Shown here: positions 1 to 49,446 of the stretch, in pieces
Position numbering within the stretch: the first letter of the stretch is position 1
Layout of the letters: every line of letters begins with the position of its first letter
Source: a virus
Lineage: Duplodnaviria; Heunggongvirae; Uroviricota; Caudoviricetes
Virus record (IMG/VR): IMGVR_UViG_2563366799_000006
Strand: one strand, 5' to 3'
Length of the DNA: 49,446 nucleotides
Notes under the pieces: model-generated
Told to the model about the DNA's origin: nothing
Seen by the model: the letters and a program-made list of their open reading frames with translations, nothing else
Database searches by the model: none
Program-made: the position numbers and the translations under genes

Positions 1-204
1 TCAGTTAATTGGCTGTTTCACACCTTCCCACTCTTTGACTGACTCCGACTTCCAGCGGTTAGGATTACCGGGAAAGTCCGGGGCGGGGAACGGCTTCGCA
101 AAACCCCGCGGCATCGTGTCTGTGCTTTGCCATGACCAAAGGGTTTTACGTGAGATTTTGTATCGACTGGTCAGGTCTGACGTCAGCAAAATATCATCCA
201 TCAT
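1..204 (-). CDS. Excisionase/AlpA-like small DNA-binding protein (putative Xis)
   Basis: 67-aa ORF whose stop is the first codon of the window; GGAG RBS upstream of tandem ATG ATG; small basic protein at the distal end of the leftward early operon where xis normally sits. Confidence 0.45.
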   Translation of the reverse strand: MMDDILLTSDLTSRYKISRKTLWSWQSTDTMPRGFAKPFPAPDFPGNPNRWKSESVKEWEGVKQPIN

Positions 205-246
205 TTTTCTCCAATGGCCCGAACTGGGCCATTTCCAAAAGTAATA

Positions 247-489
247 TCAAGAAACCTGACCAGGCAACGCGCGCAACCGGCGCATACCTGTCATCGCCGT
301 GGCCACGTAGCTAGCCTTACGGTTCACTACCTCCACCCAGACCTTCATACCTTCAACTCTCACCGTGTACGTCTCTTTCATCTTGCTGCGGCCATAGTCG
401 CCGTAACGTTCTGCATGAGTGGCCAGTGCTATGTCGCATGCCTTACGCGCTAACGGGGATTGCTGGTTGCCTCGGTTAATCAGTCGCAT
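247..489 (-). CDS. Hypothetical early protein (ORF track gives longer form 247..558)
   Basis: ORF 247..558; internal ATG at 489 has an AGAAGG RBS and avoids a long overlap with the upstream gene, so the shorter form is preferred. Confidence 0.35.
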   Translation of the reverse strand: MRLINRGNQQSPLARKACDIALATHAERYGDYGRSKMKETYTVRVEGMKVWVEVVNRKASYVATAMTGMRRLRALPGQVS

Positions 490-679
490 GGTCACCGCCT
501 TCTGGATTGGATGGTTGACGGAAAACCGCTCGGGACGGCGACCAATCGCAATATGCATCGGTTTCGGTATGCCCGAAAATTGCCTTACAGCGACGGATAT
601 GGGCGCAGTCGCCGCAGGTCTTACCCTTCGGGAGTTGCATTTTATCGGGGTCTGCCGGGTTATAATTTAGCTCAGTCAT
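476..679 (-). CDS. Hypothetical Cys-rich small protein (CGDC...C...C)
   Basis: 67-aa ORF with GGAGG RBS 6 nt upstream; start overlaps the stop of the upstream gene (coupling); four Cys in a zinc-binding-like spacing. Confidence 0.45.
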   Translation of the reverse strand: MTELNYNPADPDKMQLPKGKTCGDCAHIRRCKAIFGHTETDAYCDWSPSRAVFRQPSNPEGGDHATD

Positions 680-1028
680 TCCAGGCCTCCAGCTCGTTCT
701 GAATCTCTTCGTCTATTTCGTCGTTGCTGGCCTCTTCATTGAGGTAGCTCAGTGCTTCTTTCCTGTACTGCTCACGACGGCTGCTGTCGTACCAAACTGA
801 GAATTCTGGAGACCAGCCACGGTCATCGCCGTTTTCAGCAAAAAAATCATGCATTGCGTTGTTATAGGCCAGGCTCTCTACCATGCATTCAGCAGTTGTC
901 AGGGCGCATTCCCGGATGTAACCGCGAAGGTGGTGTTTGCGCCACCAAGGACTTACTTTCGAATCGCAACGTCCTTTGAACTCAATTTCCCAGCGGCGGA
1001 TGCAGCGTGCGTTTAAAGATTTACTCAT
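672..1028 (-). CDS. Hypothetical early protein with acidic C-terminus
   Basis: 118-aa ORF directly downstream of recT in the same orientation. Confidence 0.5.
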   Translation of the reverse strand: MSKSLNARCIRRWEIEFKGRCDSKVSPWWRKHHLRGYIRECALTTAECMVESLAYNNAMHDFFAENGDDRGWSPEFSVWYDSSRREQYRKEALSYLNEEASNDEIDEEIQNELEAWND

Positions 1029-1062
1029 CTCGTTACCGGGAGGGTTCGCCCTCCCGCCTCCC

Positions 1063-2154
1063 TTAGGCCACGTATTCCGGTTTCATATCCGCCAAGGTGA
1101 TGCTGAACTGATCGTGCAGTTCGTCGCCCAGATGACGTTTCGCCGTTGCAAGAACTCGCTCAACTTCCCCAAACCGTTCAGCTGCATCCGGTTCATCCGG
1201 AGACGGCAGGGAGTTGATCGCGGCTTCAACCTTGTTACGTGAATCAACCAGGTAGTAGCGCTTCACTGCCTTATTCTTCAGCTCGGTGAACAGGGCAGAT
1301 CCGAGCGTGGCCTTCGCGCTTTCGATATCAGCACGCAGTGCTTTGGCGCTATCAACATCCTGTGCTGCCTCGATGCGCTCGCGGAAATCATCGGCAAGAG
1401 CGTCGATATTTACCGACGATTCGTGTGCGCTTTGCGTAGTTGTGACGGTGTCACCTGCGATTTCAGCAACGCTCATTCGTTGGGCTGAGCCAGGGTTAAT
1501 AACTTTTTCTTCTCGTTCTTCGACTTCATCGGCACTGTAAACACCAAGAATCACATCAGGGCAGTACAAGCGAGCCCAGCGCTTTACCGCGAGATAAGCG
1601 AGCTGCTGACGCGGATCACTTGCCCATAGTGTCGAATTACGAACCTGAGCCTGAGAAAGCATGAGTACCAGTTCGCGTGGCTCATCCTCGCCTTTCATCG
1701 TTGCCCACACACGAATTCCTACACCGGCCTCATCCTTTAAATCCCAACCGGGCGCGATGTACTTATTGCCTTTAGAACTGGTTCTCTCTACAAATCGACC
1801 AATGATGTTTTCCCATGGGCCAAACCAATCGTAATGAAGGCGATCTTTTGTAGGCGACATGTTGGTAACAACCGCATTAACCAGTTGAGCTTCGTAACCC
1901 AACACTCCGCTATTACCGACGATGTGGGTCTTCTGAGCTACGGCAAAGGGGTCCATACCCCATCGTGCGGCCTGCATGACCACAGCCATGCAGGCATCTG
2001 GTTTTCCGCGGAAGTGGTCAGGTACAAAAGCGCCACTATTTGCCATCACTGTCGACAAGGTGCGTAGGCGGTCGAAAAGTTCCCCATTAGTCAAAATTGA
2101 GATGTTATCGATCATTTGCGTCTTGTTTTCGTTGGTAGTAATTGCAGTAGACAT
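1063..2154 (-). CDS. recT: RecT-family single-strand annealing recombinase
   Basis: 363-aa ORF starting 12 bp after the stop of the large nuclease gene upstream (recE-recT arrangement as in Rac); sequence recalls RecT/Red-beta annealing proteins; family assignment from memory. Confidence 0.65.
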   Translation of the reverse strand: MSTAITTNENKTQMIDNISILTNGELFDRLRTLSTVMANSGAFVPDHFRGKPDACMAVVMQAARWGMDPFAVAQKTHIVGNSGVLGYEAQLVNAVVTNMSPTKDRLHYDWFGPWENIIGRFVERTSSKGNKYIAPGWDLKDEAGVGIRVWATMKGEDEPRELVLMLSQAQVRNSTLWASDPRQQLAYLAVKRWARLYCPDVILGVYSADEVEEREEKVINPGSAQRMSVAEIAGDTVTTTQSAHESSVNIDALADDFRERIEAAQDVDSAKALRADIESAKATLGSALFTELKNKAVKRYYLVDSRNKVEAAINSLPSPDEPDAAERFGEVERVLATAKRHLGDELHDQFSITLADMKPEYVA

Positions 2155-2166
2155 GTTCTTTTCCCC

Positions 2167-4977
2167 TTATGCCTGAGTACGCAGCGCTTCAAGGCGGCGC
2201 AGGTCGAAGTCGTTCAGTTCGTCGGTGTAATCAGCGGTGATCGGCGCTGGCCATTCGCCAGTGTCAAAGCCGGTAGCGATAGCGCGCATCGCCTTGCGGT
2301 ACTCGAGCATGCCCAGCTCTAGCAGTTCAGCGGATGCCTCGATGATGGCGATCCAGTGGTAGTTCTCGTCTTTGTTGACGAAAATCCAGAAGAACTGGTC
2401 AAGTGCCGCGGTCTCGCAATACATGGCGGCGCTCAGGTGATAGTCACGGTCGATGATTTCCCGGTGCAGTTTGGCGCGCAGACCTTCCTGCTTAATGTTC
2501 CACATGCTGATGGTTTTAAGGTCGGCACCGATGCGTACCCCGTCCAAGTCGATCTCAAGGTCAGGACGCACGCGGACTTCAAGTCCGGTTTCGTCGTCAA
2601 AGCCAAAATAGCTCACCTCAACAGCGCGGCTCGGATGCTGAAGCAGCATCCCGGCGGTTGGGTGCTTTAGCAGGGCTTTCTGAATGGCCAGTGCGGTGCT
2701 CAGCTGCTGGCGGGTGACCAGCACTTTCCCATGCGGATTCTCGCGCCACGCATCCAACAACTCGTCGGCGAATACGGCTTCCGGATTAACAGACTTCACG
2801 GCCTGAATCAGGTCTGATTTGGTACCGGACACTTTCAGTGGTTGGGGCTTCTGCGCCTCCTGTGCAACCAAGTCAGGATTGATGATTGCCAGCTGCTCGA
2901 GCAGCGCGTCACGGCTACCGCTGGTTTTCACCTGCGGCGGCAGGGTGGCGTTGTACTCTTTGATGCAGGCTTTCATCGCCGCTGCGGTCTGCTTCTGGTC
3001 CGCTTCGATCCGCTGGTACTCTTCTGGCAGCGACATGTAGCTCTGGCCAGTTTCCTCGACTGAACCACCCAGTGGCACCTGAGCAGGCAGTGTGGCGTTG
3101 TATTCTTCCAACAACGCTTTGATGTCGTCGGCGCTCAATTGCGCTGGCAGGCTGGCGTTGTACTCATCGATAAACGCGCGGATTGTTGCCGTTGTGGTGA
3201 ACGCGCCTTCCGGGATCATCGGTTCAACGCTGAACTCTTCATCAAGCTGCTCTGGCTGCAACGCAAGGCCGTGCACCAGGTTACCCATGTCCAGTACCGG
3301 AGAACGCTCTTTGGTGATCGTTTTGGCAACGTGGCGCGCATTGAAGTACATCAGCGATACACGCGCATCTTTCACCTGGGTTGAGCTGATACCGTTCGCT
3401 GCGTGATAAACCTCGTTCGGCAACCCTTCATAGCGGCCTGGCTCAAAGTAAGCAGGGTAAACAACAGCCGGTTCGTCAGAATGAGATTCTGGCTCGGTTT
3501 GTGCCGCAACTGGTTCAGTTTGGTTTACAGAATCGCTGTTTTGGCTAACAGAATCCGCATTCTGGTTTACATCGGCCTGCTGGCCGGTATGTGACTCTTC
3601 ACCAGTTTCCAGACTGCTTTCTCCTGACTGCACTTCATCACCAGCCTGTTCTTCATCACTGACAGTTTCTTCCATCTGCACATTGCTGGTGGTTTCCTCA
3701 TTAAGTGGTGAACGGTCATCTGTTTGTGTTTGTTGATCACCCATCAGGCCATCAATGGAGAATACGCCGTTGCCCATGTTGGCGATTTGTGGCTGTTTAG
3801 CAGCTGTTTTCTGCTCTGCAGCGACCTGCTCATTAAACTCATTTTCCCAACTGACGTCCGGCGCATGACCAGCATCAGCCAGCGTTTCTTCTGAGGGGTT
3901 TGAGTGGTCATTTTCGGTTAGATTGGCATTGATATATGCCCGCAACCGCCCAGGAAAGTTAACCAATTCGGATGATGTGCCGCGGATGAGTGCAAAGATG
4001 GCGGCGCGTGAATAGTCCAGGATGCCAGCGGTTTTGCGCAGCGCCTCAGACCATTCGCTGAACGGACTTTCTTTCTTGCTGACAATCTCTTTAGCGCGGC
4101 GGTAGACCCCACCAGGTATGTCGTAGATATTGAAATCCATTGGCAAGGTGGCCAGCGCAATTTCAACATCCAGAGTGTCCAGTGTGTGGACGTAGTCGGT
4201 ATTGCGATCGGTCTTATTTCCACCGCCAGCATTGGTTTTGACGTCAGTGCGTTGAATCTGCACAACACGGTTGCCTTTCTGCCATTCCTTGACCAGCAGG
4301 CCACGGTCGATGTAATCAGTGTTGAACCACACCGTCAGGAACTGGATAACTGTTGCCAGTTCCGGTTTTTTACCGTCGACAGGGAAGGCTTTCTTAACGG
4401 CATTCACGACTTTATGGATATCGTGCTCAATGGCTTTTTTGAATGCTTCCACATTCTCAGCAGCCAGCAGCAGGTTTTGGGCGTACGCGTTATCAGTGTC
4501 CATCTCAAGGCGGACAATCTCGTTTTTCTGACCAGCGTCGACGTGATAGAGATATTCACCATCACCGATGAACTGAGCCAGTACGCGCTGACGGAATGGC
4601 AGGGTGGCAACGACGATCAGGTTCGGCTGCTCTGACTGCTGAGATTCTTCTGCGGTGCTGTCTTCAGTATCCGCGTCGTCGACAGACTCATCTTCAGCCT
4701 GTTGTTTAACATTCCAGGTGCGCTGGTCTTCAGCCAGTTCGTAACGATCGCACCATGTGAAATCAACTTCGCCTTCTTCTGGCAGGTCGTTGTACACCGG
4801 GAAATCAGTGCGAATAGGTTTGGCGTAGTCCTTACCACGGCCGGTTTCGATGCCTGCATCTTCCAGTGCAACATCCAGCTGCAGGTTGGCGCGAGCCTCG
4901 GTTTTCGCAGTGAACCAGACCACTGCATCTTGTTTTCCGGATTTCTGAGTGGCTTTAACCACATTAAAGAATTCCAT
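2167..4977 (-). CDS. recE: RecE-like exonuclease VIII (C-terminal PD-(D/E)xK nuclease domain, acidic linker, internal repeats)
   Basis: 936-aa ORF; C-terminal region has RPD...GADLK, a PD-(D/E)xK-like motif; long D/E/S/Q-rich low-complexity linker; three copies of an EYNA(S/T)LP(A/P)QV peptide motif; immediately upstream of recT. Confidence 0.7.
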   Translation of the reverse strand: MEFFNVVKATQKSGKQDAVVWFTAKTEARANLQLDVALEDAGIETGRGKDYAKPIRTDFPVYNDLPEEGEVDFTWCDRYELAEDQRTWNVKQQAEDESVDDADTEDSTAEESQQSEQPNLIVVATLPFRQRVLAQFIGDGEYLYHVDAGQKNEIVRLEMDTDNAYAQNLLLAAENVEAFKKAIEHDIHKVVNAVKKAFPVDGKKPELATVIQFLTVWFNTDYIDRGLLVKEWQKGNRVVQIQRTDVKTNAGGGNKTDRNTDYVHTLDTLDVEIALATLPMDFNIYDIPGGVYRRAKEIVSKKESPFSEWSEALRKTAGILDYSRAAIFALIRGTSSELVNFPGRLRAYINANLTENDHSNPSEETLADAGHAPDVSWENEFNEQVAAEQKTAAKQPQIANMGNGVFSIDGLMGDQQTQTDDRSPLNEETTSNVQMEETVSDEEQAGDEVQSGESSLETGEESHTGQQADVNQNADSVSQNSDSVNQTEPVAAQTEPESHSDEPAVVYPAYFEPGRYEGLPNEVYHAANGISSTQVKDARVSLMYFNARHVAKTITKERSPVLDMGNLVHGLALQPEQLDEEFSVEPMIPEGAFTTTATIRAFIDEYNASLPAQLSADDIKALLEEYNATLPAQVPLGGSVEETGQSYMSLPEEYQRIEADQKQTAAAMKACIKEYNATLPPQVKTSGSRDALLEQLAIINPDLVAQEAQKPQPLKVSGTKSDLIQAVKSVNPEAVFADELLDAWRENPHGKVLVTRQQLSTALAIQKALLKHPTAGMLLQHPSRAVEVSYFGFDDETGLEVRVRPDLEIDLDGVRIGADLKTISMWNIKQEGLRAKLHREIIDRDYHLSAAMYCETAALDQFFWIFVNKDENYHWIAIIEASAELLELGMLEYRKAMRAIATGFDTGEWPAPITADYTDELNDFDLRRLEALRTQA
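2931..3178. repeat. Three imperfect direct repeats (~22-bp core GGCAGGNTGGCGTTGTAYTC) inside recE
   Basis: Copies at about 2931-2969, 3080-3118 and 3140-3178 on the + strand; they encode the repeated EYNA(S/T)LP(A/P)QV motif. Confidence 0.6.
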
Positions 4978-5116
4978 GTGAGATCCTCATTTTTGGGTGT
5001 TAGAATCCCCGGGCCATTGATAGCGCCCATTGGGTTAACTTTGGTTTTGATGTTGTTTCCGGTGTAACTTTGGTCGGTGCCACCGGACGTAGATCCCGCC
5101 TTGCGCGGGGTGTACG

Positions 5117-5278
5117 TTAGCCTTCGTGAGCCATCTGGTCGTGCGAAGCGCAACGTTTGGAGCAATACTCTTTCTCTTTGCGCGCCAGCAGTGAGCCGTT
5201 GCGATAGAGAAGGGTGCTTTTGATTACCTCTTCCGGTTTAACCGGTTTGCTGCAATAACCGCATTTCTTGTCTTGCAT
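5117..5278 (-). CDS. Small zinc-ribbon-like protein (53 aa, CGYC...C...C), below ORF-track cutoff
   Basis: ATG at 5276-5278 (minus), stop TAA at 5117-5119; hand translation MQDKKCGYCSKPVKPEEVIKSTLLYRNGSLLARKEKEYCSKRCASHDQMAHEG; position matches the small genes between recE and kil in Rac. Confidence 0.35.
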   Translation of the reverse strand: MQDKKCGYCSKPVKPEEVIKSTLLYRNGSLLARKEKEYCSKRCASHDQMAHEG

Positions 5279-5289
5279 GACACTCTCCG

Positions 5290-5655
5290 TTAATGGCTGA
5301 GGCCATTCCCCAGACCGTTCAGATAAACTTCAACCAGCAAATCCCTGGTGTAAGTCATCTCAACGCCGCGATGCAGATACAAACGACCACGAGCATTGGC
5401 TGATGCCGTCCAGGTTGAATCCTTGTGTTTGACGAGCATCCCCGGCTGAACTGCGCCGCGGTTTACTGTCTGTGTACCGTAGTGCTGATGAACCATGATG
5501 TTCTCCACTATTGCTGAGTGAACTTCGCTGGTGGTGCCGTGGTGCTGATCTTCACAGTTGAGCGTTTTAACTCTGCAGTTCACCACCGCGAAACCCACTC
5601 TTATGTGCCTGTCTTTTATCCACTTCAGGCTCGGTGGTATGCTGGTAGTTCTCAC
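5290..5655 (-). CDS. Hypothetical early protein (Kil-position); a shorter 5290..5496 form has a better RBS
   Basis: ORF-track 121-aa form uses a GTG with no RBS; internal ATG at 5494-5496 is preceded by a GGAGA RBS. Confidence 0.4.
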   Translation of the reverse strand: MRTTSIPPSLKWIKDRHIRVGFAVVNCRVKTLNCEDQHHGTTSEVHSAIVENIMVHQHYGTQTVNRGAVQPGMLVKHKDSTWTASANARGRLYLHRGVEMTYTRDLLVEVYLNGLGNGLSH

Positions 5656-5675
5656 ACAGCCAGCAAGGAATAACT

Positions 5676-5969
5676 ATGAAATCAGTAACTAAGCCATGTC
5701 CTATTTGTGGTGAAGATTCTTTGTCTTTTAACCAGACAAATCAGTTGGTTAACATCAAAGTAAAACCACCAACTATTCGTGAAGTTCCATCAGTGGTTTA
5801 CGTTTGCGATACTCACGGATGGTTTTCACTTTCAGAACAGATAAACAGACTCGTCACATCTAATGACGACCCTGCGGCTAAGCAAAAACTGGCTGTTATT
5901 GTCAAAGAGCGATATGTGCCGGAACAGGATCAGCCGTTAGCCCTGAAACCTATTGAGTCGCTCGCATAA
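5676..5969 (+). CDS. Hypothetical zinc-ribbon protein (CPICG...C.THG)
   Basis: 97-aa ORF with AAGGA RBS; rightward gene inside the leftward early region; 3' end overlaps the 3' end of 5950..6219 by 20 bp. Confidence 0.5.
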   Translation: MKSVTKPCPICGEDSLSFNQTNQLVNIKVKPPTIREVPSVVYVCDTHGWFSLSEQINRLVTSNDDPAAKQKLAVIVKERYVPEQDQPLALKPIESLA

Positions 5970-6219
5970 GGTCTTTTCGGCTCTCGCTGCGATATCCCAG
6001 GCGGTACATTTTCACGTAGGCTTTGCCGCGAGGAATGCCGCCTGTTTTGTTGAATCTCTGCTGGGCGCGGCGATGGTGTTTTGCTTCAGGGCTGTTTGAA
6101 CCTTTCCCGCCATTCGATCGAGAACTTGGGAGTTGCATTGGCTTTTGGCGTGAATAGAATTTACGTGCCCAGCATGCTCCAAAGCCGATCATGCCTGTTT
6201 TCTTCGTATTACCTTTCAT
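5950..6219 (-). CDS. Small basic protein, first ORF downstream of the putative PL (N-like antiterminator candidate by position only)
   Basis: 89-aa ORF, GAGGGG RBS, Arg/Lys-rich; lies about 70 nt downstream of the predicted PL start. Confidence 0.4.
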   Translation of the reverse strand: MKGNTKKTGMIGFGACWARKFYSRQKPMQLPSSRSNGGKGSNSPEAKHHRRAQQRFNKTGGIPRGKAYVKMYRLGYRSESRKDLMRATQ

Positions 6220-6298
6220 CTCAATCCCCTCGTTTGCCCTTGTCGCCAGGCCAGCGGAACGTTTGAACTTGATGCGCTTAGTGTTTCTCGATGGGGTG

Positions 6299-6340
6299 AT
6301 GATAGCTAAGGCGATTTATTTTATCAATCGCTTAAACGAT
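6299..6340 (-). promoter_or_regulatory. Putative PL promoter with overlapping OL operator
   Basis: Minus strand reads TTGATA (6322-6327), 17-nt spacer, TATCAT (6299-6304); palindrome ATCGC-TTAA-ACGAT at 6327-6340 matches the OR operator consensus ATCGC-N4-GCGAT. Confidence 0.45.
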
Positions 6341-6663
6341 AATATTGTGATTTTGCCGATTATTATTTGATTTATAAAGTGATTTATTTTTGTATGAGAT
6401 GCGTGATATGCTCAAAAAAACACCAGGCGGGGATATTGATATGGGTTTAGGAATGGATATGTCACGTGATGAGCTGCTGGAAGATCGCGCTGCTTTCATG
6501 GCTGGCGAGATTGGCGGTGCAGTTGTCGAGTAGATAATCAACGGTGTGGTGATAAGTCGAGATGCGATAGTAGATAGCTTGGAGACTAAGCGTCGCGCGG
6601 TTGGAAATGTGATTCACAAAGGAGTGTTGTGGGATGTCACTGCTATGGTGAGAAAAGGAATAT

Positions 6664-6686
6664 GAAAACCGGCATAATGCCGGTTT
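6664..6686 (-). terminator. Hairpin terminator at the end of the cI operon
   Basis: Inverted repeat AACCGGCA-taa-TGCCGGTT followed by a T-rich run on the minus strand, overlapping the stop of 6685..7317. Confidence 0.45.
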
Positions 6687-7317
6687 ACTTTGATTTTTCC
6701 TGTTGGTGAAGTACTCGTGGAGTAGTTGGTTCTTGAGGTAATTGGATGATAACAGGTTGCTGCGCTACTGGTTGAACTACGGGCGGATCACTCTTCAAGG
6801 CAGAAACAAGACTAGGTAATGCAACGACAACCGCAATGATAACGCCAAAAATAGCAAGCCTAGTGGAAATACCTGATTGAATACCGCCAATCGCAGTGTT
6901 TATTCCTGTAATTTGCCCTTGTATACCTTCGAATTTGCCATTGATGGCTTTTACATCCCCATCAACGCTATCCATTTTCCCTTCAATTTTAGAAGAAATA
7001 GAGCTAATAGATGAATTGAGCGATGCCAGCTGAACGTTCATATTCTCGCGTGACAAAGCCATTTCAGCTCTAATCGAAGATGCAATGGACTCCATCTCCG
7101 CCTTATTGGCAGCTAGAAGTGCTTGCATTTCTTCACGGCTAACTGATGACATTTCATTTCCCCCATCAGTTTCATTAGCTTCATCTGTTGATTTGATAAA
7201 GTTAGTATACATTTCTTCTTTATCGACGCGTAGTCTGTTTTGAACATTGGGGTACAGGTCATCTTTATCAATGCCAGAACCGCAGTCTGGGACAGCTTTG
7301 AGAGATGGGCCCATCAC
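6685..7317 (-). CDS. Coiled-coil protein with a single C-terminal transmembrane helix (rexB/sieB position, no recognised family)
   Basis: 210-aa ORF; long heptad-like Ser/Ile/Gly-rich region then hydrophobic segment LAIFGVIIAVVVALPSLVSAL; start overlaps the stop of 7314..7700 (ATGA). Confidence 0.6.
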   Translation of the reverse strand: MMGPSLKAVPDCGSGIDKDDLYPNVQNRLRVDKEEMYTNFIKSTDEANETDGGNEMSSVSREEMQALLAANKAEMESIASSIRAEMALSRENMNVQLASLNSSISSISSKIEGKMDSVDGDVKAINGKFEGIQGQITGINTAIGGIQSGISTRLAIFGVIIAVVVALPSLVSALKSDPPVVQPVAQQPVIIQLPQEPTTPRVLHQQEKSK

Positions 7318-7700
7318 TTCCCATCCTCTCCTTGATCTTCTTTTCTTTTATTAATCAGTGTCCTGGCTTTTTTATAAGAAAAAAGCAGTACATGTGCGCA
7401 GTGATCACACGTGATTCGAAATAGTGGCATACCGCCAGGATATGTCACAGCACTATCAGTATCAGGTTTGTATTGTGCATAACTAAGTGTTTCGATCACA
7501 TGATGTTTTGGCTGATTTTCTTCTACATCAAGATCAAAGGCACCAACTACAGACCATGACTGGTTCCCGCAGATTTGGCAAGTTATTGGTTTTTTGAATG
7601 AATTTATGAAATCAATGAACTCATCCGCTGTGATAATCTCGGAGTTTGCTTCACTATGAAATAATTCCGATTTCATAATTATGATCCTTTTCTGGGCCAA
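7314..7700 (-). CDS. Zinc-ribbon-like protein (CQIC...CDHC), first gene downstream of cI (rexA position, no recognised family)
   Basis: ORF-track 128 aa; likely start is the ATG at 7674-7676 (120 aa) with AAGGA RBS; 20 bp downstream of the cI stop, same strand. Confidence 0.6.
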   Translation of the reverse strand: MAQKRIIIMKSELFHSEANSEIITADEFIDFINSFKKPITCQICGNQSWSVVGAFDLDVEENQPKHHVIETLSYAQYKPDTDSAVTYPGGMPLFRITCDHCAHVLLFSYKKARTLINKRKEDQGEDGK

Positions 7701-7720
7701 AGTAGATAAAAAGTACAGTT

Positions 7721-8404
7721 TTACAATCGGTTATACTTTATTGATTCATGAATCAATGCCTTACCCATTACGTAGAGTTGATCCTGATTACCTTCGTTAA
7801 TGTACCACTTCTCATAAGCTGAGTTATCAGACAAAACTGCCAACCTATCGCCCTGCATCTGCAAGCGCTTCACATGGAAATGTTGTCCGAAAACGAACGC
7901 ATAAACACCGTCGACCTTGAAGTTTCTTACAGAAATATCGAAAAACAATCTGTCACCAGACTGTATAGTTGGACACATGCTGTCGCCATCGACCGTCATT
8001 ACTTTTACGTCTTCCTGAGAACGATTTCCGAAGAGTGAACGAGCGTGTTCGGTTGTGAACTCAATGGCGTGTAGAACCTCAACAAACTCAGAAATCATGA
8101 AAGAACCTGGCCCCGCGCTAAATGTCAGGTCAAGTACGTCAACTCTGAATATGTTTGAGTCTTTTTTTGTCGCGGTAATGGGAGGCGGTAGCTGGCCATC
8201 GTTACGCATCGGTCCGGATCCCGTGGAAAGCCATTCAGGGCGAACATTGAGAACAGAAGCTATCTCGACCGTTTTTCTTGAGCTTGATGCACCATTTAGC
8301 AGCTTGTTAACACTTGACTGTGCCATGCCAACTGCCTTAGCTAGCTTGCCCTGTGTATAACCCGCCTCATTCATTGCGCGATCTAATCGCTCAGAAAAAC
8401 TCAT
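7721..8404 (-). CDS. cI: CI-type prophage repressor (XRE HTH + S24 LexA-like peptidase)
   Basis: 227 aa; N-terminal HTH (QGKLAKAVGMAQSSVNKL); Ala-Gly cleavage site (FSAGPG); Ser in GDSM and Lys in HVKRL; divergent from cro. Confidence 0.9.
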   Translation of the reverse strand: MSFSERLDRAMNEAGYTQGKLAKAVGMAQSSVNKLLNGASSSRKTVEIASVLNVRPEWLSTGSGPMRNDGQLPPPITATKKDSNIFRVDVLDLTFSAGPGSFMISEFVEVLHAIEFTTEHARSLFGNRSQEDVKVMTVDGDSMCPTIQSGDRLFFDISVRNFKVDGVYAFVFGQHFHVKRLQMQGDRLAVLSDNSAYEKWYINEGNQDQLYVMGKALIHESIKYNRL

Positions 8405-8437
8405 TAAAGATACCCCCTAATAACCTTCATAAATATT

Positions 8438-8506
8438 ATCGCCACAGCGATTAATAAGCAAAAAATCGCATAGGCGATTGACATTCGTTAAAGCGATAAA
8501 CATAAT
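8438..8506 (+). promoter_or_regulatory. OR operators and PR promoter
   Basis: Palindromes ATCGC-CACA-GCGAT (8438-8451) and ATCGC-ATAG-GCGAT (8466-8478); TTGACA at 8478-8483, 17-nt spacer, CATAAT at 8501-8506; AGGAG RBS and cro ATG follow. Confidence 0.6.
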
Positions 8507-8533
8507 CAACCTAAATTGATAGAAGGAGCGATT

Positions 8534-8764
8534 ATGAAAAACCCTGCTGTAGAAAAAGCGATTGCAATCGCCGGTAGTCAGAAAGAGCTAGCGAAGCGAT
8601 GTGGTAAGGCCCAATCCACGGTCTGTGACTGGTTAAATGGGAAAAAACAAATCTCCCCGATCCATGTTCCTGTTTTGGTAAAGGCAAGCGAAGGACAGAT
8701 TCAAGCTCATGAATTCCGTCCCGACCTTCCTGAATTGTTTCCGCATCCACATTCAGCCGCCTGA
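8534..8764 (+). CDS. cro: Cro-like HTH regulator (ORF track 8516..8764 uses an upstream TTG)
   Basis: ATG at 8534 with AGGAG RBS; HTH GSQKELAKRCGKAQSTVCDWLNGKK; divergent from cI. Confidence 0.75.
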   Translation: MKNPAVEKAIAIAGSQKELAKRCGKAQSTVCDWLNGKKQISPIHVPVLVKASEGQIQAHEFRPDLPELFPHPHSAA

Positions 8765-8795
8765 CCGGCGGCGCTAACCATCAAGGGAAAGCACT

Positions 8796-9071
8796 ATGCA
8801 ATCACTTACGTTTTACCAGGATACAGGATTGCCGCAGCAGGCGGTGATAAATCGTGCTCAAGCGTGCAAGGGACCTAGCCATGAAGATATTCGTGATGCC
8901 GTTCGCTCATGGGCGGGTGTAGATGGTCAGGATGTCGTTTCTGCTCTGATCATCGAAGAGTACCAGGCGCAGGGTGGTGATGACATCACTTTCCCTGATG
9001 ATCTCTGCCGAAAGCGCCAGAAGCTGTTTCGCTTCCTGGACAACCACTTCAACAGCGAGCGTTACCGCTAG
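8796..9071 (+). CDS. YdaT-like (cII-position) protein, N-terminal part ending at an in-frame amber codon
   Basis: 91-aa ORF ends at TAG 9069-9071; the same frame stays open to 9335; YdaT similarity is from memory. Confidence 0.5.
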   Translation: MQSLTFYQDTGLPQQAVINRAQACKGPSHEDIRDAVRSWAGVDGQDVVSALIIEEYQAQGGDDITFPDDLCRKRQKLFRFLDNHFNSERYR

Positions 9072-9152
9072 AACGTCCGCCAGCTGACTCCGGCAATCCT
9101 CGCTGTCCTGCCGATTGAATACCGCAATCGTCTGCTACCAGAAGACAACGTA

Positions 9153-9335
9153 ATGGCTCGTCTGGCAAGGCTGGAGAAGGAAACCAGCGAAGCGAAGATT
9201 GCTGTCGCAATGGATGCGCCACGTCATCAGAAGCTGAAAGAGTTGAGCGAGGGGATCGTGGAGATGTATCGCGTTGACCCTGGGTTAACCGGTCCGTTGA
9301 TGGAAATAGTGCAGATTATGCTGGGGGCTATATGA
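9153..9335 (+). CDS. Downstream part of the same reading frame as 8796..9071 (possible pseudogene fragment)
   Basis: Same frame as 8796..9071, separated by a single TAG; no convincing RBS before the ATG at 9153. Confidence 0.3.
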   Translation: MARLARLEKETSEAKIAVAMDAPRHQKLKELSEGIVEMYRVDPGLTGPLMEIVQIMLGAI

Positions 9336-9386
9336 CCGGTTCAAAAATGGCGAAAGCCGCGGTGCTCGAACACCAACGGCTTTCAG

Positions 9387-10328
9387 GTGCAAAAACAGTG
9401 CGTAATTGCGGAGAACAGTATGTCAAACACCGCTGAAATAATCAATTTCCCAAATAAAACCGAACAACCGGGAGGTCGTATGACCGACCTGTCGAACGGG
9501 TATACCAAGGTCGCTAACGAGATCCAACAGCTTAAGCCTCGCCTGAGACTGTCAGGCCGGGAATGGCAATGTTTTGAGGCGGTGATCTGGCTTACCTACG
9601 GCTGGAACAAGAAACAGGACCGCGTGACAAATACGGTTATTGCCGAGCTTACGGGCCTGAGCGATACGCATGTATCGGACGCGCTTAAGTCTCTCGCAGA
9701 ACGCAAAATCATCTTTTCACAGAAGCAGGGCATGATGAAAATCGTCGGTGTAAACACTGACCTTTCAGCATGGATTTTAGACAAACCGGAAACGGGAAGA
9801 AAATTCCCGAAAACGGGAAAATCCTTCCCGAAATCAGGAATAACCTTCCCGAAAACGGTAGACACCCAATACAAGAACAAGAACAGTATTAAAAGATCTT
9901 CGTCCGAGAATTCTGACGAATCCTCTGACGCACGTCTGAAGAAATTTTTATCAACTCATCCTGAAGCTGCGGTCTACACACCATCCGGTGCGAAGTGGGG
10001 CTCTGCTGAAGACCTCGAGACAGCTAAGTGGATTTCCTCCAGGGTGAAGCTGATTAACCCAACCTGCAAAGCCCCGGACATGACCTCCTGGTCTAACACT
10101 GTTCGCCTGATGCGCCAGATAGACAACCGGTCGCACCAGGACATCTGCGCGCTGTATGACTGGGCTAGCAAACACCACTTCTGGCAGACCAACATCCTGA
10201 GTCCCGAAAGCCTGCGTAAGCAGTGGGACAAGCTGACAATGCAGCGTAACGCCGGAGGTGAGCAGCGCGCTGTCAAGCCAGATCTGGACTTCAACAACAC
10301 TGACTGGGCCTATGGGGTGATCCGATGA
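9387..10328 (+). CDS. O: Replication initiation protein O (phage_rep_O family)
   Basis: 313 aa; GTG at 9387 or ATG at 9420; N-terminal motif REWQCFEAVIWLTYGW...LTGLSDTHVSDALKSL; ori iterons inside the gene; stop overlaps the P start. Confidence 0.85.
   Translation: MQKQCVIAENSMSNTAEIINFPNKTEQPGGRMTDLSNGYTKVANEIQQLKPRLRLSGREWQCFEAVIWLTYGWNKKQDRVTNTVIAELTGLSDTHVSDALKSLAERKIIFSQKQGMMKIVGVNTDLSAWILDKPETGRKFPKTGKSFPKSGITFPKTVDTQYKNKNSIKRSSSENSDESSDARLKKFLSTHPEAAVYTPSGAKWGSAEDLETAKWISSRVKLINPTCKAPDMTSWSNTVRLMRQIDNRSHQDICALYDWASKHHFWQTNILSPESLRKQWDKLTMQRNAGGEQRAVKPDLDFNNTDWAYGVIR
9786..9861. repeat. Origin-of-replication iterons (about four ~20-bp repeats, core TCCCGAAAACGGGA)
   Basis: Repeats at about 9786, 9805, 9825 and 9845, each with internal dyad TCCCG-N4-CGGGA, followed by an AT-rich stretch to about 9905; located inside O as in lambda. 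Confidence 0.6.
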
Positions 10329-11014
10329 AATCTCTTGCAGAGCAGATGCGTAACCACGACCGCGAGCAGATGAGCCGCATGGCCCATAACCTGCCAGAGC
10401 AGTACCAGGAGTGCGCGCCGGTCGAGCAGGTGGCGCAGGTATTCAACAAGCTGTTCAACGAGCTGCGCGCCGCGTTCCCGGCCAGCATGGCGAACTTCCG
10501 CACCCAGGAAGACCTGAACGAATTCCGCCGTCAGTGGCTGCTGGCGTTTCAGGAGAACGGGATCCACACCATGGCTCAGGTCGATGCCGGCATGCGCATT
10601 GCCCGCCGCCAGGAGCGCCCATTCCTGCCGTCGCCGGGCCAGTTCGTCGCCTGGTGCAAGCAGAGCGGCGGCGCGCTGGGCGTCAACGTTGACCAGGTGA
10701 TCGCCGAATACTGGGACTGGCGTAACCGCTCGTTCGAATTCATCTCCAGCGAGCAATTTCCATGGTCGCAGCCGGTCATGTACCACATTTGCGTAGAATT
10801 GCGCCACCGCAGCACCGAGCGCCAGTTAACGCATGGTGAACTGGCACGCGAGGCAGGCGATCTGCTGGACATGTGGGAAAGGCGCGTCACCGAGGGTAAG
10901 CCAGTGCCGCCGGTACGCCGGGCTATTGCCGCACCAGCTGCCGAGCAAGGGCCGACGCCGATCCAGCTGCTGCTGGCCAAGTACAACCGCAACAAGTCGA
11001 ACGGGATGGTGTGA
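10325..11014 (+). CDS. P: Replication protein P (helicase loader, lambda P-like)
   Basis: 229 aa; recalled similarity to lambda P (REQM.R.A.N.PEQY, VAQ, FPAS.AN, RRQW.LAF.ENGI.TM.QV.AGMR.ARRQ.RPFLPSPGQFVAWC). Confidence 0.9.
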   Translation: MKSLAEQMRNHDREQMSRMAHNLPEQYQECAPVEQVAQVFNKLFNELRAAFPASMANFRTQEDLNEFRRQWLLAFQENGIHTMAQVDAGMRIARRQERPFLPSPGQFVAWCKQSGGALGVNVDQVIAEYWDWRNRSFEFISSEQFPWSQPVMYHICVELRHRSTERQLTHGELAREAGDLLDMWERRVTEGKPVPPVRRAIAAPAAEQGPTPIQLLLAKYNRNKSNGMV

Positions 11015-11015
11015 C

Positions 11016-11360
11016 ATGAACATAACAATCCGTGAGCAGGTGCTGGCAGCCCTGCGCAACAACCCAGGGTTGAACAACGCCAAACTGGCAGGGCTTATCG
11101 GCATGGACACCAAAAAGATATCCGGAACGGTGAGCACGCTGCTGGCAGACGGCCTGATCCGCTGCGAAGGAAAATACGGCCAGCGCCTTTACAGCCTGAC
11201 CAGCTACGGAATGCGCTTCGCCCCTGACACGATACCTGGCATGAAGCAGGGTAAGTCGAAGTTAATTCAGCGGACGGACACAAACGTGATCTGCCAGGAG
11301 TGCCGCAACAGCGCGGCGATGAGAAGGGTATTGATGGTTTGGGGGAGGGTAGGGGTATGA
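11016..11360 (+). CDS. Hypothetical winged-helix-like DNA-binding protein
   Basis: ATG at 11016 (ORF track extends to 10833 in the same frame); 114 aa. Confidence 0.45.
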   Translation: MNITIREQVLAALRNNPGLNNAKLAGLIGMDTKKISGTVSTLLADGLIRCEGKYGQRLYSLTSYGMRFAPDTIPGMKQGKSKLIQRTDTNVICQECRNSAAMRRVLMVWGRVGV

Positions 11361-11554
11361 AAATCGAAGATATCAAAAACGTCGCGGTGTTCTTCAATAT
11401 GAACGGCAAGACAGTAGCGTTACGAATGGATGCTGAGCAGAAGCGGATCGTCGCATTAATGGCGCTTAACACGGCTGATGCTCGGGCAGAACTGATTGAA
11501 GTGCCGCACATGACTTTACCAGCAGACCCAGCCATGGAGGAGGCCGCCCAATGA
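11357..11554 (+). CDS. Hypothetical small protein
   Basis: ATG at 11357 (MKIEDIK...) after a G-rich RBS; ORF track extends to 11300. Confidence 0.45.
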   Translation: MKIEDIKNVAVFFNMNGKTVALRMDAEQKRIVALMALNTADARAELIEVPHMTLPADPAMEEAAQ

Positions 11555-12096
11555 GCAACATCGACAAACGTGGATTACGGGAAGCAGCGGAGAAGGCGAC
11601 GAAAGGCCGGTGGGCTGTTGAGTTCGACGATGAGATTTACTCCACTGACGGCGTGAACCATGAGCAAATAGCCATGGTATTCAGTGAAAACGAAGCGCGT
11701 GATGCTGCATTTATCGCCGCAGCCAACCCCGCCACCGTGCTGGCGCTGCTGGATGAGCTGGAAGCCGCAGAGAAGCGCATAGCAGAACTGGAGGCGCGTT
11801 CATTCAATCCAGCAATTCTGGATGTGGTAGCCGAACGTCAGCGGCAACAGTCGGTTGAAGGATGGACTCCTGAACATGACAACGCATATCAAAATAGCGA
11901 ATTAGCAGATGCAGCGGCTTGTTACGCAATTCATGCGCACAACCAAGGTTTCTCCACTCCAGCACATTGGCCGTGGTCGCCTGATTGGTGGAAGCAATCA
12001 GGAGCACGCTGCGACTTGGTAAAAGCTGGCGCTCTTATTCTGGCAGAAATTGAACGCATTGACCGCGCCGCTGGCATTGGCGTGAAGGGGGAATGA
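11551..12096 (+). CDS. Ead/Ea22-like family protein
   Basis: 181 aa; N-terminus MSNIDKRGLREAAEKATKGRWAVEFDDEIYSTDG recalls Ead/Ea22-like prophage proteins. Confidence 0.55.
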   Translation: MSNIDKRGLREAAEKATKGRWAVEFDDEIYSTDGVNHEQIAMVFSENEARDAAFIAAANPATVLALLDELEAAEKRIAELEARSFNPAILDVVAERQRQQSVEGWTPEHDNAYQNSELADAAACYAIHAHNQGFSTPAHWPWSPDWWKQSGARCDLVKAGALILAEIERIDRAAGIGVKGE

Positions 12097-12097
12097 G

Positions 12098-12475
12098 ATG
12101 GCACTGACGAAAAAACAGCGTGCAGAACTGCGCATGAAGTTTGGCGGTCGCTGTGCTTATTGCGGCTGTGAACTTGGCGATAAGTGGCATGCAGACCATG
12201 TAGAAGCGGTACGAAGAAATATCAGCAACGGCTACGCAATGGACAGGCCAGAAAATGACACGGTCAGCAACATGGTTCCAGCATGCATTCCATGCAACTT
12301 GTTCAAAATGTGCAGCACAGTAGAAGACTTTCGCAGCCGCATAGCCACTCAGGTTGATGTAACTCGCCGTGCGTCAAGAAGTTACCGCACAGCGGAATCA
12401 TTTGGCCTGGTTAAACAGACTAACGCACCAGTTGTGTTCTGGTTCGAGCGGTATCAAGAGGGGGATAACTTGTGA
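12098..12475 (+). CDS. HNH endonuclease
   Basis: 125 aa; CAYCGC...HADH...CIPCN zinc-finger/HNH motif. Confidence 0.8.
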   Translation: MALTKKQRAELRMKFGGRCAYCGCELGDKWHADHVEAVRRNISNGYAMDRPENDTVSNMVPACIPCNLFKMCSTVEDFRSRIATQVDVTRRASRSYRTAESFGLVKQTNAPVVFWFERYQEGDNL

Positions 12476-12690
12476 CCAAAATGTTCCTGAAGAATTATCC
12501 GCGCCAAAGCCGTGTTAAAGAGGCTCTATTTTTCCTTCTCTTTCTTATTTTAATGATTCCAATATCACCGATAGTCCTCATCTGGTTAGCAGGAGAACAG
12601 GCAGAAAAGATAGCTGAGTGGTATAGCTCCATCGTATGGGGGCCATTTAACAAACTGCACAACAAATTAAATCCGTACAGGGAGGACTAA
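12472..12690 (+). CDS. Small hydrophobic membrane protein
   Basis: GTG at 12472 overlapping the HNH stop, or ATG at 12481; hydrophobic core LFFLLFLILMIPISPIVLIWLAG. Confidence 0.45.
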   Translation: MTKMFLKNYPRQSRVKEALFFLLFLILMIPISPIVLIWLAGEQAEKIAEWYSSIVWGPFNKLHNKLNPYRED

Positions 12691-12693
12691 CCC

Positions 12694-13146
12694 ATGACAA
12701 CTAACAACCACCCGGCGCACGGTCCTGTATCACTCGATCGCCTGCACCAGATAAGCGAAATACTCAGCAACGCAGCAGCACAAAGCGACGGCGGTAATCT
12801 CGGCTATGCAATGGCTGATGCTGTGAAGGTGATTGATGGAGTTCTGGAGTCGATGGCCCGTGAGCAAGTACGCCGTGAGCATGCTACATGGTCACAGGCT
12901 ACTTTCGGCGATGTCGGTCCAGTTGGTCCGCTGAAGCACCTTTCCAAAGAAGCGCTCGAGGCGGCAGCTGAACCAAGTGACCTTACCGAATGGGCTGACA
13001 TGCAATTCCTGTTATGGGATGCGCAACGTCGTGCCGGTATCAGTGATGAGCAGATTACCCTGGCGATGGTAGAAAAGTTGGCGGTTAACAAACAGCGCGA
13101 ATGGCCTGAGCCGAAAGATGGTGAGCCGCGTCTGCACATCAAGTAG
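12694..13146 (+). CDS. Hypothetical protein, possibly MazG-like nucleotide pyrophosphohydrolase (DUF550-like)
   Basis: 150 aa; recalled resemblance to prophage dATP/dGTP pyrophosphohydrolase-domain proteins. Confidence 0.45.
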   Translation: MTTNNHPAHGPVSLDRLHQISEILSNAAAQSDGGNLGYAMADAVKVIDGVLESMAREQVRREHATWSQATFGDVGPVGPLKHLSKEALEAAAEPSDLTEWADMQFLLWDAQRRAGISDEQITLAMVEKLAVNKQREWPEPKDGEPRLHIK

Positions 13147-13199
13147 ACTCTTATGGATAATTGAACCCTAATTCATTATGAACATAATAAGGAGTCCTT

Positions 13200-13520
13200 A
13201 TGTCTTACATAATGCCTGAAAAAGGCCAAATGAATGAATATGGAATTGAGGCTTTCGGGATCCCGCTTACCAGTAGGCATGGAGTTGCGATGGAACTGTC
13301 TCAAATGCTACGTTTTTCTTACTATGTAGCTTCAGTTGGGCTTGTAAAATGTATTGAAAGTGTCTTCTATGATTCAGGCTCTTGCTGCTGTAATTTTGAA
13401 TTTATTCCCGGGTTTAATGAGTATTCGGAGGAGGCAGAAAAAATTAGACAGTGCGCGCTACGTTCGATTGGGCAATTTGAATGGTTCGGTATGATTGAAC
13501 ACGGCGACATCAACGGCTAA
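13200..13520 (+). CDS. Hypothetical protein (first gene of the AT-rich insert)
   Basis: 106 aa; GGAG RBS; own terminator downstream; AT-rich by eye. Confidence 0.5.
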   Translation: MSYIMPEKGQMNEYGIEAFGIPLTSRHGVAMELSQMLRFSYYVASVGLVKCIESVFYDSGSCCCNFEFIPGFNEYSEEAEKIRQCALRSIGQFEWFGMIEHGDING

Positions 13521-13548
13521 GTGTTTAACTCCAATAGCAAACGAATAA

Positions 13549-13573
13549 AAGCCTCTAAGTTAGAGGTTTTTTA
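13549..13573 (+). terminator. Intrinsic terminator
   Basis: Stem CCTCT / AGAGG with a 4-nt loop followed by TTTTTT. Confidence 0.55.
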
Positions 13574-13775
13574 TGTCTGAAAGGTAGCATTACCAAGTCT
13601 ATGGTTGCCTAGCTCAGTCAGGCTTGTATTTGGTTGCTTAGCAATCAACTCATGCGACATGAGCGGGATCTTTCTAATCATCATTTTCGGTAAATGATTT
13701 TGGTTGCTTGGTTGACAAAATCGAGAAAATGCGAAAATATATGGTTTACGAATTCCAAAAAAAGCGAAACTTGAA

Positions 13776-14426
13776 ATGAGCGACAACCAGTTAGCACCTT
13801 GTTGGGAATTTCAGCCTTACCTTGCTGAAAGCAATGTTCGTCAGTTGTTAGCGGAAATTGCTAATGTACTCGAGCAATTGTACTACCACAAACACACACT
13901 GGACAGTAACTGGTCCGAAGGTGTAAGGGCTTATGATTGGGTCAGAAATCATTTGATTCAAAGTGAAGGGACACTGCCGGGTCTGGAAATGGTTTCGAAG
14001 GGACTGGATTATGTGGTTGCGTTAAATAAAGTGCCGCTGCAGTTCTCCAAAGATTGCATTAATAACCCGAAGAAGAAGCATCGCCTTCTTCGAAATAGGG
14101 TGGAGCATGAGCAACTTTCATTGTTCGGTGAAACTGAAGCCGAGCAAGATATTACATGGCGGATCATCGCCGAACCATTTTTATCCGATGAAGAAGATGG
14201 CGAGCTGGAATCAACATTGCCTCGCTGGGAAGTGGCTTTAGTTGGGTTTAACGCATATGGTGCCCAGATCAGTATGGTTTCACACCAATCTACTGCTTCA
14301 GCGCCGCTTATGTCTCTTGATACCAACACTCTTCCGGATGAAGCTGAGATTGGCAAAGCCTCTCTTCGCCGCCGTAAAAAAGATCAAGATTTGGATGTGA
14401 GCAGTAATGGAACATCAAGTGAATGA
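13776..14426 (+). CDS. Hypothetical protein, upstream partner of the HTH-ImmA/IrrE metallopeptidase
   Basis: 216 aa; no motif recognised; 3' end overlaps the next gene by 20 bp. Confidence 0.6.
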   Translation: MSDNQLAPCWEFQPYLAESNVRQLLAEIANVLEQLYYHKHTLDSNWSEGVRAYDWVRNHLIQSEGTLPGLEMVSKGLDYVVALNKVPLQFSKDCINNPKKKHRLLRNRVEHEQLSLFGETEAEQDITWRIIAEPFLSDEEDGELESTLPRWEVALVGFNAYGAQISMVSHQSTASAPLMSLDTNTLPDEAEIGKASLRRRKKDQDLDVSSNGTSSE

Positions 14427-15510
14427 CTTTGCTGAGTATCGTGGGGATAAGCTCAAATTAGCCAGAATGGCTGTTGGGCTCTCCTGCGAAGAGTTAGCGG
14501 AGAAAATTGGTAAAACAAAACAATTCGTTAGCAAATTGGAAAAAGGGTTTAAACCATCAGAACAGTTGTTAGAATTAATCTCATCTGCGCTGATGATTAA
14601 ATCTGATTTCCTATTTACTGAACGAAAATATGCTTTAGAAAGCGATGTTTGCCATTTTCGGAGTAAAAAATCGAGAACCCAAACATTAACCAATAGTGTT
14701 CTGGCAAGGGCGGAGATTCTTAACATTATAATCTCTGCCGTTGAGGGAGAAATCGAGTTTCCTGATGTTTGCATACCTGAGCACCCCGGTGCTGAATTGC
14801 TGACTCCAAATGATATTGAACGTGTAGCGGAAGACTGCAGAAGAGCATGGAACTTAGGGCTGGGACCTATATCCTCAATGGTCAAACTGGCTGAGAGTTT
14901 GGGGGTTATTGTTGCTCATGTGACAGGAGTGGATGACCGCGTAGATGCTTTTACTGTTCATAACAACAGGCCAGTAATCATCCGAAATAACGTCAAAAAG
15001 AGTATATGCAGATTCCGATCAGATTTAGGTCACGAATTGGGGCACTTGGTTATGCACGAAGGTATAACCACAGGAGATAAAGTGACTGAATCGCAAGCGG
15101 ATCGTTTTTCAAGCGCGTTGCTAGTTCCTCGATTGTCCTTTATTAAAGAGTTTCCCCGTATACGAGGAAGACAGTTCGATTGGAACGCCCTAGTTGAGTT
15201 TAAGCTTCGGTGGAAGATTAGTCTTAAAATGTGCATTTACCGAGCAACAACTCTAGGCCTGCTGACGCAGGAGCAGGCAAGAACAGGTTATATGCATTTG
15301 AACTCTAAAGGATATACGAAAGTTGAACCAGGAGATGAATTTATTCGCCCGGAAGAACCGAGTATGTTAGCTGAGGCGATTGAAATGCTGGATGATGCAA
15401 CATGGATGAGCATTCTCATGAAAACTGGTTTAAGCCAGGAGTTGGTTAGGGAGTTATTCTCGGTAAACCGCCCACTGTCAAATCCAAGAAATCTACTTCA
15501 ACTGGTTTGA
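14407..15510 (+). CDS. XRE-family HTH fused to ImmA/IrrE-family (COG2856) zinc metallopeptidase
   Basis: 367 aa; N-terminal HTH (LSCEELAEKIGKTKQFVSKLEKG); HEXXH motif HELGHLVMHEG. Confidence 0.8.
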   Translation: MEHQVNDFAEYRGDKLKLARMAVGLSCEELAEKIGKTKQFVSKLEKGFKPSEQLLELISSALMIKSDFLFTERKYALESDVCHFRSKKSRTQTLTNSVLARAEILNIIISAVEGEIEFPDVCIPEHPGAELLTPNDIERVAEDCRRAWNLGLGPISSMVKLAESLGVIVAHVTGVDDRVDAFTVHNNRPVIIRNNVKKSICRFRSDLGHELGHLVMHEGITTGDKVTESQADRFSSALLVPRLSFIKEFPRIRGRQFDWNALVEFKLRWKISLKMCIYRATTLGLLTQEQARTGYMHLNSKGYTKVEPGDEFIRPEEPSMLAEAIEMLDDATWMSILMKTGLSQELVRELFSVNRPLSNPRNLLQLV

Positions 15511-15526
15511 CTCAAAGCTTGTAATA

Positions 15527-15550
15527 AACCCGCTATATGCGGGTTTTTTC
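15527..15550 (+). terminator. Intrinsic terminator
   Basis: AACCCGC-tatat-GCGGGTT followed by a T-run. Confidence 0.7.
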
Positions 15551-15754
15551 TTTCTGGTAGCGCGCTGCGGTAACGCGGTGCCACCGCCGTTCGCTGAAGC
15601 GCTGGTGCGTGCTAATTTGCCGGAACTATGCCAATCGAAACAAATAGCGGCTTAGAGTCTGAGTTTCAGGGCAGGACGTAACAAATCCTGCTACTTCAAT
15701 GACGTAGATTTAAACTTGATATAATTGGGCTCCAATCGACAAAGGAGCTATAAA

Positions 15755-15991
15755 ATGCATCACTATATATTTCCACGCAATAACGGCATAACACTGATTA
15801 AAACTGAGGAATTTATTCCTCAAGGCTCAATTTACGATATAGATGGTGGAGACCATTTGTGTATGCATGTGACGCTTAAAGATGGTACTTACGGGTATCT
15901 TCTACCTGTAGGAACCGCCTACAATCATCAATGGGTCATTGGACAAATAAACGCTGTTCGCCCAAATCCACTGGCATTTGATATCAACTAG
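15755..15991 (+). CDS. Hypothetical small protein
   Basis: ATG at 15755 with AAGGAG RBS (ORF track extends to 15725); TATAAT hexamer at 15720-15725; terminator follows. Confidence 0.5.
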   Translation: MHHYIFPRNNGITLIKTEEFIPQGSIYDIDGGDHLCMHVTLKDGTYGYLLPVGTAYNHQWVIGQINAVRPNPLAFDIN

Positions 15992-16022
15992 CCAGATATT
16001 GAGATGAATATTTGAAAACTAC

Positions 16023-16047
16023 AAAACCGCTTCGGCGGTTTTTCTTT
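16023..16047 (+). terminator. Intrinsic terminator
   Basis: AACCGC-ttcg-GCGGTT followed by a T-run. Confidence 0.65.
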
Positions 16048-16083
16048 GTATAATCCTTCTCAAAGCATTGAGGGGGATTCATC

Positions 16084-16341
16084 ATGTCTAGCCATAACAT
16101 CGCAGCAAAATCAAAAGAAGAACAGGACAAGGTGAACGTTGACCTTGCTGCTTCTGGTGTGGCGTACAAAGAACGCCTAAACATGCCAGTTATCGCTGAG
16201 CAGGTGGCCCGCGAGCAGCCAGAGAATCTTCGCGAATACTTCATGGAGCGCGTTCGTTACTACCGCGAGCAGAGCCTGACGCTGCCGAAAGCATCCGATT
16301 CGCGTTATCTGGATATGGCTGCGCAGAATGAGAAGAAGTAA
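16084..16341 (+). CDS. Hypothetical protein
   Basis: 85 aa; GAGGGGG RBS. Confidence 0.5.
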
Positions 16342-16595
16342 TGGGCTGCCTCATTGTAAGCGGAATCAAGTTTTACGTTCTGGCAGAAGGTGACTCATAT
16401 CCCGATCCGCATAATGATAATCGGTATGTCGGTGCATATGCCGTATTCCCGTTTGAGGGAAAGTGGGTTGCTCAGAAGTATTTCAGGGGAGGACGCTGGA
16501 GTGATATCACCGAACGCCGATTTAACACTGAAAACGAGGCATTCAACTTCACATACGAATACGCGTTTCTCCCGGAAAACCGCTACAAATATTAA
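16341..16595 (+). CDS. Hypothetical protein
   Basis: 84 aa; start overlaps the previous stop (TAATG). Confidence 0.5.
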   Translation: MGCLIVSGIKFYVLAEGDSYPDPHNDNRYVGAYAVFPFEGKWVAQKYFRGGRWSDITERRFNTENEAFNFTYEYAFLPENRYKY

Positions 16596-16696
16596 TCAGT
16601 TCAGCTAAAAGCAACATTTGATTTTCCATTATCAGCTGTACATAATGTCAGTGTCAGCCTGAACAACTGACAACTTGATGCGCCACGGAGAGTACC

Positions 16697-17296
16697 ATGG
16701 CGCACGAACTACAACTCATTAAGCAATCATCAGGAATCCTGATCCCCGCTACGCCGGAGACCAGCGATATTCTGCAATCAAAAATCAAACTCGGCTCCGT
16801 ACTGGTGGCTGAGTTCCGGCAGGTACGCAACCCGGCCTTTCACCGTCGTTTCTTCGCGTTACTCAATCTCGGTTTCGAATACTGGGAACCCACCGGCGGG
16901 GCGATCTCCTCCAACGAGCGCAAACTGGTAACCGGCTACGCCAAATTCCTTGCCTCATTCGCGGGAAGTGAAGCTGCACTCCTGGATGCAGCTGAGCAAT
17001 ATCTGGAGCGTATCGCTGATAAGCGCGCCGGTAGCATTAGCATCTGCAAATCCTATGATGCTTATCGTGCATGGGTGATCATCGAGTCTGGTCACTACGA
17101 CGCCATTCAGCTTCCCGACGGCACCCTTCGCAAACACCCCCGCAGCATTGCCTTCGCCAACATGGACGAAACCGAGTTCCAGCAGCTGTACAAAGCCGCG
17201 CTCGATGTTCTGTGGCGCTGGGTATTGTCCCGGGCATTCAAAGACCAGCGTGAAGCGGAAAACGCCGCCTCGCAGCTCATGAGCTTTGCGGGGTGA
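16697..17296 (+). CDS. DUF1367-like nin-region protein
   Basis: 199 aa; GGAG RBS; motif EFRQVRNPAFHRRFFALLNLGF recalled from DUF1367 prophage proteins. Confidence 0.5.
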   Translation: MAHELQLIKQSSGILIPATPETSDILQSKIKLGSVLVAEFRQVRNPAFHRRFFALLNLGFEYWEPTGGAISSNERKLVTGYAKFLASFAGSEAALLDAAEQYLERIADKRAGSISICKSYDAYRAWVIIESGHYDAIQLPDGTLRKHPRSIAFANMDETEFQQLYKAALDVLWRWVLSRAFKDQREAENAASQLMSFAG

Positions 17297-17502
17297 TGGC
17301 GATGAAGCATACCTGGTTCCATCATACCGATTGCACAACCCAGCAGGCCGAAGAGCTCATGGAGGAATACCAGCGCCGCGGCGTAATGGTAGAGCGCAGC
17401 CTGAACTCCGATTATCTCACCTGGACCGTCAGCGCCCGGCTTCCTGAAGGCAATAAACCACCGCGTATAAATCGCCAGTGGCAAAACCGGATATGGGGGT
17501 GA
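17293..17502 (+). CDS. Hypothetical small protein
   Basis: 69 aa; GTG at 17293 or ATG at 17296 overlapping the upstream stop. Confidence 0.45.
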   Translation: MMAMKHTWFHHTDCTTQQAEELMEEYQRRGVMVERSLNSDYLTWTVSARLPEGNKPPRINRQWQNRIWG

Positions 17503-17786
17503 GCGTGGCTATTTATCGCAGCAAGAAATGGCTCGCCGCCGTCGGGCAGATCGAACGTTGTGTTCTTTGTGGCGCATGGGGAACGCAGGTGGCACACCGG
17601 AACGAAGGGAAAGGCATGGGATTAAAAACTGATGACTGTGCGACAGCTGCGCTCTGCGTTTGCTGTCATGACAGCATTGATAACGGGAATAAGCTGAACA
17701 GGGAAGAGCGCCGGCAGCTTATGGATCGCGCGATTGTTCTGACAGTGATTGAAGTTGCCCGCCGCGGGCTGGTGGTGCCCGCATGA
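17478..17786 (+). CDS. DUF1364/YbcO-like zinc-binding putative nuclease
   Basis: GTG at 17478 or ATG at 17493; motifs CVLCGAWG...AHR...CVCCHD; sits just upstream of rusA as YbcO does in DLP12. Confidence 0.5.
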   Translation: MAKPDMGVSVAIYRSKKWLAAVGQIERCVLCGAWGTQVAHRNEGKGMGLKTDDCATAALCVCCHDSIDNGNKLNREERRQLMDRAIVLTVIEVARRGLVVPA

Positions 17787-18139
17787 AAATTTACGAAATT
17801 ACGCCGATTGGCAAGCCCAGGATGACTCAGCGTGACCGATGGCATAAACGGCCAGCAACGGCAGCGTACTGGGCTTACAAAGAACAGGTCAGGTTGCTCG
17901 GCATCCGTCTGCCTGAGTCCGGATATCACGTCACGTTCGTTATCCCCATGCCAAAGAGCTGGAGTAAGGCAAAGCGGGCGCAATATGTCGGCAAGCCACA
18001 TCGACAAAAGCCGGACAAAGACAACCTGGAAAAAGCTTTGCTGGATGCAGTGTTTGACGAGGATAGCCATGTCTGGGACGGACGGGTTACCAAAATCTGG
18101 GGAGAAACCGGGCAAATCATTATTGAGGAGGCCAAATGA
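17783..18139 (+). CDS. rusA: RusA-family Holliday junction resolvase
   Basis: 118 aa; acidic motif PDKDNLEKALLDAVFD typical of RusA; position before Q. Confidence 0.8.
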   Translation: MKIYEITPIGKPRMTQRDRWHKRPATAAYWAYKEQVRLLGIRLPESGYHVTFVIPMPKSWSKAKRAQYVGKPHRQKPDKDNLEKALLDAVFDEDSHVWDGRVTKIWGETGQIIIEEAK

Positions 18140-18273
18140 AGCCAGAAACGCTTGAGATACTCCGCGCGCGCTGGCAGCGCCTTCGCATTTATCGCTACCG
18201 GGGATCGGTGCTGGTGGATTATCGCATTCTTCGTAATTTTGTTCGTATCTATCATTCAGCAGGAGCAGCCTAA
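18136..18273 (+). CDS. YlcG-like small Arg-rich protein (45 aa), below ORF-track cutoff
   Basis: ATG at 18136 overlaps the rusA stop (ATGA) and its stop overlaps the Q start (TAATG); hand translation MKPETLEILRARWQRLRIYRYRGSVLVDYRILRNFVRIYHSAGAA; same position as ylcG in DLP12. Confidence 0.45.
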   Translation: MKPETLEILRARWQRLRIYRYRGSVLVDYRILRNFVRIYHSAGAA

Positions 18274-19088
18274 TGAACCTCGAAAACACCGTGAAATATC
18301 ACTTCGCCAAGTCGACGCTTATTAGCGACTCTCCGCGCGCCACTGGTTCAGATTCGCTGACCGGGACGGATGTCATGGCGGCCATGGGCATGACCCAGGA
18401 ACGTGCCGCCATGGGATACAGTGCCTTCCTCGGCAAGATGGGCATCAGTTACAACGATCGGGAGAGGGCGATTGAGTTGCTGTCTGAGTACGCGTTAACC
18501 AAATGCGATAAGGTTGCCGCGCTGCGCAAGCTGGACGATGCGGTTAAGCCACTGGTGATGCACCAGTTGGCCACCTTCGCTTTTGAAGATTACTCCCGCA
18601 GCGCTGCGAGCGTTAAGCAGTGTGATTGTTGCAGCGGGCAGGGATTTATTGAGGCCGACGTGTTCACAATGAAATCTCATTATTCAATGAGGATTCCTCA
18701 ATGGGCGAAAGAGCTTGGTCAGTCACCGAGTGATTTCGAGGTTAAACGACAGGTTCGAGAGGTGGTTCGAGTGCTGTGCTCGAACTGCAAGGGGAAGAAG
18801 GTTGTCAGTTGTGCCTGCAATGATTGCCGGGGACGTGGGAAAGCCGTAGACCAGAAGGAAACGAAGAAACAGGGTGTGCCGGTTATGACTGACTGCAAGC
18901 GCTGCGGCGGGCGTGGATATGAACGCATTCCTTCAACTGAGGCCCACGCAGCTGTTTGCCAGATTACGGATGTAATCAGCCTGGATACGTGGAAGAAGTC
19001 CGTTAAACCGTTCTATGATCAGCTGATTACGAAATTCGATATTGAAGAGGCATGGGCAGAAAACCAACTGAAACAAATAACACGATAA
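18273..19088 (+). CDS. Q: Late-gene antitermination protein Q
   Basis: 271 aa; N-terminus SDSPRATGSDSLTGTDVMAAMGM and Cys-pair zinc fingers (CSNCKGKK...CNDCRGRG...CKRCGGRG); located before the lysis genes. Confidence 0.8.
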   Translation: MNLENTVKYHFAKSTLISDSPRATGSDSLTGTDVMAAMGMTQERAAMGYSAFLGKMGISYNDRERAIELLSEYALTKCDKVAALRKLDDAVKPLVMHQLATFAFEDYSRSAASVKQCDCCSGQGFIEADVFTMKSHYSMRIPQWAKELGQSPSDFEVKRQVREVVRVLCSNCKGKKVVSCACNDCRGRGKAVDQKETKKQGVPVMTDCKRCGGRGYERIPSTEAHAAVCQITDVISLDTWKKSVKPFYDQLITKFDIEEAWAENQLKQITR

Positions 19089-19173
19089 CGGCTATGGAAG
19101 TTAATTCCAGCTATTTACTTTTCCCGAATCTGTGTTAATTTTATCCCAACGATGGGTTAATGCCTTCGTTTCA

Positions 19174-19206
19174 AGCCCCGCGGATAACACCGTGGGGCTT
19201 TTGCGT
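19174..19206 (+). terminator. Intrinsic terminator downstream of Q (tR'-like)
   Basis: AGCCCCGCGG-ataacac-CGTGGGGCT followed by TTTTGCGTTT. Confidence 0.55.
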
Positions 19207-19454
19207 TTCTGGAGGGTAAGAAAATGCACGGGTAGAACGGACAGACCGCAGTCGAAAGGCACTGCAGCAGTCATGATGCTGCCCCGAGTCGCGTAATGGC
19301 GAGCCTGTGTAGTGATGGGTAAGGGTTCATAGATCAAAATAAGCTCCGGTAAAGCAGCGTGAATGCCAGATACGCACCGGTTATCAGCGGCGATGACGCG
19401 ACAGCACCTCAAGGGCATGAGCGTGGCCACTCCGGGAAGTGGCAAAGAATTTAT

Positions 19455-19485
19455 AGCCTCGCTTATGCGGGGCTTTTCTATTTCA
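19455..19485 (+). terminator. Intrinsic terminator (AGCCTCGC-N4-GCGGGGCT family)
   Basis: AGCCTCGC-ttat-GCGGGGCT followed by TTTTCTATTT. Confidence 0.5.
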
Positions 19486-19592
19486 GGCCTCACGGGAATC
19501 ATCCGCTACGTGCTTTGTTGATAAATCCAGCCCGTGAAGCCTGACCCTTTTCATACACACACAGCGCCATCCGAAGAATCGGAGGTGAGGCT

Positions 19593-19871
19593 ATGACCAG
19601 AATGAGCACCATTTACAGCAGACTTTCATATGGAACAGGCACCACGCTGACCGGCTGCGGTGTATCAGCGAAGGCATATGCCGAAACAGCAAAAACAGCA
19701 AAAGAGGTGTCCTGGATGTTGGCCGACAGAATTGCAGGGTTAAGCCTGAGCGACTGGGCAATTATTGTCGGTATCGCATGCACGGTAATCACCTGTGCAG
19801 TGAACTGGTATTTCCGCTGGAAAGAACGGGAGGATCGGCGCAATGGCTATGTCTCTAAAGCTGAAGAATAA
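19593..19871 (+). CDS. Holin (two-TM, pinholin-like; MTRM dual-start motif)
   Basis: 92 aa; GGAGG RBS; hydrophobic segments; charged C-terminus [10 protein letters not shown]; immediately upstream of a SAR endolysin. Confidence 0.65.
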   Translation: MTRMSTIYSRLSYGTGTTLTGCGVSAKAYAETAKTAKEVSWMLADRIAGLSLSDWAIIVGIACTVITCAVNWYFRWKEREDRRNGYVSKAEE

Positions 19872-20391
19872 ATTGAGCGCAGCGGTCGTTGGTTTGATTC
19901 TTGCCGGGGCTTCCGCACCCGTGATTCTCGATCAGTTTCTGGATGAGAAAGAGGGTAACAGCTTGACAGCATATCGCGACGGCGGCGGACTCTGGACCAT
20001 TTGCCGTGGTGCAACAATGGTTGATGGCAAGCCAGTAGTACAGGGCATGAAGCTGTCAGCTGAGAAATGCGCCCAGGTAAACGCCATTGAACGCGACAAG
20101 GCGCTGGCGTGGGTTGACCGAAATATCAAAGTACCACTGACCGAACCACAGAAGGTGGGTATTGCATCCTTCTGCCCGTATAACATCGGCCCCGGTAAAT
20201 GCTTCCCATCGACCTTCTATAAGCGCATCAACGCAGGTGACCGCATCGGTGCATGCGAGGCAATCCGCTGGTGGATTAAAGACGGTGGCCGTGATTGCCG
20301 TCTAACCAAAGGCCAGAAGAATGGCTGCTATGGTCAGGTTGAGCGACGGGACCAGGAAAGCGCGCTGGCGTGCTGGGGGTTAGACCAATGA
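19843..20391 (+). CDS. SAR endolysin (GH24 lysozyme with N-terminal signal-anchor-release domain)
   Basis: 182 aa; N-terminal hydrophobic [19 protein letters not shown]; catalytic E-x8-D-x5-T ([16 protein letters not shown]). Confidence 0.85.
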
Positions 20392-20936
20392 TCAGCGAGT
20401 CTGTTAAGACCTGGTGGAAAGCCGCCACGGTTTCAGCGCTTCTCATTGCCTCATTCGCCGCAGGTAGTGTGTGGACGGAACGAGCATGGGAAAAGAAATG
20501 GGCAGATCGTAATAGTGAGGAGTCCTCTCAGGCAGAGAACGCTCAAACGGTTGCCCGTATGATTGAACAAGGGCGTGTAATTGCTCGCGATGAGGCTGTT
20601 AAAAATGCACAAGAACAGGCTGCAAAAGCAGCTGCGAATGCTGCTGGTCTGTCTGCCACTGTTAGCCAGCTGCGCACCGAAGCAACAAAACTTGCCATCC
20701 ACCTGGATGCCGCAAAGCACACCGCAGATCTTGCCGCTACCGTCCGAAGCAAAACAACCGACACCAACGCAGGATTGCTTGCCGACATGCTCGGAGATAT
20801 TGCAGCAGAAGCTAAACGATATGCTGGAATCGCTGACGAACGCTACCGGGCAGGAATGACGTGTGAGCGCGTTTACGACTCGGTGAGAGAGTCAAATAAC
20901 GGGATCTGGCAAAAAGCGGGGACGAATCCCCGCTAG
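20388..20936 (+). CDS. Rz: i-spanin (Rz-like)
   Basis: ATG at 20388 (ORF track 20370); N-terminal TM ([20 protein letters not shown]) then coiled-coil region; contains an embedded +1 lipoprotein ORF. Confidence 0.7.
20638..20859 (+). CDS. Rz1: o-spanin (Rz1-like lipoprotein) embedded in the +1 frame of Rz
   Basis: ATG at 20638; signal peptide with lipobox LASC; Pro-rich mature region; lies entirely within Rz. Confidence 0.65.
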
Positions 20937-20939
20937 CTG

Positions 20940-21155
20940 TTAGCCAACTTTGCGATAAGGGTAGCCAGCTTTTTTGATGTGGGCATCAAAATACTGGCCT
21001 TTTGACGACGCATTCATTAGTGCCGTGTACACGGTAGATGGAACCCGAGAGTATTGATAAATGCCACTGCTATGGAATGCAATTTCCAGCGTCGAAGTGG
21101 CCTGGTCATAACCTACTGATTGGAGATTTGAAGATGAAACAGGTTGACGAATCAA
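20940..21155 (-). CDS. KTSC-domain protein
   Basis: 71 aa; sequence MIRQPVSSSNLQSVGYDQATSTLEIAFHSSGIYQYSRVPSTVYTALMNASSKGQYF matches the recalled KTSC-domain pattern; opposite strand to the late operon. Confidence 0.55.
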   Translation of the reverse strand: MIRQPVSSSNLQSVGYDQATSTLEIAFHSSGIYQYSRVPSTVYTALMNASSKGQYFDAHIKKAGYPYRKVG

Positions 21156-21298
21156 AGCAGTTTCCTCGTTTGAATGGGAAGAGTCCCGAGGAAATCGTAG
21201 AGCTATTCAAAAGTTATAACTTTGTCGATGATCATGGTCATCGACTGGATATGTGCCAGGACTTCAAAGATTTGGTTGAGCTTGCAAGCGATGCCTGA
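21134..21298 (+). CDS. Hypothetical small protein
   Basis: ATG at 21134 with GGAG RBS (ORF track extends to 21038); terminator downstream. Confidence 0.4.
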   Translation: MKQVDESKQFPRLNGKSPEEIVELFKSYNFVDDHGHRLDMCQDFKDLVELASDA

Positions 21299-21325
21299 TG
21301 GCGTTACCGAAGCAGAAAGAAAGCT

Positions 21326-21351
21326 AGCCTCGCATTAGCGGGGCTTTTTTA
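21326..21351 (+). terminator. Intrinsic terminator (AGCCTCGC-N4-GCGGGGCT family)
   Basis: AGCCTCGC-atta-GCGGGGCT followed by TTTTTT. Confidence 0.6.
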
Positions 21352-21377
21352 CGACCAGAAGAAGCAGGAGAAGAAGT

Positions 21378-21578
21378 ATGTTAACAGTAAAAGTAATGTC
21401 GCCTGGTGGCGGCGAAGAGATTCATTGCGGTCTGAGTGTTGGCTTTAACCCTGACCAGCAGAGTATTGCTGTCTCGGGCATGGACCAGAACGTGTTTCTG
21501 AAACCCGGCGAGGTTGCTTATGTGATGAATGCTAACGGTAAGACCATTTCCCGTTACGAATGCCCCGCGCAGTTATGA
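21378..21578 (+). CDS. Hypothetical small protein
   Basis: 66 aa; GGAG RBS. Confidence 0.5.
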   Translation: MLTVKVMSPGGGEEIHCGLSVGFNPDQQSIAVSGMDQNVFLKPGEVAYVMNANGKTISRYECPAQL

Positions 21579-21638
21579 GCATTACAGAAGCCATTCCGAA
21601 GAGTGGCTTCGATAATGTGGCGTTAATATTACTGATTC

Positions 21639-21812
21639 TCAGTAGTCCGACTTAGCGAGAGAGGTTCCGCTGAAAAAACCTGATTTCCGTTCATCTTTTA
21701 CGAACCATTCGCAATAGTACTGATCACGTTCATCATCAAAGTAGCTTACGGTCATCAGGGGGCCACCGGACTTCAATTGGACAACGGTTCCATCTTCCAA
21801 TTTTTCAGACAT
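21639..21812 (-). CDS. DUF2158/YodC-like small protein (57 aa), below ORF-track cutoff
   Basis: ATG at 21810-21812 (minus) with GGAGG RBS; hand translation MSEKLEDGTVVQLKSGGPLMTVSYFDDERDQYYCEWFVKDERKSGFFSGTSLAKSDY; V.LKSGGP.MTV motif recalled from DUF2158. Confidence 0.45.
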   Translation of the reverse strand: MSEKLEDGTVVQLKSGGPLMTVSYFDDERDQYYCEWFVKDERKSGFFSGTSLAKSDY

Positions 21813-21938
21813 TTAATCCTCCATATCAAAAAAGAAATTGATCGTTTTAACTTGTAGATAGGGATGCCATGACGCTAGCGCCCTATTGATTTGCCTAACC
21901 AATATGTACTGACAACCTTATAAAGGCTAGAGATATTT

Positions 21939-22589
21939 ATGGCAAAAACGGCTTCGAGTGATCTTCCGCAACGCCCACTTCCACCAGTTAATTTCATTGG
22001 CCCCGATAACTGGCAGCCCTACACCAGATTAATCCCCGCCAATGAAGCGCATGAGTGGATAAGCCGACAAATCCTCAGCGATAGCGGAAGCATACATAAT
22101 CCTGACCACGCCCATTTAATTGAAGCTGATTTGTGTTTTATGTGGGCTTCAGAATCGTTCGCGAAGAAAGGTCGCTATGTTCTCGGTCAGGCCGAGCAGG
22201 TAATGCTCCGCGCAGGTGGTTGGCAGAAAGCCAGAATGGAACAGCAGATGTATGAATGGTTTGGGCGCATCCCGAAGTTCATCATCACGTTGGCCTCCGA
22301 TTATTGTTCACAATGCAGCGACCTCGAGTTCTGCGCACTGGTAGAGCATGAGCTTTACCACATTGCCCAGGCCACCGATGAGTTTGGCGCTCCGAAGTTC
22401 AACAAAGAGACCGGGCAACCGGTACTGACATTGCGCGGCCACGACGTCGAAGAATTTGTCGGTGTTGTGCGTAGATACGGGGCGAGCACTGAAGTGCAAG
22501 AACTGGTGGACGCAGCCAATCAACCTGCAGAGGTGGCAAAACTTAACATCGCCAGAGCGTGCGGGACGTGCATGCTGAGACTGGCGTGA
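21939..22589 (+). CDS. Putative phage metallopeptidase-like protein (HExxH)
   Basis: 216 aa; motif VEHELYHIAQ; position just upstream of the terminase small subunit. Confidence 0.5.
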   Translation: MAKTASSDLPQRPLPPVNFIGPDNWQPYTRLIPANEAHEWISRQILSDSGSIHNPDHAHLIEADLCFMWASESFAKKGRYVLGQAEQVMLRAGGWQKARMEQQMYEWFGRIPKFIITLASDYCSQCSDLEFCALVEHELYHIAQATDEFGAPKFNKETGQPVLTLRGHDVEEFVGVVRRYGASTEVQELVDAANQPAEVAKLNIARACGTCMLRLA

Positions 22590-22620
22590 ATTTTTGACTG
22601 ATTATGACAGGCGGTAAGCG

Positions 22621-23109
22621 ATGGCTGCATTAAAGGGAGAGGTGAAAGCGTTTATCGTTCAATCGCTTGCATGCTTCGACACGCCGTCGCAAGTGGTCGA
22701 TGCCGTCAAAAAAGAATTTGGCATCACGATCCCCCGTCAGCAGGTTGAATCTCACGACCCGACGAAAGCAAACGGCAAAGGTCTGGCGAAAAAATGGGTC
22801 GAGATGTTCAACGAAACCCGCGAGCGCTTCCAGACGGAAATTGCAGAAATCCCGATCGCTAATAAGGCTTATCGGCTTCGCGTACTGCAACGAATGTCTG
22901 TGACCGCAGAGAACATGAAAAACCTCGGCATGACAGCTCAGCTTCTCGAACAGGCAGCAAAAGAAGTTGGGGATGTCTACACCAACAAACAGAAGGTTGA
23001 GCAAAGCGTTGTTGCCACCCATAACGTTATGCCGGTCCCGTCCTGCGATAACGTCGACGACTGGGAAGCAGCAGCACAGAAACAGCAGAGCGAGGTTCTT
23101 GGTGGATGA
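22621..23109 (+). CDS. Terminase small subunit (putative)
   Basis: 162 aa; stop overlaps the TerL start; N-terminus recalls DUF2280-type small terminase. Confidence 0.55.
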   Translation: MAALKGEVKAFIVQSLACFDTPSQVVDAVKKEFGITIPRQQVESHDPTKANGKGLAKKWVEMFNETRERFQTEIAEIPIANKAYRLRVLQRMSVTAENMKNLGMTAQLLEQAAKEVGDVYTNKQKVEQSVVATHNVMPVPSCDNVDDWEAAAQKQQSEVLGG

Positions 23110-24677
23110 ATTACAAAGCCGTCTGGAAACCTTTGCCGGGATCGCAATCGCTCTCCCTGAGTTGCCCGTGTAACGAAATCCTCTACGAAGGTACGCGAGG
23201 CCCCGGTAAAACCGCCGCGCAACTGGCGCGCTTTCGTCGCCTGGTTGGTCTGGGCTATGGCTCGTTCTGGCGTGGCGTCATTTTCGATACCGAGTATAAA
23301 AACCTCACCGACATCATTACCCAGTCAAAGCGTATGTATCGCCTGTTTAATGACGGTGCACGCTATCTGGCGTCAGCATCTGAATTGCGCTGGGTATGGC
23401 CGACTGGCGAAGAGTTGCTGTTCCGCTTTGGGAAGGAAGAGGGGGATTACTGGGATTACCACGGTCAGGAGTTCCCGTTCATCGGCTTTAACGAGCTGAC
23501 AAAGCAGCAGTCTGCTGAGTTCTACGAAATGATGTTCTCCTGCCGGCGCTCATCGTTCCGGCCGGAGAACTACCCGCTGGCTAACGGCGGTCTGTTGAAG
23601 CCAATCCCGCTCGAAACATTCAGCACGACCAACCCATTCGGCATCGGCCACACCTGGGTGAAGAAACGCTTCATCGAGCCAGCGCCCCGCGGCACCATCA
23701 TTCGTGAAACGCAGCAGGTGTTTAACCCGCAAACTGAGCGCGAAGAGGATGTGACGCTGACGCGCGTGGCTATTCACGGCTCGTTCAAAGAGAACCCGTA
23801 TCTGGATCCCCAGTACATCGCAACGCTGATGGCCATCAAAGACCCGAACCGCCGCAAAGCTTGGGTAGAGGGCTCCTGGGATGTCACCAGCGGTGGGCGC
23901 TTTGACCACCTGTGGAATGCATCGCTGCACGTCATTAAGCCGTTCCGCATCCCGGATAGCTGGACGGTTGACCGTTCCCATGACTGGGGTGAGTCGAAGC
24001 CGTTCTCTAACCTCTGGTGGGCGCGAGCCGACGGTACTGCCGCAGAACTGCCTGATGGTCGCCAGTTCTGCCCGCCTGCCGGGTCGCTGATCCTGATTGG
24101 CGAGTGGTATGGCTGTCCACCTGACGAGCTGAACAAAGGGCTCAATATGAGCTCGACAAACGTCGCCAAGGGTGTGGCCTGGATTGATAAGCGGCTGATG
24201 GGCGAAGAGCTGCCTGAACCTGAAGAGATAAAACTCAATGGGATAACTCAGGGGCAACTGAACATCATGCCCGGTATCTGCAAAAAGGTTGTGCCCGGAC
24301 CTGCTGACGGGGCTATCTACAACACCGGTGATGACGAATTATCTATTGCCCAGAAAATGGAATCCCAGGGCGTTAAATGGGTGCCATCCAACAAGAAGCC
24401 GGGTTCACGCGTGAACGGCGCGGCACTGTTTGCTGACATGCTGGAGGCCGTCATTGAGGGCAAGAAGCTGGAATCAGGTATGCCAGAGAAACCAGCATTC
24501 TACGTGTTTGACTACTGCCGGGGCTGGATTAGCCGTGTTCCGGTTCTCGTTCGCGACAGTAAGAACCCTGACGATGTAGACACACAGCAGGAAGATCACG
24601 ATTGGGATGGCACGCGCTATGCCGTCCTACATTCACCGCCGAAGAAAGTCGGCAAAGTCACCAGCCTGAGGCTCTAA
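23106..24677 (+). CDS. Terminase large subunit
   Basis: 523 aa; Walker A GTRGPGKT; C-terminal nuclease-type acidic motifs (DHDWDGTRYA). Confidence 0.9.
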   Translation: MNYKAVWKPLPGSQSLSLSCPCNEILYEGTRGPGKTAAQLARFRRLVGLGYGSFWRGVIFDTEYKNLTDIITQSKRMYRLFNDGARYLASASELRWVWPTGEELLFRFGKEEGDYWDYHGQEFPFIGFNELTKQQSAEFYEMMFSCRRSSFRPENYPLANGGLLKPIPLETFSTTNPFGIGHTWVKKRFIEPAPRGTIIRETQQVFNPQTEREEDVTLTRVAIHGSFKENPYLDPQYIATLMAIKDPNRRKAWVEGSWDVTSGGRFDHLWNASLHVIKPFRIPDSWTVDRSHDWGESKPFSNLWWARADGTAAELPDGRQFCPPAGSLILIGEWYGCPPDELNKGLNMSSTNVAKGVAWIDKRLMGEELPEPEEIKLNGITQGQLNIMPGICKKVVPGPADGAIYNTGDDELSIAQKMESQGVKWVPSNKKPGSRVNGAALFADMLEAVIEGKKLESGMPEKPAFYVFDYCRGWISRVPVLVRDSKNPDDVDTQQEDHDWDGTRYAVLHSPPKKVGKVTSLRL

Positions 24678-24681
24678 ACCC

Positions 24682-26085
24682 ATGCCTGATATTTCAACCC
24701 CCAATCTGGACTATGGGAACATGGTGCAGGCGTGGGACATCAACGACGCCCTGATGGGCGGCACGCTCTATATGCGACAACTGGGCGAGGCATATCTCCC
24801 GCGCTGGCCGAAAGAAGACAAAGAGGACTATAAAAAACGCCTCTCTGTGGCCACGCTTTTGCCCGCCTACGAAGAGACCATCAACCAGAACGTTGGCCGC
24901 GTATTCGCTGAGCCGATCCAACTGGGCGAGAACGTCCCGGATGCGCTGCGCGAGTTCTCGAAGAACGTTGACCTGGAAGGCAGTCGCCTCGATGTCTGGT
25001 CGCAGGCGTTCTTCAGCCTGGCAATGCAGTATGGCCTTTCGCACGCTCTGGTGGATTATCCCCGGGTGGACGCCGAAAAGGTGAAGACCAAGGCGGATGA
25101 AAAGGCTATCGGCGCGCGGCCGTACGTCACCATGCTAAATCCCCGTCAGGTGATCGGCTGGAAGTCAAAGATAACCGGCGGCAAGGTGGTGCTCACCGAA
25201 CTGCGCATCAAAGAGGTGGTAGTCGAAGACGGCGATGATTTCGGGCAAACAAAGGTCGAGCAGATTCGACTGCTGACGCCCGGGCAGGTGCAGATTTACC
25301 GCAAGGCCACTGGTGCCGACGGCCAGGCGAACTGGACGCTGCACGAGGAATGGCAAACATCCCGCAGGGATATTACCCTGGTTACGCTCTACACCAAGCG
25401 CACTGGGTTTATGTGCGGTTCTCCGCCGCTGTTGAACATGGCGCTGTTGAATGTGAAGCACTGGCAGAGCCAGAGCGAGCAGGACAACATTCTGCACGTC
25501 GCGCGCGTCCCTCTGCTCACGGTATTCGGGCTAGAGGATGGGCAGGAACTGGTAATTGGCTCTTCGTCTGCAACTCAGTTCTCCGATCGACAGAAACAGG
25601 GATTGGAATATGTCGAGCATACTGGAACCTCAATTAGTGCCGGTAAAGAGTCGCTAACCGACCTGGTGGAGCAGATGCGCCAGGCAGGCGCGAAACTGCT
25701 GCGCACTGACAACACCTCAACCAAGTCTGTTGACCAGACCTCAGAAGAGAAGATGCAGGAGCAGTCACCGCTCTACACCATGGCAACCAGCCTAGAGGAT
25801 GCGATCGACAATATCCTGCAGATTATGGCTGAGTACATCGGTGAATCCGAAGGTGGTAACGTCGATGTCCGCACCGAGCTGGATGTCGAGTCGAAAGAGT
25901 TCAATCCTCCTGCTGCACTGGCCATTCAGTCGCTACGTCAGGGCGGTGACCTTCGCCGCATAGATGCGATTAAAGCGCTGCAGAAGCTTAACCTGATTGA
26001 TGCAGACGCAGACCCAGAAAAGGTCCTGGACGAGTTATTGGCTGAATCCTCCTCGCTGGATACCAGAACGATAGGCGAGGTGTGA
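24682..26085 (+). CDS. Portal protein
   Basis: 467 aa; immediately after TerL; size and position typical. Confidence 0.75.
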   Translation: MPDISTPNLDYGNMVQAWDINDALMGGTLYMRQLGEAYLPRWPKEDKEDYKKRLSVATLLPAYEETINQNVGRVFAEPIQLGENVPDALREFSKNVDLEGSRLDVWSQAFFSLAMQYGLSHALVDYPRVDAEKVKTKADEKAIGARPYVTMLNPRQVIGWKSKITGGKVVLTELRIKEVVVEDGDDFGQTKVEQIRLLTPGQVQIYRKATGADGQANWTLHEEWQTSRRDITLVTLYTKRTGFMCGSPPLLNMALLNVKHWQSQSEQDNILHVARVPLLTVFGLEDGQELVIGSSSATQFSDRQKQGLEYVEHTGTSISAGKESLTDLVEQMRQAGAKLLRTDNTSTKSVDQTSEEKMQEQSPLYTMATSLEDAIDNILQIMAEYIGESEGGNVDVRTELDVESKEFNPPAALAIQSLRQGGDLRRIDAIKALQKLNLIDADADPEKVLDELLAESSSLDTRTIGEV

Positions 26086-26086
26086 T

Positions 26087-27190
26087 ATGGCACGCACCGT
26101 CAATGACCGCCTGCAGGACGAGACCATAGCGCATGGCCTTTATGTGACGCGCTACGGCACCGGCGTCGCCCGGCGCATGGTCGCGTTGCTGAATAGGATG
26201 GATGCTGACCTGGCCGCAAAACTGCTGGTGCTGCTGGACGGAAAGCGCGCTGATACCTATAGCGCCCGTCGTCTGGCATCGCTGCTGGCTGGCGTGCGCG
26301 ACCTGAATCAGCAGGCCTATGAACCGGTTAATGCTGCGCTGACGCGCGAACTGACGCGCTACGTTGAATATGAGACCGGGTATCAGCTGGACCTGTTCAG
26401 CAGCATCATCCCTAAACAGATCCTCAAGCATGTGCCGCTCCAGAGCATTGCGGCAGAACAGGTTTACGCCTCAGCAGTGGCGCAGCCCTTTCAGGGGCGG
26501 TTGCTGAAAGAGTGGAGTCAGAAGCTTGAATTGGATCGGCTGGACAAAATCACCAACGCTGTACGCTCCGGTTTCCTCCAGGGCGAAACGGTAGAGCAGA
26601 TTGTCCGGCGCGTAGCGGGTACGCCGCAGAGAAATCGCGAGGACGGGGTGATCAACACATCCCGTCGCGACCTGGCGGTGGTGACCCGCACCGCGGTGAA
26701 TCACATGGCCGCCACGGCGCGTCAGGAATTCGCCCAGGCAAATAGCGATATCGTGAAGGCCAAACAGTGGTCCTCAACCCTGGATACGCATACCAGCCAG
26801 TGGTGCATCATCCGCGACCGCAAACTCTATACGCTCGATGGCAAGCCGCTGGGGCATGAAATTCCCTACCTACGCGGGCCGGGAAAAATCCATTTTCTAT
26901 GCAGGTCCTGCGAAATCCTGCTCACGAAGTCGTGGGAAGAATTGCAGATAGCGTCAGGCGAGCTGAGTAGCGCCACACGCGCCTCAATGGACGGCCAAGT
27001 ACCAGCGCATACCAGCTACGCCGATTGGCTCACCCGGCAGCCATACGCGCGGCAGGAGCAGGTGCTGGGCGTTACCCGCGCCATGATACTTCGGGACGGC
27101 AAAATCACCGTGCCGGAGATGTTCAACGATGCCGGGGAGTTCCTGACCCTGGACGAACTGCGCCGCGTGGATGCATCGGCTTTTGAATAA
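26087..27190 (+). CDS. Head morphogenesis protein (minor head protein, SPP1 gp7-like)
   Basis: 367 aa; follows the portal gene. Confidence 0.6.
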   Translation: MARTVNDRLQDETIAHGLYVTRYGTGVARRMVALLNRMDADLAAKLLVLLDGKRADTYSARRLASLLAGVRDLNQQAYEPVNAALTRELTRYVEYETGYQLDLFSSIIPKQILKHVPLQSIAAEQVYASAVAQPFQGRLLKEWSQKLELDRLDKITNAVRSGFLQGETVEQIVRRVAGTPQRNREDGVINTSRRDLAVVTRTAVNHMAATARQEFAQANSDIVKAKQWSSTLDTHTSQWCIIRDRKLYTLDGKPLGHEIPYLRGPGKIHFLCRSCEILLTKSWEELQIASGELSSATRASMDGQVPAHTSYADWLTRQPYARQEQVLGVTRAMILRDGKITVPEMFNDAGEFLTLDELRRVDASAFE

Positions 27191-27210
27191 CTGAATAAGG
27201 TAATAAAACA

Positions 27211-27675
27211 ATGACTCAACATATTGGCGTGAAGCTCATCAATGCTTACCCGATGACCCGTCTGGCATATAACGACTTTCGTGGTTGGGAGTTACCAAGT
27301 GACGAAAACGGAAGTGATGAAGGTTATCTCGTCGAGTATCTGGATGGCGGAAAGCCAAATACCGATCGCTTCAACGGGTATGTGAGCTGGAGTCCGAAAG
27401 ATGTGTTCGACAAAGCCTACCGACCAGTGGCGGGGCTTAGCTTCGGACTGGCTGTCGAAGCCCTGAAATCAGGCAAGCGTGTCACCCGCGCAGGCTGGAA
27501 CGGCAAGGGCCTGTGGCTTGAGCTGGTCCAGCAGTCGCCATCTGTGGACCTGCCGTACATTCGTTTAATTTATCCGGTGCCGGGCAATGGTGCTATGCCA
27601 TACCCAAATGGCGCTCGCGTGCCTTGGGCACCAAGCCAAACCGACGTCTTGGCTGATGACTGGCAAATTCTCTAA
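27211..27675 (+). CDS. Two-domain protein with C-terminal DUF2829-like (Tad2-like) domain
   Basis: 154 aa; C-terminal half FGLAVEALKSGKRVTRAGWNGKG...WAPSQTDVLADDWQIL matches the recalled DUF2829 signature; extra N-terminal domain of about 75 aa. Confidence 0.5.
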   Translation: MTQHIGVKLINAYPMTRLAYNDFRGWELPSDENGSDEGYLVEYLDGGKPNTDRFNGYVSWSPKDVFDKAYRPVAGLSFGLAVEALKSGKRVTRAGWNGKGLWLELVQQSPSVDLPYIRLIYPVPGNGAMPYPNGARVPWAPSQTDVLADDWQIL

Positions 27676-27698
27676 ACCAGTTGCTTGGGGGGTGGTCT

Positions 27699-27908
27699 AT
27701 GCGAGATGACGATTTTCACCATGTGGGCGATGGCCGCGGTAAGCGCCGAGTGTTCGTTAACGGCAACGAGGTCAAACGCTGCATATGGGCGGATGTTAAG
27801 CGAGGAATCGCATGCTTCTATCCATATCCACTCCGGGTCCACAAGCGCAAGCGGGATGAGGTCTATTCCCGCAAGCTACGCGGCGTAGTAACCGTCGAAT
27901 TTATCTAA
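27699..27908 (+). CDS. Hypothetical small basic protein
   Basis: ATG at 27699 (ORF track 27681 uses TTG); 69 aa, Lys/Arg-rich. Confidence 0.4.
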   Translation: MRDDDFHHVGDGRGKRRVFVNGNEVKRCIWADVKRGIACFYPYPLRVHKRKRDEVYSRKLRGVVTVEFI

Positions 27909-28016
27909 CAGGCTTCCTCCGGGTGGCCTTTTTTATGCCTGCCGCTGAGCGGATGCGACGCGGTGCCCGGGTCGGATGACCCATTACGTATGGCCGGAAG
28001 GCTGGAGCAAAAAACA

Positions 28017-28769
28017 ATGAAACTGAAACTTGATGCTAACGGAAATGTGGTCGTTGAAAACGGTATGCCTGTGTACATCCATGATGATGGCAAAGAGATC
28101 CCGTTCGATGCGGTCGCAGCGATGACCAAAATCACCTCACTGAATGGCGAGGCGAAAACTCACCGCGAAGCGAAGGAAGCGGCGGAAGCCAATCTCGCGA
28201 AATTCTCGGGCATCACCGACCCGGCCAAGGCGCTCGAAGCCCTGGAGATGATGACCAAAATCGACCAGAAAAAACTGATCGATGCTGGTGCCGTTGACCA
28301 GGTAAAGGCGGAGATCACCAAAGTTTTCCAACAGCAGCTGGACGAAGCGAACAGCAAGACCCAGCAGCTGGAAACTCAACTCTACGACGAGATGATCGGC
28401 GGCCGCTTCGGTGGTTCGAAATTCATCTCCGAGAAGATGGCGATCCCGGCTGAGTTCGTGCGCTCCCACTTCGGGCAGAACTTCAAAATCGAAGATGGCA
28501 AGGTCGTGGCTTACGACGGGCAGGGCAATAAGGTGTTCTCCCGTACCAAACCCGGTGAACTGGCTGGCTTCGATGAAGCGCTGGAATCTCTGGTCGAGTT
28601 GCATCCGCAGAAAGACTACATCCTCAAAGCGTCCGGCAACAGCGGCGGTGGTTCTCACCAGTCGCAGCACCAGGCCGGGCAAAAAACCATGAAACGCGAT
28701 GCGTTTGATTCCCTGGATAACGCTGGCAAGCAAGCAGCGCTGAAAGACGGCGTCAGCATCGTCGATTAA
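28017..28769 (+). CDS. Scaffolding protein (putative; alternative start 27963)
   Basis: ATG at 28017 with GGAG RBS; helical, charged protein immediately upstream of the major capsid gene. Confidence 0.55.
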   Translation: MKLKLDANGNVVVENGMPVYIHDDGKEIPFDAVAAMTKITSLNGEAKTHREAKEAAEANLAKFSGITDPAKALEALEMMTKIDQKKLIDAGAVDQVKAEITKVFQQQLDEANSKTQQLETQLYDEMIGGRFGGSKFISEKMAIPAEFVRSHFGQNFKIEDGKVVAYDGQGNKVFSRTKPGELAGFDEALESLVELHPQKDYILKASGNSGGGSHQSQHQAGQKTMKRDAFDSLDNAGKQAALKDGVSIVD

Positions 28770-28786
28770 ATCGAAAGGAGCCATAA

Positions 28787-29926
28787 ATGGCAGGCAATAC
28801 CCTTACTGGTCTGATCCCGACCATCTATACCGCGCTGGACGTAGTGTCCCGCGAGCAAACTGGTTTTATTCCTGCGGTGGCGCGTGACGCGAAAGCGGAT
28901 GCTGCTGCAAAAGACCAGACCGTACGTGCGCCAGTCGCACCTGCAGCCACTACTGAAGATATTGTCCCTGGTCCGTCAGCACCTAATTCTGGCGACCAGA
29001 CCATCGGTGGTGTGGATGTCAAAATCACCAAATCCAAGATGGCCCCGGTCAAATGGAATGGTGAAGAGCAATTGGCTTTGGGCCCGGCTGGTACCTACAA
29101 CACCATCCTGGCTGACCAGTTCAAGCAGGCTTTCCGAGCGCTGGCGAATGAAGTGGATGCAGACCTCGCTGCGCTGTACCTCAACTCCTCCCGCGCTGTT
29201 GGCGTGCCGAAGAATACCCCGTTCAGCATCAAAGACGATCTGACTGATGCTGCGTTGGCGCGTCAAATCCTGACCGATAACGGTGCGCCGACTACTGATT
29301 TGCGTATGGTGCTGGGTGGCGAAGCGATGGCATCCATCCGTGGTAAACAGGCTGTACTCTTCAAAGCGAACGAAGCGGGAACCGACCAGCTGCTGCGTGA
29401 AGGTGTTATCGGTCGCATCATGGGCTTCAACCTCCACGAATCCTTCAGCATCAAGCGTACCGCGAAAAGCGCTGCTGCTGGCTATAAGGTCAATGGCGAG
29501 AAGAAAGAGGGCGATATCATCATCGCTATCTCTGCCGGCACCGGCGGTATTGCTGCAGGTACTGCGGTGAAGTTCGCTGGTGATGACAATCAGTATCTGG
29601 TTGTTGCGGCTACGTCTTCCACTATCACCATCAGCGCGCCGGGGCTCCGTCAGGATCTGGCAGACCAGGCTGATGTCACTGTGTTGAGCGAATTTGTACC
29701 GAACATGGCGTTTGACCGCGGGGCATTCCTGCTGGCCAGCCGTACCCCGGCGATGCCTGAAGGTGGCGATACTGCTGATGACGTCATGAATGTGACCGAC
29801 CCGGTATCTGGCATCACCTTCCAGGTGGCGCTGTACCGCCAGTACCGTCAGGTGCGTTATGAAGTGGGCCTAGCATGGGGTGTGGCTGCTGTGGCGCCAC
29901 GTCATTCCGCCATCATCATGGGTTAA
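28787..29926 (+). CDS. Major capsid protein
   Basis: 379 aa; AGGAG RBS; follows scaffold; hairpin terminator downstream. Confidence 0.7.
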   Translation: MAGNTLTGLIPTIYTALDVVSREQTGFIPAVARDAKADAAAKDQTVRAPVAPAATTEDIVPGPSAPNSGDQTIGGVDVKITKSKMAPVKWNGEEQLALGPAGTYNTILADQFKQAFRALANEVDADLAALYLNSSRAVGVPKNTPFSIKDDLTDAALARQILTDNGAPTTDLRMVLGGEAMASIRGKQAVLFKANEAGTDQLLREGVIGRIMGFNLHESFSIKRTAKSAAAGYKVNGEKKEGDIIIAISAGTGGIAAGTAVKFAGDDNQYLVVAATSSTITISAPGLRQDLADQADVTVLSEFVPNMAFDRGAFLLASRTPAMPEGGDTADDVMNVTDPVSGITFQVALYRQYRQVRYEVGLAWGVAAVAPRHSAIIMG

Positions 29927-29930
29927 CCCA

Positions 29931-29953
29931 GGGGGCTTCGGCCCCTTTGTTTT
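29931..29953 (+). terminator. Hairpin/terminator after the major capsid gene
   Basis: GGGGC-ttcg-GCCCC followed by TTTGTTTT. Confidence 0.45.
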
Positions 29954-29964
29954 CAGGAGGCCCA

Positions 29965-30165
29965 ATGGCCGGATTAACCAAAGAGCAGCGCGCGCAGCGT
30001 GAGGCTGAAAAGCTTGCCGCGCAGAACGGCGCTGAACAAACAGGTATTGAGCTGGTGGCTATGATGCGAGATACCCCGGAGTTCCCCGGCGGTCCGCTGA
30101 GCGCTGAGGTTCACCCTGACGAAGTCGATAACTGGCTGGCGCTGGACTGGCGACTGGAGGAGTAA
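29965..30165 (+). CDS. Hypothetical small head-module protein
   Basis: ATG at 29965 with GGAGG RBS (ORF track extends upstream to 29875). Confidence 0.45.
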   Translation: MAGLTKEQRAQREAEKLAAQNGAEQTGIELVAMMRDTPEFPGGPLSAEVHPDEVDNWLALDWRLEE

Positions 30166-30167
30166 CT

Positions 30168-30479
30168 GTGAGCGATAAAGATATTGAGCAGGAAATTCAG
30201 GCCAAAGGCTTGAACGCGCCGCGCGTTACGCTGGGCGAGTTGAAGGCGAATATTAAGCATGCCGAGATCGTGAAGCACGTATCCGTCACCGGGCAGGTGC
30301 TTCGCTGGGCGGTCATCACCACTCAAAACGGATTCGCAGTAACAGGGAATCCGTCGTGCTCAGTTTCCTCCGCTAACGACAACGCTGAAATTGGCGAGAA
30401 AATTGCTATTGAGAACGCCGAAAGCGAGTTGTGGGCGTTGATGGGATATGCGTTAAAGCAGAAGCTTTTCGAAGCCTGA
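30168..30479 (+). CDS. Head-module protein (gp49-like, hypothetical)
   Basis: 103 aa; tightly packed after the previous gene. Confidence 0.5.
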   Translation: MSDKDIEQEIQAKGLNAPRVTLGELKANIKHAEIVKHVSVTGQVLRWAVITTQNGFAVTGNPSCSVSSANDNAEIGEKIAIENAESELWALMGYALKQKLFEA

Positions 30480-30492
30480 GAGGAGCTCTGAG

Positions 30493-30975
30493 ATGATTAA
30501 TGCCGATCCCCATTCGTCTGACTTCAACAGCTATGCCAGCGTTGGTGATCTGCGCGCGTTCGCTGCGGGGCGCGGATACACCATCCCTGCTGAAGATGGC
30601 GAATGCAGCCAGATGCTGATGCAGGCAATGGACTTTCTGGAAGGGAAGGCCTGGCGCGGTCAGCGTTCCAGCGCATCACAGCCTCTATCCTGGCCGCGTT
30701 CCGGCGTGCGCTTCGATGGTGTTGACCTGTCGAATGATGCGATTCCACAGCGCCTGATTGATGCTCAATGTCGCCTGGCCATCGAATCGCAGGAGATTGA
30801 CCTCACCCCGTCGGTCGCTGGCGGTGGGGCGGTTACGATGGAGCGCGTCGAGGGTGCGGTAACAGTCCAGTATGAGCCGGGAACGAATAAAGCTTCTCCG
30901 TCATTCCCATGGTTCTATTCCGCACTGCGCGGGCTTGTAGTGGGCGGCAACCAGGTCCGGGTCGAAAGGGGGTAG
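30493..30975 (+). CDS. Head-tail joining/connector-type protein (position-based)
   Basis: 160 aa in the head-tail module. Confidence 0.5.
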   Translation: MINADPHSSDFNSYASVGDLRAFAAGRGYTIPAEDGECSQMLMQAMDFLEGKAWRGQRSSASQPLSWPRSGVRFDGVDLSNDAIPQRLIDAQCRLAIESQEIDLTPSVAGGGAVTMERVEGAVTVQYEPGTNKASPSFPWFYSALRGLVVGGNQVRVERG

Positions 30976-30976
30976 C

Positions 30977-31330
30977 ATGGCAATCGACTATCGCCGCATG
31001 CGCGCGACCGCGACCCGACTGCTGACCGAGAACGGGAAGGCATATCAGCTTACCCGCGGCGGCGGCACCATCCGTGACCAGTTCGGCAAAGAGGTCACCA
31101 CCCCGGCCATTACCGCGACCGTAACCGGTGTTATCACCGAATACTCCTCCCGCGAAATCGACGGTTCCCTGATCGCCACCGGCGACAAGAAGCTGGCGGC
31201 CACTTTCGAGACGGAAGTGCGCATCGATGACCGCATCGAAATCGACGGCAAAAAATGGCGCGTGGTGCAGCCGAATCCGGTTAAGCCTGCCGATGTGCTG
31301 ATTTCCTACAACATCCAACTGAGGGCGTAA
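30977..31330 (+). CDS. Head-tail module protein (hypothetical)
   Basis: 117 aa; start 2 bp after the previous stop. Confidence 0.5.
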   Translation: MAIDYRRMRATATRLLTENGKAYQLTRGGGTIRDQFGKEVTTPAITATVTGVITEYSSREIDGSLIATGDKKLAATFETEVRIDDRIEIDGKKWRVVQPNPVKPADVLISYNIQLRA

Positions 31331-31332
31331 CT

Positions 31333-31932
31333 ATGGCAAGTTCTGCTAATCAGCCGTTCCTGGCTGCTATTCAGCTGTTCGTTGATGGCTCAAAGCAGGA
31401 GATTGACGAGGCGGTGCGCCGGACGGGTATCAAAATCCTCGCTCAACTGGTTGAGATGTCCCCGGTGGGCCAACCGGATATCTGGCAGGTCAACCAGACC
31501 GCGACGGCGTACAACACTGCGGTGCGGGAGCATAACGCGACCCTGCGTGATGACCCGGCTAATCTGACCAAATCAGGACGACTTAAGCGCGGCCTGCGCG
31601 TCAACGACTCGATGGACATCAAAAAGCCTGAGGGCTATGTCGGCGGGCGGTTTAAAAACAACTGGTATGTGGGCTTTGACAGCCAGCCAAGCCAATCCAA
31701 CGACACCCCCGACGCTTCCGGCCAGGGTTCCAACTCCCGCGGTCTGGCAGTGCTCGAGGTGTTCCGGGTAGGGCAGGTCAGCTCGATTTTCTTCACCAAT
31801 AATCTGCCATATGCGGCAGCACTGGAGAACGGGCATTCCGGCCAGGCACCCGGCGGCATGGTGGGCATCACTGCGCTGGATGCCGCGCAGTTGTTCCGTG
31901 AGGCAATGAGCGAGGTGCGCAATGGCCAGTGA
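31333..31932 (+). CDS. Tail completion/neck protein (HK97 gp10-like, position-based)
   Basis: 199 aa. Confidence 0.5.
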   Translation: MASSANQPFLAAIQLFVDGSKQEIDEAVRRTGIKILAQLVEMSPVGQPDIWQVNQTATAYNTAVREHNATLRDDPANLTKSGRLKRGLRVNDSMDIKKPEGYVGGRFKNNWYVGFDSQPSQSNDTPDASGQGSNSRGLAVLEVFRVGQVSSIFFTNNLPYAAALENGHSGQAPGGMVGITALDAAQLFREAMSEVRNGQ

Positions 31933-32371
31933 CCAGTCAATGCGAATTGCTGAACTACTGGAGAGCCGCATTGCGGTTATCTGCTTATCGCTTGGGCTGC
32001 CCGTAGCCTGGCCGAACATACCGTTTACTCCCCCGGATAGCTCACCATACGGGCGTGTTTATGTTCTGCCGGCACAGACGGTGGGGCAAGACCTGGAAGG
32101 TCAATTGCGAACCTATCAGGGCATCCTGCAGCTCAACATCATTGCGCCAGCAGGCAGCGGCGTGACGCAGGCCAGAGGGCTGGCTAAATCTGTCGCTGAT
32201 GCGTTTCCTGAAGGGCTTGCGCTGGTGGATGGTGACCTGACTGTTTATATCAATGGGCCGCCGCAGGTGAGACAACCCATCCAGGACCGGCCAACCTCGG
32301 CGTCCAACGGGTCCAGTGGCTCCATAACCTACACCATTCCCGTCAGCATGCAGTACCGCGCTGACTACTGA
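31922..32371 (+). CDS. Tail terminator-like protein (position-based)
   Basis: 149 aa; overlaps the previous gene by 11 bp. Confidence 0.5.
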   Translation: MASDQSMRIAELLESRIAVICLSLGLPVAWPNIPFTPPDSSPYGRVYVLPAQTVGQDLEGQLRTYQGILQLNIIAPAGSGVTQARGLAKSVADAFPEGLALVDGDLTVYINGPPQVRQPIQDRPTSASNGSSGSITYTIPVSMQYRADY

Positions 32372-32417
32372 CCCGCCAGATGGCGGGTTTTTTATTACCT
32401 AAATTCAGGAGAGTGCT

Positions 32418-33350
32418 ATGACATTCGCAATCCCTAACGGCTCGCGTGTTAACGTGGCCAAGGCCTATCAGGCTCCCATCACCTTTACCGCTGCCTCTAA
32501 CGCTACTGAATGCGAACTGACTGTTGCATCTGCCGCTGGCATCCTGGCGGGCGACGTAGTGCAGGTGAGCTCCGGCTGGCTAAAACTCGATAATATGGTG
32601 CTGCGCGTTAAATCCGTAGCCGGTACCAAAATCGTGCTGGATTCGTTCGATACCTCTGACACCACCAAATTCCCGGCAGGCACTGGCGCGGGCACGCTGC
32701 GTAAAATCGACACGTGGATCACGATGCCGCAGGTGATGACCCTCTCCACAGAGGGTGGTGACCAGCAGACCATCAGCGTGCAGTTCCTTGAAGACGATAA
32801 GGCCCGTACCATCCCGACCTTCAAAAACGCCGTGGTGCAGGTCTACACCTTCGCGCACGATCCGCTGCTGGCAATTTACAAGCGTCTGAGTGAACTTGAC
32901 GAATCCAGCGACACCACTGCTGTGTGGTTCCATAACCCGCGCGGCAAAGCGGACCGTTATTACTCTGCCAAAGTGTCTTTCCAGAAGGTGCCTAAGACCG
33001 AAATCAACGCCGTGGAAAGCAACGAAGCGCGCATGAACTTCGAATCGGATATGCAGATTTACCCGATCGCCGATTCATCCGTTACGCCGCTGGCGTTCCT
33101 GACTGATCTGCCATCAACCAAAGCAGTTAGTGTTGGAGATGCGCTCGATTTAGCCGTCGTTATGCAAGGCGGCTCAGCCCCTTACACCTACGTGTGGAAG
33201 AAAGGAAGCTCCGCAATTCCGGGCAAAACCGCCTCGACGTTCAACATTCCATCTGTGGCATCCGGTGATGCTGGCTCTTACACCTGCGAAGTCACTGACG
33301 CGGCGGGCAAAACTATCACCTCTGCTGCTTGCACCGTCACGGTCAGCTAA
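32418..33350 (+). CDS. Major tail protein with C-terminal Ig-like domain
   Basis: 310 aa; C-terminal Ig-like motif GSYTCEVTDAAGKTITSAACTVTVS; precedes the G/GT chaperone genes. Confidence 0.7.
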   Translation: MTFAIPNGSRVNVAKAYQAPITFTAASNATECELTVASAAGILAGDVVQVSSGWLKLDNMVLRVKSVAGTKIVLDSFDTSDTTKFPAGTGAGTLRKIDTWITMPQVMTLSTEGGDQQTISVQFLEDDKARTIPTFKNAVVQVYTFAHDPLLAIYKRLSELDESSDTTAVWFHNPRGKADRYYSAKVSFQKVPKTEINAVESNEARMNFESDMQIYPIADSSVTPLAFLTDLPSTKAVSVGDALDLAVVMQGGSAPYTYVWKKGSSAIPGKTASTFNIPSVASGDAGSYTCEVTDAAGKTITSAACTVTVS

Positions 33351-33357
33351 CCACTCG

Positions 33358-33380
33358 AGCCCGGTACGCCGGGCTTTCTT
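33358..33380 (+). terminator. Hairpin terminator after the major tail gene
   Basis: AGCCCGG-tacg-CCGGGCT followed by TTCTT. Confidence 0.5.
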
Positions 33381-33415
33381 CGCTACTGAAACCAAAGTCT
33401 TTCTTAGGAATCGAA

Positions 33416-33754
33416 ATGACCAAATTTTCCCTGATCCCCAACCCAACTTTTTCTGTGACCGCGAGCATTCCGCGCGCTGGCGCCGAAGACGGCAAGCTGA
33501 CGTTCACTTTCCGCCATAAGACGCTGGGAGAGCTGCGCTCCATGGACGAGAAGCTGCAAAAGGCCGCCGAAGGTAAAAAGGATGCTATCGAGCCACAGGC
33601 CGACTACCTCATGGAAATTGTCGAGGGGTGGGCGCTTCCCGATGAGTTCAACCGCGAAAACGTTATTGTCCTTCTGCGGAACTATCCACGCGCGTTCGAC
33701 AGCATCGGTCTGGCATACACCAAAGAGCTGATGGGTATCCGCGAAAAAAACTGA
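33416..33754 (+). CDS. Tail assembly chaperone G
   Basis: ATG at 33416 (ORF track extends to 33329); ends with the slippery site A_AAA_AAC just before its stop. Confidence 0.7.
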   Translation: MTKFSLIPNPTFSVTASIPRAGAEDGKLTFTFRHKTLGELRSMDEKLQKAAEGKKDAIEPQADYLMEIVEGWALPDEFNRENVIVLLRNYPRAFDSIGLAYTKELMGIREKN

Positions 33755-34059
33755 GGCAGGTCGCCGCAGCATTGTATACGCCGGGACCGACGCTCGCGGA
33801 GCTGAGCGCTTTTGGTTTGACGCCTGAGGACGTGGAGGAAGAGGTGGGGATCCTGCCCTCGGTGTGGAGGTCCTTCACCATCTTCTCTTCCCTGGCGACC
33901 CAGTGGCGAGTCGGCGCGAGCGGGGCGACCGGCCTTGATTACAACGTTCTCCCCTGGATGTTCGAGTTACACGGGGTTGAGGATGCGGCGGCCTGCATGG
34001 CTGACCTTCAAATTATGGAAAGCGAGGCTCTCAAGGTAATGCATAAGGAGACGAAATAA
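33748..34059 (+). CDS. Tail assembly chaperone GT extension (T part, reached by -1 frameshift from G)
   Basis: The -1 frame is open from the slippery heptamer at 33745-33751 to the TAA at 34057-34059; no independent ATG or RBS. Confidence 0.6.
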   Translation, partial: KLRQVAAALYTPGPTLAELSAFGLTPEDVEEEVGILPSVWRSFTIFSSLATQWRVGASGATGLDYNVLPWMFELHGVEDAAACMADLQIMESEALKVMHKETK

Positions 34060-37000
34060 TGACAGACCAGATCGCCTCGATTACTTTGCGGGCCGATGTT
34101 TCTGACCTGAAAACAGCCAGCAACGAACTGGATAAACTCGGCCAGGCGGCGGCCGGTGCTGTAGATAAAGCGGATGATTTAAATAGCGTGTTCCGCGCTG
34201 GGGCTGAATCTGCGAAGCAAGGCAGCGAAGGACTCAAGGAGCAGCAGAACGCGCTCAAAGGGCTGCTGGAGAATATCGACCCGGTTACCAAGGCCTTAAA
34301 CCGCCTGGATGAGCAGCAAGAATCGCTGCGGAAATTCCAGGCCAAAGGTTTCCTGGATACCGATACCTTTCAGGCATACAACAAAATCCTGGATGACACC
34401 CGCCTCAAGCTGACCGACACCGGAGAAGCCGCGGCGCGTGCTCAGGCCGAATTAGCCGCTACCCAGGCGGCAGAGAAGCAGTCCGCAGCGTTAAAGAACC
34501 TTCTTGGATCCATCGACCCGACTATCCGCGCGTTCAATTCGTTGGATGAACAGCACGCACAGCTGGTGGAACATTTCGAAGCTGGGCGCATTAACGGTGC
34601 TCAGTTCGAGCACTTCAACACAATCCTTAACCAGACGCGTGAGCGCCTCTCTGGTGTCGCTGACGTACTACCAGAGGCGCTATCCCGGCAGGAAGCTGCT
34701 GCCCGGCGCGCTGGAATCTCCGTTGGTCAGTACAGCGCAGCAATGCGCACGCTTCCGGCGCAATTCACCGATATCGCCACGCAGCTGGCTGGCGGTCAGT
34801 CGCCGTTCCTGATTCTGCTGCAACAGGGCGGGCAGATTAAAGACCAGTTCGGCTCGGTTCAGGGGGCGCTGTCCGGCGTCGGCGAATACATCCGCAGCAT
34901 GGCTGGGATGATTAACCCTACCACAATCGCACTTGGTGGGCTGATTGGCACGATCGGCCTGCTGGCTGCCGCAGCGTATAACTCCTCGGAGCAATTTGAG
35001 CAGGTGGCACGCTCTGTCATCATGATGGGTGGGGCTGGCTTCTCCTCAATGCAGCAGCTCAACCAGGCCGCTGAGGAAGTGGCTGGCAAGACGAATACAT
35101 CGATTAGCTCCACCGTCGATACGCTGGTTACGTTGAACGATACTGGCAAATATACCGCAAGCCAGATGAAGCAGGTCGCAACGACCATCACCCTCATGGG
35201 TAAGGCCGGAAATGATACCAAAGCGGCAATAAGCGACTTCGGAAAGATTGTCAGCGATCCGGTTAAAGGGCTTGCCAGCCTCAATGAACAATATGGTTTC
35301 GTTGATGAAGCCATGATCAAGCACATTATCCAGCTACGTAAGCAGAAGGGTGAGCAGGCGGCTGTTACCGAAGCTATTGAGCTGTTTGCAGGCGTCATGG
35401 CAAAGCGCGCAGAGGAGACCAACAAAGCGACCGATAATATCGGTCAAACGTGGGAAAACCTTAAAAAGAGCGCTTCTGACACCTTTGGCGATATAGGTAT
35501 TACCGTGCGCGCATGGGGAAACCAGATCATTGATATTTTCGAACTGGTTAAATCCTCGATCAAAGACTTGTTCCTCAATATCACCTCTCTGGACGCCAAG
35601 TTCACCAGCACCATCGCTGGCTGGGCAGACAAAATCCCGGGTGGCGGTGCGCTGGCTAATTTCCTCGGCATGGACGTTGAGGCAATGAAAAAGGCTGGAG
35701 CGGAGGCGGACAAAGAGATTGAGGCGAACAAAAAACGCTATAACGAGCTTTGGAAGCGCGTCACTGCGCCTAACGCACAGGCAAACTATGAGGCTGAAGC
35801 GCGAGGGTCTAACGTAAAAGGTGATGGAGGAACAAGTCGAGAATCAAGAGACGCAGTCTCGAAGCTTGCACAAGACTCAGCCAAAAAGACCAAAGAGGCA
35901 AAAGCCACGCTGGATGCTGGCGATCGCACTCTTGAGAACTACCGCGCCCAGGCCAGAACGTTAACTGAAACACTCGAAACGTTGCGCAAGACTGGGGAGA
36001 CTCAGGTCAGATATACCGAGTTCAGCAAACAGCAATCCCATTTTGCCGAGCTGGACGAGGCTGCTAAGACCCGCGCGCTGACCGCACAGGAGAAATCTCT
36101 TCTATCGAACCGAGAGGCCATCCTCAACGCCGCCAAAGTTGTGGATCAGAAAAATAAGGAAGTCGAGGCCCAGCAGAAGATTAACGGCCTGGCGCAGCAG
36201 GCAAATAAGTATGTTACGCAGATGACTGAAAAGTCTGAGGCATTGCGTAGCGGGGCTGGGTTAAGTAGTCGCATGGCCCAGCGAATGACCGAAGAGGCGC
36301 AGCTTCGGCAGGGCTGGCTAAATGGCGGTGGTAATCTAGAGGATGCTGGCTACGAGAAAGAGCTGGCAGCTCTTCGTAACTACTACGCCGAAGAGGATAA
36401 GCTACGGGGTGACTGGAAAGCAGGGGCAGTTAGTGGCTGGAATGAATATCTTGAGGCCGCCACGAATACCTATGACGCCGTGAAGAACGTCGCCAGCTCC
36501 ACGCTGACCGGCTTGAGCGACATGCTGACTGAGCTGATGATCACTGGCAAAGCATCAGTTAAAGAATTCGGTAAATCCATGCTCAAGATGATCCTGGATG
36601 TTACGAACCGCCTCATGGTTGCCTACGCAGTGCAGGCCGCAATGGGATGGGTAAACGGAGGGGCAGGAGGTGGCAACACACCCGGTGGAGCATACGCGAA
36701 CGCTGCTGCAGGCGTAACGTTCAACGCTAAAGGCGGAGTCTATGAATCGCCGGGCCTAAGCAAGTATGTGAATGGCGTCTACGATTCTCCTCAGTACTTC
36801 ACGTTCCAGGGGGCATCTAAGTTTGCGAAAGGGGGGGTCTTTGGAGAGGCAGGGCCGGAAGCTATTATGCCGTTAGCTAAAGATTCAGCAGGGCGGTTGG
36901 GTGTACGCGCCCAAGGAGGTGGAAGTATTGCTCCTGTAATTAATACCGTCATTAATGTTGAGGCTAATGGTAATGTATCAACCAGCACATCGTCGGATGG

Positions 37001-37112
37001 TGATGCAATGGCGCGTGCTTTAGCCAAGCAGATCAATGATCAGGCAAAAATGATAGTGCTCAATGAGCTTAAGCCTTCTGGCGCTATCTACAACTACATT
37101 AACAAGCGATAA
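34059..37112 (+). CDS. Tail tape measure protein
   Basis: 1017 aa; helical/coiled-coil N-terminal two-thirds, Gly-rich C-terminal region; start overlaps the T stop (TAATG). Confidence 0.9.
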   Translation: MTDQIASITLRADVSDLKTASNELDKLGQAAAGAVDKADDLNSVFRAGAESAKQGSEGLKEQQNALKGLLENIDPVTKALNRLDEQQESLRKFQAKGFLDTDTFQAYNKILDDTRLKLTDTGEAAARAQAELAATQAAEKQSAALKNLLGSIDPTIRAFNSLDEQHAQLVEHFEAGRINGAQFEHFNTILNQTRERLSGVADVLPEALSRQEAAARRAGISVGQYSAAMRTLPAQFTDIATQLAGGQSPFLILLQQGGQIKDQFGSVQGALSGVGEYIRSMAGMINPTTIALGGLIGTIGLLAAAAYNSSEQFEQVARSVIMMGGAGFSSMQQLNQAAEEVAGKTNTSISSTVDTLVTLNDTGKYTASQMKQVATTITLMGKAGNDTKAAISDFGKIVSDPVKGLASLNEQYGFVDEAMIKHIIQLRKQKGEQAAVTEAIELFAGVMAKRAEETNKATDNIGQTWENLKKSASDTFGDIGITVRAWGNQIIDIFELVKSSIKDLFLNITSLDAKFTSTIAGWADKIPGGGALANFLGMDVEAMKKAGAEADKEIEANKKRYNELWKRVTAPNAQANYEAEARGSNVKGDGGTSRESRDAVSKLAQDSAKKTKEAKATLDAGDRTLENYRAQARTLTETLETLRKTGETQVRYTEFSKQQSHFAELDEAAKTRALTAQEKSLLSNREAILNAAKVVDQKNKEVEAQQKINGLAQQANKYVTQMTEKSEALRSGAGLSSRMAQRMTEEAQLRQGWLNGGGNLEDAGYEKELAALRNYYAEEDKLRGDWKAGAVSGWNEYLEAATNTYDAVKNVASSTLTGLSDMLTELMITGKASVKEFGKSMLKMILDVTNRLMVAYAVQAAMGWVNGGAGGGNTPGGAYANAAAGVTFNAKGGVYESPGLSKYVNGVYDSPQYFTFQGASKFAKGGVFGEAGPEAIMPLAKDSAGRLGVRAQGGGSIAPVINTVINVEANGNVSTSTSSDGDAMARALAKQINDQAKMIVLNELKPSGAIYNYINKR

Positions 37113-37125
37113 TTGAGAGGTTTTA

Positions 37126-37338
37126 ATGGACTTAAAAGTTGACGGCATCAATGTTTATGATGATGAGGAAGGAAAGATTGTTTCAGTAACCGTGCATGTA
37201 ATGAGGGATGAATATCGAAGTCATGCAACGACATACGTTGAGCTCCCGTATTCTGATGCGCTGACAATCCATGAAATTCACACGCAGGCGCTCAATGCCG
37301 CCAAAGAGAAACTTAAGCTGATCGCAAGCAGCATCTGA
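37126..37338 (+). CDS. Hypothetical small protein
   Basis: 70 aa; GAGAGG RBS. Confidence 0.45.
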   Translation: MDLKVDGINVYDDEEGKIVSVTVHVMRDEYRSHATTYVELPYSDALTIHEIHTQALNAAKEKLKLIASSI

Positions 37339-37393
37339 TCGTTACATTCTGACATCCCCTGGTTAATATGTAAAAAACCATATTGTTCAGGGG

Positions 37394-37822
37394 ATGATAA
37401 TGAAATTACTCTTCATTAGCGTTGTTGCGTTGTGTTTGGCCGGTTGTGCTACTGAAGCCGTTTTACCAAGCCAGGCGAAACAAGCACCCAAAGAACGATT
37501 GCTCAAGTTCCAGTCGCCAGGTGTAGGGGAACAGGCGAAGCTAATTGTGGTGCGCGATAAAGGATTTCTTGGAAGCGGTTGTTTCGTCGGCGTGTACCTA
37601 AACCAAGAGAAGGCAGCTATTTTGGATCCAGGTGAGAAGGCCGAATTTTACCTCAAACCGGGAGAATGGAATGTTGCTTTAATGGGGGAAGGAAAGATGT
37701 GCATCGCTGACAAGATACCTGCTGGAAGAGACTTTGTGCTCACTGCGAACACTACAAAAGCCGTCCGTTTATTTGCAGATCCGAGCGGAAACACTGACGT
37801 CAAAACACTGCCGAACCAATAG
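37394..37822 (+). CDS. Lipoprotein (cargo gene between tape measure and M)
   Basis: 142 aa; signal peptide with lipobox LAGC; terminator downstream. Confidence 0.65.
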   Translation: MIMKLLFISVVALCLAGCATEAVLPSQAKQAPKERLLKFQSPGVGEQAKLIVVRDKGFLGSGCFVGVYLNQEKAAILDPGEKAEFYLKPGEWNVALMGEGKMCIADKIPAGRDFVLTANTTKAVRLFADPSGNTDVKTLPNQ

Positions 37823-37842
37823 CCCCCAATACCTAATAACCA

Positions 37843-37870
37843 GCCTCGTATCCGCGGGGCTTTTTGTTGT
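37843..37870 (+). terminator. Intrinsic terminator (AGCCTCG...CGGGGCT family)
   Basis: AGCCTCG-tatccg-CGGGGCT followed by TTTTTGTTGTTG. Confidence 0.5.
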
Positions 37871-38283
37871 TGCAGGTGGGCGGGGTGGTTAAAAAGTGAG
37901 CACCACATTCAAGGGGGCCGAAATATTACAGCAATCTTTGTTGTCGTGCATTCCAACCAAGTCATGTATTTTGTGCAAAAAGTGCTATTTATGGCCTTCT
38001 TGAACTCTTCAACCGGATCATAGGCCCAGCCTATCTCCTGAGAACGTGACAATAGTTTACTATTACCTGAGGGGTAACTTCTGCGAAAGTGTGGCTAACT
38101 TGCAAAGTGGCCGCGATAAAATTCGTCGAACATGCATCTATCTTCAGACATAGGCCCATTGCTCAAATATGACGAATGGTATTAAATTGTCCTCAACCAC
38201 TTGAAGTGGTCATTAATTCTTTGGATGTGTTTACATCCTACAATTTGAGAAAGCACTGCCAAACGTGCATGAGGGTGATAATC

Positions 38284-38463
38284 ATGGGTCACGCATTAAA
38301 AAAGGCAGATCGCTTGTACATTCCGCCTCGTGACAAATCCACGGTGGCGAAACCTCGTGCAGCGATCAGCGAAGCATGTTCACACACTGGTCAAGTTAAA
38401 AATGCCTTTGAGTTTGGGTTTGCTCGTTATGAGAAGGCGATGGAAGAACTTTCAAAGGTCTGA
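38284..38463 (+). CDS. Putative antitoxin partner of the Doc-family toxin (family not recognised)
   Basis: ATG at 38284 with GAGGG RBS (ORF track extends to 38176); 59 aa; 10 bp upstream of the Doc gene; perfect palindrome ACCACTT-G-AAGTGGT at 38206-38220 upstream. Confidence 0.45.
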   Translation: MGHALKKADRLYIPPRDKSTVAKPRAAISEACSHTGQVKNAFEFGFARYEKAMEELSKV

Positions 38464-38473
38464 GTAGAAACGG

Positions 38474-38971
38474 ATGACGATAGAGTATGTTGAAGGAGTC
38501 AATTATCTTTCCATTGACGATATCGTTTACATCAATAGGTCTCTGATCGAGACTCAGACGCCAAATGAGCCAATAGGCGTACTGAATCCGAACAACCTCA
38601 GTTCTTCACAGTCCAGACCAAGTACGATTCGATATTATGAGCAGACAGACGATATGTTTCGCCTGTCTGCTGTTCTTATTGAAAGCCTGATCCAGAATCA
38701 TCCATTCGCAAATGCAAACAAACGCACCGCTATGATGGCTGGATACGTATTCCTGTTGCTGAATGGATATGAGCTTACAGCACCCAGTGATGAGGTCGTA
38801 ACCATCGCAGAGGGTTTGGCTCGTAAGGATTACTCAGTGGAAGACCTGGAAAATTGGTTATGCCACTGGTCCCGAGAGTACGATTCCAGAACGTTATGTG
38901 CAACAGGCGGAAATTCGCTTCAGGCTCTCGTGGCGACTTCACACTACATCCGAATCATATCGAATAACTGA
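38474..38971 (+). CDS. Doc (death-on-curing)/Fic-family toxin
   Basis: 165 aa; motif HPFANANKRTA (compare P1 Doc H.F.DANKRTA). Confidence 0.75.
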   Translation: MTIEYVEGVNYLSIDDIVYINRSLIETQTPNEPIGVLNPNNLSSSQSRPSTIRYYEQTDDMFRLSAVLIESLIQNHPFANANKRTAMMAGYVFLLLNGYELTAPSDEVVTIAEGLARKDYSVEDLENWLCHWSREYDSRTLCATGGNSLQALVATSHYIRIISNN

Positions 38972-38972
38972 A

Positions 38973-38993
38973 TCCGCTAAGAGGCGGTTTTTT
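38973..38993 (+). terminator. Intrinsic terminator after the Doc gene
   Basis: Short stem CCGCT/GGCGG followed by seven T. Confidence 0.5.
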
Positions 38994-39015
38994 TGCCGAC
39001 CAATACTGAATTATA

Positions 39016-39038
39016 TAACCCGCTTCGGCGGGTTTTTT
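39016..39038 (+). terminator. Intrinsic terminator (second of a tandem pair)
   Basis: AACCCGC-ttcg-GCGGGTT followed by TTTTTT. Confidence 0.65.
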
Positions 39039-39050
39039 TATGGAGCAAAT

Positions 39051-39401
39051 ATGGCCGTTGAAACATACAACTGGCGATCTCAGCTCGGGGCTGGCGCGAT
39101 TGAATATAGTCAAACGGTGCGTGCTGCGCAGTTTGGCGATGGCTACGAACAGGTGGCCGAGAACGGCATCAACTCCACGGCGATCCAGGTGCCAATGAAA
39201 CACGTTGGCAGTGAGTCTGAGGTAAACGCAGTGCGCGACTTCCTCCTGGCTCATACCGTTAAAGCTTTTATCATCACGCCGCCCGGCGAAGCGAAGGGGC
39301 TTTATCGGGTAGTCGCCGATTCCGTACGGAAAAATCAGATCAGCAGCAAGTTTGCTGAGCTGACGTTCACCATCAAACGGGCTTACGGAGTGTATGCATA
39401 A
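39051..39401 (+). CDS. M: Minor tail protein M
   Basis: ATG at 39051 with GGAG RBS (ORF track extends to 38898); FGDGY motif shared with lambda M; gene order M-L-K-I-J. Confidence 0.7.
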   Translation: MAVETYNWRSQLGAGAIEYSQTVRAAQFGDGYEQVAENGINSTAIQVPMKHVGSESEVNAVRDFLLAHTVKAFIITPPGEAKGLYRVVADSVRKNQISSKFAELTFTIKRAYGVYA

Positions 39402-40171
39402 TGGCATTAGTCGATCAGGCGGCGATGCTGGCACCGGGTGGCAGAGTTCGCCTGGTTGAAGTTGACGCCTCAGAGTTCAGTGGCGGTATTCACCGTTTCC
39501 ACTACGCACCTTTCCCCCATACACCGGAAGAGATCGACGCTGCCAATGGTGATGAAGAAAAGCTCGGACCAAAGCCAATCGTATTCGGTGGCAATACCTA
39601 CGATTTTTGGCCGTTTCAGGTAGCAGGCCTGGAGCTTTCAACAGACCAGGCCGCAGAGCCGACACTCAGCGTTTCCAACCTCGACGGTCATATCACGGCG
39701 CTATGCCTGCAATTTAAAGACATGGTTAATGCCAAAGTGAGCATTATCGACACCTATTCGGTTTACCTCGATGCCGTGAATTACCCTGGTGGGGTGAACC
39801 CGACCGCAGACCCGTCGATGTTCACGCTTCAGACCTTCTGGCTTGACACGAAAACCTCCGAAGACGACGAAGTGGTTTCATGGTCACTCAGTAGCCCCGC
39901 AGACTTGCAGGGGCTTGTTATCCCAACCAGACAAATCACCTCGCTCTGTGAATGGGCGCTACGCGGGCAGTACCGGAGCGGCGATGGATGCACCTATAAC
40001 GGTACGGCATATTTCGACGCGAAGGGGAACCAGGTTTCAGATCCTGCCCTTGATGTATGTGGTGGATGCTTCAGTGACTGCCGTAAACGATTTGGCGCCG
40101 GCCTGGCAGATCCTAACGCGGCAATTCTCGACTTTGGCGGCTTTCCGGCAACCGTTCTCTTCACCCGATAA
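39401..40171 (+). CDS. L: Minor tail protein L
   Basis: 256 aa; motifs PTLSVSNL, YLDAVN, C-terminal Cys cluster, DFGGF, as in lambda L. Confidence 0.85.
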   Translation: MALVDQAAMLAPGGRVRLVEVDASEFSGGIHRFHYAPFPHTPEEIDAANGDEEKLGPKPIVFGGNTYDFWPFQVAGLELSTDQAAEPTLSVSNLDGHITALCLQFKDMVNAKVSIIDTYSVYLDAVNYPGGVNPTADPSMFTLQTFWLDTKTSEDDEVVSWSLSSPADLQGLVIPTRQITSLCEWALRGQYRSGDGCTYNGTAYFDAKGNQVSDPALDVCGGCFSDCRKRFGAGLADPNAAILDFGGFPATVLFTR

Positions 40172-40183
40172 CCGGACATAGCA

Positions 40184-40915
40184 ATGAATAAAACCATATT
40201 GGCAGCTATCCGTGCTCATGCGCTGGAGGAATCCCCGCGCGAGAGCTGCGGATTCGTTATTCAGTCTGGCCGTCGCCAGCGCTATATTCCTGTACCAAAC
40301 ACTCACGAAAATCCAACAGAGCATTTCCGCATCGATGGCGAGCATTGGGCGAACGCCGAAGATATCGGGACGATTGTGCGCGTCATCCATTCCCATCCTG
40401 GCGATGGAGCAAGGCCGATTCCATCCGATCTGGACCGCCAGCAATGCAACAACTCCGGCGTGGTCTGGGGTATTTACGCGCCGGATAGCGACGAATACGC
40501 TGAGATAATGCCGGAGGCGGTACCCCTTATCGGGCGTCCGTTTATTCTGGGCTCAAATGACTGCTGGGGGCTGGTAATGGATTGGCATGCCACCCAAGGC
40601 GTGAAGCTGAACGATTTTCGCGTCGATTACCCGTGGTGGGAAAGCCAGTACCCGGACAATCTCTATTTCGAAAACTGGGAGCGGGAAGGGTTTGTCGAAT
40701 GCGATCCGGCACCAGGCTGTATGGTCATCATGCAGGTTGAATCCAGTAAGTGGAACCACGCGGGGATCATTACCGAGGAAGGTGAACTGCTTCACCATCT
40801 GTATGGGCAGCCATCCTGCATCACGCCGTATGCGCGTGGTTATTTCAAAGACAGGACGATGATCTGCGTCCGTCACAAGGACCTGCCACAGGAGATAAAG
40901 CCATGGCGCGTTTAA
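40184..40915 (+). CDS. K: Tail assembly protein K (JAMM/MPN + NlpC/P60)
   Basis: 243 aa; HSHPGDGARPIPSDLD JAMM motif; Cys/His peptidase motifs. Confidence 0.85.
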   Translation: MNKTILAAIRAHALEESPRESCGFVIQSGRRQRYIPVPNTHENPTEHFRIDGEHWANAEDIGTIVRVIHSHPGDGARPIPSDLDRQQCNNSGVVWGIYAPDSDEYAEIMPEAVPLIGRPFILGSNDCWGLVMDWHATQGVKLNDFRVDYPWWESQYPDNLYFENWEREGFVECDPAPGCMVIMQVESSKWNHAGIITEEGELLHHLYGQPSCITPYARGYFKDRTMICVRHKDLPQEIKPWRV

Positions 40916-41502
40916 CCACTATTCGTCTGTATGGCGCACTGGGCGCCCGGTTCGGGCGCGTGCATAAACTGGCAGTGCAGACATCTGCCGAAGCGGTCAA
41001 AGCCCTGTGTATCAACTTCGACGGACTGGAAGACTATCTAATGAATGCAAAAAAAAATGGCATGACCTTCGCGGTGTTTCGCGGTAAGCGCAACATAGGC
41101 GTGCAGGACTTCCAGGAGCTGGCAGGCGATAGCGATATTCGCATAGCGCCGGTTATGGAGGGGGCGAAGAAGGCGGGTATGTTCCAGACCATCTTGGGGG
41201 CAGTGATGGTGGTCGCCGGTATTATCGTCGGCGTGGCGACCGGCTGGACCGGTGTAGGTCTCACCTTTGGTGCCGGACTTATCATGTCGGGCGCGTCAAT
41301 GATGGCTGGTGGAATTTACCAGATGCTTTCGCCCCAGCCCAAAGGACTACAGGGGCGAGACGATCCTGACAATAAACCATCATATGCCTTCGGTGGCTCG
41401 GTGAATACCCTTGCGATGGGTAACCCGGTCGCGCTTCTTTATGGTGAGCGCGAGATTGGCGGCGCCATCATCAGTGCCGGCATAGTCGCAGAAGACATCT
41501 AA
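40903..41502 (+). CDS. I: Tail assembly protein I
   Basis: 199 aa; overlaps K; hydrophobic Gly-rich central segment as in lambda I. Confidence 0.8.
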   Translation: MARLTTIRLYGALGARFGRVHKLAVQTSAEAVKALCINFDGLEDYLMNAKKNGMTFAVFRGKRNIGVQDFQELAGDSDIRIAPVMEGAKKAGMFQTILGAVMVVAGIIVGVATGWTGVGLTFGAGLIMSGASMMAGGIYQMLSPQPKGLQGRDDPDNKPSYAFGGSVNTLAMGNPVALLYGEREIGGAIISAGIVAEDI

Positions 41503-41521
41503 AACTCCTTTCTGAATATCA

Positions 41522-41546
41522 AGCACCCAATTGGGTGCTTTTTTTA
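41522..41546 (+). terminator. Hairpin plus T-run between I and J
   Basis: AGCACCC-aatt-GGGTGCT followed by TTTTTTT. Confidence 0.55.
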
Positions 41547-41556
41547 TGGATGTAAT

Positions 41557-44500
41557 ATGGAAGCGATCACTGGTGCAAAGGGTGGCAGCCAGAAGCAGCA
41601 CACACCTGTAGAACAGCCCGATTCGGCTCAGTCAATGGCGCGCTGCCGCATGCTGCTGGCGCTCGGGGAGGGGGAGTTTGCTGGTGGCCTGGATGCGACC
41701 CGGATATTCCTGGACGGTACGCCGTTGGGAAACCCCGACGGAACGATGAATTTTGAAAATGTGTCATGGGATTTCCGGCCTGGCACACAGACCCAGACAC
41801 CAATACCGGGATTCCCTGCAGTCGAGAATGAAACTACGGTTGGGGTATCGCTGACAAAGGCCACACCATGGACCCGCGCACTGAGTAACACCCAGATTGA
41901 CGCGGTGCTGGTTCGTATTGGCATCCCTGGGTTACAGCAGCAGGAAAACGATGGGGATATTGTCGGCACTACGGTTCAGTACCATATTGATCTGGCGGTG
42001 GACGGTGGCGCTTACTCGACAGTCATGACGAAAACCGTCACAGAGAAGCTCAGCTCGCTCTATGAACTAACCCACCGTATTAATCTTCCCAAAGCCAGCA
42101 CTGGCTGGCAAATTCGAGTGGTGCGTGACACCGATGACAGCACCAGCCAGATGCTGCAGAACAAAACGCAGGTGCAAGCGATTACTGAAGTGATCGATGC
42201 TCGCCTGCGATATCCACACACAGCGCTGCTGTACGTGTCCTTTAACGCAAAGTCATTCAACAACATCCCTAAGATTTCCTGCATGCCGAAGGGGCGCATC
42301 ATCCGAATCCCTTCGAACTATGATCCAATAGCGCGGACTTATAGCGGAACATGGGACGGGACGTTTAAATGGGGCTGGACGAATAACCCGGCGTGGATTT
42401 GGTTCGATGTTCTGACTGAGCCGCGCTTCGGCCTTGGGCGCCGCGTGACGCCAGAAATGCTCGATAAGTGGGAGCTCTATCGCATCGCCCAGCGCTGCGA
42501 CCAGAAGGTACCCGACGGGAAAGGCGGAAGCGGTACCGAGCCACGCTTCATGTTTGACGTTTACATCCAGTCCCAGGCTGATGCCTGGCAGGTGATTAAA
42601 GATATTGCCGCGGGCTTCAACGGAATGACTTTCTGGGGCAACAACATGTTCAATGTTGTCTCTGACATGCCGGCGGACACTACGAAGTTGCAGATCCTCA
42701 CTCGCGCATCAGTGGTGGGTAAGCCGGTGTACTCGAGTGGCAGTGAGAAAAACCGATTCTCCAGCGCGCTGATTAACTTCAGCGATCCGGATAACCACTA
42801 CCAGGACCGCACCACGGCAGTGATGTTTCCGGAACTGGTAAGGCAGTTCAAGTTTAAGCAGACACAAATCACTGCGATCGGTTGTACGCGTGAGAGCGAG
42901 GCGCAGCGGCGTGGCGGGTGGGCGGTGTATTCCAACTCCCTTGACCGCATTATCACGCTTCAGACTGGACTTGATGGCTTTGTATTCGTGCCGGGCACCG
43001 TATTTGCGTTTGCAGATGAACGCCTGTCAGGGCGCGTTTACGGCGGGCGTATCACCGGGTATAACGCTGGTCTTAAGGCCGTGACCATTGACCGGGGCAC
43101 CAGTGCGGTGGCGGGCGATACGCTGATGATTCGCACCCAGGGCGGTACCGTTGAAAGCCGGGTGATACAGGCCGTAAATGGCACGCAGCTGATCCTGTCC
43201 ACGCCGTTCACGGCGGCGCCATTACCTAATGCCGTATTCGTCATTGATGCTGGTCAGCTGCGCCTGCAGTATTTCCGGGTAACGAACCTAAAATTTGATG
43301 ATGAGGAAAACACCTTCACCATTACCGGTGCGGAGTATAACGCGTCGAAATACGACGCCGTTGATAACAATGCTCGCCTCGATACTCCTCCGATAAGCCT
43401 GATTCCGACCGGGCTAGTTAACCAGCCGACCAACATCGTGGTATCGAGCTATGATGCGGTTCGCCAGGGGCAACGCGTGGCCACGCTAACCGCCTCGTGG
43501 GATGCGCCAATTGATAAAGACGGCAAACTGCAGTCGGACGTAATAGCGTACCGGGCACAGTGGAAGCGCGGAAATAACGAATGGGTAAACGTGCCTGAAA
43601 CCGGGTTACGAAATATCGAAGTGCCTGGCATTTTCGAGGGCGATTACCTTGTGCGCGTCCGTGCGATTAACTCTGGGGGAGCGTCCAGCCTTTGGGCCAC
43701 GTCTGCGTTGACCCATCTTACCGGCCGCACCGGTGAAGTGCCCAAACCTGTCGGACTAACAGCAACAGAGGATGTTGTATTTGGGATCAACATTACATGG
43801 GGTTTCCCCGCAGATACCGCCGACACCCTGAGCACGGAACTGCAATACAGCGCTTCAGTCGATGGGGCAAATCCAATGCTTTTGGCGTCGGTGCCGTATC
43901 CTCAGAAACTCTATCAGCAGATGGGGCTGAAGGCAGGGCAGGAATTCTGGTACCGGGCACGGCTGGTTGACCGCATCGGGAATCAGAGCGACTGGACAGA
44001 CTGGGTGCGCGGGCAGGCCAGCATCGATGTTTCCGATATCACCGATGCAATCCTGGAGGACATGAAAGGCTCCGATACGTTCAAAGACCTGATCGAGAAC
44101 GCGGTGGACAGCAATGAAAAAATTGCTGGCATGGCTGACGAAATTAAAAACCATGCCGACGAACTCGAGCAGCAGGCGAAAGACATCCTGGAGAACGCTG
44201 ACGGGCTGGCTCAGGCCGAAGTGAAGATCGACGAGATTTCTGTGTCGATGGACGGCATGACGGGAGGAGTGAAGAACTCGGCAATCGCGATTATTCAGAA
44301 TGGGCTGGCGCAGGTGGTAAGCCGTCGCTCGCAGACCGCCACGAACGCCGGGAACAGTGCCAGTATAGACAGAGTGGATACTACGATTGCCGATACCAGC
44401 CAGGCGGTCGCACGCGCGCTGGTCACACTGGATGCAGAAGCTGGTGGCAATATCTCTAACTCAACGGACCTGACAGAAACTCTTGCTGATTTCACCCAGG

Positions 44501-45036
44501 CTTCGGCAACAAAAATCAACACTCTGACTGTTAAATCAGGCGAAAACAGTGCAGCGATAAACGTCAACGCACAGGCTATAGCAGATGTAAACGGTAACCT
44601 CAGCGCGATGTATAACATCAAGGTGGGGGTGTCCAGTAACGGGCAGTATTACGCTGCCGGGATGGGTATTGGGGTTCAAAATACACCCTCCGGCATGCAG
44701 TCACAGGTAATCTTCCTGGCAGACCGTTTCGCCGTGACTACTATGGTCGGCGGGACTGTAACACTGCCGTTCGTTATCCAGAATGGCCAGGCCATTATCA
44801 GGGATACAGTCATTGGCGACGGGACCATAAGCAATGCAAAAATTGGCAATTACATCCAGTCGAACAATTATGTTGCCGGCTCTGTTGGCTGGAAACTGGA
44901 TAAGTCCGGGACGTTTGAGAACTACGGTTCGACAGCTGGGGAGGGAGCCATGAAGCAGACCAACCAGACAATCAGCGTCAAGGATGGCAACAACGTTCTG
45001 AGAGTGCAGGTTGGCCGATTAACGGGGGTGTTCTGA
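41557..45036 (+). CDS. J: Host specificity protein J (central tail fibre/tip)
   Basis: 1159 aa; follows I; size and position. Confidence 0.9.
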   Translation: MEAITGAKGGSQKQHTPVEQPDSAQSMARCRMLLALGEGEFAGGLDATRIFLDGTPLGNPDGTMNFENVSWDFRPGTQTQTPIPGFPAVENETTVGVSLTKATPWTRALSNTQIDAVLVRIGIPGLQQQENDGDIVGTTVQYHIDLAVDGGAYSTVMTKTVTEKLSSLYELTHRINLPKASTGWQIRVVRDTDDSTSQMLQNKTQVQAITEVIDARLRYPHTALLYVSFNAKSFNNIPKISCMPKGRIIRIPSNYDPIARTYSGTWDGTFKWGWTNNPAWIWFDVLTEPRFGLGRRVTPEMLDKWELYRIAQRCDQKVPDGKGGSGTEPRFMFDVYIQSQADAWQVIKDIAAGFNGMTFWGNNMFNVVSDMPADTTKLQILTRASVVGKPVYSSGSEKNRFSSALINFSDPDNHYQDRTTAVMFPELVRQFKFKQTQITAIGCTRESEAQRRGGWAVYSNSLDRIITLQTGLDGFVFVPGTVFAFADERLSGRVYGGRITGYNAGLKAVTIDRGTSAVAGDTLMIRTQGGTVESRVIQAVNGTQLILSTPFTAAPLPNAVFVIDAGQLRLQYFRVTNLKFDDEENTFTITGAEYNASKYDAVDNNARLDTPPISLIPTGLVNQPTNIVVSSYDAVRQGQRVATLTASWDAPIDKDGKLQSDVIAYRAQWKRGNNEWVNVPETGLRNIEVPGIFEGDYLVRVRAINSGGASSLWATSALTHLTGRTGEVPKPVGLTATEDVVFGINITWGFPADTADTLSTELQYSASVDGANPMLLASVPYPQKLYQQMGLKAGQEFWYRARLVDRIGNQSDWTDWVRGQASIDVSDITDAILEDMKGSDTFKDLIENAVDSNEKIAGMADEIKNHADELEQQAKDILENADGLAQAEVKIDEISVSMDGMTGGVKNSAIAIIQNGLAQVVSRRSQTATNAGNSASIDRVDTTIADTSQAVARALVTLDAEAGGNISNSTDLTETLADFTQASATKINTLTVKSGENSAAINVNAQAIADVNGNLSAMYNIKVGVSSNGQYYAAGMGIGVQNTPSGMQSQVIFLADRFAVTTMVGGTVTLPFVIQNGQAIIRDTVIGDGTISNAKIGNYIQSNNYVAGSVGWKLDKSGTFENYGSTAGEGAMKQTNQTISVKDGNNVLRVQVGRLTGVF

Positions 45037-45037
45037 T

Positions 45038-45340
45038 ATGGCTTATGGAATACAGACCTGGGATGCTTCGGGAAACCCCAACAACTACGGAATCAAGCCC
45101 GTTTCCGTTGTTGGACGTATACAACTTGCCGCCGGACAAAACTCCGGCAGCTGGTCTTTCACTGTACCCTCAGGAATGAAGGTCGGTTTTGCGCTCTCAC
45201 TTGATGAAGGAGGTAACAGCGTAGGGAGGAGCATTGTCGCGTCAGGGAACACAATAACCGTAACCGCAGCCTCTTCTGTGGGCCTGGGTAATTACCCGGC
45301 CTCTAAATGTGAGGTGGTCGTTTTCATGGAGAAAGCATAA
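45038..45340 (+). CDS. Hypothetical tail-associated protein (WDASG motif)
   Basis: 100 aa; start 2 bp after the J stop. Confidence 0.5.
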   Translation: MAYGIQTWDASGNPNNYGIKPVSVVGRIQLAAGQNSGSWSFTVPSGMKVGFALSLDEGGNSVGRSIVASGNTITVTAASSVGLGNYPASKCEVVVFMEKA

Positions 45341-46014
45341 TGGCCGAATTTGGCGCGATGATATTAATGGATAACGGGAATCCCTTTGTAACGCCACAAT
45401 CAACGCCTTTCTGTCTTTACGGGAAGTATACCTTCAATTCATCCGCGAATGGCAGTTCTCAGCAGGTTGCTCAAAATATCGCTTTAAACGCTGATTACCC
45501 AGTGATGGTTTTTATCAAAACCACCAATACAGCACAGCCCACTCCGGTTATGTCTTACAGGAACGGCGGTAATGTGTATGTTGCTGGTGTTAATCCCTAC
45601 AACCAAAGTTTCACTTTAACGGCGTACGTTTTTGCCATATTCCCGCAGATATTACCGAAATGGGGTTTGGCAATATGGGATGCGAGCGGAAAGCTTGTGT
45701 TAACTAATGAGTCCCGTGTGCTATCAGACCTGCAGACGGTTGGCACGCCTGGTGCAAACGGCGGGATAAATATTGACCAGACGCTGAGCGGGTCATGGGC
45801 CGTTGCACCTGCTCAGTTGGGTCAGACCATCATTGTGAATAATTCAACCCAGCCTCCGACTATCTACACGATAAATGCTTATTCTTCATGCAGGTTTGAC
45901 GGGGCCAATACGAGGATAAACGCAGGGGGGACCTCCACTGGGGCAGGTTCACCTGGAGGGGGAACGAATACTGGCATTTCATTAACCGCCATAAATACAG
46001 CGGCCTATGATTGA
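45340..46014 (+). CDS. Hypothetical tail-associated protein (WDASG motif, paralogous segment to the previous gene)
   Basis: 224 aa; start overlaps the previous stop. Confidence 0.5.
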   Translation: MAEFGAMILMDNGNPFVTPQSTPFCLYGKYTFNSSANGSSQQVAQNIALNADYPVMVFIKTTNTAQPTPVMSYRNGGNVYVAGVNPYNQSFTLTAYVFAIFPQILPKWGLAIWDASGKLVLTNESRVLSDLQTVGTPGANGGINIDQTLSGSWAVAPAQLGQTIIVNNSTQPPTIYTINAYSSCRFDGANTRINAGGTSTGAGSPGGGTNTGISLTAINTAAYD

Positions 46015-46125
46015 TTGATCGTTTTTAGCGATCAATAACATAATATTGATCTATCCAATCAATTATACCCACCAGAATTGTATTGGTATCGTCTAAGATA
46101 CTGAATTCCTCTGGATACTATCAAA

Positions 46126-46359
46126 ATGAGAAAACTGATTATCTGCATGGCAGGCGCTGTCATGCTTACAGGATGCGCTGGCGTAATTGAGAAACAGGAA
46201 CCAGTTTGCAGCGGCACTGCAATCGTTGGCGGTCAGGAAACTACGGTTCAGATTTACGGTGTGCGTAAACAAAACAACCAGACGCAGTACCGGGCTGGAT
46301 ATCCTTTCAGCTGGCGCTGGGTAAGTGCGAATACATTTACCGAAACAACCTGCAAATAA
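46126..46359 (+). CDS. Small lipoprotein (Cor-like superinfection-exclusion candidate by size and position)
   Basis: 77 aa; lipobox LTGC; between J and the tail fibre; terminator downstream. Confidence 0.6.
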   Translation: MRKLIICMAGAVMLTGCAGVIEKQEPVCSGTAIVGGQETTVQIYGVRKQNNQTQYRAGYPFSWRWVSANTFTETTCK

Positions 46360-46382
46360 CCCACTACGCTTAAACATAAACC

Positions 46383-46403
46383 TCGCTCCGGCGGGGTTTT
46401 TTT
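46383..46403 (+). terminator. Intrinsic terminator
   Basis: CTCGC-tccg-GCGGG followed by TTTTTTT. Confidence 0.5.
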
Positions 46404-46419
46404 ATTGCCTGGAGAAAAT

Positions 46420-47685
46420 ATGCTTTATAACACCGGCACCATCGCCATTAATGGAAATACCGCCACCGGGACGGGTACAAACTGGACGGCACCGGCCAGC
46501 CAGGTCCGCGCTGGCCAGACGATCATCGTCATGTCTAACCCGGTGCAGATGTTCCAGATTTCATCTGTGAACAGCGCCACGTCAATGACGGTTACGCCTG
46601 CTGCTTCCCCGGCGCTGAGCGGCCAGAAGTATGGAATCCTGGTGTCCGATAACATCTCTGTCGACGGACTGGCGCAGGCGATGTCGCAGCTCATCAAAGA
46701 GTATGACGAGAACATTGGCGCGTGGGAGACATTCGCCACTACCTCAGCAAACCAGACCATCACCGTTACCATCAACGGAACCTCCGTTAATATTCCAAGT
46801 ATTGGCGCGCTTGCCAGAAAGGGGTCCAACAACGATATCACCGAGCTGAAAGGGCTCACAACTGCGCTTTCTGTTGCACAGGGCGGGACTGGGGCAAAGA
46901 CCGAAGCTGACGCTCGCACAAACCTCGGTTTAGGAGACAGCGCCACAAGGAACGTCGGAACGGCGGCCGGAACCGTGGCAGCTGGCGACGATTCACGGCT
47001 TGGAAGCGTTAACGGTAAAACGGGGGGGACGATTTCATCTGCTGTGACGATCAACGGTGTTGGTGGCGGAGCAACTGACTGGCATACAAATGCCGGCGGT
47101 GGTTTAGGGGTCAGAAAGGGAAGTGGCGGTGATAACTCCATTGAGATGAATAATACGACAAATGATTCATCTCAGGGCAATTATGTAAACCAGATAGTTG
47201 GTAAGTGGTATAGCGGTTCATGGGCGCTAGGTGCAATACGGAGCGGCTCGACTCCACTTGATCGTGTTCAGTTAAATGTGATAGCGGAATCTGGTGGGGC
47301 AGCCGCATCGTTTATGTTTTACCCTGATGGTCGTGGCACTGGTGGTCAATGGGTATCGCTCTCAGATGCGCGTATAAAAAAAGACATCGCGCGCATATCC
47401 GATCCTCTCATAAAGATGAAAGCCATTAAAGGCTGCTTTTGGGAGCGTATAGACAATGAAACTACGGGTTACGGCTTTATTGCACAGGACGTTGAGCAAG
47501 TATTTCCCGAAGCTGTTAAAGGTGGCTATGATATTACTCTGGAGGACGGAACAGTTATTCCTGATGTGAAAACTGTCGATACTTACGGGGTTGCTGCAGC
47601 TTTGCACCATGAGGCAATTCTGGCCCTAATGGTTAGGGTCGATAATTTGACGAGTAAGGTGGAAAAACTGGAACAAGGAAGCTGA
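46420..47685 (+). CDS. Side tail fibre with C-terminal S74-type intramolecular chaperone domain; C-terminal part lies in an invertible segment
   Basis: ATG at 46420 with GGAG RBS (ORF track 46405 uses TTG); C-terminus ...SDARIKKDI...GFIAQDVEQVFPEAV; crossover site inside the gene at 46913-46938. Confidence 0.8.
   Translation: MLYNTGTIAINGNTATGTGTNWTAPASQVRAGQTIIVMSNPVQMFQISSVNSATSMTVTPAASPALSGQKYGILVSDNISVDGLAQAMSQLIKEYDENIGAWETFATTSANQTITVTINGTSVNIPSIGALARKGSNNDITELKGLTTALSVAQGGTGAKTEADARTNLGLGDSATRNVGTAAGTVAAGDDSRLGSVNGKTGGTISSAVTINGVGGGATDWHTNAGGGLGVRKGSGGDNSIEMNNTTNDSSQGNYVNQIVGKWYSGSWALGAIRSGSTPLDRVQLNVIAESGGAAASFMFYPDGRGTGGQWVSLSDARIKKDIARISDPLIKMKAIKGCFWERIDNETTGYGFIAQDVEQVFPEAVKGGYDITLEDGTVIPDVKTVDTYGVAAALHHEAILALMVRVDNLTSKVEKLEQGS
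46913..46938 (+). other. gix/hix-like inversion crossover site (left)
   Basis: CTCGCACAAACC-TC-GGTTTAGGAGAC, imperfect 12-2-12 dyad with AAACC..GGTTT core. Confidence 0.55.
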
Positions 47686-47692
47686 ATAATTT

Positions 47693-47721
47693 GCAGCCCG
47701 TAATTTGCCGGAACGGGCTGC
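47693..47721. terminator. Hairpin between the convergent fibre cassettes (possible bidirectional terminator)
   Basis: GCAGCCCG-13 nt-CGGGCTGC; AT-rich flank on the minus-strand side. Confidence 0.35.
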
Positions 47722-47738
47722 AGTTGAATGCTCAGGAT

Positions 47739-48818
47739 TCATGATGCCGCTATTTTTAGCTTAAGCTCCTGGAGCTCTTTCTGTGTTGTCTCCAGCTGTT
47801 TAATGACGTAGTTCAATGCCAGCACGGTATCAAGCATGATGACGTTGTTATCCAGTGCCAACGTATCATCAGCATCAACCCTGTTTCCTTCACTATCAAA
47901 CTTTGGCGCAGCAGGGACCAGCTTTACGTACTCACTATCAATCTTCATGACGTCCTGAGCGATTACACCTCGGCGAACTCTCTCACGAGGGTCATCGTTG
48001 TAGACGTAAGTTGCTGGCAGGAATTTCCTGATATTCTCGTATGACTGATAACCATCATCATATTTAATATCGTGCTTCAGCGTAATGTCACAGTTAGGCT
48101 GCTTCTGGAAAATATAGTTCCCGGAAAGATTCCCACCAGCGTTGGCATATATATCACCGTTTGCTGTCGTGAATTGAAATATACGCTGACCGGCAGAGCC
48201 ACCATCCCCAAGTGTTGTTATTGCCACATCCGCCCACGGACTAGGCCCGGTAGCTATAGAACCAAGCCCTACCGTTGAAGAATATCCGCCACTGCATTGA
48301 CTATGCCAGCGGGCAAAGGGAATGAAACCAGCATCATTATTAACTGCAACATTACCCCTAAAAAAAGATATATTTCTTTGCCATGTATTAATGTCTGACC
48401 AGGAGCCACCATATCCAGCTCCATTTGCTCCACACGAAGATGATTTGAATCTCTCATCAGGGTAAAATAAAAATGAACCCGCCGTACCAGTTCCGCTATT
48501 TACATTTAACTGCGCTCTGTCTAAATTAGTCCCACTCCCCCGAACGCCGCCAAGAGACCAGTTCCCATTATACCAAGCTCCTCCCACAGCGTTTACATAA
48601 CTTCCGACAGTCCCATCCCCTGTAATGTTGTATAGCTTAACAGCCTTATCACCACCTTCCTGCGTGGATACTCCAATACTATTTCCCTGAGTTACCATCA
48701 AACTGCCGGTAACATTTCCCCCTGTTTTTTTATCGACAGTATTCAACCGCGAATCATCCCCGGCTGCCACGGTTCCGGCCGCCGTTCCGACGTCCTTCGT
48801 CGCGCTACTTCCTAAACC
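47739..48818 (-). CDS. Alternative tail-fibre C-terminal cassette (promoterless; expressed only after inversion)
   Basis: Minus-strand frame open from the right crossover site to the stop at 47739-47741; begins SATKDVGTAAGTVAAGDDSRL, parallel to the + fibre; own C-terminal chaperone-type domain (RGVIAQDVMKIDSEYV); ORF track 47739..48770 uses an internal GTG. Confidence 0.65.
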   Translation of the reverse strand, partial: GLGSSATKDVGTAAGTVAAGDDSRLNTVDKKTGGNVTGSLMVTQGNSIGVSTQEGGDKAVKLYNITGDGTVGSYVNAVGGAWYNGNWSLGGVRGSGTNLDRAQLNVNSGTGTAGSFLFYPDERFKSSSCGANGAGYGGSWSDINTWQRNISFFRGNVAVNNDAGFIPFARWHSQCSGGYSSTVGLGSIATGPSPWADVAITTLGDGGSAGQRIFQFTTANGDIYANAGGNLSGNYIFQKQPNCDITLKHDIKYDDGYQSYENIRKFLPATYVYNDDPRERVRRGVIAQDVMKIDSEYVKLVPAAPKFDSEGNRVDADDTLALDNNVIMLDTVLALNYVIKQLETTQKELQELKLKIAAS

Positions 48819-48832
48819 GACGTTTTATAGAT
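48807..48832 (-). other. gix/hix-like inversion crossover site (right, inverted)
   Basis: Reverse complement reads ATCTATAAAACG-TC-GGTTTAGGAAGT; right half matches the left site 10/12, same central TC. Confidence 0.55.
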
Positions 48833-48888
48833 TGCTCTCGAGCGGCCTGGCCGATAACTTCACCTGATTTTTTTGCAGAAATAACTGG

Positions 48889-49446
48889 GTGAAAAATATG
48901 CAAATTGGCTATGTCAGAGTGTCAACAAATGACCAAAATACAGATCTCCAGCGCCAAGCTCTCGAACGCGCAGGATGTGAACAGGTTTTTGAAGAAAAAA
49001 TGAGCGGGACGGTAGCGAACCGGCCAGCGCTCAAAAAGCTTCTGCGGACTCTGAATGCGGGCGATACACTGGTGGTGTGGAAGCTGGACAGGATAGGCCG
49101 CAACGTTCTGCATGCGCTGTTGATGTTCCAGCAGTTACAGGAAAAGGGTATCAACTTCCGCAGTATTACCGATGGCGTGGATCTCAAAACAGCCAGCGGC
49201 CGCTATAACTTTCGTAACATCCTTTCCGCAGCACAATATGAATCTGATCTTAATAGCGAACGTACCTTAGCAGGGCTGGCCGTAGCCAGGGCAAAATGGC
49301 GAGTTGGTGGTCGCAGGCCTAAGTTCACGGATGAGCAATGGCGGGAAATGGGGGAGCGGATGGCAACCGGTGAATCACGACAAAGCGTATCAAAAACGTA
49401 TGGAGTAGGGCTCTCAACTCTGTATAAAAAGTTTCCAGCTAGCTGA
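48889..49446 (+). CDS. Serine DNA invertase (Gin/Hin/Pin/Cin family)
   Basis: 185 aa; N-terminus IGYVRVSTNDQNTDLQRQAL with catalytic Ser; GDTLVVWKLDRIGRN; C-terminal HTH GVGLSTLYKKFPA; stop codon is the last three bases of the window. Confidence 0.9.
   Translation: MKNMQIGYVRVSTNDQNTDLQRQALERAGCEQVFEEKMSGTVANRPALKKLLRTLNAGDTLVVWKLDRIGRNVLHALLMFQQLQEKGINFRSITDGVDLKTASGRYNFRNILSAAQYESDLNSERTLAGLAVARAKWRVGGRRPKFTDEQWREMGERMATGESRQSVSKTYGVGLSTLYKKFPAS

Follow-up and report, generated by a model that had tools for sequence, protein, structure and literature searches.

Phage phi80 has been studied since the 1970s, and its replication origin belongs to a textbook class. Grosschedl and Hobom in 1979 and Moore et al. 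in 1979 and 1981 reportedly compared the origins of lambdoid phages, phi80 included. In the accessible full-text literature we found no paper describing the phi80 iterons themselves; the GenBank record JX871397 annotates four 'protein_bind gp15' features in phi80 gene 15 ('replication initiation protein 15; similar to lambda O').

[quoted passage not shown] Each iteron is occupied by an O dimer, and in O a flexible linker joins the DNA-binding domain to the domain that binds P (PMC6022878). The lambda record contains four 18-bp iterons, which start at positions 39034, 39054, 39078 and 39101 of that record (range 39034-39118) and are spaced by 20, 24 and 23 bp. In Shiga-toxin phages, two extra iterons add 13 residues to O in frame (PMC7466680). 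P27 and 933W, two Shiga-toxin phages with origins of the same class, have six iterons, the number varying in frame; their iterons and their O N-domain are both of the lambda type and not of the phi80 type. Plasmid origins with Rep-family initiators (pSC101, R6K, P1 and F) work alike, through phased direct repeats, a cognate initiator and an AT-rich unwinding element.

Here we analyse a repeat array in IMGVR_UViG_2563366799_000006, a stretch of 49,446 nt (the window, to which all coordinates refer unless stated otherwise). Judged by their sequence, the repeats almost certainly constitute ori-phi80, a replication origin placed within the initiator gene of a phi80-type lambdoid module. The element as such is already known (GenBank JX871397 and X13065), with its sites annotated in the former record. 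Mildly new, and descriptive, are a quantification of DNA-level over protein-level constraint, the arithmetic behind a peptide repeat encoded by the array, and a set of natural variants.

Architecture of the origin and its initiator gene

The array lies in frame within a plus-strand ORF (9420-10328) that encodes a lambda O-type initiator of 302 residues from the ATG at 9420 and is equivalent to phi80 gene 15. The predicted protein matches PF04492 (Phage_rep_O; 2e-24) and TIGR01610 (3e-40), and across its entire length shares 39% of its residues with lambda O (BLASTP, E=1e-65). Its N-terminal origin-binding domain, of the winged-helix type, spans residues 23-118 (9486-9773, plus strand), with limits taken from TIGR01610 and PF04492. 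Directly downstream, a lambda P-type helicase loader equivalent to phi80 gene 14 is encoded on the same strand (10325-11014; PF06992, 2e-49), and both the O and the P ORF are intact. Pfam searches with O returned no plasmid Rep family, the matches being Phage_rep_O and a sub-cut-off HTH_Crp_2 (19.8 bits against 27). The absence of a Rep family rules out membership in the plasmid Rep/iteron origins, to which the resemblance is in working mode only; plasmid origins depend on another initiator family, whereas here the origin is inside the coding sequence of its initiator and the helicase would be loaded via a P-type protein. Among solved structures, O had no informative relative, its sole match being weak and to an HTH entry (5zr4, E=0.009). 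A single-sequence AlphaFold2 model of O was poor (mean pLDDT 38.9), and DSSP assigned it no secondary structure at 112-168, at low reliability.

A segment of 221 bp that includes the array (9740-9960) is 100% identical to phi80 (JX871397) and to mEp237. The gp15 sites of JX871397 were transferred to the window by exact string mapping and fall precisely on 9784-9798, 9804-9819, 9825-9840 and 9846-9860. This base-for-base identity, together with the coinciding sites, identifies the element as ori-phi80 itself. The O gene as a whole is 99.7-99.8% identical to those of phages mEp237, phi80 and HK225; relative to phi80, it differs by one nucleotide (9483, giving T22A) and the P gene by four.

The array comprises four 16-bp units (9783-9861) at an exact spacing of 21 bp, with the consensus TTCCCGAAAACGGGAA, hereafter the 16-mer. 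The units start at 9783 (AAACCGGAAACGGGAA), 9804 (TTCCCGAAAACGGGAA), 9825 (TTCCCGAAATCAGGAA) and 9846 (TTCCCGAAAACGGTAG), and in the 21-bp register (9783-9866) they are followed by GAAAA, AATCC, TAACC and ACACC, respectively. Iterons, AT-rich tract and right arm are all described without strand. Iteron 1 (9784-9798, AACCGGAAACGGGAA; JX871397 gp15 site 36663-36677) has a perfect right half-site and a degenerate left one, and its unit carries four mismatches to the 16-mer, of which three fall in the left half-site and the fourth in the central spacer. This degenerate form is kept in relatives and, given its poor match, may be bound weakly or not at all. Iteron 2 (9804-9819; gp15 site 36683-36698) is a perfect dyad without mismatches to the 16-mer. 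Iterons 3 (9825-9840; gp15 site 36704-36719) and 4 (9846-9860, TTCCCGAAAACGGTA; gp15 site 36725-36739) belong to units with two mismatches each, all in the right half, which reads CGGTAG in iteron 4 of nearly all relatives.

The array is not a product of chance and stands far above expectation. The 16-mer has five matches in the window at up to three mismatches, against 0.57 expected, and none of 100 shuffles reached this number. Three of the five are inside the array, unit 1 being missed at this threshold because of its four mismatches. In a scan for tandem signals with periods of 6 to 60 over the whole 49-kb window, the strongest signal was the lag-21 self-match at 9783, where 45 of 63 positions agree (window mean 17.2, sd 4.0, z ~7). 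The two matches outside the array (16446-16461, two mismatches; 31023-31038, three mismatches) were judged to be chance occurrences, since two are found where ~0.6 are expected and each is isolated, with no array around it. The site at 16446-16461 (TTCCCTCAAACGGGAA, minus strand) also resembles a lambda iteron.

On its right the array adjoins an AT-rich tract (9862-9897; 69% A+T over 36 bp), a presumed unwinding element that is biased towards A on the top strand (20 A against 5 T) and aligns with the AT-rich region of lambda. Positions 9868-9897 within it form the richest 30-mer of the gene (77% A+T) and rank at the 99.6th percentile of the window (top 0.4%). The tract contains a tandem hexamer, AAGAAC AAGAAC (9873-9884), that is highly conserved among relatives. 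It is followed by the right arm (9898-9929), which contains an imperfect palindrome around GAATTC, encodes an SSENS-ESSD linker and is common to lambda-type origins; positions 9899-9929 are 100% identical to several lambda-like phages and align with lambda just to the right of its AT-rich region.

These results bear on a first-pass annotation of the same DNA, which had proposed about four iterons followed by an AT-rich stretch, all inside O as in ori-lambda. The location in O is borne out by the reading frame, the two family matches, the similarity to lambda O and the P homologue downstream, and the AT-rich stretch is found at 9868-9897. Four units at 21 bp agree with the number proposed, but the perfect dyad TCCCG-N4-CGGGA, which had been ascribed to each of them, is present in unit 2 only. 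The match to phi80 had gone unrecognised; the exact sequence was already described in the phi80 record.

Compared with ori-lambda, the element has the same order of parts (iterons, AT-rich tract, right arm) at the same place within the initiator gene. Both origins share the iteron polarity TCCC..AAAA..GGGA, an AT-rich tract biased towards A on one strand and a nearly identical right arm (TTCGTC-GAGAATTCTG-CGAATCCTCTGAC). In both, O consists of an N-domain, a linker and a C-domain that binds P, and the P gene is located downstream. However, the iterons differ in sequence and length (TTCCCGAAAACGGGAA here, ATCCCTCAAAACGAGGGA in lambda), and their spacing is exactly 21 bp instead of 20, 24 and 23 bp. 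The O proteins are only 39% identical, and a different origin specificity from that of lambda is therefore expected. On these sequence features, namely a dyad iteron array in the O gene, an AT-rich tract, the O domains and a P gene, the element can be assigned to the lambdoid O/P-type origin class.

Constraint on the DNA sites and on the encoded peptide

Relatives were taken from viral contigs (the best 80 of 408 stretches encoding a relative) and from a set with one genome per species, which contributed 27 loci (Enterobacter, Citrobacter, Klebsiella, Kluyvera, Pectobacterium, Xenorhabdus, Morganella, Pantoea and others). Column entropy was computed over 35 distinct sequences from many Enterobacterales. 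With one exception, which has five units, every intact relative carries four units spaced by 21 bp and, after them, the same A-rich tract; the four-unit array is kept in prophages of the first seven genera named above and of others.

The region coding for the winged-helix domain (9480-9782) has the variability pattern usual for protein-coding DNA, with entropies of 0.24, 0.10 and 0.98 bits at codon positions 1, 2 and 3, whereas the origin is without codon periodicity. The corresponding values are 0.40, 0.29 and 0.36 bits in the iteron array and 0.25, 0.34 and 0.26 bits in the AT-rich tract, where the three positions are equally conserved (58-67% of columns invariant). Four-fold degenerate sites have an entropy of 1.22 bits in the domain region, with 0% invariant (n=48), compared to 0.28 bits and 60% invariant in the origin (n=15); the difference (Mann-Whitney p=4e-7) is, like the other conservation statistics, indicative only, as shared ancestry and recombination among the 35 sequences are ignored. 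Conversely, codon positions 1 and 2 together are more variable in the origin (0.33 bits) than in the domain (0.17 bits), and the domain retains 91% amino-acid identity to the window, against 75% for the peptide that the origin encodes. Within the array, entropy is 0.15 bits in the half-sites, 0.41 bits in the central (A/G)AA(A/T) spacer and 0.93 bits in the 5-nt spacer between iterons. The half-sites and the AT-rich tract are under purifying selection at the DNA level. Read from these substitution patterns, the comparison shows selection acting on the DNA sites themselves, with the peptide apparently a passive layer. The locus is a clean, quantitative example of a gene in which a DNA element overrides evolution at the codon level.

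The translated ORF contains PETGRKFPKTGKSFPKSGITFPKTV, the peptide that the first-pass annotation had read from the repeats. Its repeat, (T/S)G-x-x-FPK, arises because the 21-bp unit amounts to seven codons read in frame. Lambda O has no clean repeat because the uneven iteron spacings, two of which are not multiples of three, shift the frame; this arithmetic explains why a peptide repeat is visible in the phi80-type origin, unlike that of lambda. The repeated peptide falls between the two domains of O and would correspond to the segment that, in lambda O, has been called a flexible linker. The coupling between DNA site and linker that had been suggested for these repeats is fully accounted for by this arithmetic and holds only in the trivial sense that the two codes overlap; the comparative data place the constraint on the DNA sites and leave the peptide passive.

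That the repeat exists for the protein, with a tandem heptapeptide (FPKTGKx)n selected in the O linker and the DNA dyads incidental, would account for a repeat of exactly seven codons in frame and for the recurrence of P, K and G in every unit. We nevertheless consider this extremely unlikely and reject it on the pattern at synonymous sites: most four-fold sites in the units do not vary, yet substitutions occur at non-synonymous positions (F to L, K to E, T to S and, in Morganella, G to V). The lower identity of the peptide than of the neighbouring domain and the missing codon periodicity of the segment also argue against it, as does lambda O, where iterons at spacings of 20, 24 and 23 bp occur without a clean peptide repeat. 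It is likewise improbable, with a small chance of being right, that the heptapeptide repeat is more than purely passive, such that site number and initiator reach co-evolve and the basic FPKTGK contacts DNA. Gain or loss of one iteron does change the O linker by seven residues, because the spacing equals seven codons, as exemplified by the five-iteron relative described below. If the repeat had such a role, the Pro/Gly-rich FPKTGK might touch the AT-rich tract or single strands within the O-some.

Two further readings were considered. The half-sites could be paired as three CGGGAA-N5-TTCCCG sites (9793-9809, 9814-9830 and 9835-9851), the single unit being CGGGAAGAAAATTCCCG instead of the N4 unit TTCCCGAAAACGGGAA; the element would still be an origin, with another geometry of O binding. 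A repeat search does return these sites as 17-18-nt inverted repeats (I2, I4), and half-site centres 11 bp apart would also suit a dimer. We regard this pairing as highly unlikely, given that the N4 spacer is conserved within and between genomes, whereas nothing in the array varies more than the N5 spacer. The pairing also leaves unexplained a conserved left-type half at the start of the array and a right-type half at its end, and both the polarity shared with lambda iterons and the units annotated in the phi80 record agree with N4. The half-sites and the N4 spacer are conserved and the N5 spacer is free, and TTCCCG-N4-CGGGAA is therefore supported as the unit. The dyads could alternatively be RNA or DNA hairpins that serve to terminate leftward (antisense) transcripts intrinsically or act as a cruciform signal, a reading to which we attach only a very low probability. 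In a consensus scan, the minus strand of iteron 2 scores as terminator-like, with a stem of 6 bp and then TTTTCTT, and the single strand 9775-9935 folds better than shuffled versions (z = -3.8). However, any array of dyads gives such extra foldability automatically, and the stems are just 5-6 bp long. A Rho-independent terminator at iteron 2 was rejected because its T-tail falls in the non-conserved spacer between iterons, where relatives are not T-rich (e.g. AAGTC or AAACC on the plus strand) and no U-run is conserved. An Rfam scan of the whole window matched no RNA family, and the reading as an RNA element is therefore unsupported. A replication origin fits the finding of four phased copies, their half-sites conserved, beside an AT-rich tract and within the O gene, and we retain it as the preferred reading.

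Natural variants of the origin

Several relatives depart from the common form. The viral contig IMGVR_UViG_3300013612_000006 has five iterons, an extra in-frame 21-bp unit (TTCCCGAAATCAGGAATAACC) adding seven residues to its O, which is comparable to the variation in iteron number of P27 and 933W. In Morganella morganii H1r (69% protein identity), at least three units are symmetrically changed to TTACCG-N4-CGGTAA, and the N-domain carries a few substitutions, e.g. D87N. The symmetric change fits the prediction of recognition by a symmetric dimer, and on sequence grounds the locus is a candidate for a natural switch of origin specificity. Its peptide has Val in place of Gly because of the altered half-sites, the DNA code dragging the peptide along. 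In Kluyvera genomosp. 3 YDC799, a deletion of 1 nt in iteron 2 frameshifts O and leaves an ORF of 146 aa, presumably in a decaying prophage.

The right edge of the origin (9899-9929) is a module junction (loci L109 and L004). In L109, from Pectobacterium, an unrelated C-terminus of 268 aa follows directly after the AT-rich tract. [quoted passage not shown]

Predicted initiation and the surrounding phage

By analogy with lambda, dimers of the O-type initiator would bind the four dyad iterons (consensus TTCCCG-AAAA-CGGGAA) via the N-terminal winged-helix domain, whose coding region lies just upstream of them. A spacing of 21 bp corresponds to two helical turns and would place the iterons on one face of the DNA, along which short A-runs recur at about helical-turn intervals (9790, 9800, 9810, 9818, 9831 and 9852). 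The AA autocorrelation is modest (0.19 at lag 10, 0.26 at lag 21) and largely a consequence of the 21-bp repeat. The nucleoprotein complex so formed, the O-some, could then stress and open the adjacent A-rich tract (9862-9897), to which the C-terminal domain of O would recruit P-DnaB; host chaperones would release DnaB, and replication would start. Rightward transcription from a pR-like promoter would pass through the origin, as in lambda. Dimer binding, bending, unwinding, helicase loading and the dependence on rightward transcription are all predicted here from what holds for lambda.

A putative promoter of this kind is located at 8478-8506 on the plus strand (TTGACA-17-CATAAT, 11 of 12 consensus matches), upstream of a cro-like gene, and by its consensus match probably drives the rightward transcription that would cross O and the origin. 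Genes upstream of O encode a LexA-like CI repressor of 227 aa (7721-8404, minus strand), a YdaS-like Cro (8516-8764) and a YdaT-like cII homologue of 180 codons (8796-9338). Codon 92 of the cII-like gene is an in-frame TAG (9069-9071), where mEp237 has GAA and phi80 GAG; this lysogeny-establishment gene is therefore nonsense-interrupted, as an amber allele or a pseudogene. The intergenic region between cII and O (9340-9419), in which phi80 has the oop-like M3 RNA, matches mEp237 rather than phi80.

While the origin shows no difference from that of phi80, the phage around it does, including an immunity region with the CI of 227 aa and the YdaS-like Cro. The window is a mosaic lambdoid phage or prophage, similar in its early region to mEp237, HK225 and phi80 and in its structural genes to HK639. 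Genes for recombination, replication and late regulation resemble mEp237 and HK225 (across roughly a third of the first half, at 91-93% identity), those for head and tail HK639 (85%), and those for tail fibre and invertase mEp237 and phi80. Placing the replication specificity of this mosaic phage as phi80-type is of value for its annotation, and predicts origin compatibility, incompatibility and O/P complementation with phi80, mEp237 and HK225.

Of the complete E. coli genomes, a single one covers 80% or more of positions 6000-13000. The same origin is present in 123 of 5,426 such genomes (~2%), in 105 of them at 99% identity or more, and the right-hand part of the query alone is matched in ~2,450 of the 5,426.

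Follow-up and report, generated by a model that had tools for sequence, protein, structure and literature searches.

A probable RosmerTA-type toxin-antitoxin cassette in the nin region of a lambdoid prophage, with a clamp-binding-like motif in its toxin candidate

Genes and features of the AT-rich block

The stretch of DNA analysed here (the window; 49,446 nucleotides) is a Caudoviricetes record, IMGVR_UViG_2563366799_000006, and contains an AT-rich block with two overlapping genes, rmrT and rmrA. The features of the block and of its junctions are listed below; all lie on the plus strand except the mosaic segment, to which no strand applies.

12848..15555, no strand: mosaic segment relative to the prophage of E. 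coli H6, comprising the C-terminal two-thirds of a DUF550/PF04447 gene, the 106-aa ORF, rmrTA and the terminator
13200..13520, plus: Cys-rich ORF of 106 aa, function unassigned, matching phrog_29216 (E 1e-75)
13547..13571, plus: intrinsic-terminator hairpin with U-run closing the 106-aa gene (inverted repeat I2)
13602..13709, plus: lineage-specific junction with three TGGTTGCYT copies and the palindrome TTGCTTAGCAA
13709..13769, plus: conserved cassette leader (repeat family D1), putative promoter and putative RmrA operator region
13776..14426, plus: rmrT, 216-aa toxin candidate, PADLOC RmrT family PDLC03929 (E 2.4e-26)
14112..14126, plus: QLSLF, residues Q113-L-S-L-F117 of RmrT (CAA CTT TCA TTG TTC), a β-sliding-clamp-binding-like pentapeptide; the loop peptide is VEHEQLSLFGETE
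14407..15510, plus: rmrA, 367-aa antitoxin candidate, PADLOC RmrA model PDLC03943 (E 8.2e-107)
14452-14592, plus: XRE HTH of RmrA (Pfam HTH_3)
14932-15246, plus: M78/ImmA-IrrE Zn-peptidase of RmrA (Pfam Peptidase_M78), with a helical C-terminal region beyond it
15031..15045, plus: HELGH, the HEXXH zinc site (H209-H213 of RmrA), conserved in alignments A5 and A7
15526..15556, plus: intrinsic terminator closing the operon (8 pairs, 5 of them G-C, then a T-run)
15556..15655, plus: 3' remnant of a Dcm-like DNA methyltransferase gene, the right-hand recombination junction

The first-pass annotation had judged the block AT-rich by eye, and the GC profile computed here bears this out: GC content is 0.424 between 13147 and 15550, compared with 0.521 for the whole window, 0.551 for the left flank and 0.531 for the right flank (42% against 52-55%). 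The 1842-nt core cassette falls among the lowest 4.5% of windows of the same length, and GC3 within the block is 0.39-0.43, as against 0.51-0.64 for the neighboring genes. The AT-rich stretch extends to approximately 16083. The three ORFs previously described, of 106, 216 and 367 aa, were all recovered, with an overlap of 20 nt between rmrT and rmrA. Both of the terminators proposed earlier are also real, each a hairpin followed by a U-run, with RNA folding energies of -12.5 kcal/mol (z -3.4) for the one that closes the 106-aa gene and -13.0 kcal/mol (z -2.9) for the operon terminator, whose hairpin spans 15526-15546. A search of positions 12600-16700 against Rfam yielded no credible RNA family.

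The stand-alone 106-aa gene had been counted as part of the module, an assignment that the comparison of cassette copies overturns. This ORF, for which Pfam and PADLOC searches gave no match, adjoins rmrT solely within the lineage of more than 90% identity and is missing at eight other cassette copies (L003, L005, L006, L009, L012, L013, L015 and L016). It is a lineage-specific neighbor of the cassette and lies outside its core.

The antitoxin candidate RmrA

In addition to its best model, RmrA matches 13 other PADLOC RmrA models. Pfam places HTH_3 at residues 16-62 and Peptidase_M78 at residues 176-280, which, together with HELGH at residues 209-213, substantiates the earlier reading of this gene as a fusion of an HTH to an ImmA/IrrE-type HEXXH peptidase. 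The HEXXH...E zinc motif is intact: H209, E210, G212, H213, H217 and E228 are invariant across 46 homologues (alignment A7). The experimentally verified RmrA of E. coli OLC-716 shares 29% identity with our protein over 301 aa (E 3e-35), and H209 to H213, E228 and D232 are invariant between the two (alignment A5). The AF2 model has a pLDDT of 87.6, and the closest solved folds to its peptidase domain are CapP (E 1.7e-5) and IrrE/PprI. A structure of an HTH-peptidase fusion is present in the PDB as entry 9vzy.

The toxin candidate RmrT

The 216-aa product of the upstream gene had been described as lacking any recognizable motif. This stands as far as Pfam is concerned, since neither RmrT nor 60 of its relatives matched a Pfam family, but it does not extend to PADLOC, whose RmrT model PDLC03929 matches the protein and also all 60 of the 60 distant relatives. 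A search of PDB sequences with the RmrT profile returned nothing below E 0.77, and when RmrT was examined for a PD-(D/E)xK nuclease fold, no significant structural match with a conserved D...(D/E)xK triad was found. At all 14 cassette-bearing loci examined, rmrT lies directly upstream of an RmrA homologue. The cassette to which this toxin candidate belongs is an uncharacterized member of a known system.

Leader and upstream repeats

Homology with other cassettes starts downstream of the junction 13602..13709, where the TGGTTGCYT copies begin at 13602, 13631 and 13701 and the palindrome TTGCT-T-AGCAA occupies 13634-13644. The nonamer occurs five times in the window, compared with 1.0 expected, a count reached in 0 of 100 shuffles. 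Thus, the repeats and the palindrome noticed in the first pass do exist, but as signals of the cassette they fall away: they lie outside its conserved part and are not conserved in the eight other loci.

Leader conservation starts exactly at GGTTGAC (alignment A3, nine loci). The leader contains two direct-repeat units spaced 33 nt apart, TGGTTGAC-N15-CGAAA and TGGTTTAC-N15-CGAAA, and the TTGACA -35-like hexamer, confirmed at 13712-13717, lies inside the first unit. The TGGTTG core is common to the junction repeats and the conserved leader boxes. A second E. coli subfamily keeps the layout of two 33-nt units, but its second box reads TAAAGAT in both. The leader was not picked up in the promoter scan, its -10 element being weak; conservation nevertheless suggests a putative promoter at this position.

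Mobility and genomic setting

The core cassette (13709-15510) was found as a toxin-then-antitoxin pair at different variable prophage sites in at least six genera. Approximately 270 E. coli records match 13709-15510 only, at about 80% identity and with hokD upstream. The cassette precedes ninB in Xenorhabdus; in Serratia and Limnobaculum it separates Q from the holin gene, and in Yersinia its neighbor is an invertase gene. IS-flanked and defence-island settings occur as well. IS elements lie on its flanks in Pseudomonas, it adjoins GAPS4 in Alteromonas, and at locus L015 a NACHT gene comes next. When the phage collection was searched for near-identical DNA, the flanks were recovered but not the cassette.

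Comparison with homologous prophages had been suggested as a check on the presence or absence of the block. When aligned by blastn with the E. coli H6 prophage (L018), the window is collinear at 99.7% identity as far as 12847, and the match picks up again from 15556 at 95.4%; the interval is occupied in E. coli H6 by two hypothetical genes and an intact gene for a 662-aa DNA cytosine methyltransferase. The methyltransferase remnant in our window matches the 3' end of that intact gene (99.6% identity) as well as the 3' end of the gene in phage mEp237 and is annotated as incomplete in two records (L001 and L002). A search for an exact empty site joining both flanks found none. Relative to the E. 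coli H6 prophage, the cassette site represents an allelic replacement.

Identity of the cassette and comparison with known systems

Because both genes match PADLOC RmrT and RmrA models, RmrA is homologous to a verified RmrA and its catalytic residues are invariant, we conclude that the two-gene block is very probably a self-contained RosmerTA-type toxin-antitoxin or anti-phage cassette that spans 13709-15556 and that a lambdoid prophage carries in its nin region as a moron, an accessory block of genes that drives its own expression. The PADLOC matches and the mobility of the pair between prophage sites and genera also support the initial view of a horizontally acquired toxin/immunity- or defence-like operon. 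[quoted passage not shown] Neutralization of RmrT by RmrA is putative here, following what has been seen for other Rosmer members, and the defence activity of the cassette would likewise be an extrapolation from other Rosmer systems.

The OLC-716 system resembles ours in having two overlapping genes with the toxin first, an antitoxin of about 370 aa that combines an XRE HTH, an M78 HEXXH peptidase and a helical C-terminal region, and a toxin with a conserved clamp-binding-like loop motif. Phage defence has been verified there (Millman 2022), whereas here it is predicted. The two toxins also differ in family, PDLC03935 there and PDLC03929 here; a profile comparison, in which RmrT was considered as a relative of the verified toxin, gave an hhalign probability of 0.15%, and the two were judged unrelated in sequence.

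Three further toxins, RipA, Vmi480 and E101_02645, are likened to RmrT by their published descriptions. In Vibrio mimicus MGIVmi1, the 198-aa toxin Vmi480 is encoded first and is followed by Vmi470, a 362-aa HTH and Zn-peptidase antitoxin; Vmi480 is lethal in E. coli and is neutralized by Vmi470 (PMC4671572). The TA system of E. coli E101 is a prophage-borne homologue of this pair and makes clpP essential. On our reading of alignment A6, the T46S suppressor in E101_02645 (WP_001179380.1) appears to agree more closely with the conserved STT motif of OLC-716-type toxins than with the PDLC03929 family. RipAB (Spr1630/Spr1629) of Streptococcus pneumoniae shares with our cassette an antitoxin in which an XRE HTH is fused to an ImmA-like metalloprotease, and its toxin targets the hydrophobic pocket of DnaN, the same target that QLSLF would predict here; it differs in being chromosomal, in its Gram-positive host, in its dependence on ClpX and in inducing competence (PMC12795458).

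Other systems share single elements of this architecture. ImmR/ImmA of ICEBs1, DdrO/IrrE of Deinococcus and CapH/CapP of CBASS likewise use an M78/COG2856 protease and an XRE HTH, but there two distinct polypeptides, a protease and a repressor, form a transcriptional switch with no toxin partner, whereas here the two parts are fused and accompanied by a toxin candidate. In PD-λ-2, a phage-defence system (Vassallo et al. 2022), an Xre-HTH is fused to a C-terminal ImmA/IrrE peptidase; unlike our cassette, it is a three-gene system, with a HigB-like partner and a third gene resembling a P4 antitoxin, and its toxic component is the Xre-peptidase itself. The toxin of SocAB in Caulobacter crescentus poisons the β clamp, with ClpXP involved in its control, according to the summary given in PMC12795458, but the system has no sequence or structural relation to ours, and its antitoxin SocA is a ClpXP adaptor rather than an HTH-protease.

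A clamp-binding-like motif in RmrT

The QLSLF pentapeptide of RmrT lies in an acidic loop modeled at low confidence (pLDDT 45-47 over residues 101-123). The clamp-binding motif is reportedly either a QL[SD]LF pentapeptide or a QLxLx[LF] hexapeptide, and RmrT carries the former inside a flexible, exposed segment. A clamp-type motif occurs at the aligned site in 51 of the 60 PDLC03929-family members, compared with 1.5 expected from shuffles, with QLSLPL, QLELGF and QLALLF among the variants. In the verified RmrT family (PDLC03935), it is present in all 22 of 22 members against 3.2 expected. These counts concern a motif that was noticed post hoc and whose permissive regular expression finds a hit, at whatever position, in about 30% of full-length sequences after shuffling.

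RmrT is a candidate ligand of the hydrophobic pocket of DnaN, by analogy with RipA as the sole precedent: this pneumococcal Rosmer toxin binds DnaN, and its suppressors map to the hydrophobic pocket of the clamp (PMC12795458). The RipAB paper reports no clamp-binding motif, and the word "motif" occurs in it 0 times (PMC12795458). Mechanisms are not uniform among these toxins, since the Rosmer toxin of Gordonia phage Kita depolarizes membranes.

Proposed mode of action and alternative explanations

In the lysogen, the operon would be transcribed from its own leader, and the XRE HTH of RmrA probably binds the two boxes 33 nt apart, which would result in autoregulation. RmrT would be held in check by RmrA, by analogy with verified RosmerTA, Vmi470/Vmi480 and RipB/RipA. 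The M78 protease may be the means of this control, perhaps with help from ClpXP, as in two related systems. CapP and IrrE/PprI, proteases that cleave XRE repressors, are activated by ssDNA or DNA damage. Phage infection would disable the control that RmrA exerts over RmrT, and the fourth and final step, in which either the cell or clamp-dependent phage replication is arrested, could follow, a step to which we assign slightly less than an even chance.

Two alternatives concern the cassette as a whole. With its XRE HTH and a protease of the family that also includes ImmA, IrrE and CapP, the HTH-peptidase could in principle be a conventional ImmR/ImmA-like regulator of prophage induction, with the upstream gene as a regulated phage function; this scenario, named in the first-pass annotation as one that would undo its reading, is very improbable. 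At 7721-8404, within a span (7721-8764) that also holds a Cro/YdaS-like gene, the prophage encodes a CI-type repressor of its own with an HTH and an S24 peptidase, and RmrA is therefore not a conventional ImmR/ImmA switch. Furthermore, the cassette sits in the nin region, its moves among Q-holin, nin and non-phage sites do not follow any immunity region, its HTH and protease are fused, and the PADLOC RmrA models fit the protein far better than those for capP and capH. The cassette might instead be a plain addiction or stabilization module of the prophage with no anti-phage role, which its type II TA-like layout, the adjoining hokD toxin gene in many E. coli prophages, and the description of Vmi480/470 and RipAB as TA systems without a defence phenotype would all favor. 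We consider this improbable, given that two other Rosmer systems defend against phages, that the cassette occupies well-known hotspots for prophage morons and defence genes, next to NACHT and GAPS4, a circumstantial context for phage defence, and that a single-copy integrated prophage hardly needs post-segregational killing.

Two further alternatives concern the loop motif and the toxin itself. The shared Q-x-x-L-(x)-F pattern could be a recognition or cleavage site on RmrT for RmrA, or for a ClpX adaptor, rather than a clamp-binding element. The motif is common to two sequence-unrelated RmrT families whose sole common partner is RmrA, the M78 proteases ImmA and IrrE cleave their substrates at specific sites, and related systems are controlled through ClpX or ClpP. 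We nevertheless regard this as rather unlikely, because the motif fits the canonical clamp penta- and hexapeptides, exact QLSLF and QLSLPL included, and one Rosmer toxin has already been shown to bind the clamp pocket; recognition and clamp binding are compatible and not mutually exclusive. RmrT could also act enzymatically, for instance as a nuclease built on a restriction-endonuclease-like core, and kill by catalysis and not by clamp binding, a reading to which we give little probability.

Implications for RosmerTA systems

The gain in annotation is small: the two genes are already covered by defence-finder models, and more than 1000 public contigs encode the same proteins. The value of this locus is mechanistic: RosmerTA is widespread, yet the killing mode of its toxins is known for few members. 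The conserved two-box leader provides a defined operator candidate for RmrA autoregulation, and the occurrence of the motif in two unrelated E. coli RmrT families, together with the targeting of DnaN by RipA, yields a concrete and cheap clamp-poisoning hypothesis. We propose, tentatively and with somewhat more doubt than confidence, that clamp poisoning via a canonical β-clamp motif is an effector principle common to the PDLC03929 and PDLC03935 RmrT families. Enterobacterial prophage RosmerTA would then defend by blocking DnaN-dependent replication, and the exposed motif loop would be a control point for RmrA or ClpXP.

Composition and identity of the 13147-15550 block

The block at 13147-15550, which the first-pass annotation had singled out by eye as AT-rich, has a GC content of 0.424; that of the whole window is 0.521, and the two flanks reach 0.551 and 0.531. 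Codon usage differs in the same way, with GC3 values of 0.39-0.43 in the block and 0.51-0.64 in neighbouring genes, and by GC the core cassette (13709-15510) falls within the bottom 4.5% of windows of its length. The open reading frames, the overlap and both terminators proposed earlier are all found in the sequence:

13200-13520: 106-aa ORF
13547-13571: terminator, hairpin followed by a U-run (z -3.4)
13776-14426: 216-aa ORF, rmrT
14407-15510: 367-aa ORF, rmrA, overlapping rmrT by 20 nt
15526-15546: terminator, hairpin followed by a U-run (z -2.9)

The 367-aa protein carries Pfam domains HTH_3 (residues 16-62) and Peptidase_M78 (residues 176-280), in agreement with its earlier description as an HTH-ImmA/IrrE-type fusion, and matches the PADLOC model RmrA PDLC03943 (E 8.2e-107) as well as 13 other RmrA models. 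Its 216-aa partner had been described as lacking any recognisable motif; this holds for Pfam, which returned no match, but not for PADLOC, where the RmrT model PDLC03929 aligns over nearly the full length (E 2.4e-26). Judged by these profile matches, the two proteins are the predicted components of RosmerTA, which Millman et al. described as a Zn-peptidase antitoxin with a toxin of unknown function, and for which an rmrA deletion was not obtainable. Together with movement between sites, the matches support the initial proposal of a horizontally acquired toxin/immunity-like or defence-like module.

For comparison, the sequences of the verified E. coli OLC-716 system were taken from the supplement of Millman et al. 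The two RmrA proteins are alike in architecture and share 29% identity over 301 aligned residues (E 3e-35), with H209-E-L-G-H213, E228 and D232 unchanged; the HEXXH...E set does not vary across 46 homologues. In contrast, the two RmrT proteins show no sequence relation (hhalign probability 0.15%) and match different PADLOC models, PDLC03929 in the window and PDLC03935 in OLC-716. Only 79 relatives of the window RmrT, all of about 200 aa, were found in 1.8 billion representatives searched; all 60 that were aligned match PDLC03929, none matches Pfam, and no experimentally studied protein was found within this family.

The predicted structure of RmrA is confident (pLDDT 87.6, pTM 0.85). In structure comparisons, its HTH resembles those of SinR, 434 repressor, CapH and DdrO, while its peptidase domain is nearest to CapP (E 1.7e-5) and also similar to IrrE/PprI. 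CapP and IrrE/PprI are proteases that cut XRE repressors and respond to ssDNA or DNA damage, a likeness that hints at such a trigger for RmrA and proves nothing. The RmrA profile also matches PDB 9vzy_A, a 393-aa “HTH cro/C1-type domain-containing protein,” over the peptidase domain (E 3e-5), which may be the first RmrA-like structure.

A conventional ImmR/ImmA-type induction regulator was considered for RmrA and ruled out, since the prophage encodes a CI-type repressor of its own (HTH and S24 peptidase; 7721-8404, minus strand) and a Cro/YdaS-like gene; the induction switch is thus not RmrA. The immunity region encoding this repressor (6100-8700) is likewise strongly AT-rich (GC ~0.41-0.42), the second such stretch in the window, and includes two unannotated minus-strand ORFs (6685-7317 and 7314-7700).

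Insertion site and mobility

The window is collinear with the closely related E. coli H6 prophage (locus L018) up to 12847, at 99.7% identity, and collinearity resumes at 15556 (95.4%). Between these points H6 lacks the block and carries instead a pair of small genes and a complete 662-aa Dcm-like DNA cytosine methyltransferase (L018 3112-5100), whose 3' remnant at 15556-15655 marks the right junction in the window. The block therefore came by replacement at a nin-region hotspot, and rmrTA and the methylase behave as alternative occupants of one slot. At the left junction, the DUF550/PF04447 (dATP/dGTP pyrophosphohydrolase) gene at 12694-13146 is chimeric: its first ~154 nt also occur in another gene of H6, one of 108 aa, and recombination at 12847 falls just ahead of the PF04447 domain.

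A ~99% identical block, including the 106-aa gene and the methyltransferase remnant, occurs in five E. coli genomes. In ~270 more E. coli records the match is limited to 13709-15510 at ~80% identity; both records inspected place it in a Rac-like prophage with hokD upstream. A second E. coli prophage subfamily (L019 3364-5122; RmrT 41%, RmrA 58% identical) is present in at least 1000 contigs. In distant copies the toxin gene always lies immediately 5' of the antitoxin gene and overlaps it, in varied settings:

Settings of other cassette copies
Xenorhabdus: ahead of ninB
Serratia and Limnobaculum: interval between Q and the holin gene
Yersinia: adjoining invertase and tail-fibre genes
Prophage locus L015: 624-aa NACHT/NB-ARC gene immediately 3' of rmrA (L015 7049-8923)
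Pseudomonas: IS elements on its flanks
Alteromonas (L022): adjoining a GAPS4 pair (L022 4553-6611)

Defence and counter-defence genes are neighbours of several copies (L015, L022, L016, L005), including an Acb2/Tad1-hairpin-like gene near lysis genes (L016 8273-8509) and ParE/Phd and HicAB pairs 3' of Q in the Xenorhabdus prophage (L005 9449-11355).

The Cys-rich 106-aa ORF (phrog_29216) has its own ribosome-binding site and terminator and no Pfam or PADLOC match. It accompanies rmrTA only in a >90% identity lineage (E. coli, Klebsiella oxytoca, Citrobacter) and is found in none of the other cassette contexts. Beyond the cassette, an 88-aa ORF (15725-15991; GC 0.40; phrog_30079) prolongs the AT-rich stretch; phage mEp237 has an annotated promoter ahead of the homologous position.

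Leader sequences

The conserved leader (13709-13769), which contains the previously reported TTGACA hexamer at 13712-13717, consists of two direct-repeat units spaced by 33 nt, TGGTTGAC-N15-CGAAA and TGGTTTAC-N15-CGAAA. When nine leaders are aligned, similarity begins exactly at GGTTGAC (window 13710), and all upstream sequences are unrelated. The L019-type subfamily keeps the 2 x 33-nt layout, with TAAAGAT replacing GCGAAA in both units. This parallel change points to recognition by the cognate RmrA HTH, to tandem promoters, or to both. A simple scan for promoters did not pick up the leader site. The TGGTTGCYT repeats (13602, 13631 and 13701; five copies in the window versus one expected) and the palindrome (13634-13644) noted earlier are present, but lie upstream of the conserved leader and do not occur in other cassette copies; the repeats share a TGGTTG core with the leader boxes.

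A clamp-binding-like motif in RmrT

Residues 113-117 of RmrT, within an acidic loop of low model confidence (pLDDT < 50), read QLSLF, a match to the canonical β-sliding-clamp-binding pentapeptide QL[SD]LF. Counted as Q-x-x-[LIMF]-[FL] or Q-x-x-[LIMF]-x-[FLY] at the aligned position, the motif occurs in 51 of the 60 family members (~20-25% identity), compared with 1.5 after shuffling, in variants such as QLSLPL, QLELGF, QLNLSF and QLGLLF. The L019-type RmrT also has QLSLF, and the Pseudomonas and Alteromonas toxin partners have QASLL and QLALLF. In the verified OLC-716 RmrT family, such motifs occupy a variable acidic loop in 22/22 members (3.2 expected): OLC-716 itself has tandem clamp-binding-like hexapeptides, QGELIL and QLKLDL (residues 134-148), and distant relatives have a single motif instead, NLDLF or, in one, QGDLF. 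Another exact pentapeptide, QLDLF at 26384 in a 367-aa ORF (26087-27190), is probably due to chance, a reminder that one occurrence counts for little unless the motif is conserved across a family.

Action through this motif is a candidate mechanism for RmrT, to which we give somewhat less than an even chance. In pneumococcal RipAB, DnaN is the toxin's binding partner, suppressor mutations fall in the hydrophobic pocket of the clamp and control needs ClpX (PMC12795458); in the literature searched this was the sole paper found on Rosmer and the clamp, and it mentions no motif. A Rosmer-like TA of an E. coli prophage renders clpP essential. The conserved loop motif may instead be a recognition site for RmrA or ClpX, or RmrT may act as an enzyme. 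RmrT families do not share one mechanism, since membrane depolarisation is known for one Rosmer toxin. At 16084-16341, two genes 3' of the predicted clamp-binding toxin, lies a homologue of HolE, the theta subunit of DNA polymerase III (PF06440, E 5e-35); their proximity may be a coincidence, though both are replisome-linked.

The cassette belongs to the known RosmerTA family as an uncharacterised member and forms a moron of a lambdoid prophage; since standard defence-finder models pick it up, the finding is ordinary. What the analysis adds beyond annotation is the hypothesis of a clamp-binding motif in RmrT, which is directly testable.

Follow-up and report, generated by a model that had tools for sequence, protein, structure and literature searches.

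Gene order at the head of the packaging operon

The window, a stretch of 49,446 nucleotides from a Caudoviricetes virus (IMG/VR record IMGVR_UViG_2563366799_000006), is a lambdoid temperate-phage genome with a RecT gene and genes for a MuF-like head protein and a P22-like coat protein. At the very position where the earlier note had reported a 216-aa HExxH open reading frame with a VEHELYHIAQ motif lies a gene for a putative phage metallopeptidase (MP). The genes and regions that frame it are the following.

14407-15510, ImmA/IrrE (Peptidase_M78) zincin with an HTH_3 domain
18273-19088, Q antiterminator
19843-20391, lysozyme (lysis cassette)
20370-20936, DUF2514 (lysis cassette)
21813..21938, no strand, upstream intergenic region between the divergent DUF2158 gene and MP, with one weak sigma-70-like site at 21909-21937 (+)
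21939..22589, + strand, MP gene (PF18894 'PhageMetallopep' mini-zincin), 216 aa, ATG start, stop codon inside the end coordinate
22621..23109, + strand, DUF2280 protein, presumed small terminase (TerS), after a 31-nt spacer from MP; PF10045 at E = 1.8e-52, residues 1-103
23106..24677, + strand, large terminase (TerL), overlapping the DUF2280 gene by 4 nt; phrog_2 and phrog_979, 'terminase large subunit'
24682..26085, + strand, portal protein (DUF4055); PF13264 at E = 9.5e-44; the HK639 counterpart in the same position is annotated as portal

Since it lies downstream of Q and the lysis genes, MP belongs to the late region. Small genes, some of them on the opposite strand (KTSC, DUF2158), precede it in the window. 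Sigma-70-like sites in the 21813..21938 region occur at the count expected by chance, and our searches at MP found no notable repeats, unusual structure, promoters or terminators. The ImmA/IrrE protein and MP are alike in being phage-encoded HExxH zincins.

PHROGs and all database sources give no function for DUF2280, a family with 4,673 database relatives. We infer that the DUF2280 protein is the small terminase from its position, its size, the overlap of its gene with TerL, a tail shared with an annotated TerS and the arrangement of its helices. Residues 110-159 match phrog_5334 ('terminase small subunit'), the annotated TerS tail of HK639 matches the same region of that profile, and the protein is predicted to contain three short helices followed by three long ones. 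The TerL genes of the window and of HK639 share 82.4% nucleotide identity. The earlier proposal that an HExxH gene heads the packaging operon and adjoins the terminase genes holds for the gene order, MP-DUF2280-TerL; the first of these 'terminase' genes is DUF2280, a presumed TerS.

Family membership, fold and conserved residues of MP

The HMM search that the earlier note had proposed returned a full-length match of MP to Pfam PF18894, 'Putative phage metallopeptidase' (E = 2.3e-43, 147.9 bits against a cut-off of 23.7, profile positions 2-134 of 134), and the same profile is matched by 89/89 aligned MP homologues. MP is also a member of PHROG 513 (E = 9e-100); it matched nothing in NCBIfam or among the defence-system models of PADLOC. 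A large protein database holds 4,384 relatives of MP, and an exhaustive search of representatives gave 750 MP clusters at 50% identity. Of 5,426 complete E. coli genomes, 27 carry copies at 97% nucleotide identity, to which RefSeq gives the name 'putative metallopeptidase'. The MP gene is real, its family is already catalogued and its presence here is ordinary. In the literature, we found no functional study of PF18894, of DUF2280 or of a metallopeptidase together with a terminase.

PHROG 513 and several RefSeq and reference phage records carry the label 'transposase'. We find no support for this identity in MP: PF18894 is its sole Pfam domain, its fold is that of a zincin, and no catalytic domain of a transposase (DDE, serine or tyrosine recombinase, HUH) is seen in it. 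Judging by the sequences, the label probably stems from HTH_Tnp_1-like N-terminal extensions present in some members and absent from the MP of the window.

A bare HExxH pentapeptide does not rise above chance, with ~0.66 expected in the long open stretches of the window and 2 seen. The significance of MP lies in its homology to PF18894 and in conservation, and not in the pentapeptide as such. We scored conservation on 608 unique full-length homologues, with all sources pooled, and located the conserved positions on an AF2 model of MP built from 89 diverse rows (mean pLDDT 93.8, pTM 0.88). The motifs are listed with the percentages at which their residues are kept among the 608 sequences.

21972..21986, + strand, N-terminal R-P-x-P-P motif, residues 12-16; P13 96.7%, P15 ~94%, P16 ~91%
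22107..22115, + strand, H57-x-H59, ligand-type pair in helix 55-60 of the model; H57 99.5%, H59 99.0%
22347..22361, + strand, codons of HExxH (H137-E138-L-Y-H141), predicted catalytic zinc motif; H137 100%, E138 99.8%, H141 99.8%
22440..22451, + strand, H168-D169-V-E171, candidate third zinc ligand region; H168 100%, D169 98.7%, E171 98.4%
22560..22571, + strand, C208-G-T-C211, CxxC five residues from the C-terminus; C208 99.7%, C211 97.5%

VEHELYHIAQ corresponds to residues 135-144, and its HExxH core, whose conservation in homologues the earlier note had singled out as the point to check, is kept almost throughout the family; among full-length representatives at 34-55% identity it is found in 127/128. 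In the AF2 model, HExxH sits at the end of helix 128-140, the active-site helix of zincins, and H168-D169-V-E171 directly precedes helix 174-180. The model combines a mixed beta-sheet, a backing helix and this HExxH helix, the elements of the zincin fold (clan MA), and MP may be a zinc-binding, active peptidase. The RPxPP segment is placed against the domain, because residues 11-20 are modelled with a pLDDT of 94, and the C-terminal tail is modelled with low confidence (pLDDT 57 in the last block).

MP contains cysteines at positions 66, 123, 126, 132, 208 and 211, which form two CxxC pairs, CSQC at 123-126 and CGTC at 208-211. Several Cys pairs had been noted before, and two CxxC pairs are indeed in the sequence; only C208/C211 is kept across the family, CSQC being clade-specific. 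C123 and C126 are found in only ~20% of divergent clusters (C132 in 78%), so the C-terminal pair alone is a family feature. The candidate metal ligands are all ~98-100% conserved among the 608 sequences, too invariant for an analysis of co-loss, and the invariant ligand-type residues exceed the needs of one catalytic zinc. From this pattern, a second metal site (H57, H59, C208, C211) is plausible, as is contact of the Cys-bearing tail with the catalytic zinc. By analogy with other zincins, C208/C211 could be either a structural zinc site or an element of cysteine-switch or tail latency.

Relatives of MP were sought by structure as well as by sequence. Foldseek with the MP model found no match in the PDB, nor did PDB searches with the single sequence or with a profile, and in BFVD a fold search yielded no more than remote members of the family and weakly matching proteins of Bacillus phage G. 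Fold comparison gave scores of 7.8 for projannalysin, 7.0 for selecase, 6.9 for the SprT domain of Spartan, 6.6 for BepA (M48), 6.5 for proabylysin, 6.1 for a mini-zincin, 6.0 for YbeY, 5.6 for BlaR1 and 5.0-5.1 for Wss1. The catalytic core of MP is thus structurally similar to that of the minigluzincins (proabylysin, projannalysin, selecase), and overall MP is a soluble minimal zincin of ~210 aa whose core resembles the minigluzincin, SprT/Spartan and Wss1 group, with HExxH intact and H168 (plus D169 and E171) downstream. By sequence, MP falls outside all of these families. Weak Pfam SprT-like matches, below threshold, appear in 5/89 MP members (best E = 0.012), and no MP member reaches the gathering score of that profile. 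'COG4900', a lead taken from a phage annotation, showed no connection to the minigluzincins.

The minigluzincins (provisional MEROPS family M95) share 9-12% sequence identity with MP and consist of the core only, in ~105-110 residues, whereas MP, with 216 aa, is about twice as long. MP has, in addition, an N-terminal helical/beta extension, a C-terminal addition, extra invariant His and Cys residues and a beta-hairpin insert between HExxH and H168 (residues 142-165). The minigluzincins are cellular proteins of archaea and bacteria, and MP is a terminase-linked phage gene. MP also departs from Wss1, in which the third ligand is a His six residues past the motif (H115, H119, H125; HExxHx5H): in MP, H141 is followed by I-A-Q-A-T-D-E, and the next invariant His is H168, 27 residues on.

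Linkage of MP to DUF2280

In phages of Pseudomonas, Vibrio, Acinetobacter, Rhizobium and Pectobacterium, MP stands directly ahead of DUF2280, which is followed by TerL and the portal gene. This synteny was quantified with HMMs built from the loci, counting DUF2280 when it lay within 1.5 kb downstream of MP. Among phage and IMG/VR loci, DUF2280 is downstream of MP in 159/164 (157 directly, 2 displaced by an inserted gene); the same holds for 74/78 evaluable chromosomal loci from many phyla and for 61/63 evaluable metagenome loci. Pooled, the pair is present in 294 of ~305 loci (~96%), a total that is approximate because some loci are common to more than one collection. It ranges across Proteobacteria, Acidobacteriota, Armatimonadota, Gemmatimonadota, Chloroflexota and Clostridia, usually with a spacer of 0-50 nt. 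The reverse test, seeded with DUF2280, placed MP upstream in 74/74 evaluable loci. In phage database records counted by genus, MP and DUF2280 are represented almost equally, with 62/62 in Acinetobacter, 44/44 in Pseudomonas, 8/8 in Vibrio and 7/7 in Burkholderia, and their total abundances in the protein database (4,384 and 4,673) are close as well. Across the loci, no conserved partner was found upstream of MP; because the upstream neighbours vary, the conserved block begins at MP, which is the first gene of a late-operon block of MP, DUF2280 TerS and TerL. The conserved adjacency to terminase genes across divergent phages is of the kind looked for in a terminase accessory component, and the pairing with DUF2280 suggests a role for MP in starting DNA packaging.

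The linkage has limits. The five exceptions among the 164 phage and IMG/VR loci (L102, L114, L123, L127, L128; ~3%) have another small basic or HTH protein and then a TerL-sized ORF; the TerS-like status of these proteins was judged by eye, and in PHROGs one of them falls in a family of unknown function and another in no family. Among Salinibacter phage records, 181 match DUF2280 and 0 match MP, so MP is not generally required by DUF2280 terminases; in Salinibacter phage 4_20, the only one inspected, the gene upstream of DUF2280 encodes a membrane protein that lacks HExxH. Both observations lend some weight to an explanation that we consider rather unlikely overall, namely that MP is an accessory, moron-like zincin unrelated to packaging, a late protease acting on a host or competitor protein (in counter-defence or take-over), whose linkage to TerS reflects proximity at a junction tolerant of cargo. 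The patch of small genes ahead of MP, some on the opposite strand, is likewise typical of a moron region, the MP carriers seen all appear to be temperate phages or prophages, and a 2026 paper counts the gene with the accessory ones whose role is unknown. What speaks against such cargo is that the position of MP is essentially invariant in the ~305 loci from several phyla while the upstream genes vary, and that known defence families are unmatched.

Fusions and extended variants bear on the same question. One MP-DUF2280 fusion, P0015, was considered as Rosetta-stone evidence and rejected, as it is a singleton read-through and a search with it found no other fusion. Its AF2 prediction, made with unpaired alignment rows, has a pTM of 0.55, a disordered linker and no confident MP-TerS interface. 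Both the lack of a recurrent MP-TerS fusion and that of a confident interface are compatible with an accessory zincin. N-terminal extensions are present in 34 of 150 representative MP clusters (~23%), and many of them are HTH-like, with sub-threshold matches to HTH_Tnp_1, HTH_28 and MerR; no HTH-extended MP was found in the viral or genome collections. The only clear case with genomic context, L380 from the metagenome scan, precedes DUF2280 and a TerL-sized ORF. Because DUF2280 still follows, its extension adds a predicted DNA-binding domain and does not replace TerS.

The terminase genes themselves show how far the linkage extends. The TerL type of the window is present in only 7/84 close loci. 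HK639 is a natural swap: it combines this TerL and this TerS tail with a different TerS N-domain (phrog_1206), and it lacks MP. We measured co-variation on 107 non-redundant MP/TerS pairs (5,671 comparisons). The Spearman coefficient is 0.63 between MP and the TerS N-domain and 0.30 between the TerS N-domain and its own C-terminal tail. In the 223 comparisons in which the MPs are at least 70% identical, the TerS N-domains are similar in 193 and not similar in 1, and the tails are unrelated in 147. Because MP tracks the TerS N-domain and the tail does not, a recombination boundary lies within TerS. These comparisons resolve two modules, one of MP and the DUF2280 N-domain and the other of the TerS tail and TerL, so that MP is co-inherited with the N-terminal, DNA-recognition domain of TerS. 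For an accessory zincin, two features of these data are unexpected: the linkage of MP to the TerS N-domain is stronger than that between the two halves of TerS, and MP is conserved at the level of a core gene (median identity 51%, against 49% for the TerS N-domain).

Proximity or a cis-acting site can be enough to produce linkage this tight, with no cooperation between the two proteins. Many pac phages have their pac site within the TerS gene or close to it. If the pac site read by the DUF2280 N-domain lay in or next to the MP gene, recombinants that separated the two would be inviable, and MP and the TerS N-domain would be inherited together while the TerS tail and TerL were exchanged, with the MP protein doing something else. 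We regard this cis-enforced linkage as highly unlikely. Synonymous-site variation along MP stays between 0.48 and 0.77 among 141 unique close relatives and has no trough, although this is a weak test, as a pac site that co-varied with TerS would not look conserved; neither a repeat array nor unusual structure was found. A cis-acting site would also leave the invariant catalytic residues unexplained, so a function of the protein is needed even then.

The co-variation data bear equally on whether MP, from its place ahead of the terminase genes, could serve as a maturation protease of the capsid or prohead. In favour of this, none of the ORFs scanned was identified as a head protease, in a window that encodes a P22-like coat and a MuF-like head protein. 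However, the MP gene lies outside the head-assembly cluster and tracks the TerS N-domain rather than the head genes. The prohead proteases known so far are serine or herpesvirus-type enzymes whose genes lie between those for portal and coat, and P22-like coat systems rely on a scaffold and involve no proteolysis. For all these reasons, a maturation role is very improbable, close to negligible.

Possible roles of MP at the start of DNA packaging

Of the roles named in the earlier note (protease, DNA-binding protein or packaging accessory), all remain the right set to consider, and our data favour a packaging-linked peptidase. With a confidence that stays somewhat below even, we propose that MP is a zinc peptidase acting at packaging initiation with the DUF2280 TerS, possibly latent until engaged. 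In this proposal, the zinc-dependent peptidase would act together with TerS when DNA packaging starts, and would process or turn over either TerS itself or some other protein attached to the DNA due for packaging. The Cys-containing C-terminal tail may hold MP latent until that engagement. The analogy draws on two latency models, proabylysin, which is inhibited by its tail, and Wss1, which is activated by DNA and controlled by a cysteine switch. Adjacency to the terminase and the HTH fusions of some members hint at a likeness of MP to the DNA-dependent SprT/Spartan and Wss1 (WLM) proteases.

A further step would be to make MP an obligatory third component of a distinct class of packaging initiation complexes composed of MP, DUF2280 TerS and TerL, in which a latent zinc protease is switched on at the packaging site and trims or recycles TerS or clears DNA-bound proteins ahead of the motor. 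This stronger form we judge unlikely.

A parallel to MP is offered by the HNH endonucleases, whose genes adjoin terminase genes in many phages and prophages (PMC3592412). Those beside terminases, such as HK97 gp74, are like MP small metal-binding proteins and candidate third components of packaging, whereas in fold and chemistry the two are unrelated, HNH being a beta-beta-alpha-Me nuclease and MP a zincin. Some phages encode both an HNH endonuclease and MP. Modelled on the HNH proteins beside HK97-type terminases, MP could be a non-proteolytic packaging accessory, its zincin scaffold binding or cutting nucleic acid or aiding the DUF2280 TerS in the recognition or cleavage of the packaging site; we hold this to be distinctly unlikely, without counting it as negligible.

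The family to which MP belongs was catalogued before. New here are the ~96% adjacency to DUF2280, the co-variation of MP with the TerS N-domain and the contrast with HK639. In the ~305 loci sampled, MP and DUF2280, each with more than 4,000 database matches, head the packaging operon as a single inherited module, whichever TerL follows. If MP works with TerS, as in the peptidase reading that we favour, this would define an accessory activity new to genome packaging, with a parallel in the HNH proteins of HK97-like phages, would give DUF2280 a function and would correct the propagated 'transposase' mis-annotation in several reference phage genomes. If MP is in fact an obligatory component, it would be a phage counterpart of Spartan and Wss1, and no protease before it would have been assigned a terminase function.

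Genes upstream of the metallopeptidase and its 3' end

Between the antiterminator gene and the terminase genes, the features around the putative phage metallopeptidase (MP) are as follows:

18273-19088, +, Q-type antiterminator (PF03589)
19101-19590, ~0.5-kb gap that separates Q from the putative holin, with only short overlapping ORFs on both strands
20940-21155, -, KTSC gene
21038-21298, +, 86-aa ORF
21378-21578, +, phrog_3909 gene
21639-21812, -, DUF2158 gene
22571-22588, +, weak terminator-like hairpin of 7 pairs (3 G-C), followed by AATTTTT

The CxxCxGxG motif occurs several times in the antiterminator, which also matches the DnaJ central zinc finger below threshold. Within the gap that follows it, no convincing ORF was found and Rfam and tRNA searches returned no match; the Q-utilisation site would be expected to sit here, as would the late promoter. 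The four small genes at 20940-21812, two of which run opposite to MP, form a cluster that separates MP from the lysis cassette and looks like a patch of moron cargo. At the other end of the gene, the hairpin overlaps the 3' end of MP, just 5' of the ribosome-binding region of the presumed small terminase (TerS, a DUF2280 protein), in a region where terminator-like sites occur at chance level.

Alternative arrangements at the terminase genes

Related phages vary in what accompanies the terminase genes. Escherichia phage HK639 shares with the window the large terminase (TerL) and the last ~65 residues of TerS, whereas its TerS N-terminal region is different and MP is missing. The comparison of the two sequences points to a recombination joint within the TerS gene. 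In a large, near-identical set of Salinibacter ruber phages (181 related records), the gene for a DUF2280 protein likewise precedes a TerL-sized ORF, and in Salinibacter phage 4_20 a multi-pass membrane protein (3432-4480) occupies the position of MP. Genes can also be added around MP: in one locus (L155) an extra gene (1170-1718) is inserted with MP and DUF2280 on either side, and in some phages, such as Acinetobacter phage Acba_3 (3553-4020), an endonuclease gene lies directly 5' of MP. In the Acinetobacter records such genes are annotated as 'putative endonuclease', HNH or Vsr-like. A phage can therefore carry MP together with a terminase-associated nuclease.

Extended, fused and mislabelled members of the MP family

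Members of 250-330 aa, ~23% of the representative clusters, are extended at the N-terminus by an HTH-like segment of the pattern YSxExKxxALxxL...GDxxxAAKxxxVPxxxLxxW and come almost exclusively from metagenomes (L380 4977-5783; proteins P0130, P0131, P0138, P0142 and others). A single read-through fusion of MP to DUF2280 was found in P0015 (374 aa, ENA metagenome, 4 contigs), where loss of the stop codon leaves an 11-residue linker between the two proteins; the best 120 database matches held no second such fusion. Homologues of MP in PHROG 513 and in several reference phage genomes are labelled 'transposase' or 'putative transposase', including NC_030929 (JBD44 gp16), NC_020850 (VBM1) and JQ177065 (ZF40 gp39), with labels of the same type in NC_018279 (Oslo) and NC_019927 (ENT47670). 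This looks like a mis-annotation that has propagated.

A second HExxH gene in the early region

Two overlapping genes lie in the early region:

13776-14426, +, 216-aa ORF immediately 5' of the next gene, with no Pfam family
14407-15510, +, HTH_3 and Peptidase_M78 fusion gene, with HELGH at 15031

The second joins an XRE-type HTH_3 domain to an ImmA/IrrE-like Peptidase_M78 domain and is not related to MP. Proteins of this type usually cleave repressors. With this gene besides MP, the phage therefore encodes two different zincins.

Follow-up and report, generated by a model that had tools for sequence, protein, structure and literature searches.

A Tad2-like protein carrying a widespread N-terminal module in the head-gene cluster of an HK639-like lambdoid prophage

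Gene organization of the locus

The stretch of DNA analyzed here, 49,446 nucleotides in full and hereafter called the window (IMG/VR record IMGVR_UViG_2563366799_000006), can be recognized as a lambdoid temperate phage or prophage by its genes for RecE/RecT, a CI-type repressor, and a Q antiterminator outside the locus described below. The features of the locus are listed in Table 1. A gene for a 154-aa protein with two modules lies between a Mu F-like head-morphogenesis gene and a DUF6651 scaffold-like gene that matches head-scaffold PHROGs, which agrees with the position between head-morphogenesis and scaffold genes given in a preliminary description of this DNA. The closest sequenced relative was Escherichia phage HK639, which was matched in two pieces by megablast with a DNA identity of about 87% in this region. 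A 1.1-kb segment of the locus was present in 11 complete E. coli genomes at 98.4-98.7% identity, under the label 'DUF2829 domain-containing protein'.

The 154-aa ORF opens with ATG, 20 nt past the stop of the upstream gene. The Shine-Dalgarno-like AAGG is placed between the two, with the head-morphogenesis stop 7 nt upstream and the ATG 10 nt downstream. No sigma-70-like promoter was detected by consensus scan in 26900-28200, and inspection by eye of the 39 inserted bases 5' of the ATG gave nothing convincing as an own promoter. The hairpin behind the 69-aa gene had a folding energy of -10.9 kcal/mol (z -1.5).

Table 1. Features of the locus and its flanking genes (positions in the window)
Feature	Position	Strand	Remarks
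Large terminase gene	23106-24677		Upstream of the 154-aa ORF
DUF4055 portal gene	24682-26085		Upstream of the 154-aa ORF
Mu F-like head-morphogenesis gene	26087-27190		Directly upstream of the 154-aa ORF
Segment replaced relative to HK639 (cargo slot)	27173..27909	.	Pairwise DNA alignment
Shine-Dalgarno-like AAGG	27197..27200	+	Read from the sequence
Gene for the 154-aa two-module protein, including stop codon	27211..27675	+	ORF list, PHROG 872
N-module, aa 1-72, conserved beta-alpha-beta-beta-alpha domain	27211..27426	+	
Tad2-like (PF11195/DUF2829) domain, aa 77-154	27439..27672	+	Pocket motifs GWNG (aa 95-98) and SQTD (aa 142-145)
Gene for the 69-aa basic protein (phrog_3540)	27699..27908	+	ORF list, PHROG match
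Intrinsic-terminator-like hairpin with U6	27910..27935	+	Homologous to a terminator annotated in HK639
DUF6651 scaffold-like gene	27963-28769		Downstream of the cargo slot; matches head-scaffold PHROGs
P22-type major capsid (coat) protein gene	28787-29926		After the DUF6651 gene
Acb4 (PF13876) gene	30168-30479		Second insertion relative to HK639; PF13876 at 55.9 bits

The variable slot and its cargo

In the pairwise alignment, homology to HK639 ended at about 27172, within the last codons of the head-morphogenesis gene, and restarted at about 27910 at the hairpin with U6. The corresponding slot of HK639 is only about 170 bp long and has an unannotated 38-aa hydrophobic ORF. The cassette was absent from E. 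coli ET729 as well, and in a Salmonella prophage that shares these head genes the slot held the 69-aa basic gene alone. Since HK639, ET729, the Salmonella prophage, and this prophage differ in its content, the slot takes different cargo in different relatives. The Tad2-like gene was probably acquired horizontally, as cargo for a variable slot in an HK639-like lambdoid prophage. The moron position suggested in the preliminary description was supported by HK639, which is without both genes. Among the traits of a moron, presence and absence between collinear relatives was seen and a terminator-like hairpin was present, and a sigma-70-like promoter was not detected.

The 69-aa protein has a net charge of +8 and a pI of 10.1, matched phrog_3540 with an E-value of 2.6e-33, and had 15 homolog clusters at 58-87% identity. 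The small basic protein that had been described together with the Tad2-like protein is therefore real, conserved, and adjoining; the functional tie between the two did not hold. Because the Salmonella prophage has the 69-aa gene alone, the two genes are independent cargo. Functional coupling was rejected, as the 69-aa ORF was found alone in the same slot and also elsewhere, with a homolog upstream of the terminase gene of a metagenomic phage.

A second sponge-family gene was inserted 2.5 kb downstream of the Tad2-like gene. It belongs to PF13876, the Acb4 family of anti-CBASS sponges (PMC11722364). The HK639-like head-gene cluster thus has at least two slots with inserted sponge-family genes, one for Tad2 and one for Acb4.

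The C-terminal Tad2-like domain

The C-terminal half had been assigned to DUF2829/Tad2 from its motifs, and these motifs are present in the sequence. The assignment was confirmed by HMM, by sequence match to solved structures, and by fold. Residues 77-154 matched Pfam PF11195 (Tad2-like, formerly DUF2829) at 72.4 bits with an E-value of 4.6e-20, covering profile positions 2-73 of 73. As the gathering cut-off of PF11195 is 25 bits, this match is far beyond chance. Among PDB chains, phmmer matched SPO1 Tad2 (8sme) at an E-value of 5.4e-11, and further matches were Myroides ModTad2 (9eib, 8v3e), SptTad2, and HgmTad2/AcrIIA7 (8kbi, 9kzr). An AF2 monomer model of the 154-aa protein, built with 67 homologs as input, reached a mean pLDDT of 87. 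By Foldseek against the PDB, this model gave TM-scores of 0.73-0.82, normalized by target length, to 8v3e, 8smf, 8sme, and 8wje, with a probability of 1.00 and E-values of about 1e-5. With its Tad2 part, the protein joins a well-known family as a new member, an annotation that RefSeq already gives.

The residues of the ligand pocket were compared with those of SPO1 Tad2, whose contacts to 1''-3' gcADPR are W25, N26, W73, S76, T78, and D79, together with I63, T65, D67, and H71 (10.1101/2023.05.01.538930). The HMMER alignment pairs the first six with W96, N97, W139, S142, T144, and D145, each of which was invariant or conserved to at least 90% in the 67 homologs. The gcADPR-site mutants W21A/N22A and S90A/T92A/D93A were reported for HgmTad2 (PMC10680739), and W21, N22, S90, T92, and D93 are the same positions as pocket residues conserved in the 154-aa protein. 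The C-terminal motif PSQTDVLADDW matched SPO1 Tad2 in 10 of 11 residues. The adenine and water contacts I63, T65, D67, and H71 were not kept, aligning to P130, P132, G134, and a gap, respectively. These secondary contacts sit in the variable beta2-beta5 region.

The beta2-beta5 region also bears on the ligand. The cyclic-dinucleotide pocket of HgmTad2 and SptTad2 involves a long beta2-beta5 insertion and, in HgmTad2, the residues R31, S47, F70, and N85 (PMC10680739). The long insertion is absent from the 154-aa protein, in which about 40 residues separate GWNG from W139, as in SPO1 Tad2 and far fewer than in HgmTad2, and the phmmer alignment to HgmTad2 and SptTad2 covered the N-terminal helix region only. 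With such a short beta2-beta5 region, a cyclic-dinucleotide pocket of the HgmTad2/SptTad2 type is not expected. The ligands of Tad2 homologs vary among 3'cADPR, His-ADPR, N7-cADPR, cyclic dinucleotides, and cUMP/cCMP (PMC12393519; 10.1101/2024.01.03.573942), so sequence cannot tell the ligand of the 154-aa protein. In the original test set, one of five Tad2 homologs left type I Thoeris unblocked.

The two-module family and its distribution

The combination of both modules in one protein was not a peculiarity of this locus and belongs to a large existing family. PHROG 872 spans the full 154 aa (E 2e-60), and 4,932 homologs of the protein were found, the closest being named 'DUF2829 domain-containing protein'. 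By tblastn, the protein was matched in 209 phage records, 93 of them with at least 80% coverage. Members include gp49 of phage N4 (YP_950527), which has the N-terminal module (N-module) and the Tad2 domain at 43% identity over the full length (E 9e-45), and Kapi1_043 of Escherichia phage vB_EcoP_Kapi1, with 62% identity over the full length and 87% in the N-module. The combination of N-module and Tad2 is a widespread, uncharacterized variant.

The members of this family lie in different genomic settings. The gene for N4 gp49 and its Gamaleyavirus orthologs (Bp4 orf32) adjoin the virion RNA polymerase (vRNAP) gene, which bounds the N4-like anti-signalling hotspot on one side (10.64898/2026.06.04.730250). 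No characterization of N4 gp49 or of the Gamaleyavirus orthologs was found in the literature consulted. The gene for Kapi1_043 sits between lysis and terminase genes with free intergenic flanks. Kapi1_043 showed the top expression among the Kapi1 prophage genes and was proposed as a Tad2-like anti-defence protein (PMC12922286).

Identity and conservation of the N-module

Residues 1-72 had no Pfam match even at E<=10 and no PDB sequence match, by single sequence or by profile. The description of this part as an unrecognised N-terminal domain of about 75 aa was therefore correct. Several known anti-defence proteins were considered as its identity and rejected. Sequestin (PF21825) and Acb4 (PF13876) gave no Pfam match at E<=10. 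Lockin is a beta-rich hexamer that is absent from INPHARED phages, whereas the N-module was found in 139 INPHARED records. The published hallmarks of Acb5 (R10, W38, and H61) were absent, and TadIV-1 is a helical dimer restricted to Straboviridae. PDB entry 6E3C, which was used by the Sorek-lab pipeline to exclude some Tad2 fusions, is the Dec decoration protein of phage L and unrelated. An identity with Tad3 is argued against by a preprint on the RyR Tad protein gp68, whose authors identified Tad3 in these hotspots yet described the N-domain of gp68 as an unknown fold (10.64898/2026.06.04.730250).

In a search of 1.84 billion representative proteins, the N-module matched 1,498 clusters at E<=0.001, a lower bound, with clusters defined at 50% identity. 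Of the best 150 of these 1,498, 108 had the module at the N terminus, 17 at the C terminus, and 18 internally, and in 7 it stood essentially alone. When 145 representatives were scanned with Pfam, the partner was Tad2 in 50, Sequestin (PF21825) in 36, Acb4 (PF13876) in 20, and the Acb2/Tad1 hairpin in 1. WDGH, AP2, and HNH domains were each found once. Sequestin is a 3'cADPR sponge that was itself found through its fusion to Tad2 and Acb4 (PMC12265669). In phage inbricus, the N-module, Acb4, and Sequestin were joined as a triple fusion in a single protein. The module was also encoded without a partner, as a 78-aa protein beside the vRNAP gene of the N4-like Erwinia phage phiEaP8 (AWN06211) and in BFVD entries of 65-92 aa.

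The N-module was 55-67% identical across phages of different proteobacterial classes. About 28 positions were near-invariant and largely polar or charged, with invariant Arg, Lys, Trp, Tyr, Asp, and Glu residues. The module is acidic, with a pI of 4.9 and a net charge of -3. In the AF2 monomer model it has three strands, two helices, and an unpaired segment at the N terminus, and in the full-length model the pLDDT was below 50 at aa 2-5. No structural likeness of the N-module to nucleotide-binding folds was found.

Relationship to RyR Tad

A relative of the N-module was found in RyR Tad, gp68 of Pectobacterium phage CB1. By BLASTP, the module matched the N-domain of gp68 (aa 1-86) over aa 1-66 with 32% identity and an E-value of 6e-6. 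When the N-module profile was built without gp68, gp68 was the only match among the 1,975 ORFs of the CB1 locus (E 1.4e-5), and a BFVD search matched the module to a Yersinia phage RyR-domain protein. Judged by these sequence comparisons, the N-module is a distant homolog of the RyR Tad N-domain. The two proteins share the same layout, an N-module followed by a gcADPR sponge. They differ in the sponge domain, which in RyR Tad is RyR Repeat12-like and all-helical rather than Tad2, and in assembly, as RyR Tad is a dimer and the 154-aa protein is presumed to be a tetramer.

In the crystal, RyR Tad forms a dimer by swapping the beta1 strand of the N-domain, which completes a five-stranded sheet; gp68_N (1-86) alone showed no anti-Thoeris I activity and gp68_C alone was sufficient, and the N-domain was termed a fold of unknown function by its authors (10.64898/2026.06.04.730250). 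The gp68 copy is without most of the near-invariant residues of the N-module (R17, Y20, N21, R24, W26, D36, D45, and N50). As this copy is degenerate, the negative result for gp68_N transfers weakly to the canonical N-module.

Possible roles of the N-module

The most far-reaching reading, which we put forward tentatively and at clearly less than even odds, is that the N-module is an unrecognised, widespread counter-defence domain that binds an immune signal or protein of its own, which would make the 154-aa protein and N4 gp49 dual-function proteins. The fusion pattern and the conservation favour such an independent target, and the stand-alone gene in phiEaP8 fits with it.

On a comparable footing, and equally short of even odds, stands a role as a pure scaffold, in which the N-module would have no target and would merely dimerize or stabilize sponge oligomers for avidity, solubility, or half-life. 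The strand-swapped dimer of RyR Tad and the sufficiency of gp68_C point this way, as does the pLDDT below 50 at aa 2-5, which is expected of a strand that pairs with another chain, and the partner domains are all obligate homo-oligomers. However, these partner domains oligomerize without the N-module. Conservation of about 28 near-invariant positions among such different partners would also be surprising in a mere dimerizer, as would the existence of genes for the module alone.

That the N-module is itself a sponge for a second immune signal, giving a fusion of two specificities like Acb4-Tad2 or Acb4-Sequestin, is somewhat unlikely. It is suggested by the partners of the module, which were Tad2, Sequestin, Acb4, and the Acb2/Tad1 hairpin in 50, 36, 20, and 1 of the 145 proteins, and also by RyR Tad. 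The triple fusion of phage inbricus, the stand-alone forms in phiEaP8 and BFVD, and the conservation of invariant charged and aromatic residues, extreme for a 72-aa domain, are consistent with it. The same logic of fusion to known sponges had led to Sequestin (PMC12265669). On the other side, gp68_N was inactive against Thoeris I, though most conserved residues are missing from that copy, similarity to nucleotide-binding folds was not found, and the module carries a net negative charge, in contrast to the positively charged pockets of known sponges. Its acidic composition and the single negative assay argue against the N-module as a classical nucleotide sponge. A further reading, which we consider improbable, makes the N-module a small SH3/Tudor-like adaptor. 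It would tether the sponge to a protein of the host or the phage, such as a TIR sensor, an effector, or RNA polymerase.

Two readings concern the whole protein, and both are very improbable. The label 'anti-CRISPR protein' is attached to homologs in phages Louie, Huey, and Mimir124, and the AcrIIA7 entries 8kbi and 9kzr matched in the PDB search, which would make the protein an AcrIIA7-like Cas9 inhibitor. To our knowledge, type II-A CRISPR-Cas is normally absent from the Enterobacteriaceae hosts of this prophage. The label of the close homologs goes back to AcrIIA7, and we rejected it because of negative data in print: Li et al. were unable to reproduce anti-CRISPR activity for HgmTad2/AcrIIA7 or for other Tad2 homologs (PMC10680739). 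A head-assembly accessory or decoration protein could be read from the position between head-morphogenesis and scaffold genes, within a cluster with which the gene is probably co-transcribed, but HK639, E. coli ET729, and the Salmonella prophage keep the same head genes without a Tad2-like gene, homologs lie in non-structural regions (lysis/terminase in Kapi1, beside vRNAP in N4-like phages), and the protein has the fold of the soluble sponge Tad2.

Proposed mechanism

Our overall reading, to which we give a probability of about 70%, is that the 154-aa protein acts as an anti-defence sponge of the Tad2 family with the N-module as an accessory. By homology, the C-terminal domain (aa 77-154) would assemble as a Tad2-type homotetramer. 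Pockets between protomers, lined by W96/N97 and W139/S142/T144/D145, would bind an ADP-ribose-derived signal made by TIR proteins, most probably the 3'cADPR (1''-3' gcADPR) of type I Thoeris. Sequestration of this signal would keep the Thoeris effector from being activated. The N-module would be an accessory module common to signal sponges, one that mediates strand-swapped dimerization in a distant relative. It may cross-brace the oligomer and offer its strongly conserved charged and aromatic surface to a second partner or ligand. As a recognizable own promoter is absent, the gene is probably expressed in the Q-dependent late transcript, together with the virion structural proteins.

This sponge model is consistent with the occurrence of homologs in anti-defence contexts, such as N4 gp49 beside the vRNAP gene. 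The fusion of Acb4 to Tad2 in Pm86 blocks both Thoeris I and CBASS, so N-terminal fusions to Tad2 can work (PMC12265669). Several points count against the model: the N-module is acidic while typical sponge pockets are positively charged, the SPO1 contacts I63, T65, D67, and H71 are not conserved, and gp68_N, the sole relative of the N-module that has been assayed, was inactive by itself. The varied ligands of Tad2 and the one in five homologs inactive on type I Thoeris weigh in the same direction, as does the negative outcome of the promoter scan.

Comparison with known proteins

The 154-aa protein resembles SPO1 Tad2 (PDB 8SME/8SMF) in domain family and predicted fold, and the GWNG and PSQTDVLA(D/E)DW motifs are essentially identical. 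Like other Tad2 proteins it is small and encoded by a phage or prophage. It differs from SPO1 Tad2 in the extra 72-aa N-module and in the beta2-beta5 loop region. N4 gp49 and Bp4 orf32 have the same architecture of N-module and Tad2, but they belong to lytic phages and lie beside the vRNAP gene, whereas the 154-aa gene lies among the head genes of a temperate lambdoid phage. Kapi1_043 also shares the architecture. It is 173 aa long with a longer beta2-beta5 insertion, and it is the highest-expressed prophage gene at a lysis/terminase location, whereas the 154-aa gene has no evident promoter.

The sponge-sponge fusions (Acb4-Tad2 of Pm86, Acb4-Sequestin of Ab09, and Tad2-Sequestin) likewise join a sponge domain to a second small phage module, and their fusion partners overlap those of the N-module. 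In these fusions both halves are proven sponges, whereas the N-module half of the 154-aa protein is a candidate.

The Tad2 assignment itself is ordinary and adds one more prophage-borne sponge gene. The N-module is the more useful lead. It is linked to known sponge families, and both the model phage N4 (in gp49) and hundreds of sequenced coliphages carry it. The guilt-by-fusion logic that found Sequestin points equally to the N-module. With a target of its own, the N-module would represent a new family of anti-signalling domains, and its presence in so many sponges would be explained. As a dimerizer alone, it would provide a reusable oligomerization handle for sponge engineering.

Partners of the N-module in other phages

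The N-module (residues 1–72 of the 154-aa two-module protein) occurs in other phages both fused to partners and alone. CNR35_00038 of Pseudomonas phage inbricus is a triple fusion of the N-module with an Acb4 domain (PF13876, E 3e-20) and a Sequestin domain (PF21825, E 7.5e-10). In Erwinia phage phiEaP8, the N-module is encoded by a stand-alone gene that directly adjoins the virion RNA polymerase gene, the place taken by gp49 in N4. P26218_06 of Rhodoferax phage P26218 carries an N-module with 67% identity to that of the window protein; its C-terminal part of about 110 aa had no Pfam match and could represent another partner domain that has so far escaped recognition.

In phage N4, two sponge-family genes are adjacent. 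By RefSeq numbering, the PF13876/Acb4 protein is gp48 and the N-module+Tad2 protein is gp49; the Pfam name 'N4 Gp49' is therefore out of step with the current locus tags.

Features in the window and in compared loci
Feature	Location	Strand	Remark
HTH + IrrE/M78 peptidase-like protein, 367 aa	window 14407-15510	+	prophage early region
69-aa basic protein and homologues	window 27699-27908; L007 4001-4210; L006 2570-2812		
Acb4 anti-CBASS sponge-family ORF, 103 aa	window 30168-30479	+	GTG start; PF13876, 55.9 bits
Unannotated hydrophobic 38-aa ORF, MPQIMVGLVSIALGLAAIVISSRSIYEMWRFMREQKNK	L001 (HK639) 4118-4234; record 4785-4901		
N4 gp48 + gp49	L004 (phage N4) 2609-3462		
Stand-alone N-module gene, 78 aa	L008 (phiEaP8) 2468-2704		
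P26218_06, 181 aa	L009 (P26218) 2501-3046		
CNR35_00038, 232 aa	L010 (inbricus) 2501-3199		

Cargo genes of the head module

In HK639, the closest sequenced relative, the slot equivalent to that of the two-module gene is filled by the 38-aa hydrophobic ORF, with an annotated terminator directly 3' of it. For the 69-aa basic protein (pI 10.1) there are only 15 clusters of homologues, all from enterobacterial prophages or phages. A Salmonella prophage has its gene alone in the slot between the Mu F-like and scaffold genes, and a metagenomic phage has it close to the terminase.

Compared with HK639, the Acb4-family ORF of the window represents a cleanly inserted stretch of about 325 bp, with the small gene that follows the capsid gene on one side and the head-tail adaptor gene on the other. 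This ORF is the second cargo gene of sponge-family type in the head module.

Follow-up and report, generated by a model that had tools for sequence, protein, structure and literature searches.

Our combined findings suggest that the lipoprotein gene in the tail operon of this prophage is best explained as part of a small mobile accessory cassette, made up of an RBS-occluding hairpin, the lipoprotein gene and a terminator, and lodged among the tail-tip genes. We are dealing with a genuine gene on which purifying selection acts, with dN/dS values of 0.03-0.14 against close relatives. It is accessory cargo and not a tail component, since tails that are otherwise syntenic may carry or lack it and since it is unlike its neighbours in GC content. 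Its product may be a periplasmic protein that excludes superinfecting phages after adsorption and independently of the receptor, a reading that we favour but hold tentatively. Small envelope proteins that prophages encode in their tail operons have a share in determining the phages to which a lysogen is open, which is of relevance to phage therapy directed at Enterobacter, Klebsiella and E. coli as well as to competition between prophages.

The insertion between the tape measure and minor tail genes

The window, by which we mean the whole stretch of 49,446 nt analyzed here, comes from a lambdoid prophage of Enterobacter with an HK639-type tail. Its tail operon runs from V (32418-33350) through G and T (33416-34059) to the gpH-like tape measure protein H (34059-37112, plus strand; Pfam TMP_2, 1e-52, and Tape_meas_lam_C, 2e-19). 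It continues with the gpM-like minor tail protein M (39051-39401, plus strand; Pfam Phage_min_tail, 1.8e-19), followed by L (39401-40171), K (40184-40915), I (40903-41502) and J (41557-45036). In the related tails L002, L004 and L008, and in others, H and M directly abut. Therefore, the DNA between them in the window (37113-39050) is an insertion with H as its left and M as its right boundary, and the extra gene that the earlier note had placed between the tape measure and minor tail genes is indeed extra. The insert is ~1.9 kb long, has a GC content of 41-49% versus 53-60% in the tail genes, and is composite, carrying orf70, the lipoprotein gene, a non-coding stretch and a Phd-like/Doc toxin-antitoxin pair. 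The feature had been delimited as 37126-37870. This span does contain the lipoprotein gene and its terminator, but its start belongs to orf70, a separate gene, and the inserted block extends well past its end to take in the toxin-antitoxin pair.

The gene orf70 (37126-37338, plus strand) encodes an acidic protein of 70 aa without a signal peptide, which matches PHROG 2891 (1.5e-26) and for which Pfam, NCBIfam and PADLOC returned nothing. It is rare, with only 3 clusters among 5.8 billion proteins and none found in a search of the phage collection. In the other contexts found, it again begins 13 nt past a tape-measure gene, with other cargo downstream.

Beyond the lipoprotein gene and its terminator lies a conserved non-coding stretch of ~410 nt (37872-38283, with no strand assigned) that contains no convincing ORF and leads into the toxin-antitoxin pair. 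Its identity to the matching regions of HK639, L027 and L045 is 76-87%, and to L029 it is ~74% over 167 nt. It includes invariant blocks as long as 24 nt, and the toxin-antitoxin genes downstream of it differ among relatives. This stretch is a separate module that lies outside the lipoprotein cassette.

The pair itself consists of a candidate antitoxin of 59 aa (38284-38463, plus strand), Phd-like by its position, and a Doc (death-on-curing, Fic-fold) toxin (38474-38971, plus strand). The antitoxin matches PHROG 2208 (5e-37) in an alignment that starts at residue 37 of a 95-aa ORF, and a Pfam search with it gave no match. The toxin matches TIGR01550 (1.3e-41), Pfam Fic (2e-12) and PHROG 577, Doc-like toxin (4e-49), and the motif HPFANANKRT can be read in its translation. 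Two tandem intrinsic terminators (38974-39044, plus strand) end the inserted block; their stems lie at 38974-38987 and 39017-39034, and a T run comes after either stem. An Rfam scan of 36900-39200 returned two sub-threshold matches only, both at these terminators after doc.

The lipoprotein and its family

The lipoprotein ORF (37394-37822, plus strand) encodes 142 aa when read from its first ATG, with the N-terminus MIMKLLFISVVALCLAGC and the lipobox L-A-G-C, in agreement with the earlier description of a lipoprotein at this place. The true start codon is probably the second ATG at 37400, which yields a protein of 140 aa beginning MKLL and a gene of 37400-37822 (37394 if the first ATG is used). 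This is because the SD sequence AGGGGA (37389-37394) touches the first ATG but lies ~5 nt ahead of the second, and because nearly all homologues are 138-140 aa long.

We took as a lipobox the motif [LVI][ASTVI][GAS]C ending a signal peptide with a positively charged start. The window protein has the charged start, hydrophobic core and lipobox of a bacterial lipoprotein signal (MKLLFISVVALC-LAGC), with the lipobox encoded at 37436-37447, the codon for the lipid-bearing Cys at 37445-37447 and Ala, not Asp, at position +2. In enterobacteria, lipoproteins without Asp at +2 are sorted to the outer membrane. Since its +2 residue is Ala, the window lipoprotein is predicted to be anchored in the outer membrane, on the inner face. 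The mature protein of ~124 aa has two conserved Cys, invariant in the alignment, that are predicted to form a disulphide, which would place the protein in the periplasm. An AlphaFold model (pLDDT 83) folds residues 48-139 into an eight-stranded beta-sandwich, and fold searches with this model found generic sandwiches only and provided no functional clue.

The protein matches PHROG 890 (“lipoprotein”; 7.8e-41), with residues 3-138 aligned to profile positions 1-133 of 136. Pfam, NCBIfam and PADLOC gave no match, the PADLOC-DB search covering any defence-system model at E up to 0.1. A search with the family profile found 278 clusters at 90% identity. At 50% identity there were 1319 representatives with an E threshold of 1e-3 and 562 with one of 1e-10, nearly all of them single-domain proteins of about 135-148 aa. 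A lipobox was present in 235 of 247 full-length relatives. Among these 235, the +2 residue was Ala in 182, Ser in 39 and Asp in none, and 224 had exactly two further Cys.

The family has been catalogued before, as “lipoprotein” in HK639, mEp390 and SSU5. PHROG 890 is placed in the category “other”, its annotated members are HK639_16, mEp390 gp17 and SSU5_122, and the HK639, SSU5 and Pseudomonas relatives found here also match its profile. Searching the literature for DUF2846, HK639/mEp390 and phage lipoproteins brought up no study of the PHROG 890 lipoprotein family. One public record labels a protein identical to that of the window “DUF2846”. The window lipoprotein gave no match to Pfam DUF2846 (PF11008) even at E 10, and distant relatives gave weak partial matches, the best at 22 bits versus a gathering cutoff of 34.3 bits. 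The sole structural paper that mentions DUF2846 reassigns its protein to another family.

Genomic context and expression signals

We mapped the tail genes around lipoprotein homologues in 19 genome loci and 55 viral contigs, together with several individual look-ups. The lipoprotein gene is on the strand of the tail genes in every locus among the enterobacterial lambdoid tails. It occupies the slot between K and I in the large majority of these loci, mEp390 included, the slot between H and M in the window, in close Enterobacter relatives and in HK639, and the slot between I and J in L008 and L009. The order K, lipoprotein, I is also found in Pseudomonas prophages, at ~40% identity. More distant members of the family are found in other places. 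In the phage-plasmid SSU5 the gene is near repressor and partition genes, in a Rodentibacter prophage it comes right behind the gene for the Q antiterminator, and in Acinetobacter it is beside a gene for a small outer-membrane beta-barrel; others are in integrative elements and at apparently chromosomal sites. In view of these chromosomal and non-tail members, the role of the family may be a more general one in the envelope.

The H-M slot is a hot spot for cargo in HK639-type tails, and its contents vary among relatives. It holds the lipoprotein gene alone in L003 and the lipoprotein gene with a YafO toxin module in HK639. In L013 it is filled by other small exported proteins and putative defence-like pairs, in L085 by a different lipoprotein with Arc and antirepressor genes, and in L083 by other cargo.

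The base composition of the lipoprotein gene also sets it apart, with 48% GC in the window versus 54-56% in the flanking tail genes. In 53 of 54 loci its GC content was below that of K as well as that of I, with mean values of 43.6% for the lipoprotein gene, 55.6% for K and 48.3% for I. In addition, a terminator follows the lipoprotein gene in all 57 non-redundant tail loci (57/57), as compared to 3 of 55 for K and 5 of 55 for L. The designation “cargo gene” made by the earlier note is thus borne out by presence and absence among syntenic tails, by deviant GC and by this terminator. We consider it extremely improbable that the product is built into the tail or takes part in tail assembly. The gene does lie among the tail-tip genes and has been inherited together with K and I, but closely related tails are without it, and the signal peptide and lipobox would export the product from the cytoplasm, the site of tail assembly, so that it would not be assembled into virions.

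The terminator attributed to the lipoprotein gene in the window is present and intrinsic (37842-37871, plus strand). It closes the lipoprotein cassette with an 8-bp stem (37842-37861) that has 5 GC pairs and is followed by TTTTTGTTGTT, the T run reaching 37871. At the other end of the cassette is the RBS hairpin (37353-37396, plus strand), whose 3' arm holds the SD sequence and the first ATG. The minimum free energy of this hairpin is -24.6 kcal/mol, with a z of -4.6 relative to dinucleotide shuffles, and the median hairpin z over 43 unique upstream regions is -1.9. The SD region of the lipoprotein gene is 78% paired, whereas the start regions of the tail genes M, L, K, I and J at these loci are paired to 33-56% (Mann-Whitney, p 2e-13). 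SD-occluding hairpins are found upstream of most homologues and their sequences differ between lineages; it is the hairpin structure that is conserved rather than the hairpin sequence.

A scan for sigma-70 consensus promoters upstream of the lipoprotein gene, together with inspection by eye, revealed nothing convincing: one weak site was found inside orf70, at chance rate. The same scan found no promoter in the upstream region of L004. Lysogenic conversion, for which the earlier note had named the gene a candidate, would need expression from the repressed prophage. The buried RBS, and the gap of ~30 nt that separates the gene from the upstream late gene in most relatives, would be no less compatible with transcription as part of the late operon than with expression of its own. 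The median gap between the lipoprotein gene and the upstream ORF is 32 nt, and in the K-I class the stop codon of K abuts or falls inside the 5' arm of the hairpin. In 31 of 44 unique loci, counting stops within 15 nt of the hairpin partner, the SD sequence pairs with a segment at or just past the stop codon of the upstream gene. Because the genes are so closely spaced, this figure is in part a foregone result, and we do not treat it as independent evidence. Such a layout is the one that would be expected if translation were coupled.

These signals bear on a rather unlikely alternative, according to which the lipoprotein is a late lytic helper made together with the tail proteins, one that could, for example, spare newly released virions from being lost to debris and already infected cells or modulate the envelope before lysis. 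The constant orientation with the late tail genes agrees with such a role, as do the median 32-nt upstream gap with no room for a promoter, the RBS pairing near the upstream stop in the same 31/44 loci, and the co-variation of the lipoprotein with I and K described below. However, the proximity to the stop codon owes something to the short spacing, a terminator in this place serves no evident purpose on late transcripts that are antiterminated, and masking of debris or receptors predicts a co-variation with the end of J that was absent.

Candidate functions and comparison with known systems

The phage lipoproteins T5 Llp, Cor and Lpp021/Lpp010 of the mEpimmI phages exclude other phages by blocking the receptor of the phage that encodes them (PMC9586334, PMC11893012). 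We compared the identities of the mature lipoproteins with those of tail proteins by a Mantel test in 35 non-redundant loci with a complete J. Lipoprotein identity was not correlated with identity over the last 150 aa of J (Spearman rho 0.05, Mantel p 0.29), nor was it in the K-I class alone (rho 0.03, p 0.37). Individual pairs of loci follow suit: L055 and L058 have lipoproteins that are 99% identical and J ends that are 16% identical, and mEp390 and L028 have J ends that are 98% identical and lipoproteins that are 39% identical. On this test, which is an indirect one, the lack of co-variation with the J C-terminus led us to reject a self-receptor-matched blocker of the Llp/Cor type. Exclusion by the window lipoprotein, if real, must therefore work unlike that by known receptor-matched lipoproteins, because the proven receptor blockers match the receptor of their own phage and the window lipoprotein does not co-vary with J. 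Lipoprotein identity did correlate with that of I (rho 0.44-0.60) and K (rho 0.29-0.41), and the gene thus appears to have long been inherited together with the tail-tip genes.

The mature protein is strongly conserved across tails with different receptors, which fits a conserved host target. This is one of the arguments for a host-fitness or virulence lipoprotein, comparable to lambda Bor or plasmid TraT, that, when made by the prophage, would alter the outer membrane, and with it serum resistance, adhesion or stress tolerance, without involving phages. The general form of the protein is that of Bor, and its relatives outside tail modules, in SSU5, Rodentibacter, Acinetobacter and at chromosomal sites, would also be in keeping with such a role. 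Nonetheless, we find this explanation doubtful, as there was no Pfam match to the Bor family and no promoter was found, and as a lasting tail-tip placement from Enterobacteriaceae to Pseudomonas, together with pairing with an Imm gene, would be unexpected for a pure virulence factor.

This pairing was found in the Pseudomonas prophage L093, where the K-I slot contains an Imm_superinfect gene (PF14373; 56.5 bits versus a cutoff of 27.9) whose product is also a member of PHROG 1039, “immunity to superinfection”. The Imm gene and a PHROG 890 lipoprotein gene overlap, the stop codon of the former with the start of the latter, and behind the lipoprotein gene come a terminator and then I. In both L093 and L109, PHROG 890 directly follows Imm_superinfect (56-57 bits), with the reading frames overlapping or abutting. 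Searching viral contigs with the L093 Imm protein gave ten Pseudomonas-type tail loci with Imm in the same slot. Nine of these were read between Imm and I, and a lipoprotein gene follows Imm at once in 9/9 (PHROG 890 in L109 and PHROG 914 in eight sibling loci). By guilt by association, the pairing of Imm with PHROG 890 in two loci, both outside the Enterobacteriaceae, may point to exclusion at the step of envelope crossing or DNA entry.

In phage T4, the membrane protein Imm has a periplasmic partner, Spackle, which inhibits the gp5 tail lysozyme. The two Pseudomonas loci resemble this arrangement, by position only, in having an Imm-family gene followed by a PHROG 890 lipoprotein, which in the sibling loci is exchanged for another lipoprotein, and the analogy suggests that Imm and the lipoprotein could form a two-layer block in the envelope. 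The window differs from T4 in having no Imm gene, and the only resemblance to Spackle that emerged was a sub-threshold match in distant relatives, limited to the signal peptide.

The parallel with T4 Imm and Spackle could also be read as pointing to a periplasmic inhibitor of, or immunity protein against, a cell-wall hydrolase such as the NlpC/P60 domain of a gpK-type protein, analogous to Spackle. The usual position of the lipoprotein gene, right after a K gene that carries JAB and NlpC/P60 domains, would suit this explanation. We nevertheless judge it very unlikely, since the searches turned up nothing that resembles Spackle or known hydrolase inhibitors in sequence or structure, the gene is not beside K in the window and in HK639-type tails, and gpK, which in lambda is not known to occur in mature tails, may never reach the periplasm of the target cell.

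Taken together, the steady residence in the tail tip, the independence from the J end and the occasional pairing with Imm suggest a function tied to the way in which HK639- and lambda-like tails cross the envelope. This leads back to post-adsorption, receptor-independent exclusion. In the mechanism that we infer, including its localisation, its exclusion function, the step blocked and the timing of expression, the signal peptide would export the product, which would be lipidated at the lipobox Cys. With Ala at +2 the lipoprotein would be sent to the inner face of the outer membrane, with its disulphide-bonded beta-sandwich facing the periplasm. There it could hinder the crossing of the envelope or the delivery of DNA by incoming siphophage tails, or act on a conserved host envelope factor that they need, and would leave unmasked the receptor bound by the phage's own J protein. 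Speaking against exclusion is the lack of homology to any known exclusion protein in Pfam, NCBIfam and PADLOC. The generic fold, the failure of the scan to reveal a promoter for expression in lysogens and the distant members in chromosomal or non-tail settings also count against it.

A broader and more speculative possibility, which we think improbable as a whole, is that PHROG 890 constitutes a widespread class of receptor-independent siphophage exclusion proteins that are anchored on the periplasmic side of the outer membrane and act at a conserved step of tail-tip penetration or DNA delivery, sometimes with an Imm partner in the inner membrane. In contrast to the products of classical lysogenic-conversion genes, they would be made mainly during lytic growth, since only translation of the upstream late gene would open the hairpin. 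If exclusion is confirmed, a receptor-independent exclusion mechanism would be added for lambda-like phages. If it is not, the lipoprotein gene would be one more ordinary moron.

Among members of the family, the copy in HK639 shares the slot of the window gene, between the tape-measure gene and M, but its product is only 31% identical to the window lipoprotein. The mEp390 copy differs in lying between K and I, and the SSU5 copy in lying outside the tail module.

The lipoproteins Llp, Cor, Lpp021 and Lpp010 are similar to the window lipoprotein in being encoded by phages beside host-recognition or structural genes, and unrelated lipoproteins from siphophage structural clusters exclude phages when expressed (PMC11893012). 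Llp, Cor, Lpp021 and Lpp010 differ in size, at about 60-80 aa as opposed to twice that in the window. The mEp021 Lpp has 72 aa and belongs to PF24052, “Phage lipoprotein family” (107 bits). A BLASTP comparison aligned the window lipoprotein with it in the signal peptide only. Similarly, the family profile matched T5 Llp (PDB 8a60 chain B) only in residues 1-18, its signal peptide, and a profile search of PDB sequences matched signal peptides only, that of T5 Llp among them. A homologue of the Llp/Lpp021 type was ruled out, there being no similarity in the mature protein and no Pfam match. Lambda Bor is likewise a small outer-membrane lipoprotein encoded by a moron of a lambdoid prophage; membership of the Bor family was ruled out, as the window lipoprotein has no Pfam match at all.

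HK97 gp15, the product of a moron in the tail operon, blocks DNA entry independently of the receptor (PMC3594210). Like HK97 gene 15 and other morons, the cassette is additional DNA in a tail operon when set against related phages, stands out in GC content, ends in a terminator of its own and encodes a product destined for the envelope. The HK97 protein differs in being a small one of the inner membrane, and its sequence is unrelated to that of the window lipoprotein. Morons are recognized by presence and absence among syntenic genomes, by base composition and by their own terminator, all of which are found here, and their definition also includes a promoter of their own (PMC3594210). In this respect the cassette may depart from morons, as the scan for sigma-70 consensus promoters gave no convincing one and an RBS-occluding hairpin stands in its place. 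It differs further from morons that are recent add-ons, since the K-I position of the lipoprotein gene has been kept from enterobacteria to Pseudomonas.

Cargo at the tape-measure/M junction

Several tail lineages have a hot spot for cargo genes at the tape-measure/M junction. Among the relatives compared with the window, the cargo found there (L013 9557-11732, L083 5425-6022, L085 828-3308, L090 5506-6007 and phage mEp021, L088, 40127-41976) includes further lipoproteins or secreted proteins, Arc/antirepressor genes resembling P22 immI, and unknown gene pairs. In the window, the insertion that carries the lipoprotein also holds a 70-aa ORF, orf70 (37126-37338; PHROG 2891), which is rare, with three clusters in the protein database. 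It starts 13 nt past the tape-measure gene in all contexts found, and the gene 3' of it is different in each.

The same insertion contains a Phd-like/Doc toxin-antitoxin pair (window 38284-38971), followed by two terminators. Its upstream ORF encodes 59 aa and matches PHROG 2208; the Doc toxin, in which the motif HPFANANKRT is present, has a match to TIGR01550 (1e-41). In HK639, whose lipoprotein lies in the same slot, a YafO-type module occupies the equivalent position.

A conserved non-coding block of ~300 nt was found in the window (37872-38283) and in three relatives (L001 5447-5798, L027 10432-10913 and L045 3405-3691), with 76-87% identity. It contains invariant stretches, such as TTTTGTGCAAAAAGTGCTATTTAT, as well as the palindrome AATAGTTTACTATT, and the toxin-antitoxin genes downstream of it differ from phage to phage. 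The block had no match in Rfam and was not found in the E. coli genome collection. One possibility is that these phages share it as a regulatory leader or promoter-operator region.

Genes between K and I

In Pseudomonas prophages, a two-gene cassette lies between tail genes K and I (L093 4555-5420; ~4001-4860 in L103-L107, L109-L111 and L113). The first gene encodes an Imm_superinfect membrane protein with a zinc ribbon at its C-terminus, and directly 3' of it is a lipoprotein gene belonging to PHROG 890 or PHROG 914. This pair looks like a previously undescribed two-component exclusion module.

In loci with the lipoprotein between these two genes, such as L004 (6480-7079), tail gene I itself is also lower than K in GC (48% versus 56%) and in GC3 (0.42 versus 0.64). 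A terminator was present 3' of I in 44 of 56 loci, so that I is bracketed by terminators where the lipoprotein precedes it.

The tail-fibre region and the genes after J

Farther downstream in the window, a tail-fibre gene on the plus strand (46405-47685) faces a tail-fibre C-terminal ORF in the opposite orientation on the minus strand (47739-48770). Inverted repeats of 79 nt (46920-46998 and 48747-48825; 85% complementary) flank this opposed pair, and a serine recombinase/invertase gene that continues past the window end (48889-49446) adjoins it. The region from 46405 to 49446 is likely an invertible host-range switch.

Directly after J are two envelope-type accessory genes (window 45038-46014), one encoding a 100-aa product assigned to PHROG 557, "outer membrane protein", and the other a 224-aa product assigned to PHROG 425, "membrane associated protein". 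Both are similar to known phage genes, those for gp22 and gp23 of N15.

Follow-up and report, generated by a model that had tools for sequence, protein, structure and literature searches.

Phd-Doc of phage P1 and Salmonella is a type II toxin-antitoxin system whose toxin, Doc, is a Fic-fold kinase acting on Thr382 of EF-Tu; in the Doc-type motif, a Lys replaces the second Gly of the AMPylation motif. Class I Fic antitoxins, of the VbhA-VbhT and YhfG-Fic type, carry an inhibitory motif (S/T)xxxE(G/N), and their enzymes bear the AMPylation motif HxFx(D/E)GNGRxxR. To our knowledge, all known antitoxins of Doc join a DNA-binding or other globular domain to a C-terminal neutralising helix. The C-terminal helical peptide of Phd alone neutralises Doc (PMC9207808). 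In Phd-Doc of Enterococcus faecalis (9VZC), the antitoxin binds via a bent C-terminal helix, and its N-terminal part is a DNA-binding domain of AbrB/MazE-like type specific for a single 10-bp palindrome (PMC13034048). The element termed Phd-C is an exchangeable linear neutraliser, single-domain antitoxins exist, and in PanA(Phd-C)-Doc of Corynebacterium doosanense a short helical element neutralises Doc independently of the rest of the antitoxin (PMC10440598).

The window analysed here, a 49,446-nt stretch of viral DNA (IMG/VR record IMGVR_UViG_2563366799_000006), carries in its tail module a Doc-family gene preceded by a small gene for a 59-residue protein, hereafter the partner. The Doc toxin is already well understood; what would be new is this unnamed partner and the exchange slot, with its platform of conserved DNA, in which the two genes reside. 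Like Phd-Doc, the pair is bicistronic and carried by a phage, the small gene precedes that of a TIGR01550 toxin bearing HxFx(D/N)(A/G)NKR, and the partner is predicted to have a conserved C-terminal helix similar in length to that of Phd. Unlike Phd, the partner has neither similarity to Phd/YefM nor a predicted DNA-binding domain. The Doc protein also differs from that of P1 in its 165 residues, about 10 of them extra at the N-terminus, and in its variable C-terminal tail; the family has no conserved operator, and its setting here is a tail-module cargo slot, not a plasmid prophage. The motif has Asn rather than Asp, as in E. faecalis Doc, whereas the partner contains nothing like the AbrB/MazE-like domain of the Enterococcus antitoxin. 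As in VbhA-VbhT and YhfG-Fic, a small gene lies 5' of a gene for a Fic-fold enzyme, but the partner lacks (S/T)xxxE(G/N) and the enzyme has the Doc-type NKR.

By analogy, PanA(Phd-C)-Doc is the closest conceptual precedent for a minimal partner, the likeness being conceptual rather than a demonstrated relationship of sequence: there the helix sits on a Panacea domain, and here it would sit on a conserved, non-globular N-terminus of 33 residues. The location recalls gp15 of HK97, cited in PMC11364771 as a tail-module moron of a lambdoid phage, and gp17-gp18 of HK639. Like these, the locus looks like a separate transcription unit, between conserved tail genes, that brings its promoter and terminator with it, the difference being that its cargo is a Doc pair.

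The Doc-family gene and its partner

The ORF at 38474-38971 (+ strand, 165 aa) matched the DOC_P1 profile TIGR01550 with 141.6 bits (E = 1.3e-41, profile positions 2-121 of 122; curated cut-off 38.65 bits), Pfam Fic, PF02661 (48.2 bits, cut-off 24; 2e-12), and the phrog_577 family "Doc-like toxin" (4.4e-49). The Doc signature HPFANANKRTA, which the preliminary description had recognised in this gene, is indeed there (residues 76-86, nt 38699-38731), and residues 76-84, HPFANANKR, fit the Doc-type HxFx(D/N)(A/G)NKR. In a PDB search the closest solved Doc by sequence was 9VZC of E. faecalis (6e-15, residues 8-119), P1 Doc also being matched (4e-07); PADLOC models gave noise-level scores only. 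Residues H76, F78, N80, N82, K83 and R84 were invariant in 33 homologues of 63-93% identity, and this invariance of the motif suggests that an active Doc enzyme is under selection. The profile matches and the motif establish the product of the ORF as a true member of the Doc family (Fic fold), its kinase-type motif intact.

The N-terminal extension of about 60 residues relative to P1 Doc that had been described for this protein shrinks to about 10: the DOC_P1 profile covers residues 12-130, and residues 28-116 of P1 Doc align with residues 38-127. The catalytic His is residue 76 here, corresponding to residue 66 in P1 Doc. The surplus length is C-terminal: beyond the invariant C142, the tails of the 33 homologues differ in length and sequence. 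An AF2 model of Doc alone, built from these homologues, had a mean pLDDT of 47.8, too low for use of the fold.

The partner gene (38284-38463, + strand) encodes 59 residues (MGHALKKADRLYIPPRDKSTVAKPRAAISEACSHTGQVKNAFEFGFARYEKAMEELSKV) and follows a Shine-Dalgarno sequence, GAGGGTG, at 38271-38277. Entropy at its codon positions 1, 2 and 3 was 0.47, 0.28 and 1.15, and homologues showed 496, 324 and 1297 differences from the window's gene in these positions. Because substitutions fall mainly on third positions and an SD-like tetramer stands in 40 of 40 distinct regions upstream of partner genes, the coding pattern identifies the 59-codon frame as a real, translated gene. Profile classification gave a full-length match to phrog_2208 (1.4e-37), an unnamed family, and no named one: nothing matched in Pfam or NCBIfam (E ≤ 1), in PADLOC, or in the PDB by sequence and profile. 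Comparison with P1 Phd by hhalign returned a probability of 0.4%, so that the earlier view of the partner as unlike Phd/YefM (PF02604) holds. Neither the partner nor the consensus of its family contains the Class I inhibitory motif (S/T)xxxE(G/N); the nearest string in the partner, T35-GQV-K-N, has Lys for Glu, and its position 35 is not conserved.

AF2 modelling of the partner (19-sequence alignment, pLDDT 69.5) gave only one helix, residues 34-57, with residues 1-33 lacking regular structure. Conservation is highest in the C-terminal half, where R48, Y49, E50, K51, A52, M53 and L56 are invariant and the terminal L(S/A)KV is kept to the last residue; the N-terminal motif RLxIPxRDK is also highly conserved. 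An exhaustive profile search of 1.84 billion representatives recovered 34 clusters, matching mostly over the whole length and in a few cases with a short N-terminal extension. All were short proteins of 38-95 aa, none of which has room for a DNA-binding domain in addition. The prediction for the partner is one C-terminal helix and a conserved unstructured N-terminus, with no DNA-binding domain in folded form. In a dimer, RLxIPxRDK could form a DNA-reading strand of a kind that a monomer prediction would miss. Residues F42, F46, Y49, M53 and L56 match the Phd hot spots F56, M60, H63, L67 and L70 in spacing only, a weak resemblance, since any amphipathic helix gives that spacing and hhalign sees no homology.

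The two genes occur together throughout. At all loci with a partner gene and enough downstream DNA (106 of 106), a Doc-motif ORF lies immediately 3' of it, and the pairing also holds in relatives at 43-45% identity; starting from Doc instead, a Doc of about 160 aa was preceded by a partner-family gene of 58-59 aa in all four sets of loci (E. coli, Serratia and Xenorhabdus). The gap between the genes is 10 nt in the window and 3-22 nt elsewhere, and the divergence of the partner increases in parallel with that of Doc. Adjacent co-oriented genes, the small one first, a short gap and joint inheritance make up a type II toxin-antitoxin layout. In siphoviruses the pair occurs before the tape-measure gene, in myoviruses within baseplate modules, and in E. 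coli nin regions after hok; it is also found as a neighbour of KilA-N/BstA genes and of integrases. This Doc subfamily with its 59-residue partner is present in 125 of 5,426 complete E. coli genomes, and the pair is also found in Salmonella, Providencia, Serratia, Yersinia pestis and Pseudomonas phages, Sirocco and LPPA56 among the latter. The window's own cassette had no megablast match in the complete E. coli genomes, where a diverged version exists. Mobile but strictly linked, the cassette occupies many prophage positions from Salmonella to Pseudomonas. A literature search for the partner-Doc pair found nothing specific. Public annotation labels the partner "hypothetical protein", and such modules are consequently counted as orphan toxins.

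A cargo slot behind a conserved platform

The island lies between the tape-measure gene (34059-37112) and tail gene M (39051-39401) and, as the preliminary description had it, is closed by tandem terminators: two intrinsic-terminator-like hairpins with T-runs on the + strand (38974-39041; stems 38974-38987 and 39017-39034) end 10 nt before M. On the other side, 3' of the lipoprotein gene (37394-37822), a terminator-like hairpin (37842-37861, + strand; 8-pair stem with 5 GC pairs, followed by the T-run TTTTTGTTGTT) forms the upstream boundary. Terminators on both sides suggest that the cassette is an independent transcription unit. HK639 has a different toxin pair (gp17-gp18, YafO-family) at exactly this slot, behind the same upstream DNA, and the cargo differs likewise in 29 IMG/VR contigs. 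As an insert between conserved phage genes, with terminators, a predicted promoter of its own and content that varies between related phages, the locus qualifies as a moron. The HK639 slot, the 330-bp platform and the interchangeable two-gene cargos had no description in the searchable literature.

The platform is conserved non-coding DNA (37862-38158) upstream of the cargo promoter, about 330 bp with near-invariant islands. These are TACAGCAAT (37927-37935), TTTTGTGCAAAAAGTGCTATTT (37969-37990), the dyads ATAGGC-cca-GCCTAT (38020-38034) and TTACC-n5-GGTAA (38063-38077), AACTTGCAAAGTGGCC (38097-38112) and TCGTCGAACATG (38123-38134). It is common to HK639, SW-37 and Citrobacter and Kluyvera prophages, and a platform 20-mer occurs in 51 IMG/VR contigs, 5' of at least five different two-gene cargos. 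A small Cys-rich protein on the + strand (37896-38003, "...ILQQS...FLCKKCY") was rejected, its frame showing no codon periodicity (0.634/0.628/0.638), as was a 42-aa minus-strand protein, again without codon periodicity; stops or frameshifts break these candidate frames in many homologues. A structured RNA was set aside as well, with a weak RNAalifold consensus (-6.7 and -1.5 kcal/mol) and one tiny covarying stem. An Rfam search of 37000-39400 returned only sub-threshold matches on the terminators, and none in the leader or platform.

We place the predicted cassette promoter at 38159-38187 (+ strand), with a -35 box TTGCTC (38159-38164) and an extended -10 box TGgTATTAA (38177-38185); an alternative -10 box would be TTAAAT (38182-38187), with a 17-nt spacer. 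A simple sigma-70 consensus scan of the + strand upstream of the pair called no promoter. The string TGGTATTA(A/G) recurs in at least 10 otherwise unrelated leader lineages, ATTGCT(C/T)AAA and the -10 box are kept upstream of other cargo types, and homology with HK639 stops at the -10 box.

Proposed function of the cassette

We put at roughly 0.7 the probability that the locus is a moron in which a Doc toxin functions together with a small protein antitoxin dedicated to it. The partner is probably a minimal antitoxin. We infer the toxicity of Doc, its neutralisation by binding, the use of the promoter and a role for the hairpin at the inverted repeat from the features described, and propose the following course of events. 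The cassette would be a self-contained, type II-like toxin-antitoxin moron that an HK639-like lambdoid phage or prophage carries among its tail genes. In the lysogen it would be transcribed from its own promoter (38159-38187), part of the platform common to other cargos, with the terminators on both sides insulating it; the partner and Doc genes would be co-transcribed and, given the 10-nt gap, probably translationally coupled. Doc would, by homology, be a kinase that phosphorylates EF-Tu and halts translation, and the 59-residue partner its dedicated neutraliser. [quoted passage not shown] The partner would then be a neutraliser-only antitoxin without a DNA-binding domain, unlike the Phd/YefM-type or AbrB/MazE-type antitoxins of Doc. 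Once synthesis of a labile partner stopped, free Doc would arrest translation. Shut-off by a superinfecting phage or loss of the prophage could be the trigger, and the cassette would thus act in abortive-infection defence or prophage addiction. The repeat at 38196-38210 would not be a sequence-specific operator of the partner and would most simply be a stem-loop at the very 5' end of the mRNA, with two more small hairpins after it in the leader; as such it may affect mRNA stability or translation.

A wider reading, to be taken as a whole, has two halves. The 59-residue protein would found a family of minimal neutraliser-only Doc antitoxins whose expression is set by the cargo-independent platform and the leader hairpins rather than by conditional autoregulation. 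The slot that HK639-like lambdoid phages have between the tape-measure and lipoprotein genes and M would be an undescribed exchange site, at which the platform and promoter drive interchangeable Doc, YafO-like, Panacea-like and other toxin or defence cargos of two genes each. We hold this joint reading tentatively, at a little under even odds. A widespread Doc subfamily paired only with a protein of 59 residues and no recognisable domain would exemplify a natural neutraliser-only antitoxin, a case in which operator binding may not depend on the toxin:antitoxin ratio as textbooks describe. The platform with swappable two-gene cargos points to an accessory, probably defence, hotspot in the lambdoid tail module, which could be useful for discovering new cargo systems.

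The inverted repeat, the leader and competing explanations

The perfect inverted repeat ACCACTT-G-AAGTGGT reported earlier is present, at 38196-38210 on the + strand rather than at 38206-38220, that is, 10 nt further upstream and about 4-18 nt past the predicted transcription start. Fifteen of 16 near-identical leaders have its 6-bp arms (ACCACT, 38196-38201; AGTGGT, 38205-38210) without change. The three central bases (38202-38204) occur as TGA, AAG, CCA, AAA, TAA and CGA, six variants among the 16 leaders, so the seventh pair that makes the repeat a perfect 7-1-7 is incidental. The window contains 17 perfect repeats with arms of at least 7 and a loop of 0-1, versus 7.2 in dinucleotide shuffles, and about 0.06 would be expected in the 420-nt intergenic stretch; the occurrence of the repeat by itself is only suggestive. 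Of 29 leader lineages, 15 have repeats with arms of at least 7, where 3.2 would be expected. Loops of 0-2 nt are frequent among these repeats, some of which fall within the promoter or 5' of it, and the 4-mers ACCA/TGGT (z 8.4) and GGTA/TACC (z 5.4) are over-represented.

The preliminary description had read the palindrome as expected of an autoregulated operon. On this model it is the operator, and the partner or the partner-Doc complex would bind it as a dimer to block RNA polymerase at the transcription start. The dyad does lie immediately past the -10 box, the only place left for a cargo-specific operator when cargo types have the promoter in common; conserved arms with a free centre fit two contacted half-sites and a non-contacted spacer, the enriched leader repeats loosely share TGGT/ACCA and GGTA/TACC, and known Doc modules autoregulate via palindromes (PMC13034048). 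The relatives, however, speak against it. In the L057 leader, a partner 98.3% identical to the window's sits behind ATAGC-acaa-GCTAT at the place of the repeat. The L021 and L022 partners, 93-95% identical overall and identical over residues 1-30, follow ATAGCC-n16-GGCTAT and AATGGTC-n16-GACCATT at the same place, with a 16-nt spacing instead of 3 nt, and L061 (partner 92% identical) has no repeat there. Nor does the Doc tail co-vary with the repeat, L023 combining a similar tail with a different repeat. Since nearly identical partners stand behind unrelated palindromes, a partner-specific operator is unsupported, and with no DNA-binding fold predicted for the partner and no relative fused to one we regard the operator as unlikely.

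Two further explanations leave the palindrome aside or dismiss it, and both seem to us less probable still. The small protein could be an obligatory partner other than an antitoxin (an adaptor or sensor setting Doc's target or trigger, an activator, or a substrate or pseudo-substrate), with Doc held in check otherwise. Phd-type neutralising peptides have nothing that corresponds to its conserved N-terminal half, RLxIPxRDKS-VA-P, L(S/A)KV kept to the last residue suggests a recognition tag, no PADLOC model rose above noise for either protein, and K18-S19-T20-V21-A22 loosely recalls the EF-Tu site, which we take to read GRT382VGA. Position 20 is, however, not conserved as Ser/Thr, an active Doc kinase without a check would kill the lysogen, and the small gene in first place, the gaps of 3-22 nt, the strict 1:1 linkage and a small helical partner form the canonical type II layout; all this makes the proposal improbable. 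Least credible of all is inert baggage, in which Doc is inactive, or unexpressed in the prophage and read only from the late tail transcript, and the palindrome arose by chance. The silent consensus scan, the marginal unexpectedness of the palindrome alone and a possibly disrupted partner frame in Salmonella phage SW-37 would suit it, but it conflicts with an invariant catalytic motif, strong purifying selection on both proteins across genera, conserved -35 and extended -10 boxes 5' of the pair, flanking terminators that indicate an independent unit, and repeat arms conserved over 16 leader variants.

Under our preferred reading of the pair as toxin and antitoxin, the repeat may belong to the mRNA, and we consider an RNA stem-loop and a DNA dyad evenly balanced. 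The enrichment of leader repeats, their short loops and their overlap with the promoter fit DNA dyads better than RNA hairpins. Across lineages the arms shift register and the alignment is ambiguous, for which reason we describe the change at the first hairpin as replacement, not as compensatory change. Whole-leader stability showed no excess over shuffles (z -0.15), and in a strand-asymmetry fold test the + strand was no better, the minus strand folding as well or better. In most lineages, the first 48 nt past the predicted start did fold more stably than shuffled sequence (mean z -2.1). A second leader hairpin, GGATGT-gttt-ACATCC (38223-38238, + strand), is kept by every one of 20 aligned leaders, where one-sided changes retain G-U pairs on the + strand, and a third stem, GCAC-n8-GTGC (38253-38268, + strand), lies directly 5' of the partner's Shine-Dalgarno sequence.

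A Doc-type toxin and a small upstream partner

The best-supported reading of the two adjacent genes at 38284–38971 is a putative type II-like toxin–antitoxin moron, as judged from sequence comparison and analogy. The downstream ORF (38474–38971, 165 aa) scores 141.6 bits against TIGR01550 DOC_P1 (curated cut-off 38.65; E = 1.3e-41) and also matches phrog_577, a 'Doc-like toxin' (4.4e-49), and Pfam Fic (2e-12); among solved structures, E. faecalis Doc comes closest (9VZC, E = 6e-15), then P1 Doc (3K33, E = 4e-07). Residues 76–84, HPFANANKR, form a Fic motif of the Doc type, in which H76, F78, N80, N82, K83 and R84 are invariant across 33 homologues (63–93% identity). Family scores and motif thus bear out the Doc signature recognized in the preliminary description. 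The N-terminal extension of about 60 residues that it also proposed is absent: the DOC_P1 profile matches from residue 12, residues 38–127 pair with P1 Doc 28–116, and the surplus length is C-terminal. Conservation runs through W128-L-x-x-W-S-R-x-Y-D-x-R-x-L-C142, with C142 invariant, and is followed by a tail of ~8–25 residues that differs between lineages in length and sequence (residues 143–165 here, 38900–38968) and does not co-vary with the leader repeat discussed below. A structure prediction of Doc reached a pLDDT of 47.8, too low for use. The toxin is a typical representative of a family already known.

The 59-codon partner ORF, the presumed antitoxin (38284–38463), begins with ATG after GAGGGTG and stops 10 nt upstream of the Doc start. 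The gene is genuine: its variation follows codon position (entropy at positions 1/2/3 of 0.47/0.28/1.15 among 58 distinct DNA versions, with 496/324/1297 differences from the window copy) and a Shine-Dalgarno-like tetramer precedes it in 40/40 distinct upstream regions. The HMM classification called for in the preliminary description returned only phrog_2208 ('unknown function'; full-length match, 1.4e-37) and none of the named families: sequence and profile searches gave no match in Pfam, NCBIfam, PADLOC or PDB. These results uphold the view that the partner does not resemble Phd, as does an hhalign probability of 0.4% against P1 Phd. Public records label it a 'hypothetical protein'.

Only 34 clusters emerged when 1.84 billion representative proteins were searched exhaustively by profile. 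The matches are mostly whole-length, a few with a short N-terminal extension, and since all are only 38–95 aa long, no relative can hold another domain. AlphaFold2 (AF2; 19-sequence alignment, pLDDT 69.5) predicted a single helix at residues 34–57 and no regular structure in residues 1–33; despite this, both halves of the protein are conserved (family consensus M..A..K...L.IP.RDK..VA.P.P..G...H..QV.NAF...F.RY.KA.E.LSKV). The family keeps an N-terminal L-x-I-P-x-R-D-K and a C-terminal L-(S/A)-K-V that extends to the last residue, and K18-S-T-V-A22 loosely resembles GRT382VGA, where Doc phosphorylates EF-Tu; roles of these motifs as a protease tag or pseudo-substrate are possible. In Salmonella phage SW-37 (~6450–7140), the tblastn match to the partner is split, with residues 1–39 in one piece and two places hit in the record, and the DNA alignment exceeds the query by 4 nt, a pattern that points to either a sequencing error or a frameshifted partner gene.

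Linkage of the two genes and a putative mechanism

In all eight partner-first contexts initially examined, a Fic/Doc gene of 159–164 aa lay 4–13 nt downstream. The converse search, starting from more than 210 clusters of ~160-aa Doc homologues, found a 58–59-aa partner-family gene ahead of Doc in E. coli, Serratia and Xenorhabdus members. A census of 12 genomes, 80 IMG/VR contigs and other records, counting loci with enough downstream DNA, placed a Doc-motif ORF directly downstream of the partner at 106/106 loci; two relatives at 43–45% identity are likewise followed by one, and the divergence of partner and Doc increases in step. In a distant relative (L163, 529–1920), the partner and a 145-aa Doc are followed by a second Fic-domain gene of 242 aa.

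The pair lies upstream of the tape-measure gene in Providencia siphoviruses and within myovirus baseplate modules in Rosenbergiella and Xenorhabdus; it adjoins KilA-N/BstA genes in Izhakiella, the integrase in Pseudomonas phages Sirocco and LPPA56, and in Serratia an AlpA gene. The lambdoid prophages of E. coli (L011–L014, ~2380–3490) carry it in the nin region, directly 3' of the type I toxin gene hok and its terminator. This E. coli version occurs in 125 of 5,426 complete genomes, O121:H19 strains among them, chromosomally in every case and with the partner always annotated as a 'hypothetical protein'. So many different genomic positions indicate that the pair is a mobile two-gene cassette.

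By homology to P1 and Salmonella Doc, the toxin would act as an EF-Tu kinase, and the 59-aa partner would serve as a minimal antitoxin, gripping Doc chiefly by the helix at its C-terminus. This model draws on precedents with C-terminal or exchangeable neutralizing elements: a 22-residue peptide from the Phd C-terminus inhibits Salmonella Doc, to which it binds at 73 pM (PMC9207808), a SUMO-fused 'Phd-C' element neutralizes a Doc toxin in a study noting that neutralizer-only antitoxins exist (PMC10440598), and the E. faecalis antitoxin contacts Doc by a bent C-terminal helix (PMC13034048). The spacing of the Phd hot spots F56, M60, H63, L67 and L70 (PMC9207808) overlays partner residues F42, F46, Y49, M53 and L56, as it would any amphipathic helix. 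A trigger for the toxin, and a role in either defence or addiction, are conjectured from how modules of this kind usually behave and from the other cargos of the slot. Compared with the known Doc family, the toxin is ordinary, whereas the partner family is unnamed, domain-less and strictly Doc-linked. This family, the lack of a convincing operator and a cargo slot with a shared platform are what is out of the ordinary here.

The cargo slot and its upstream platform

The window is an HK639-like lambdoid phage or prophage: Escherichia phage HK639 is 85% identical over 68% of 25000–49446, and the tail genes follow the lambda order (tape-measure gene, 34059–37112; M, 39051–39401; L, 39401–40171; K, 40184–40915; I, 40903–41502; J, 41557–45036). 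Between the tape-measure gene and M lie 1.9 kb absent from lambda. This cargo island carries a 70-aa ORF (37126–37338; phrog_2891, function unknown), a lipoprotein gene (37394–37822; phrog_890) with its own terminator (37842–61), a gene-free stretch of ~420 nt, and then the partner and Doc genes. Terminator-like hairpins at 38974–87 and 39017–34 close it in tandem, as originally described. The HK639 annotation includes the lipoprotein gene and lacks the 70-aa ORF.

Homology with HK639 at 37838–38185 ends at the predicted -10 box, and in the slot corresponding to 38284–38971 HK639 (4572–5590 of its locus) encodes a 190-aa hypothetical protein and a YafO-family toxin, with no Doc pair. The non-coding platform at 37862–38158 contains near-invariant islands and is conserved also in prophages of Citrobacter and Kluyvera. 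Related phages retain it, followed by no fewer than five kinds of two-gene cargo ahead of the tail genes. A platform 20-mer occurs in 51 IMG/VR contigs, followed by the Doc pair in 22, the HK639-type pair in ~7, proteins of ~165–196 and 121–150 aa in ~13 (with N-termini that, judged by eye, resemble DUF4065/Panacea antitoxins), a 72-aa + 257-aa pair in four and a 113-aa + 241-aa pair in one. Beyond the cargo, the loci read further continue with a tail gene, mostly M and in two an I-like gene.

The platform revealed no codon periodicity, conserved RNA fold or Rfam match, and many homologues carry only broken versions of the candidate reading frames. It does hold the conserved short dyads ATAGGC-n3-GCCTAT and TTACC-n5-GGTAA. 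The obvious idea is that it could be a shared regulatory or recombination element for a cargo hotspot.

Inverted repeats in the leader

The palindrome ACCACTTGAAGTGGT, which the preliminary description placed at 38206–38220 and interpreted as the toxin–antitoxin operator, lies at 38196–38210. Given a predicted -35 box TTGCTC (38159–64; ATTGCT(C/T)AAA is kept 5' of several cargo types) and extended -10 box TGGTATTA(A/G) (38177–85; recurring in many otherwise unrelated leaders), it begins ~4 nt past the predicted transcription start. Perfect repeats of its class (arms of at least 7, centre 0–1 nt) number 17 in the window versus 7.2 in shuffles, with 0.06 expected in the intergenic stretch; taken alone, the palindrome is only suggestive.

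The way it varies among relatives is difficult to square with its being an operator that the partner reads by sequence. Where the window has the palindrome, L022 (partner 93% identical) carries AATGGTC-n16-GACCATT, L021 and L060 (95%) carry ATAGCC-n16-GGCTAT, and L023, L057 and L062 carry ATAGC-n4-GCTAT. The L057 partner is a single residue away from the window's. At this place L061 (92%) lacks a repeat. Sixteen nearly identical leader variants all retain the arms ACCACT/AGTGGT, with one C-A mismatch (L056), and their 3-nt centre takes six values (TGA, AAG, CCA, AAA, TAA and CGA); the unit is thus a pair of 6-bp arms around three bases that vary freely. The linker 3' of the repeat varies too. 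Such a pattern would fit selection for a stem at the transcript start. In most leaders the initial 48 nt give better folds than shuffled sequence does (mean z -2.1), but the minus strand folds equally well, and the leader as a whole shows no unusual stability (z -0.15). Two further stems follow: GGATGT-n4-ACATCC (38223–38), kept in 20/20 aligned leaders with G-U-compatible one-sided changes, and GCAC-n8-GTGC (38253–68), immediately 5' of the Shine-Dalgarno sequence.

A function as a DNA-level dyad for some factor is possible, given the enrichment of dyads and the excess of particular 4-mers. Perfect repeats with arms of at least 7 occur in 15/29 leader lineages versus 3.2 expected, many with 0–2-nt centres and some inside the promoter or ahead of it; an example is the Providencia type, with TAATGTAA-n6-TTACATTA between -35 and -10. 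ACCA/TGGT and GGTA/TACC are over-represented in leaders, although this excess is partly due to the shared -10 box.

The 3-nt centre and a 9-nt linker form a hypervariable patch (38202–38219) in the 16 otherwise near-identical leaders, flanked by the conserved arms and the conserved second hairpin. The longest perfect inverted repeats of the window lie elsewhere, at 6666–6686 and 7740–7757 in the early/regulatory region and at 41521–41540 between tail genes I and J (arms of 10, 9 and 10 bp), and may be operators or terminators.
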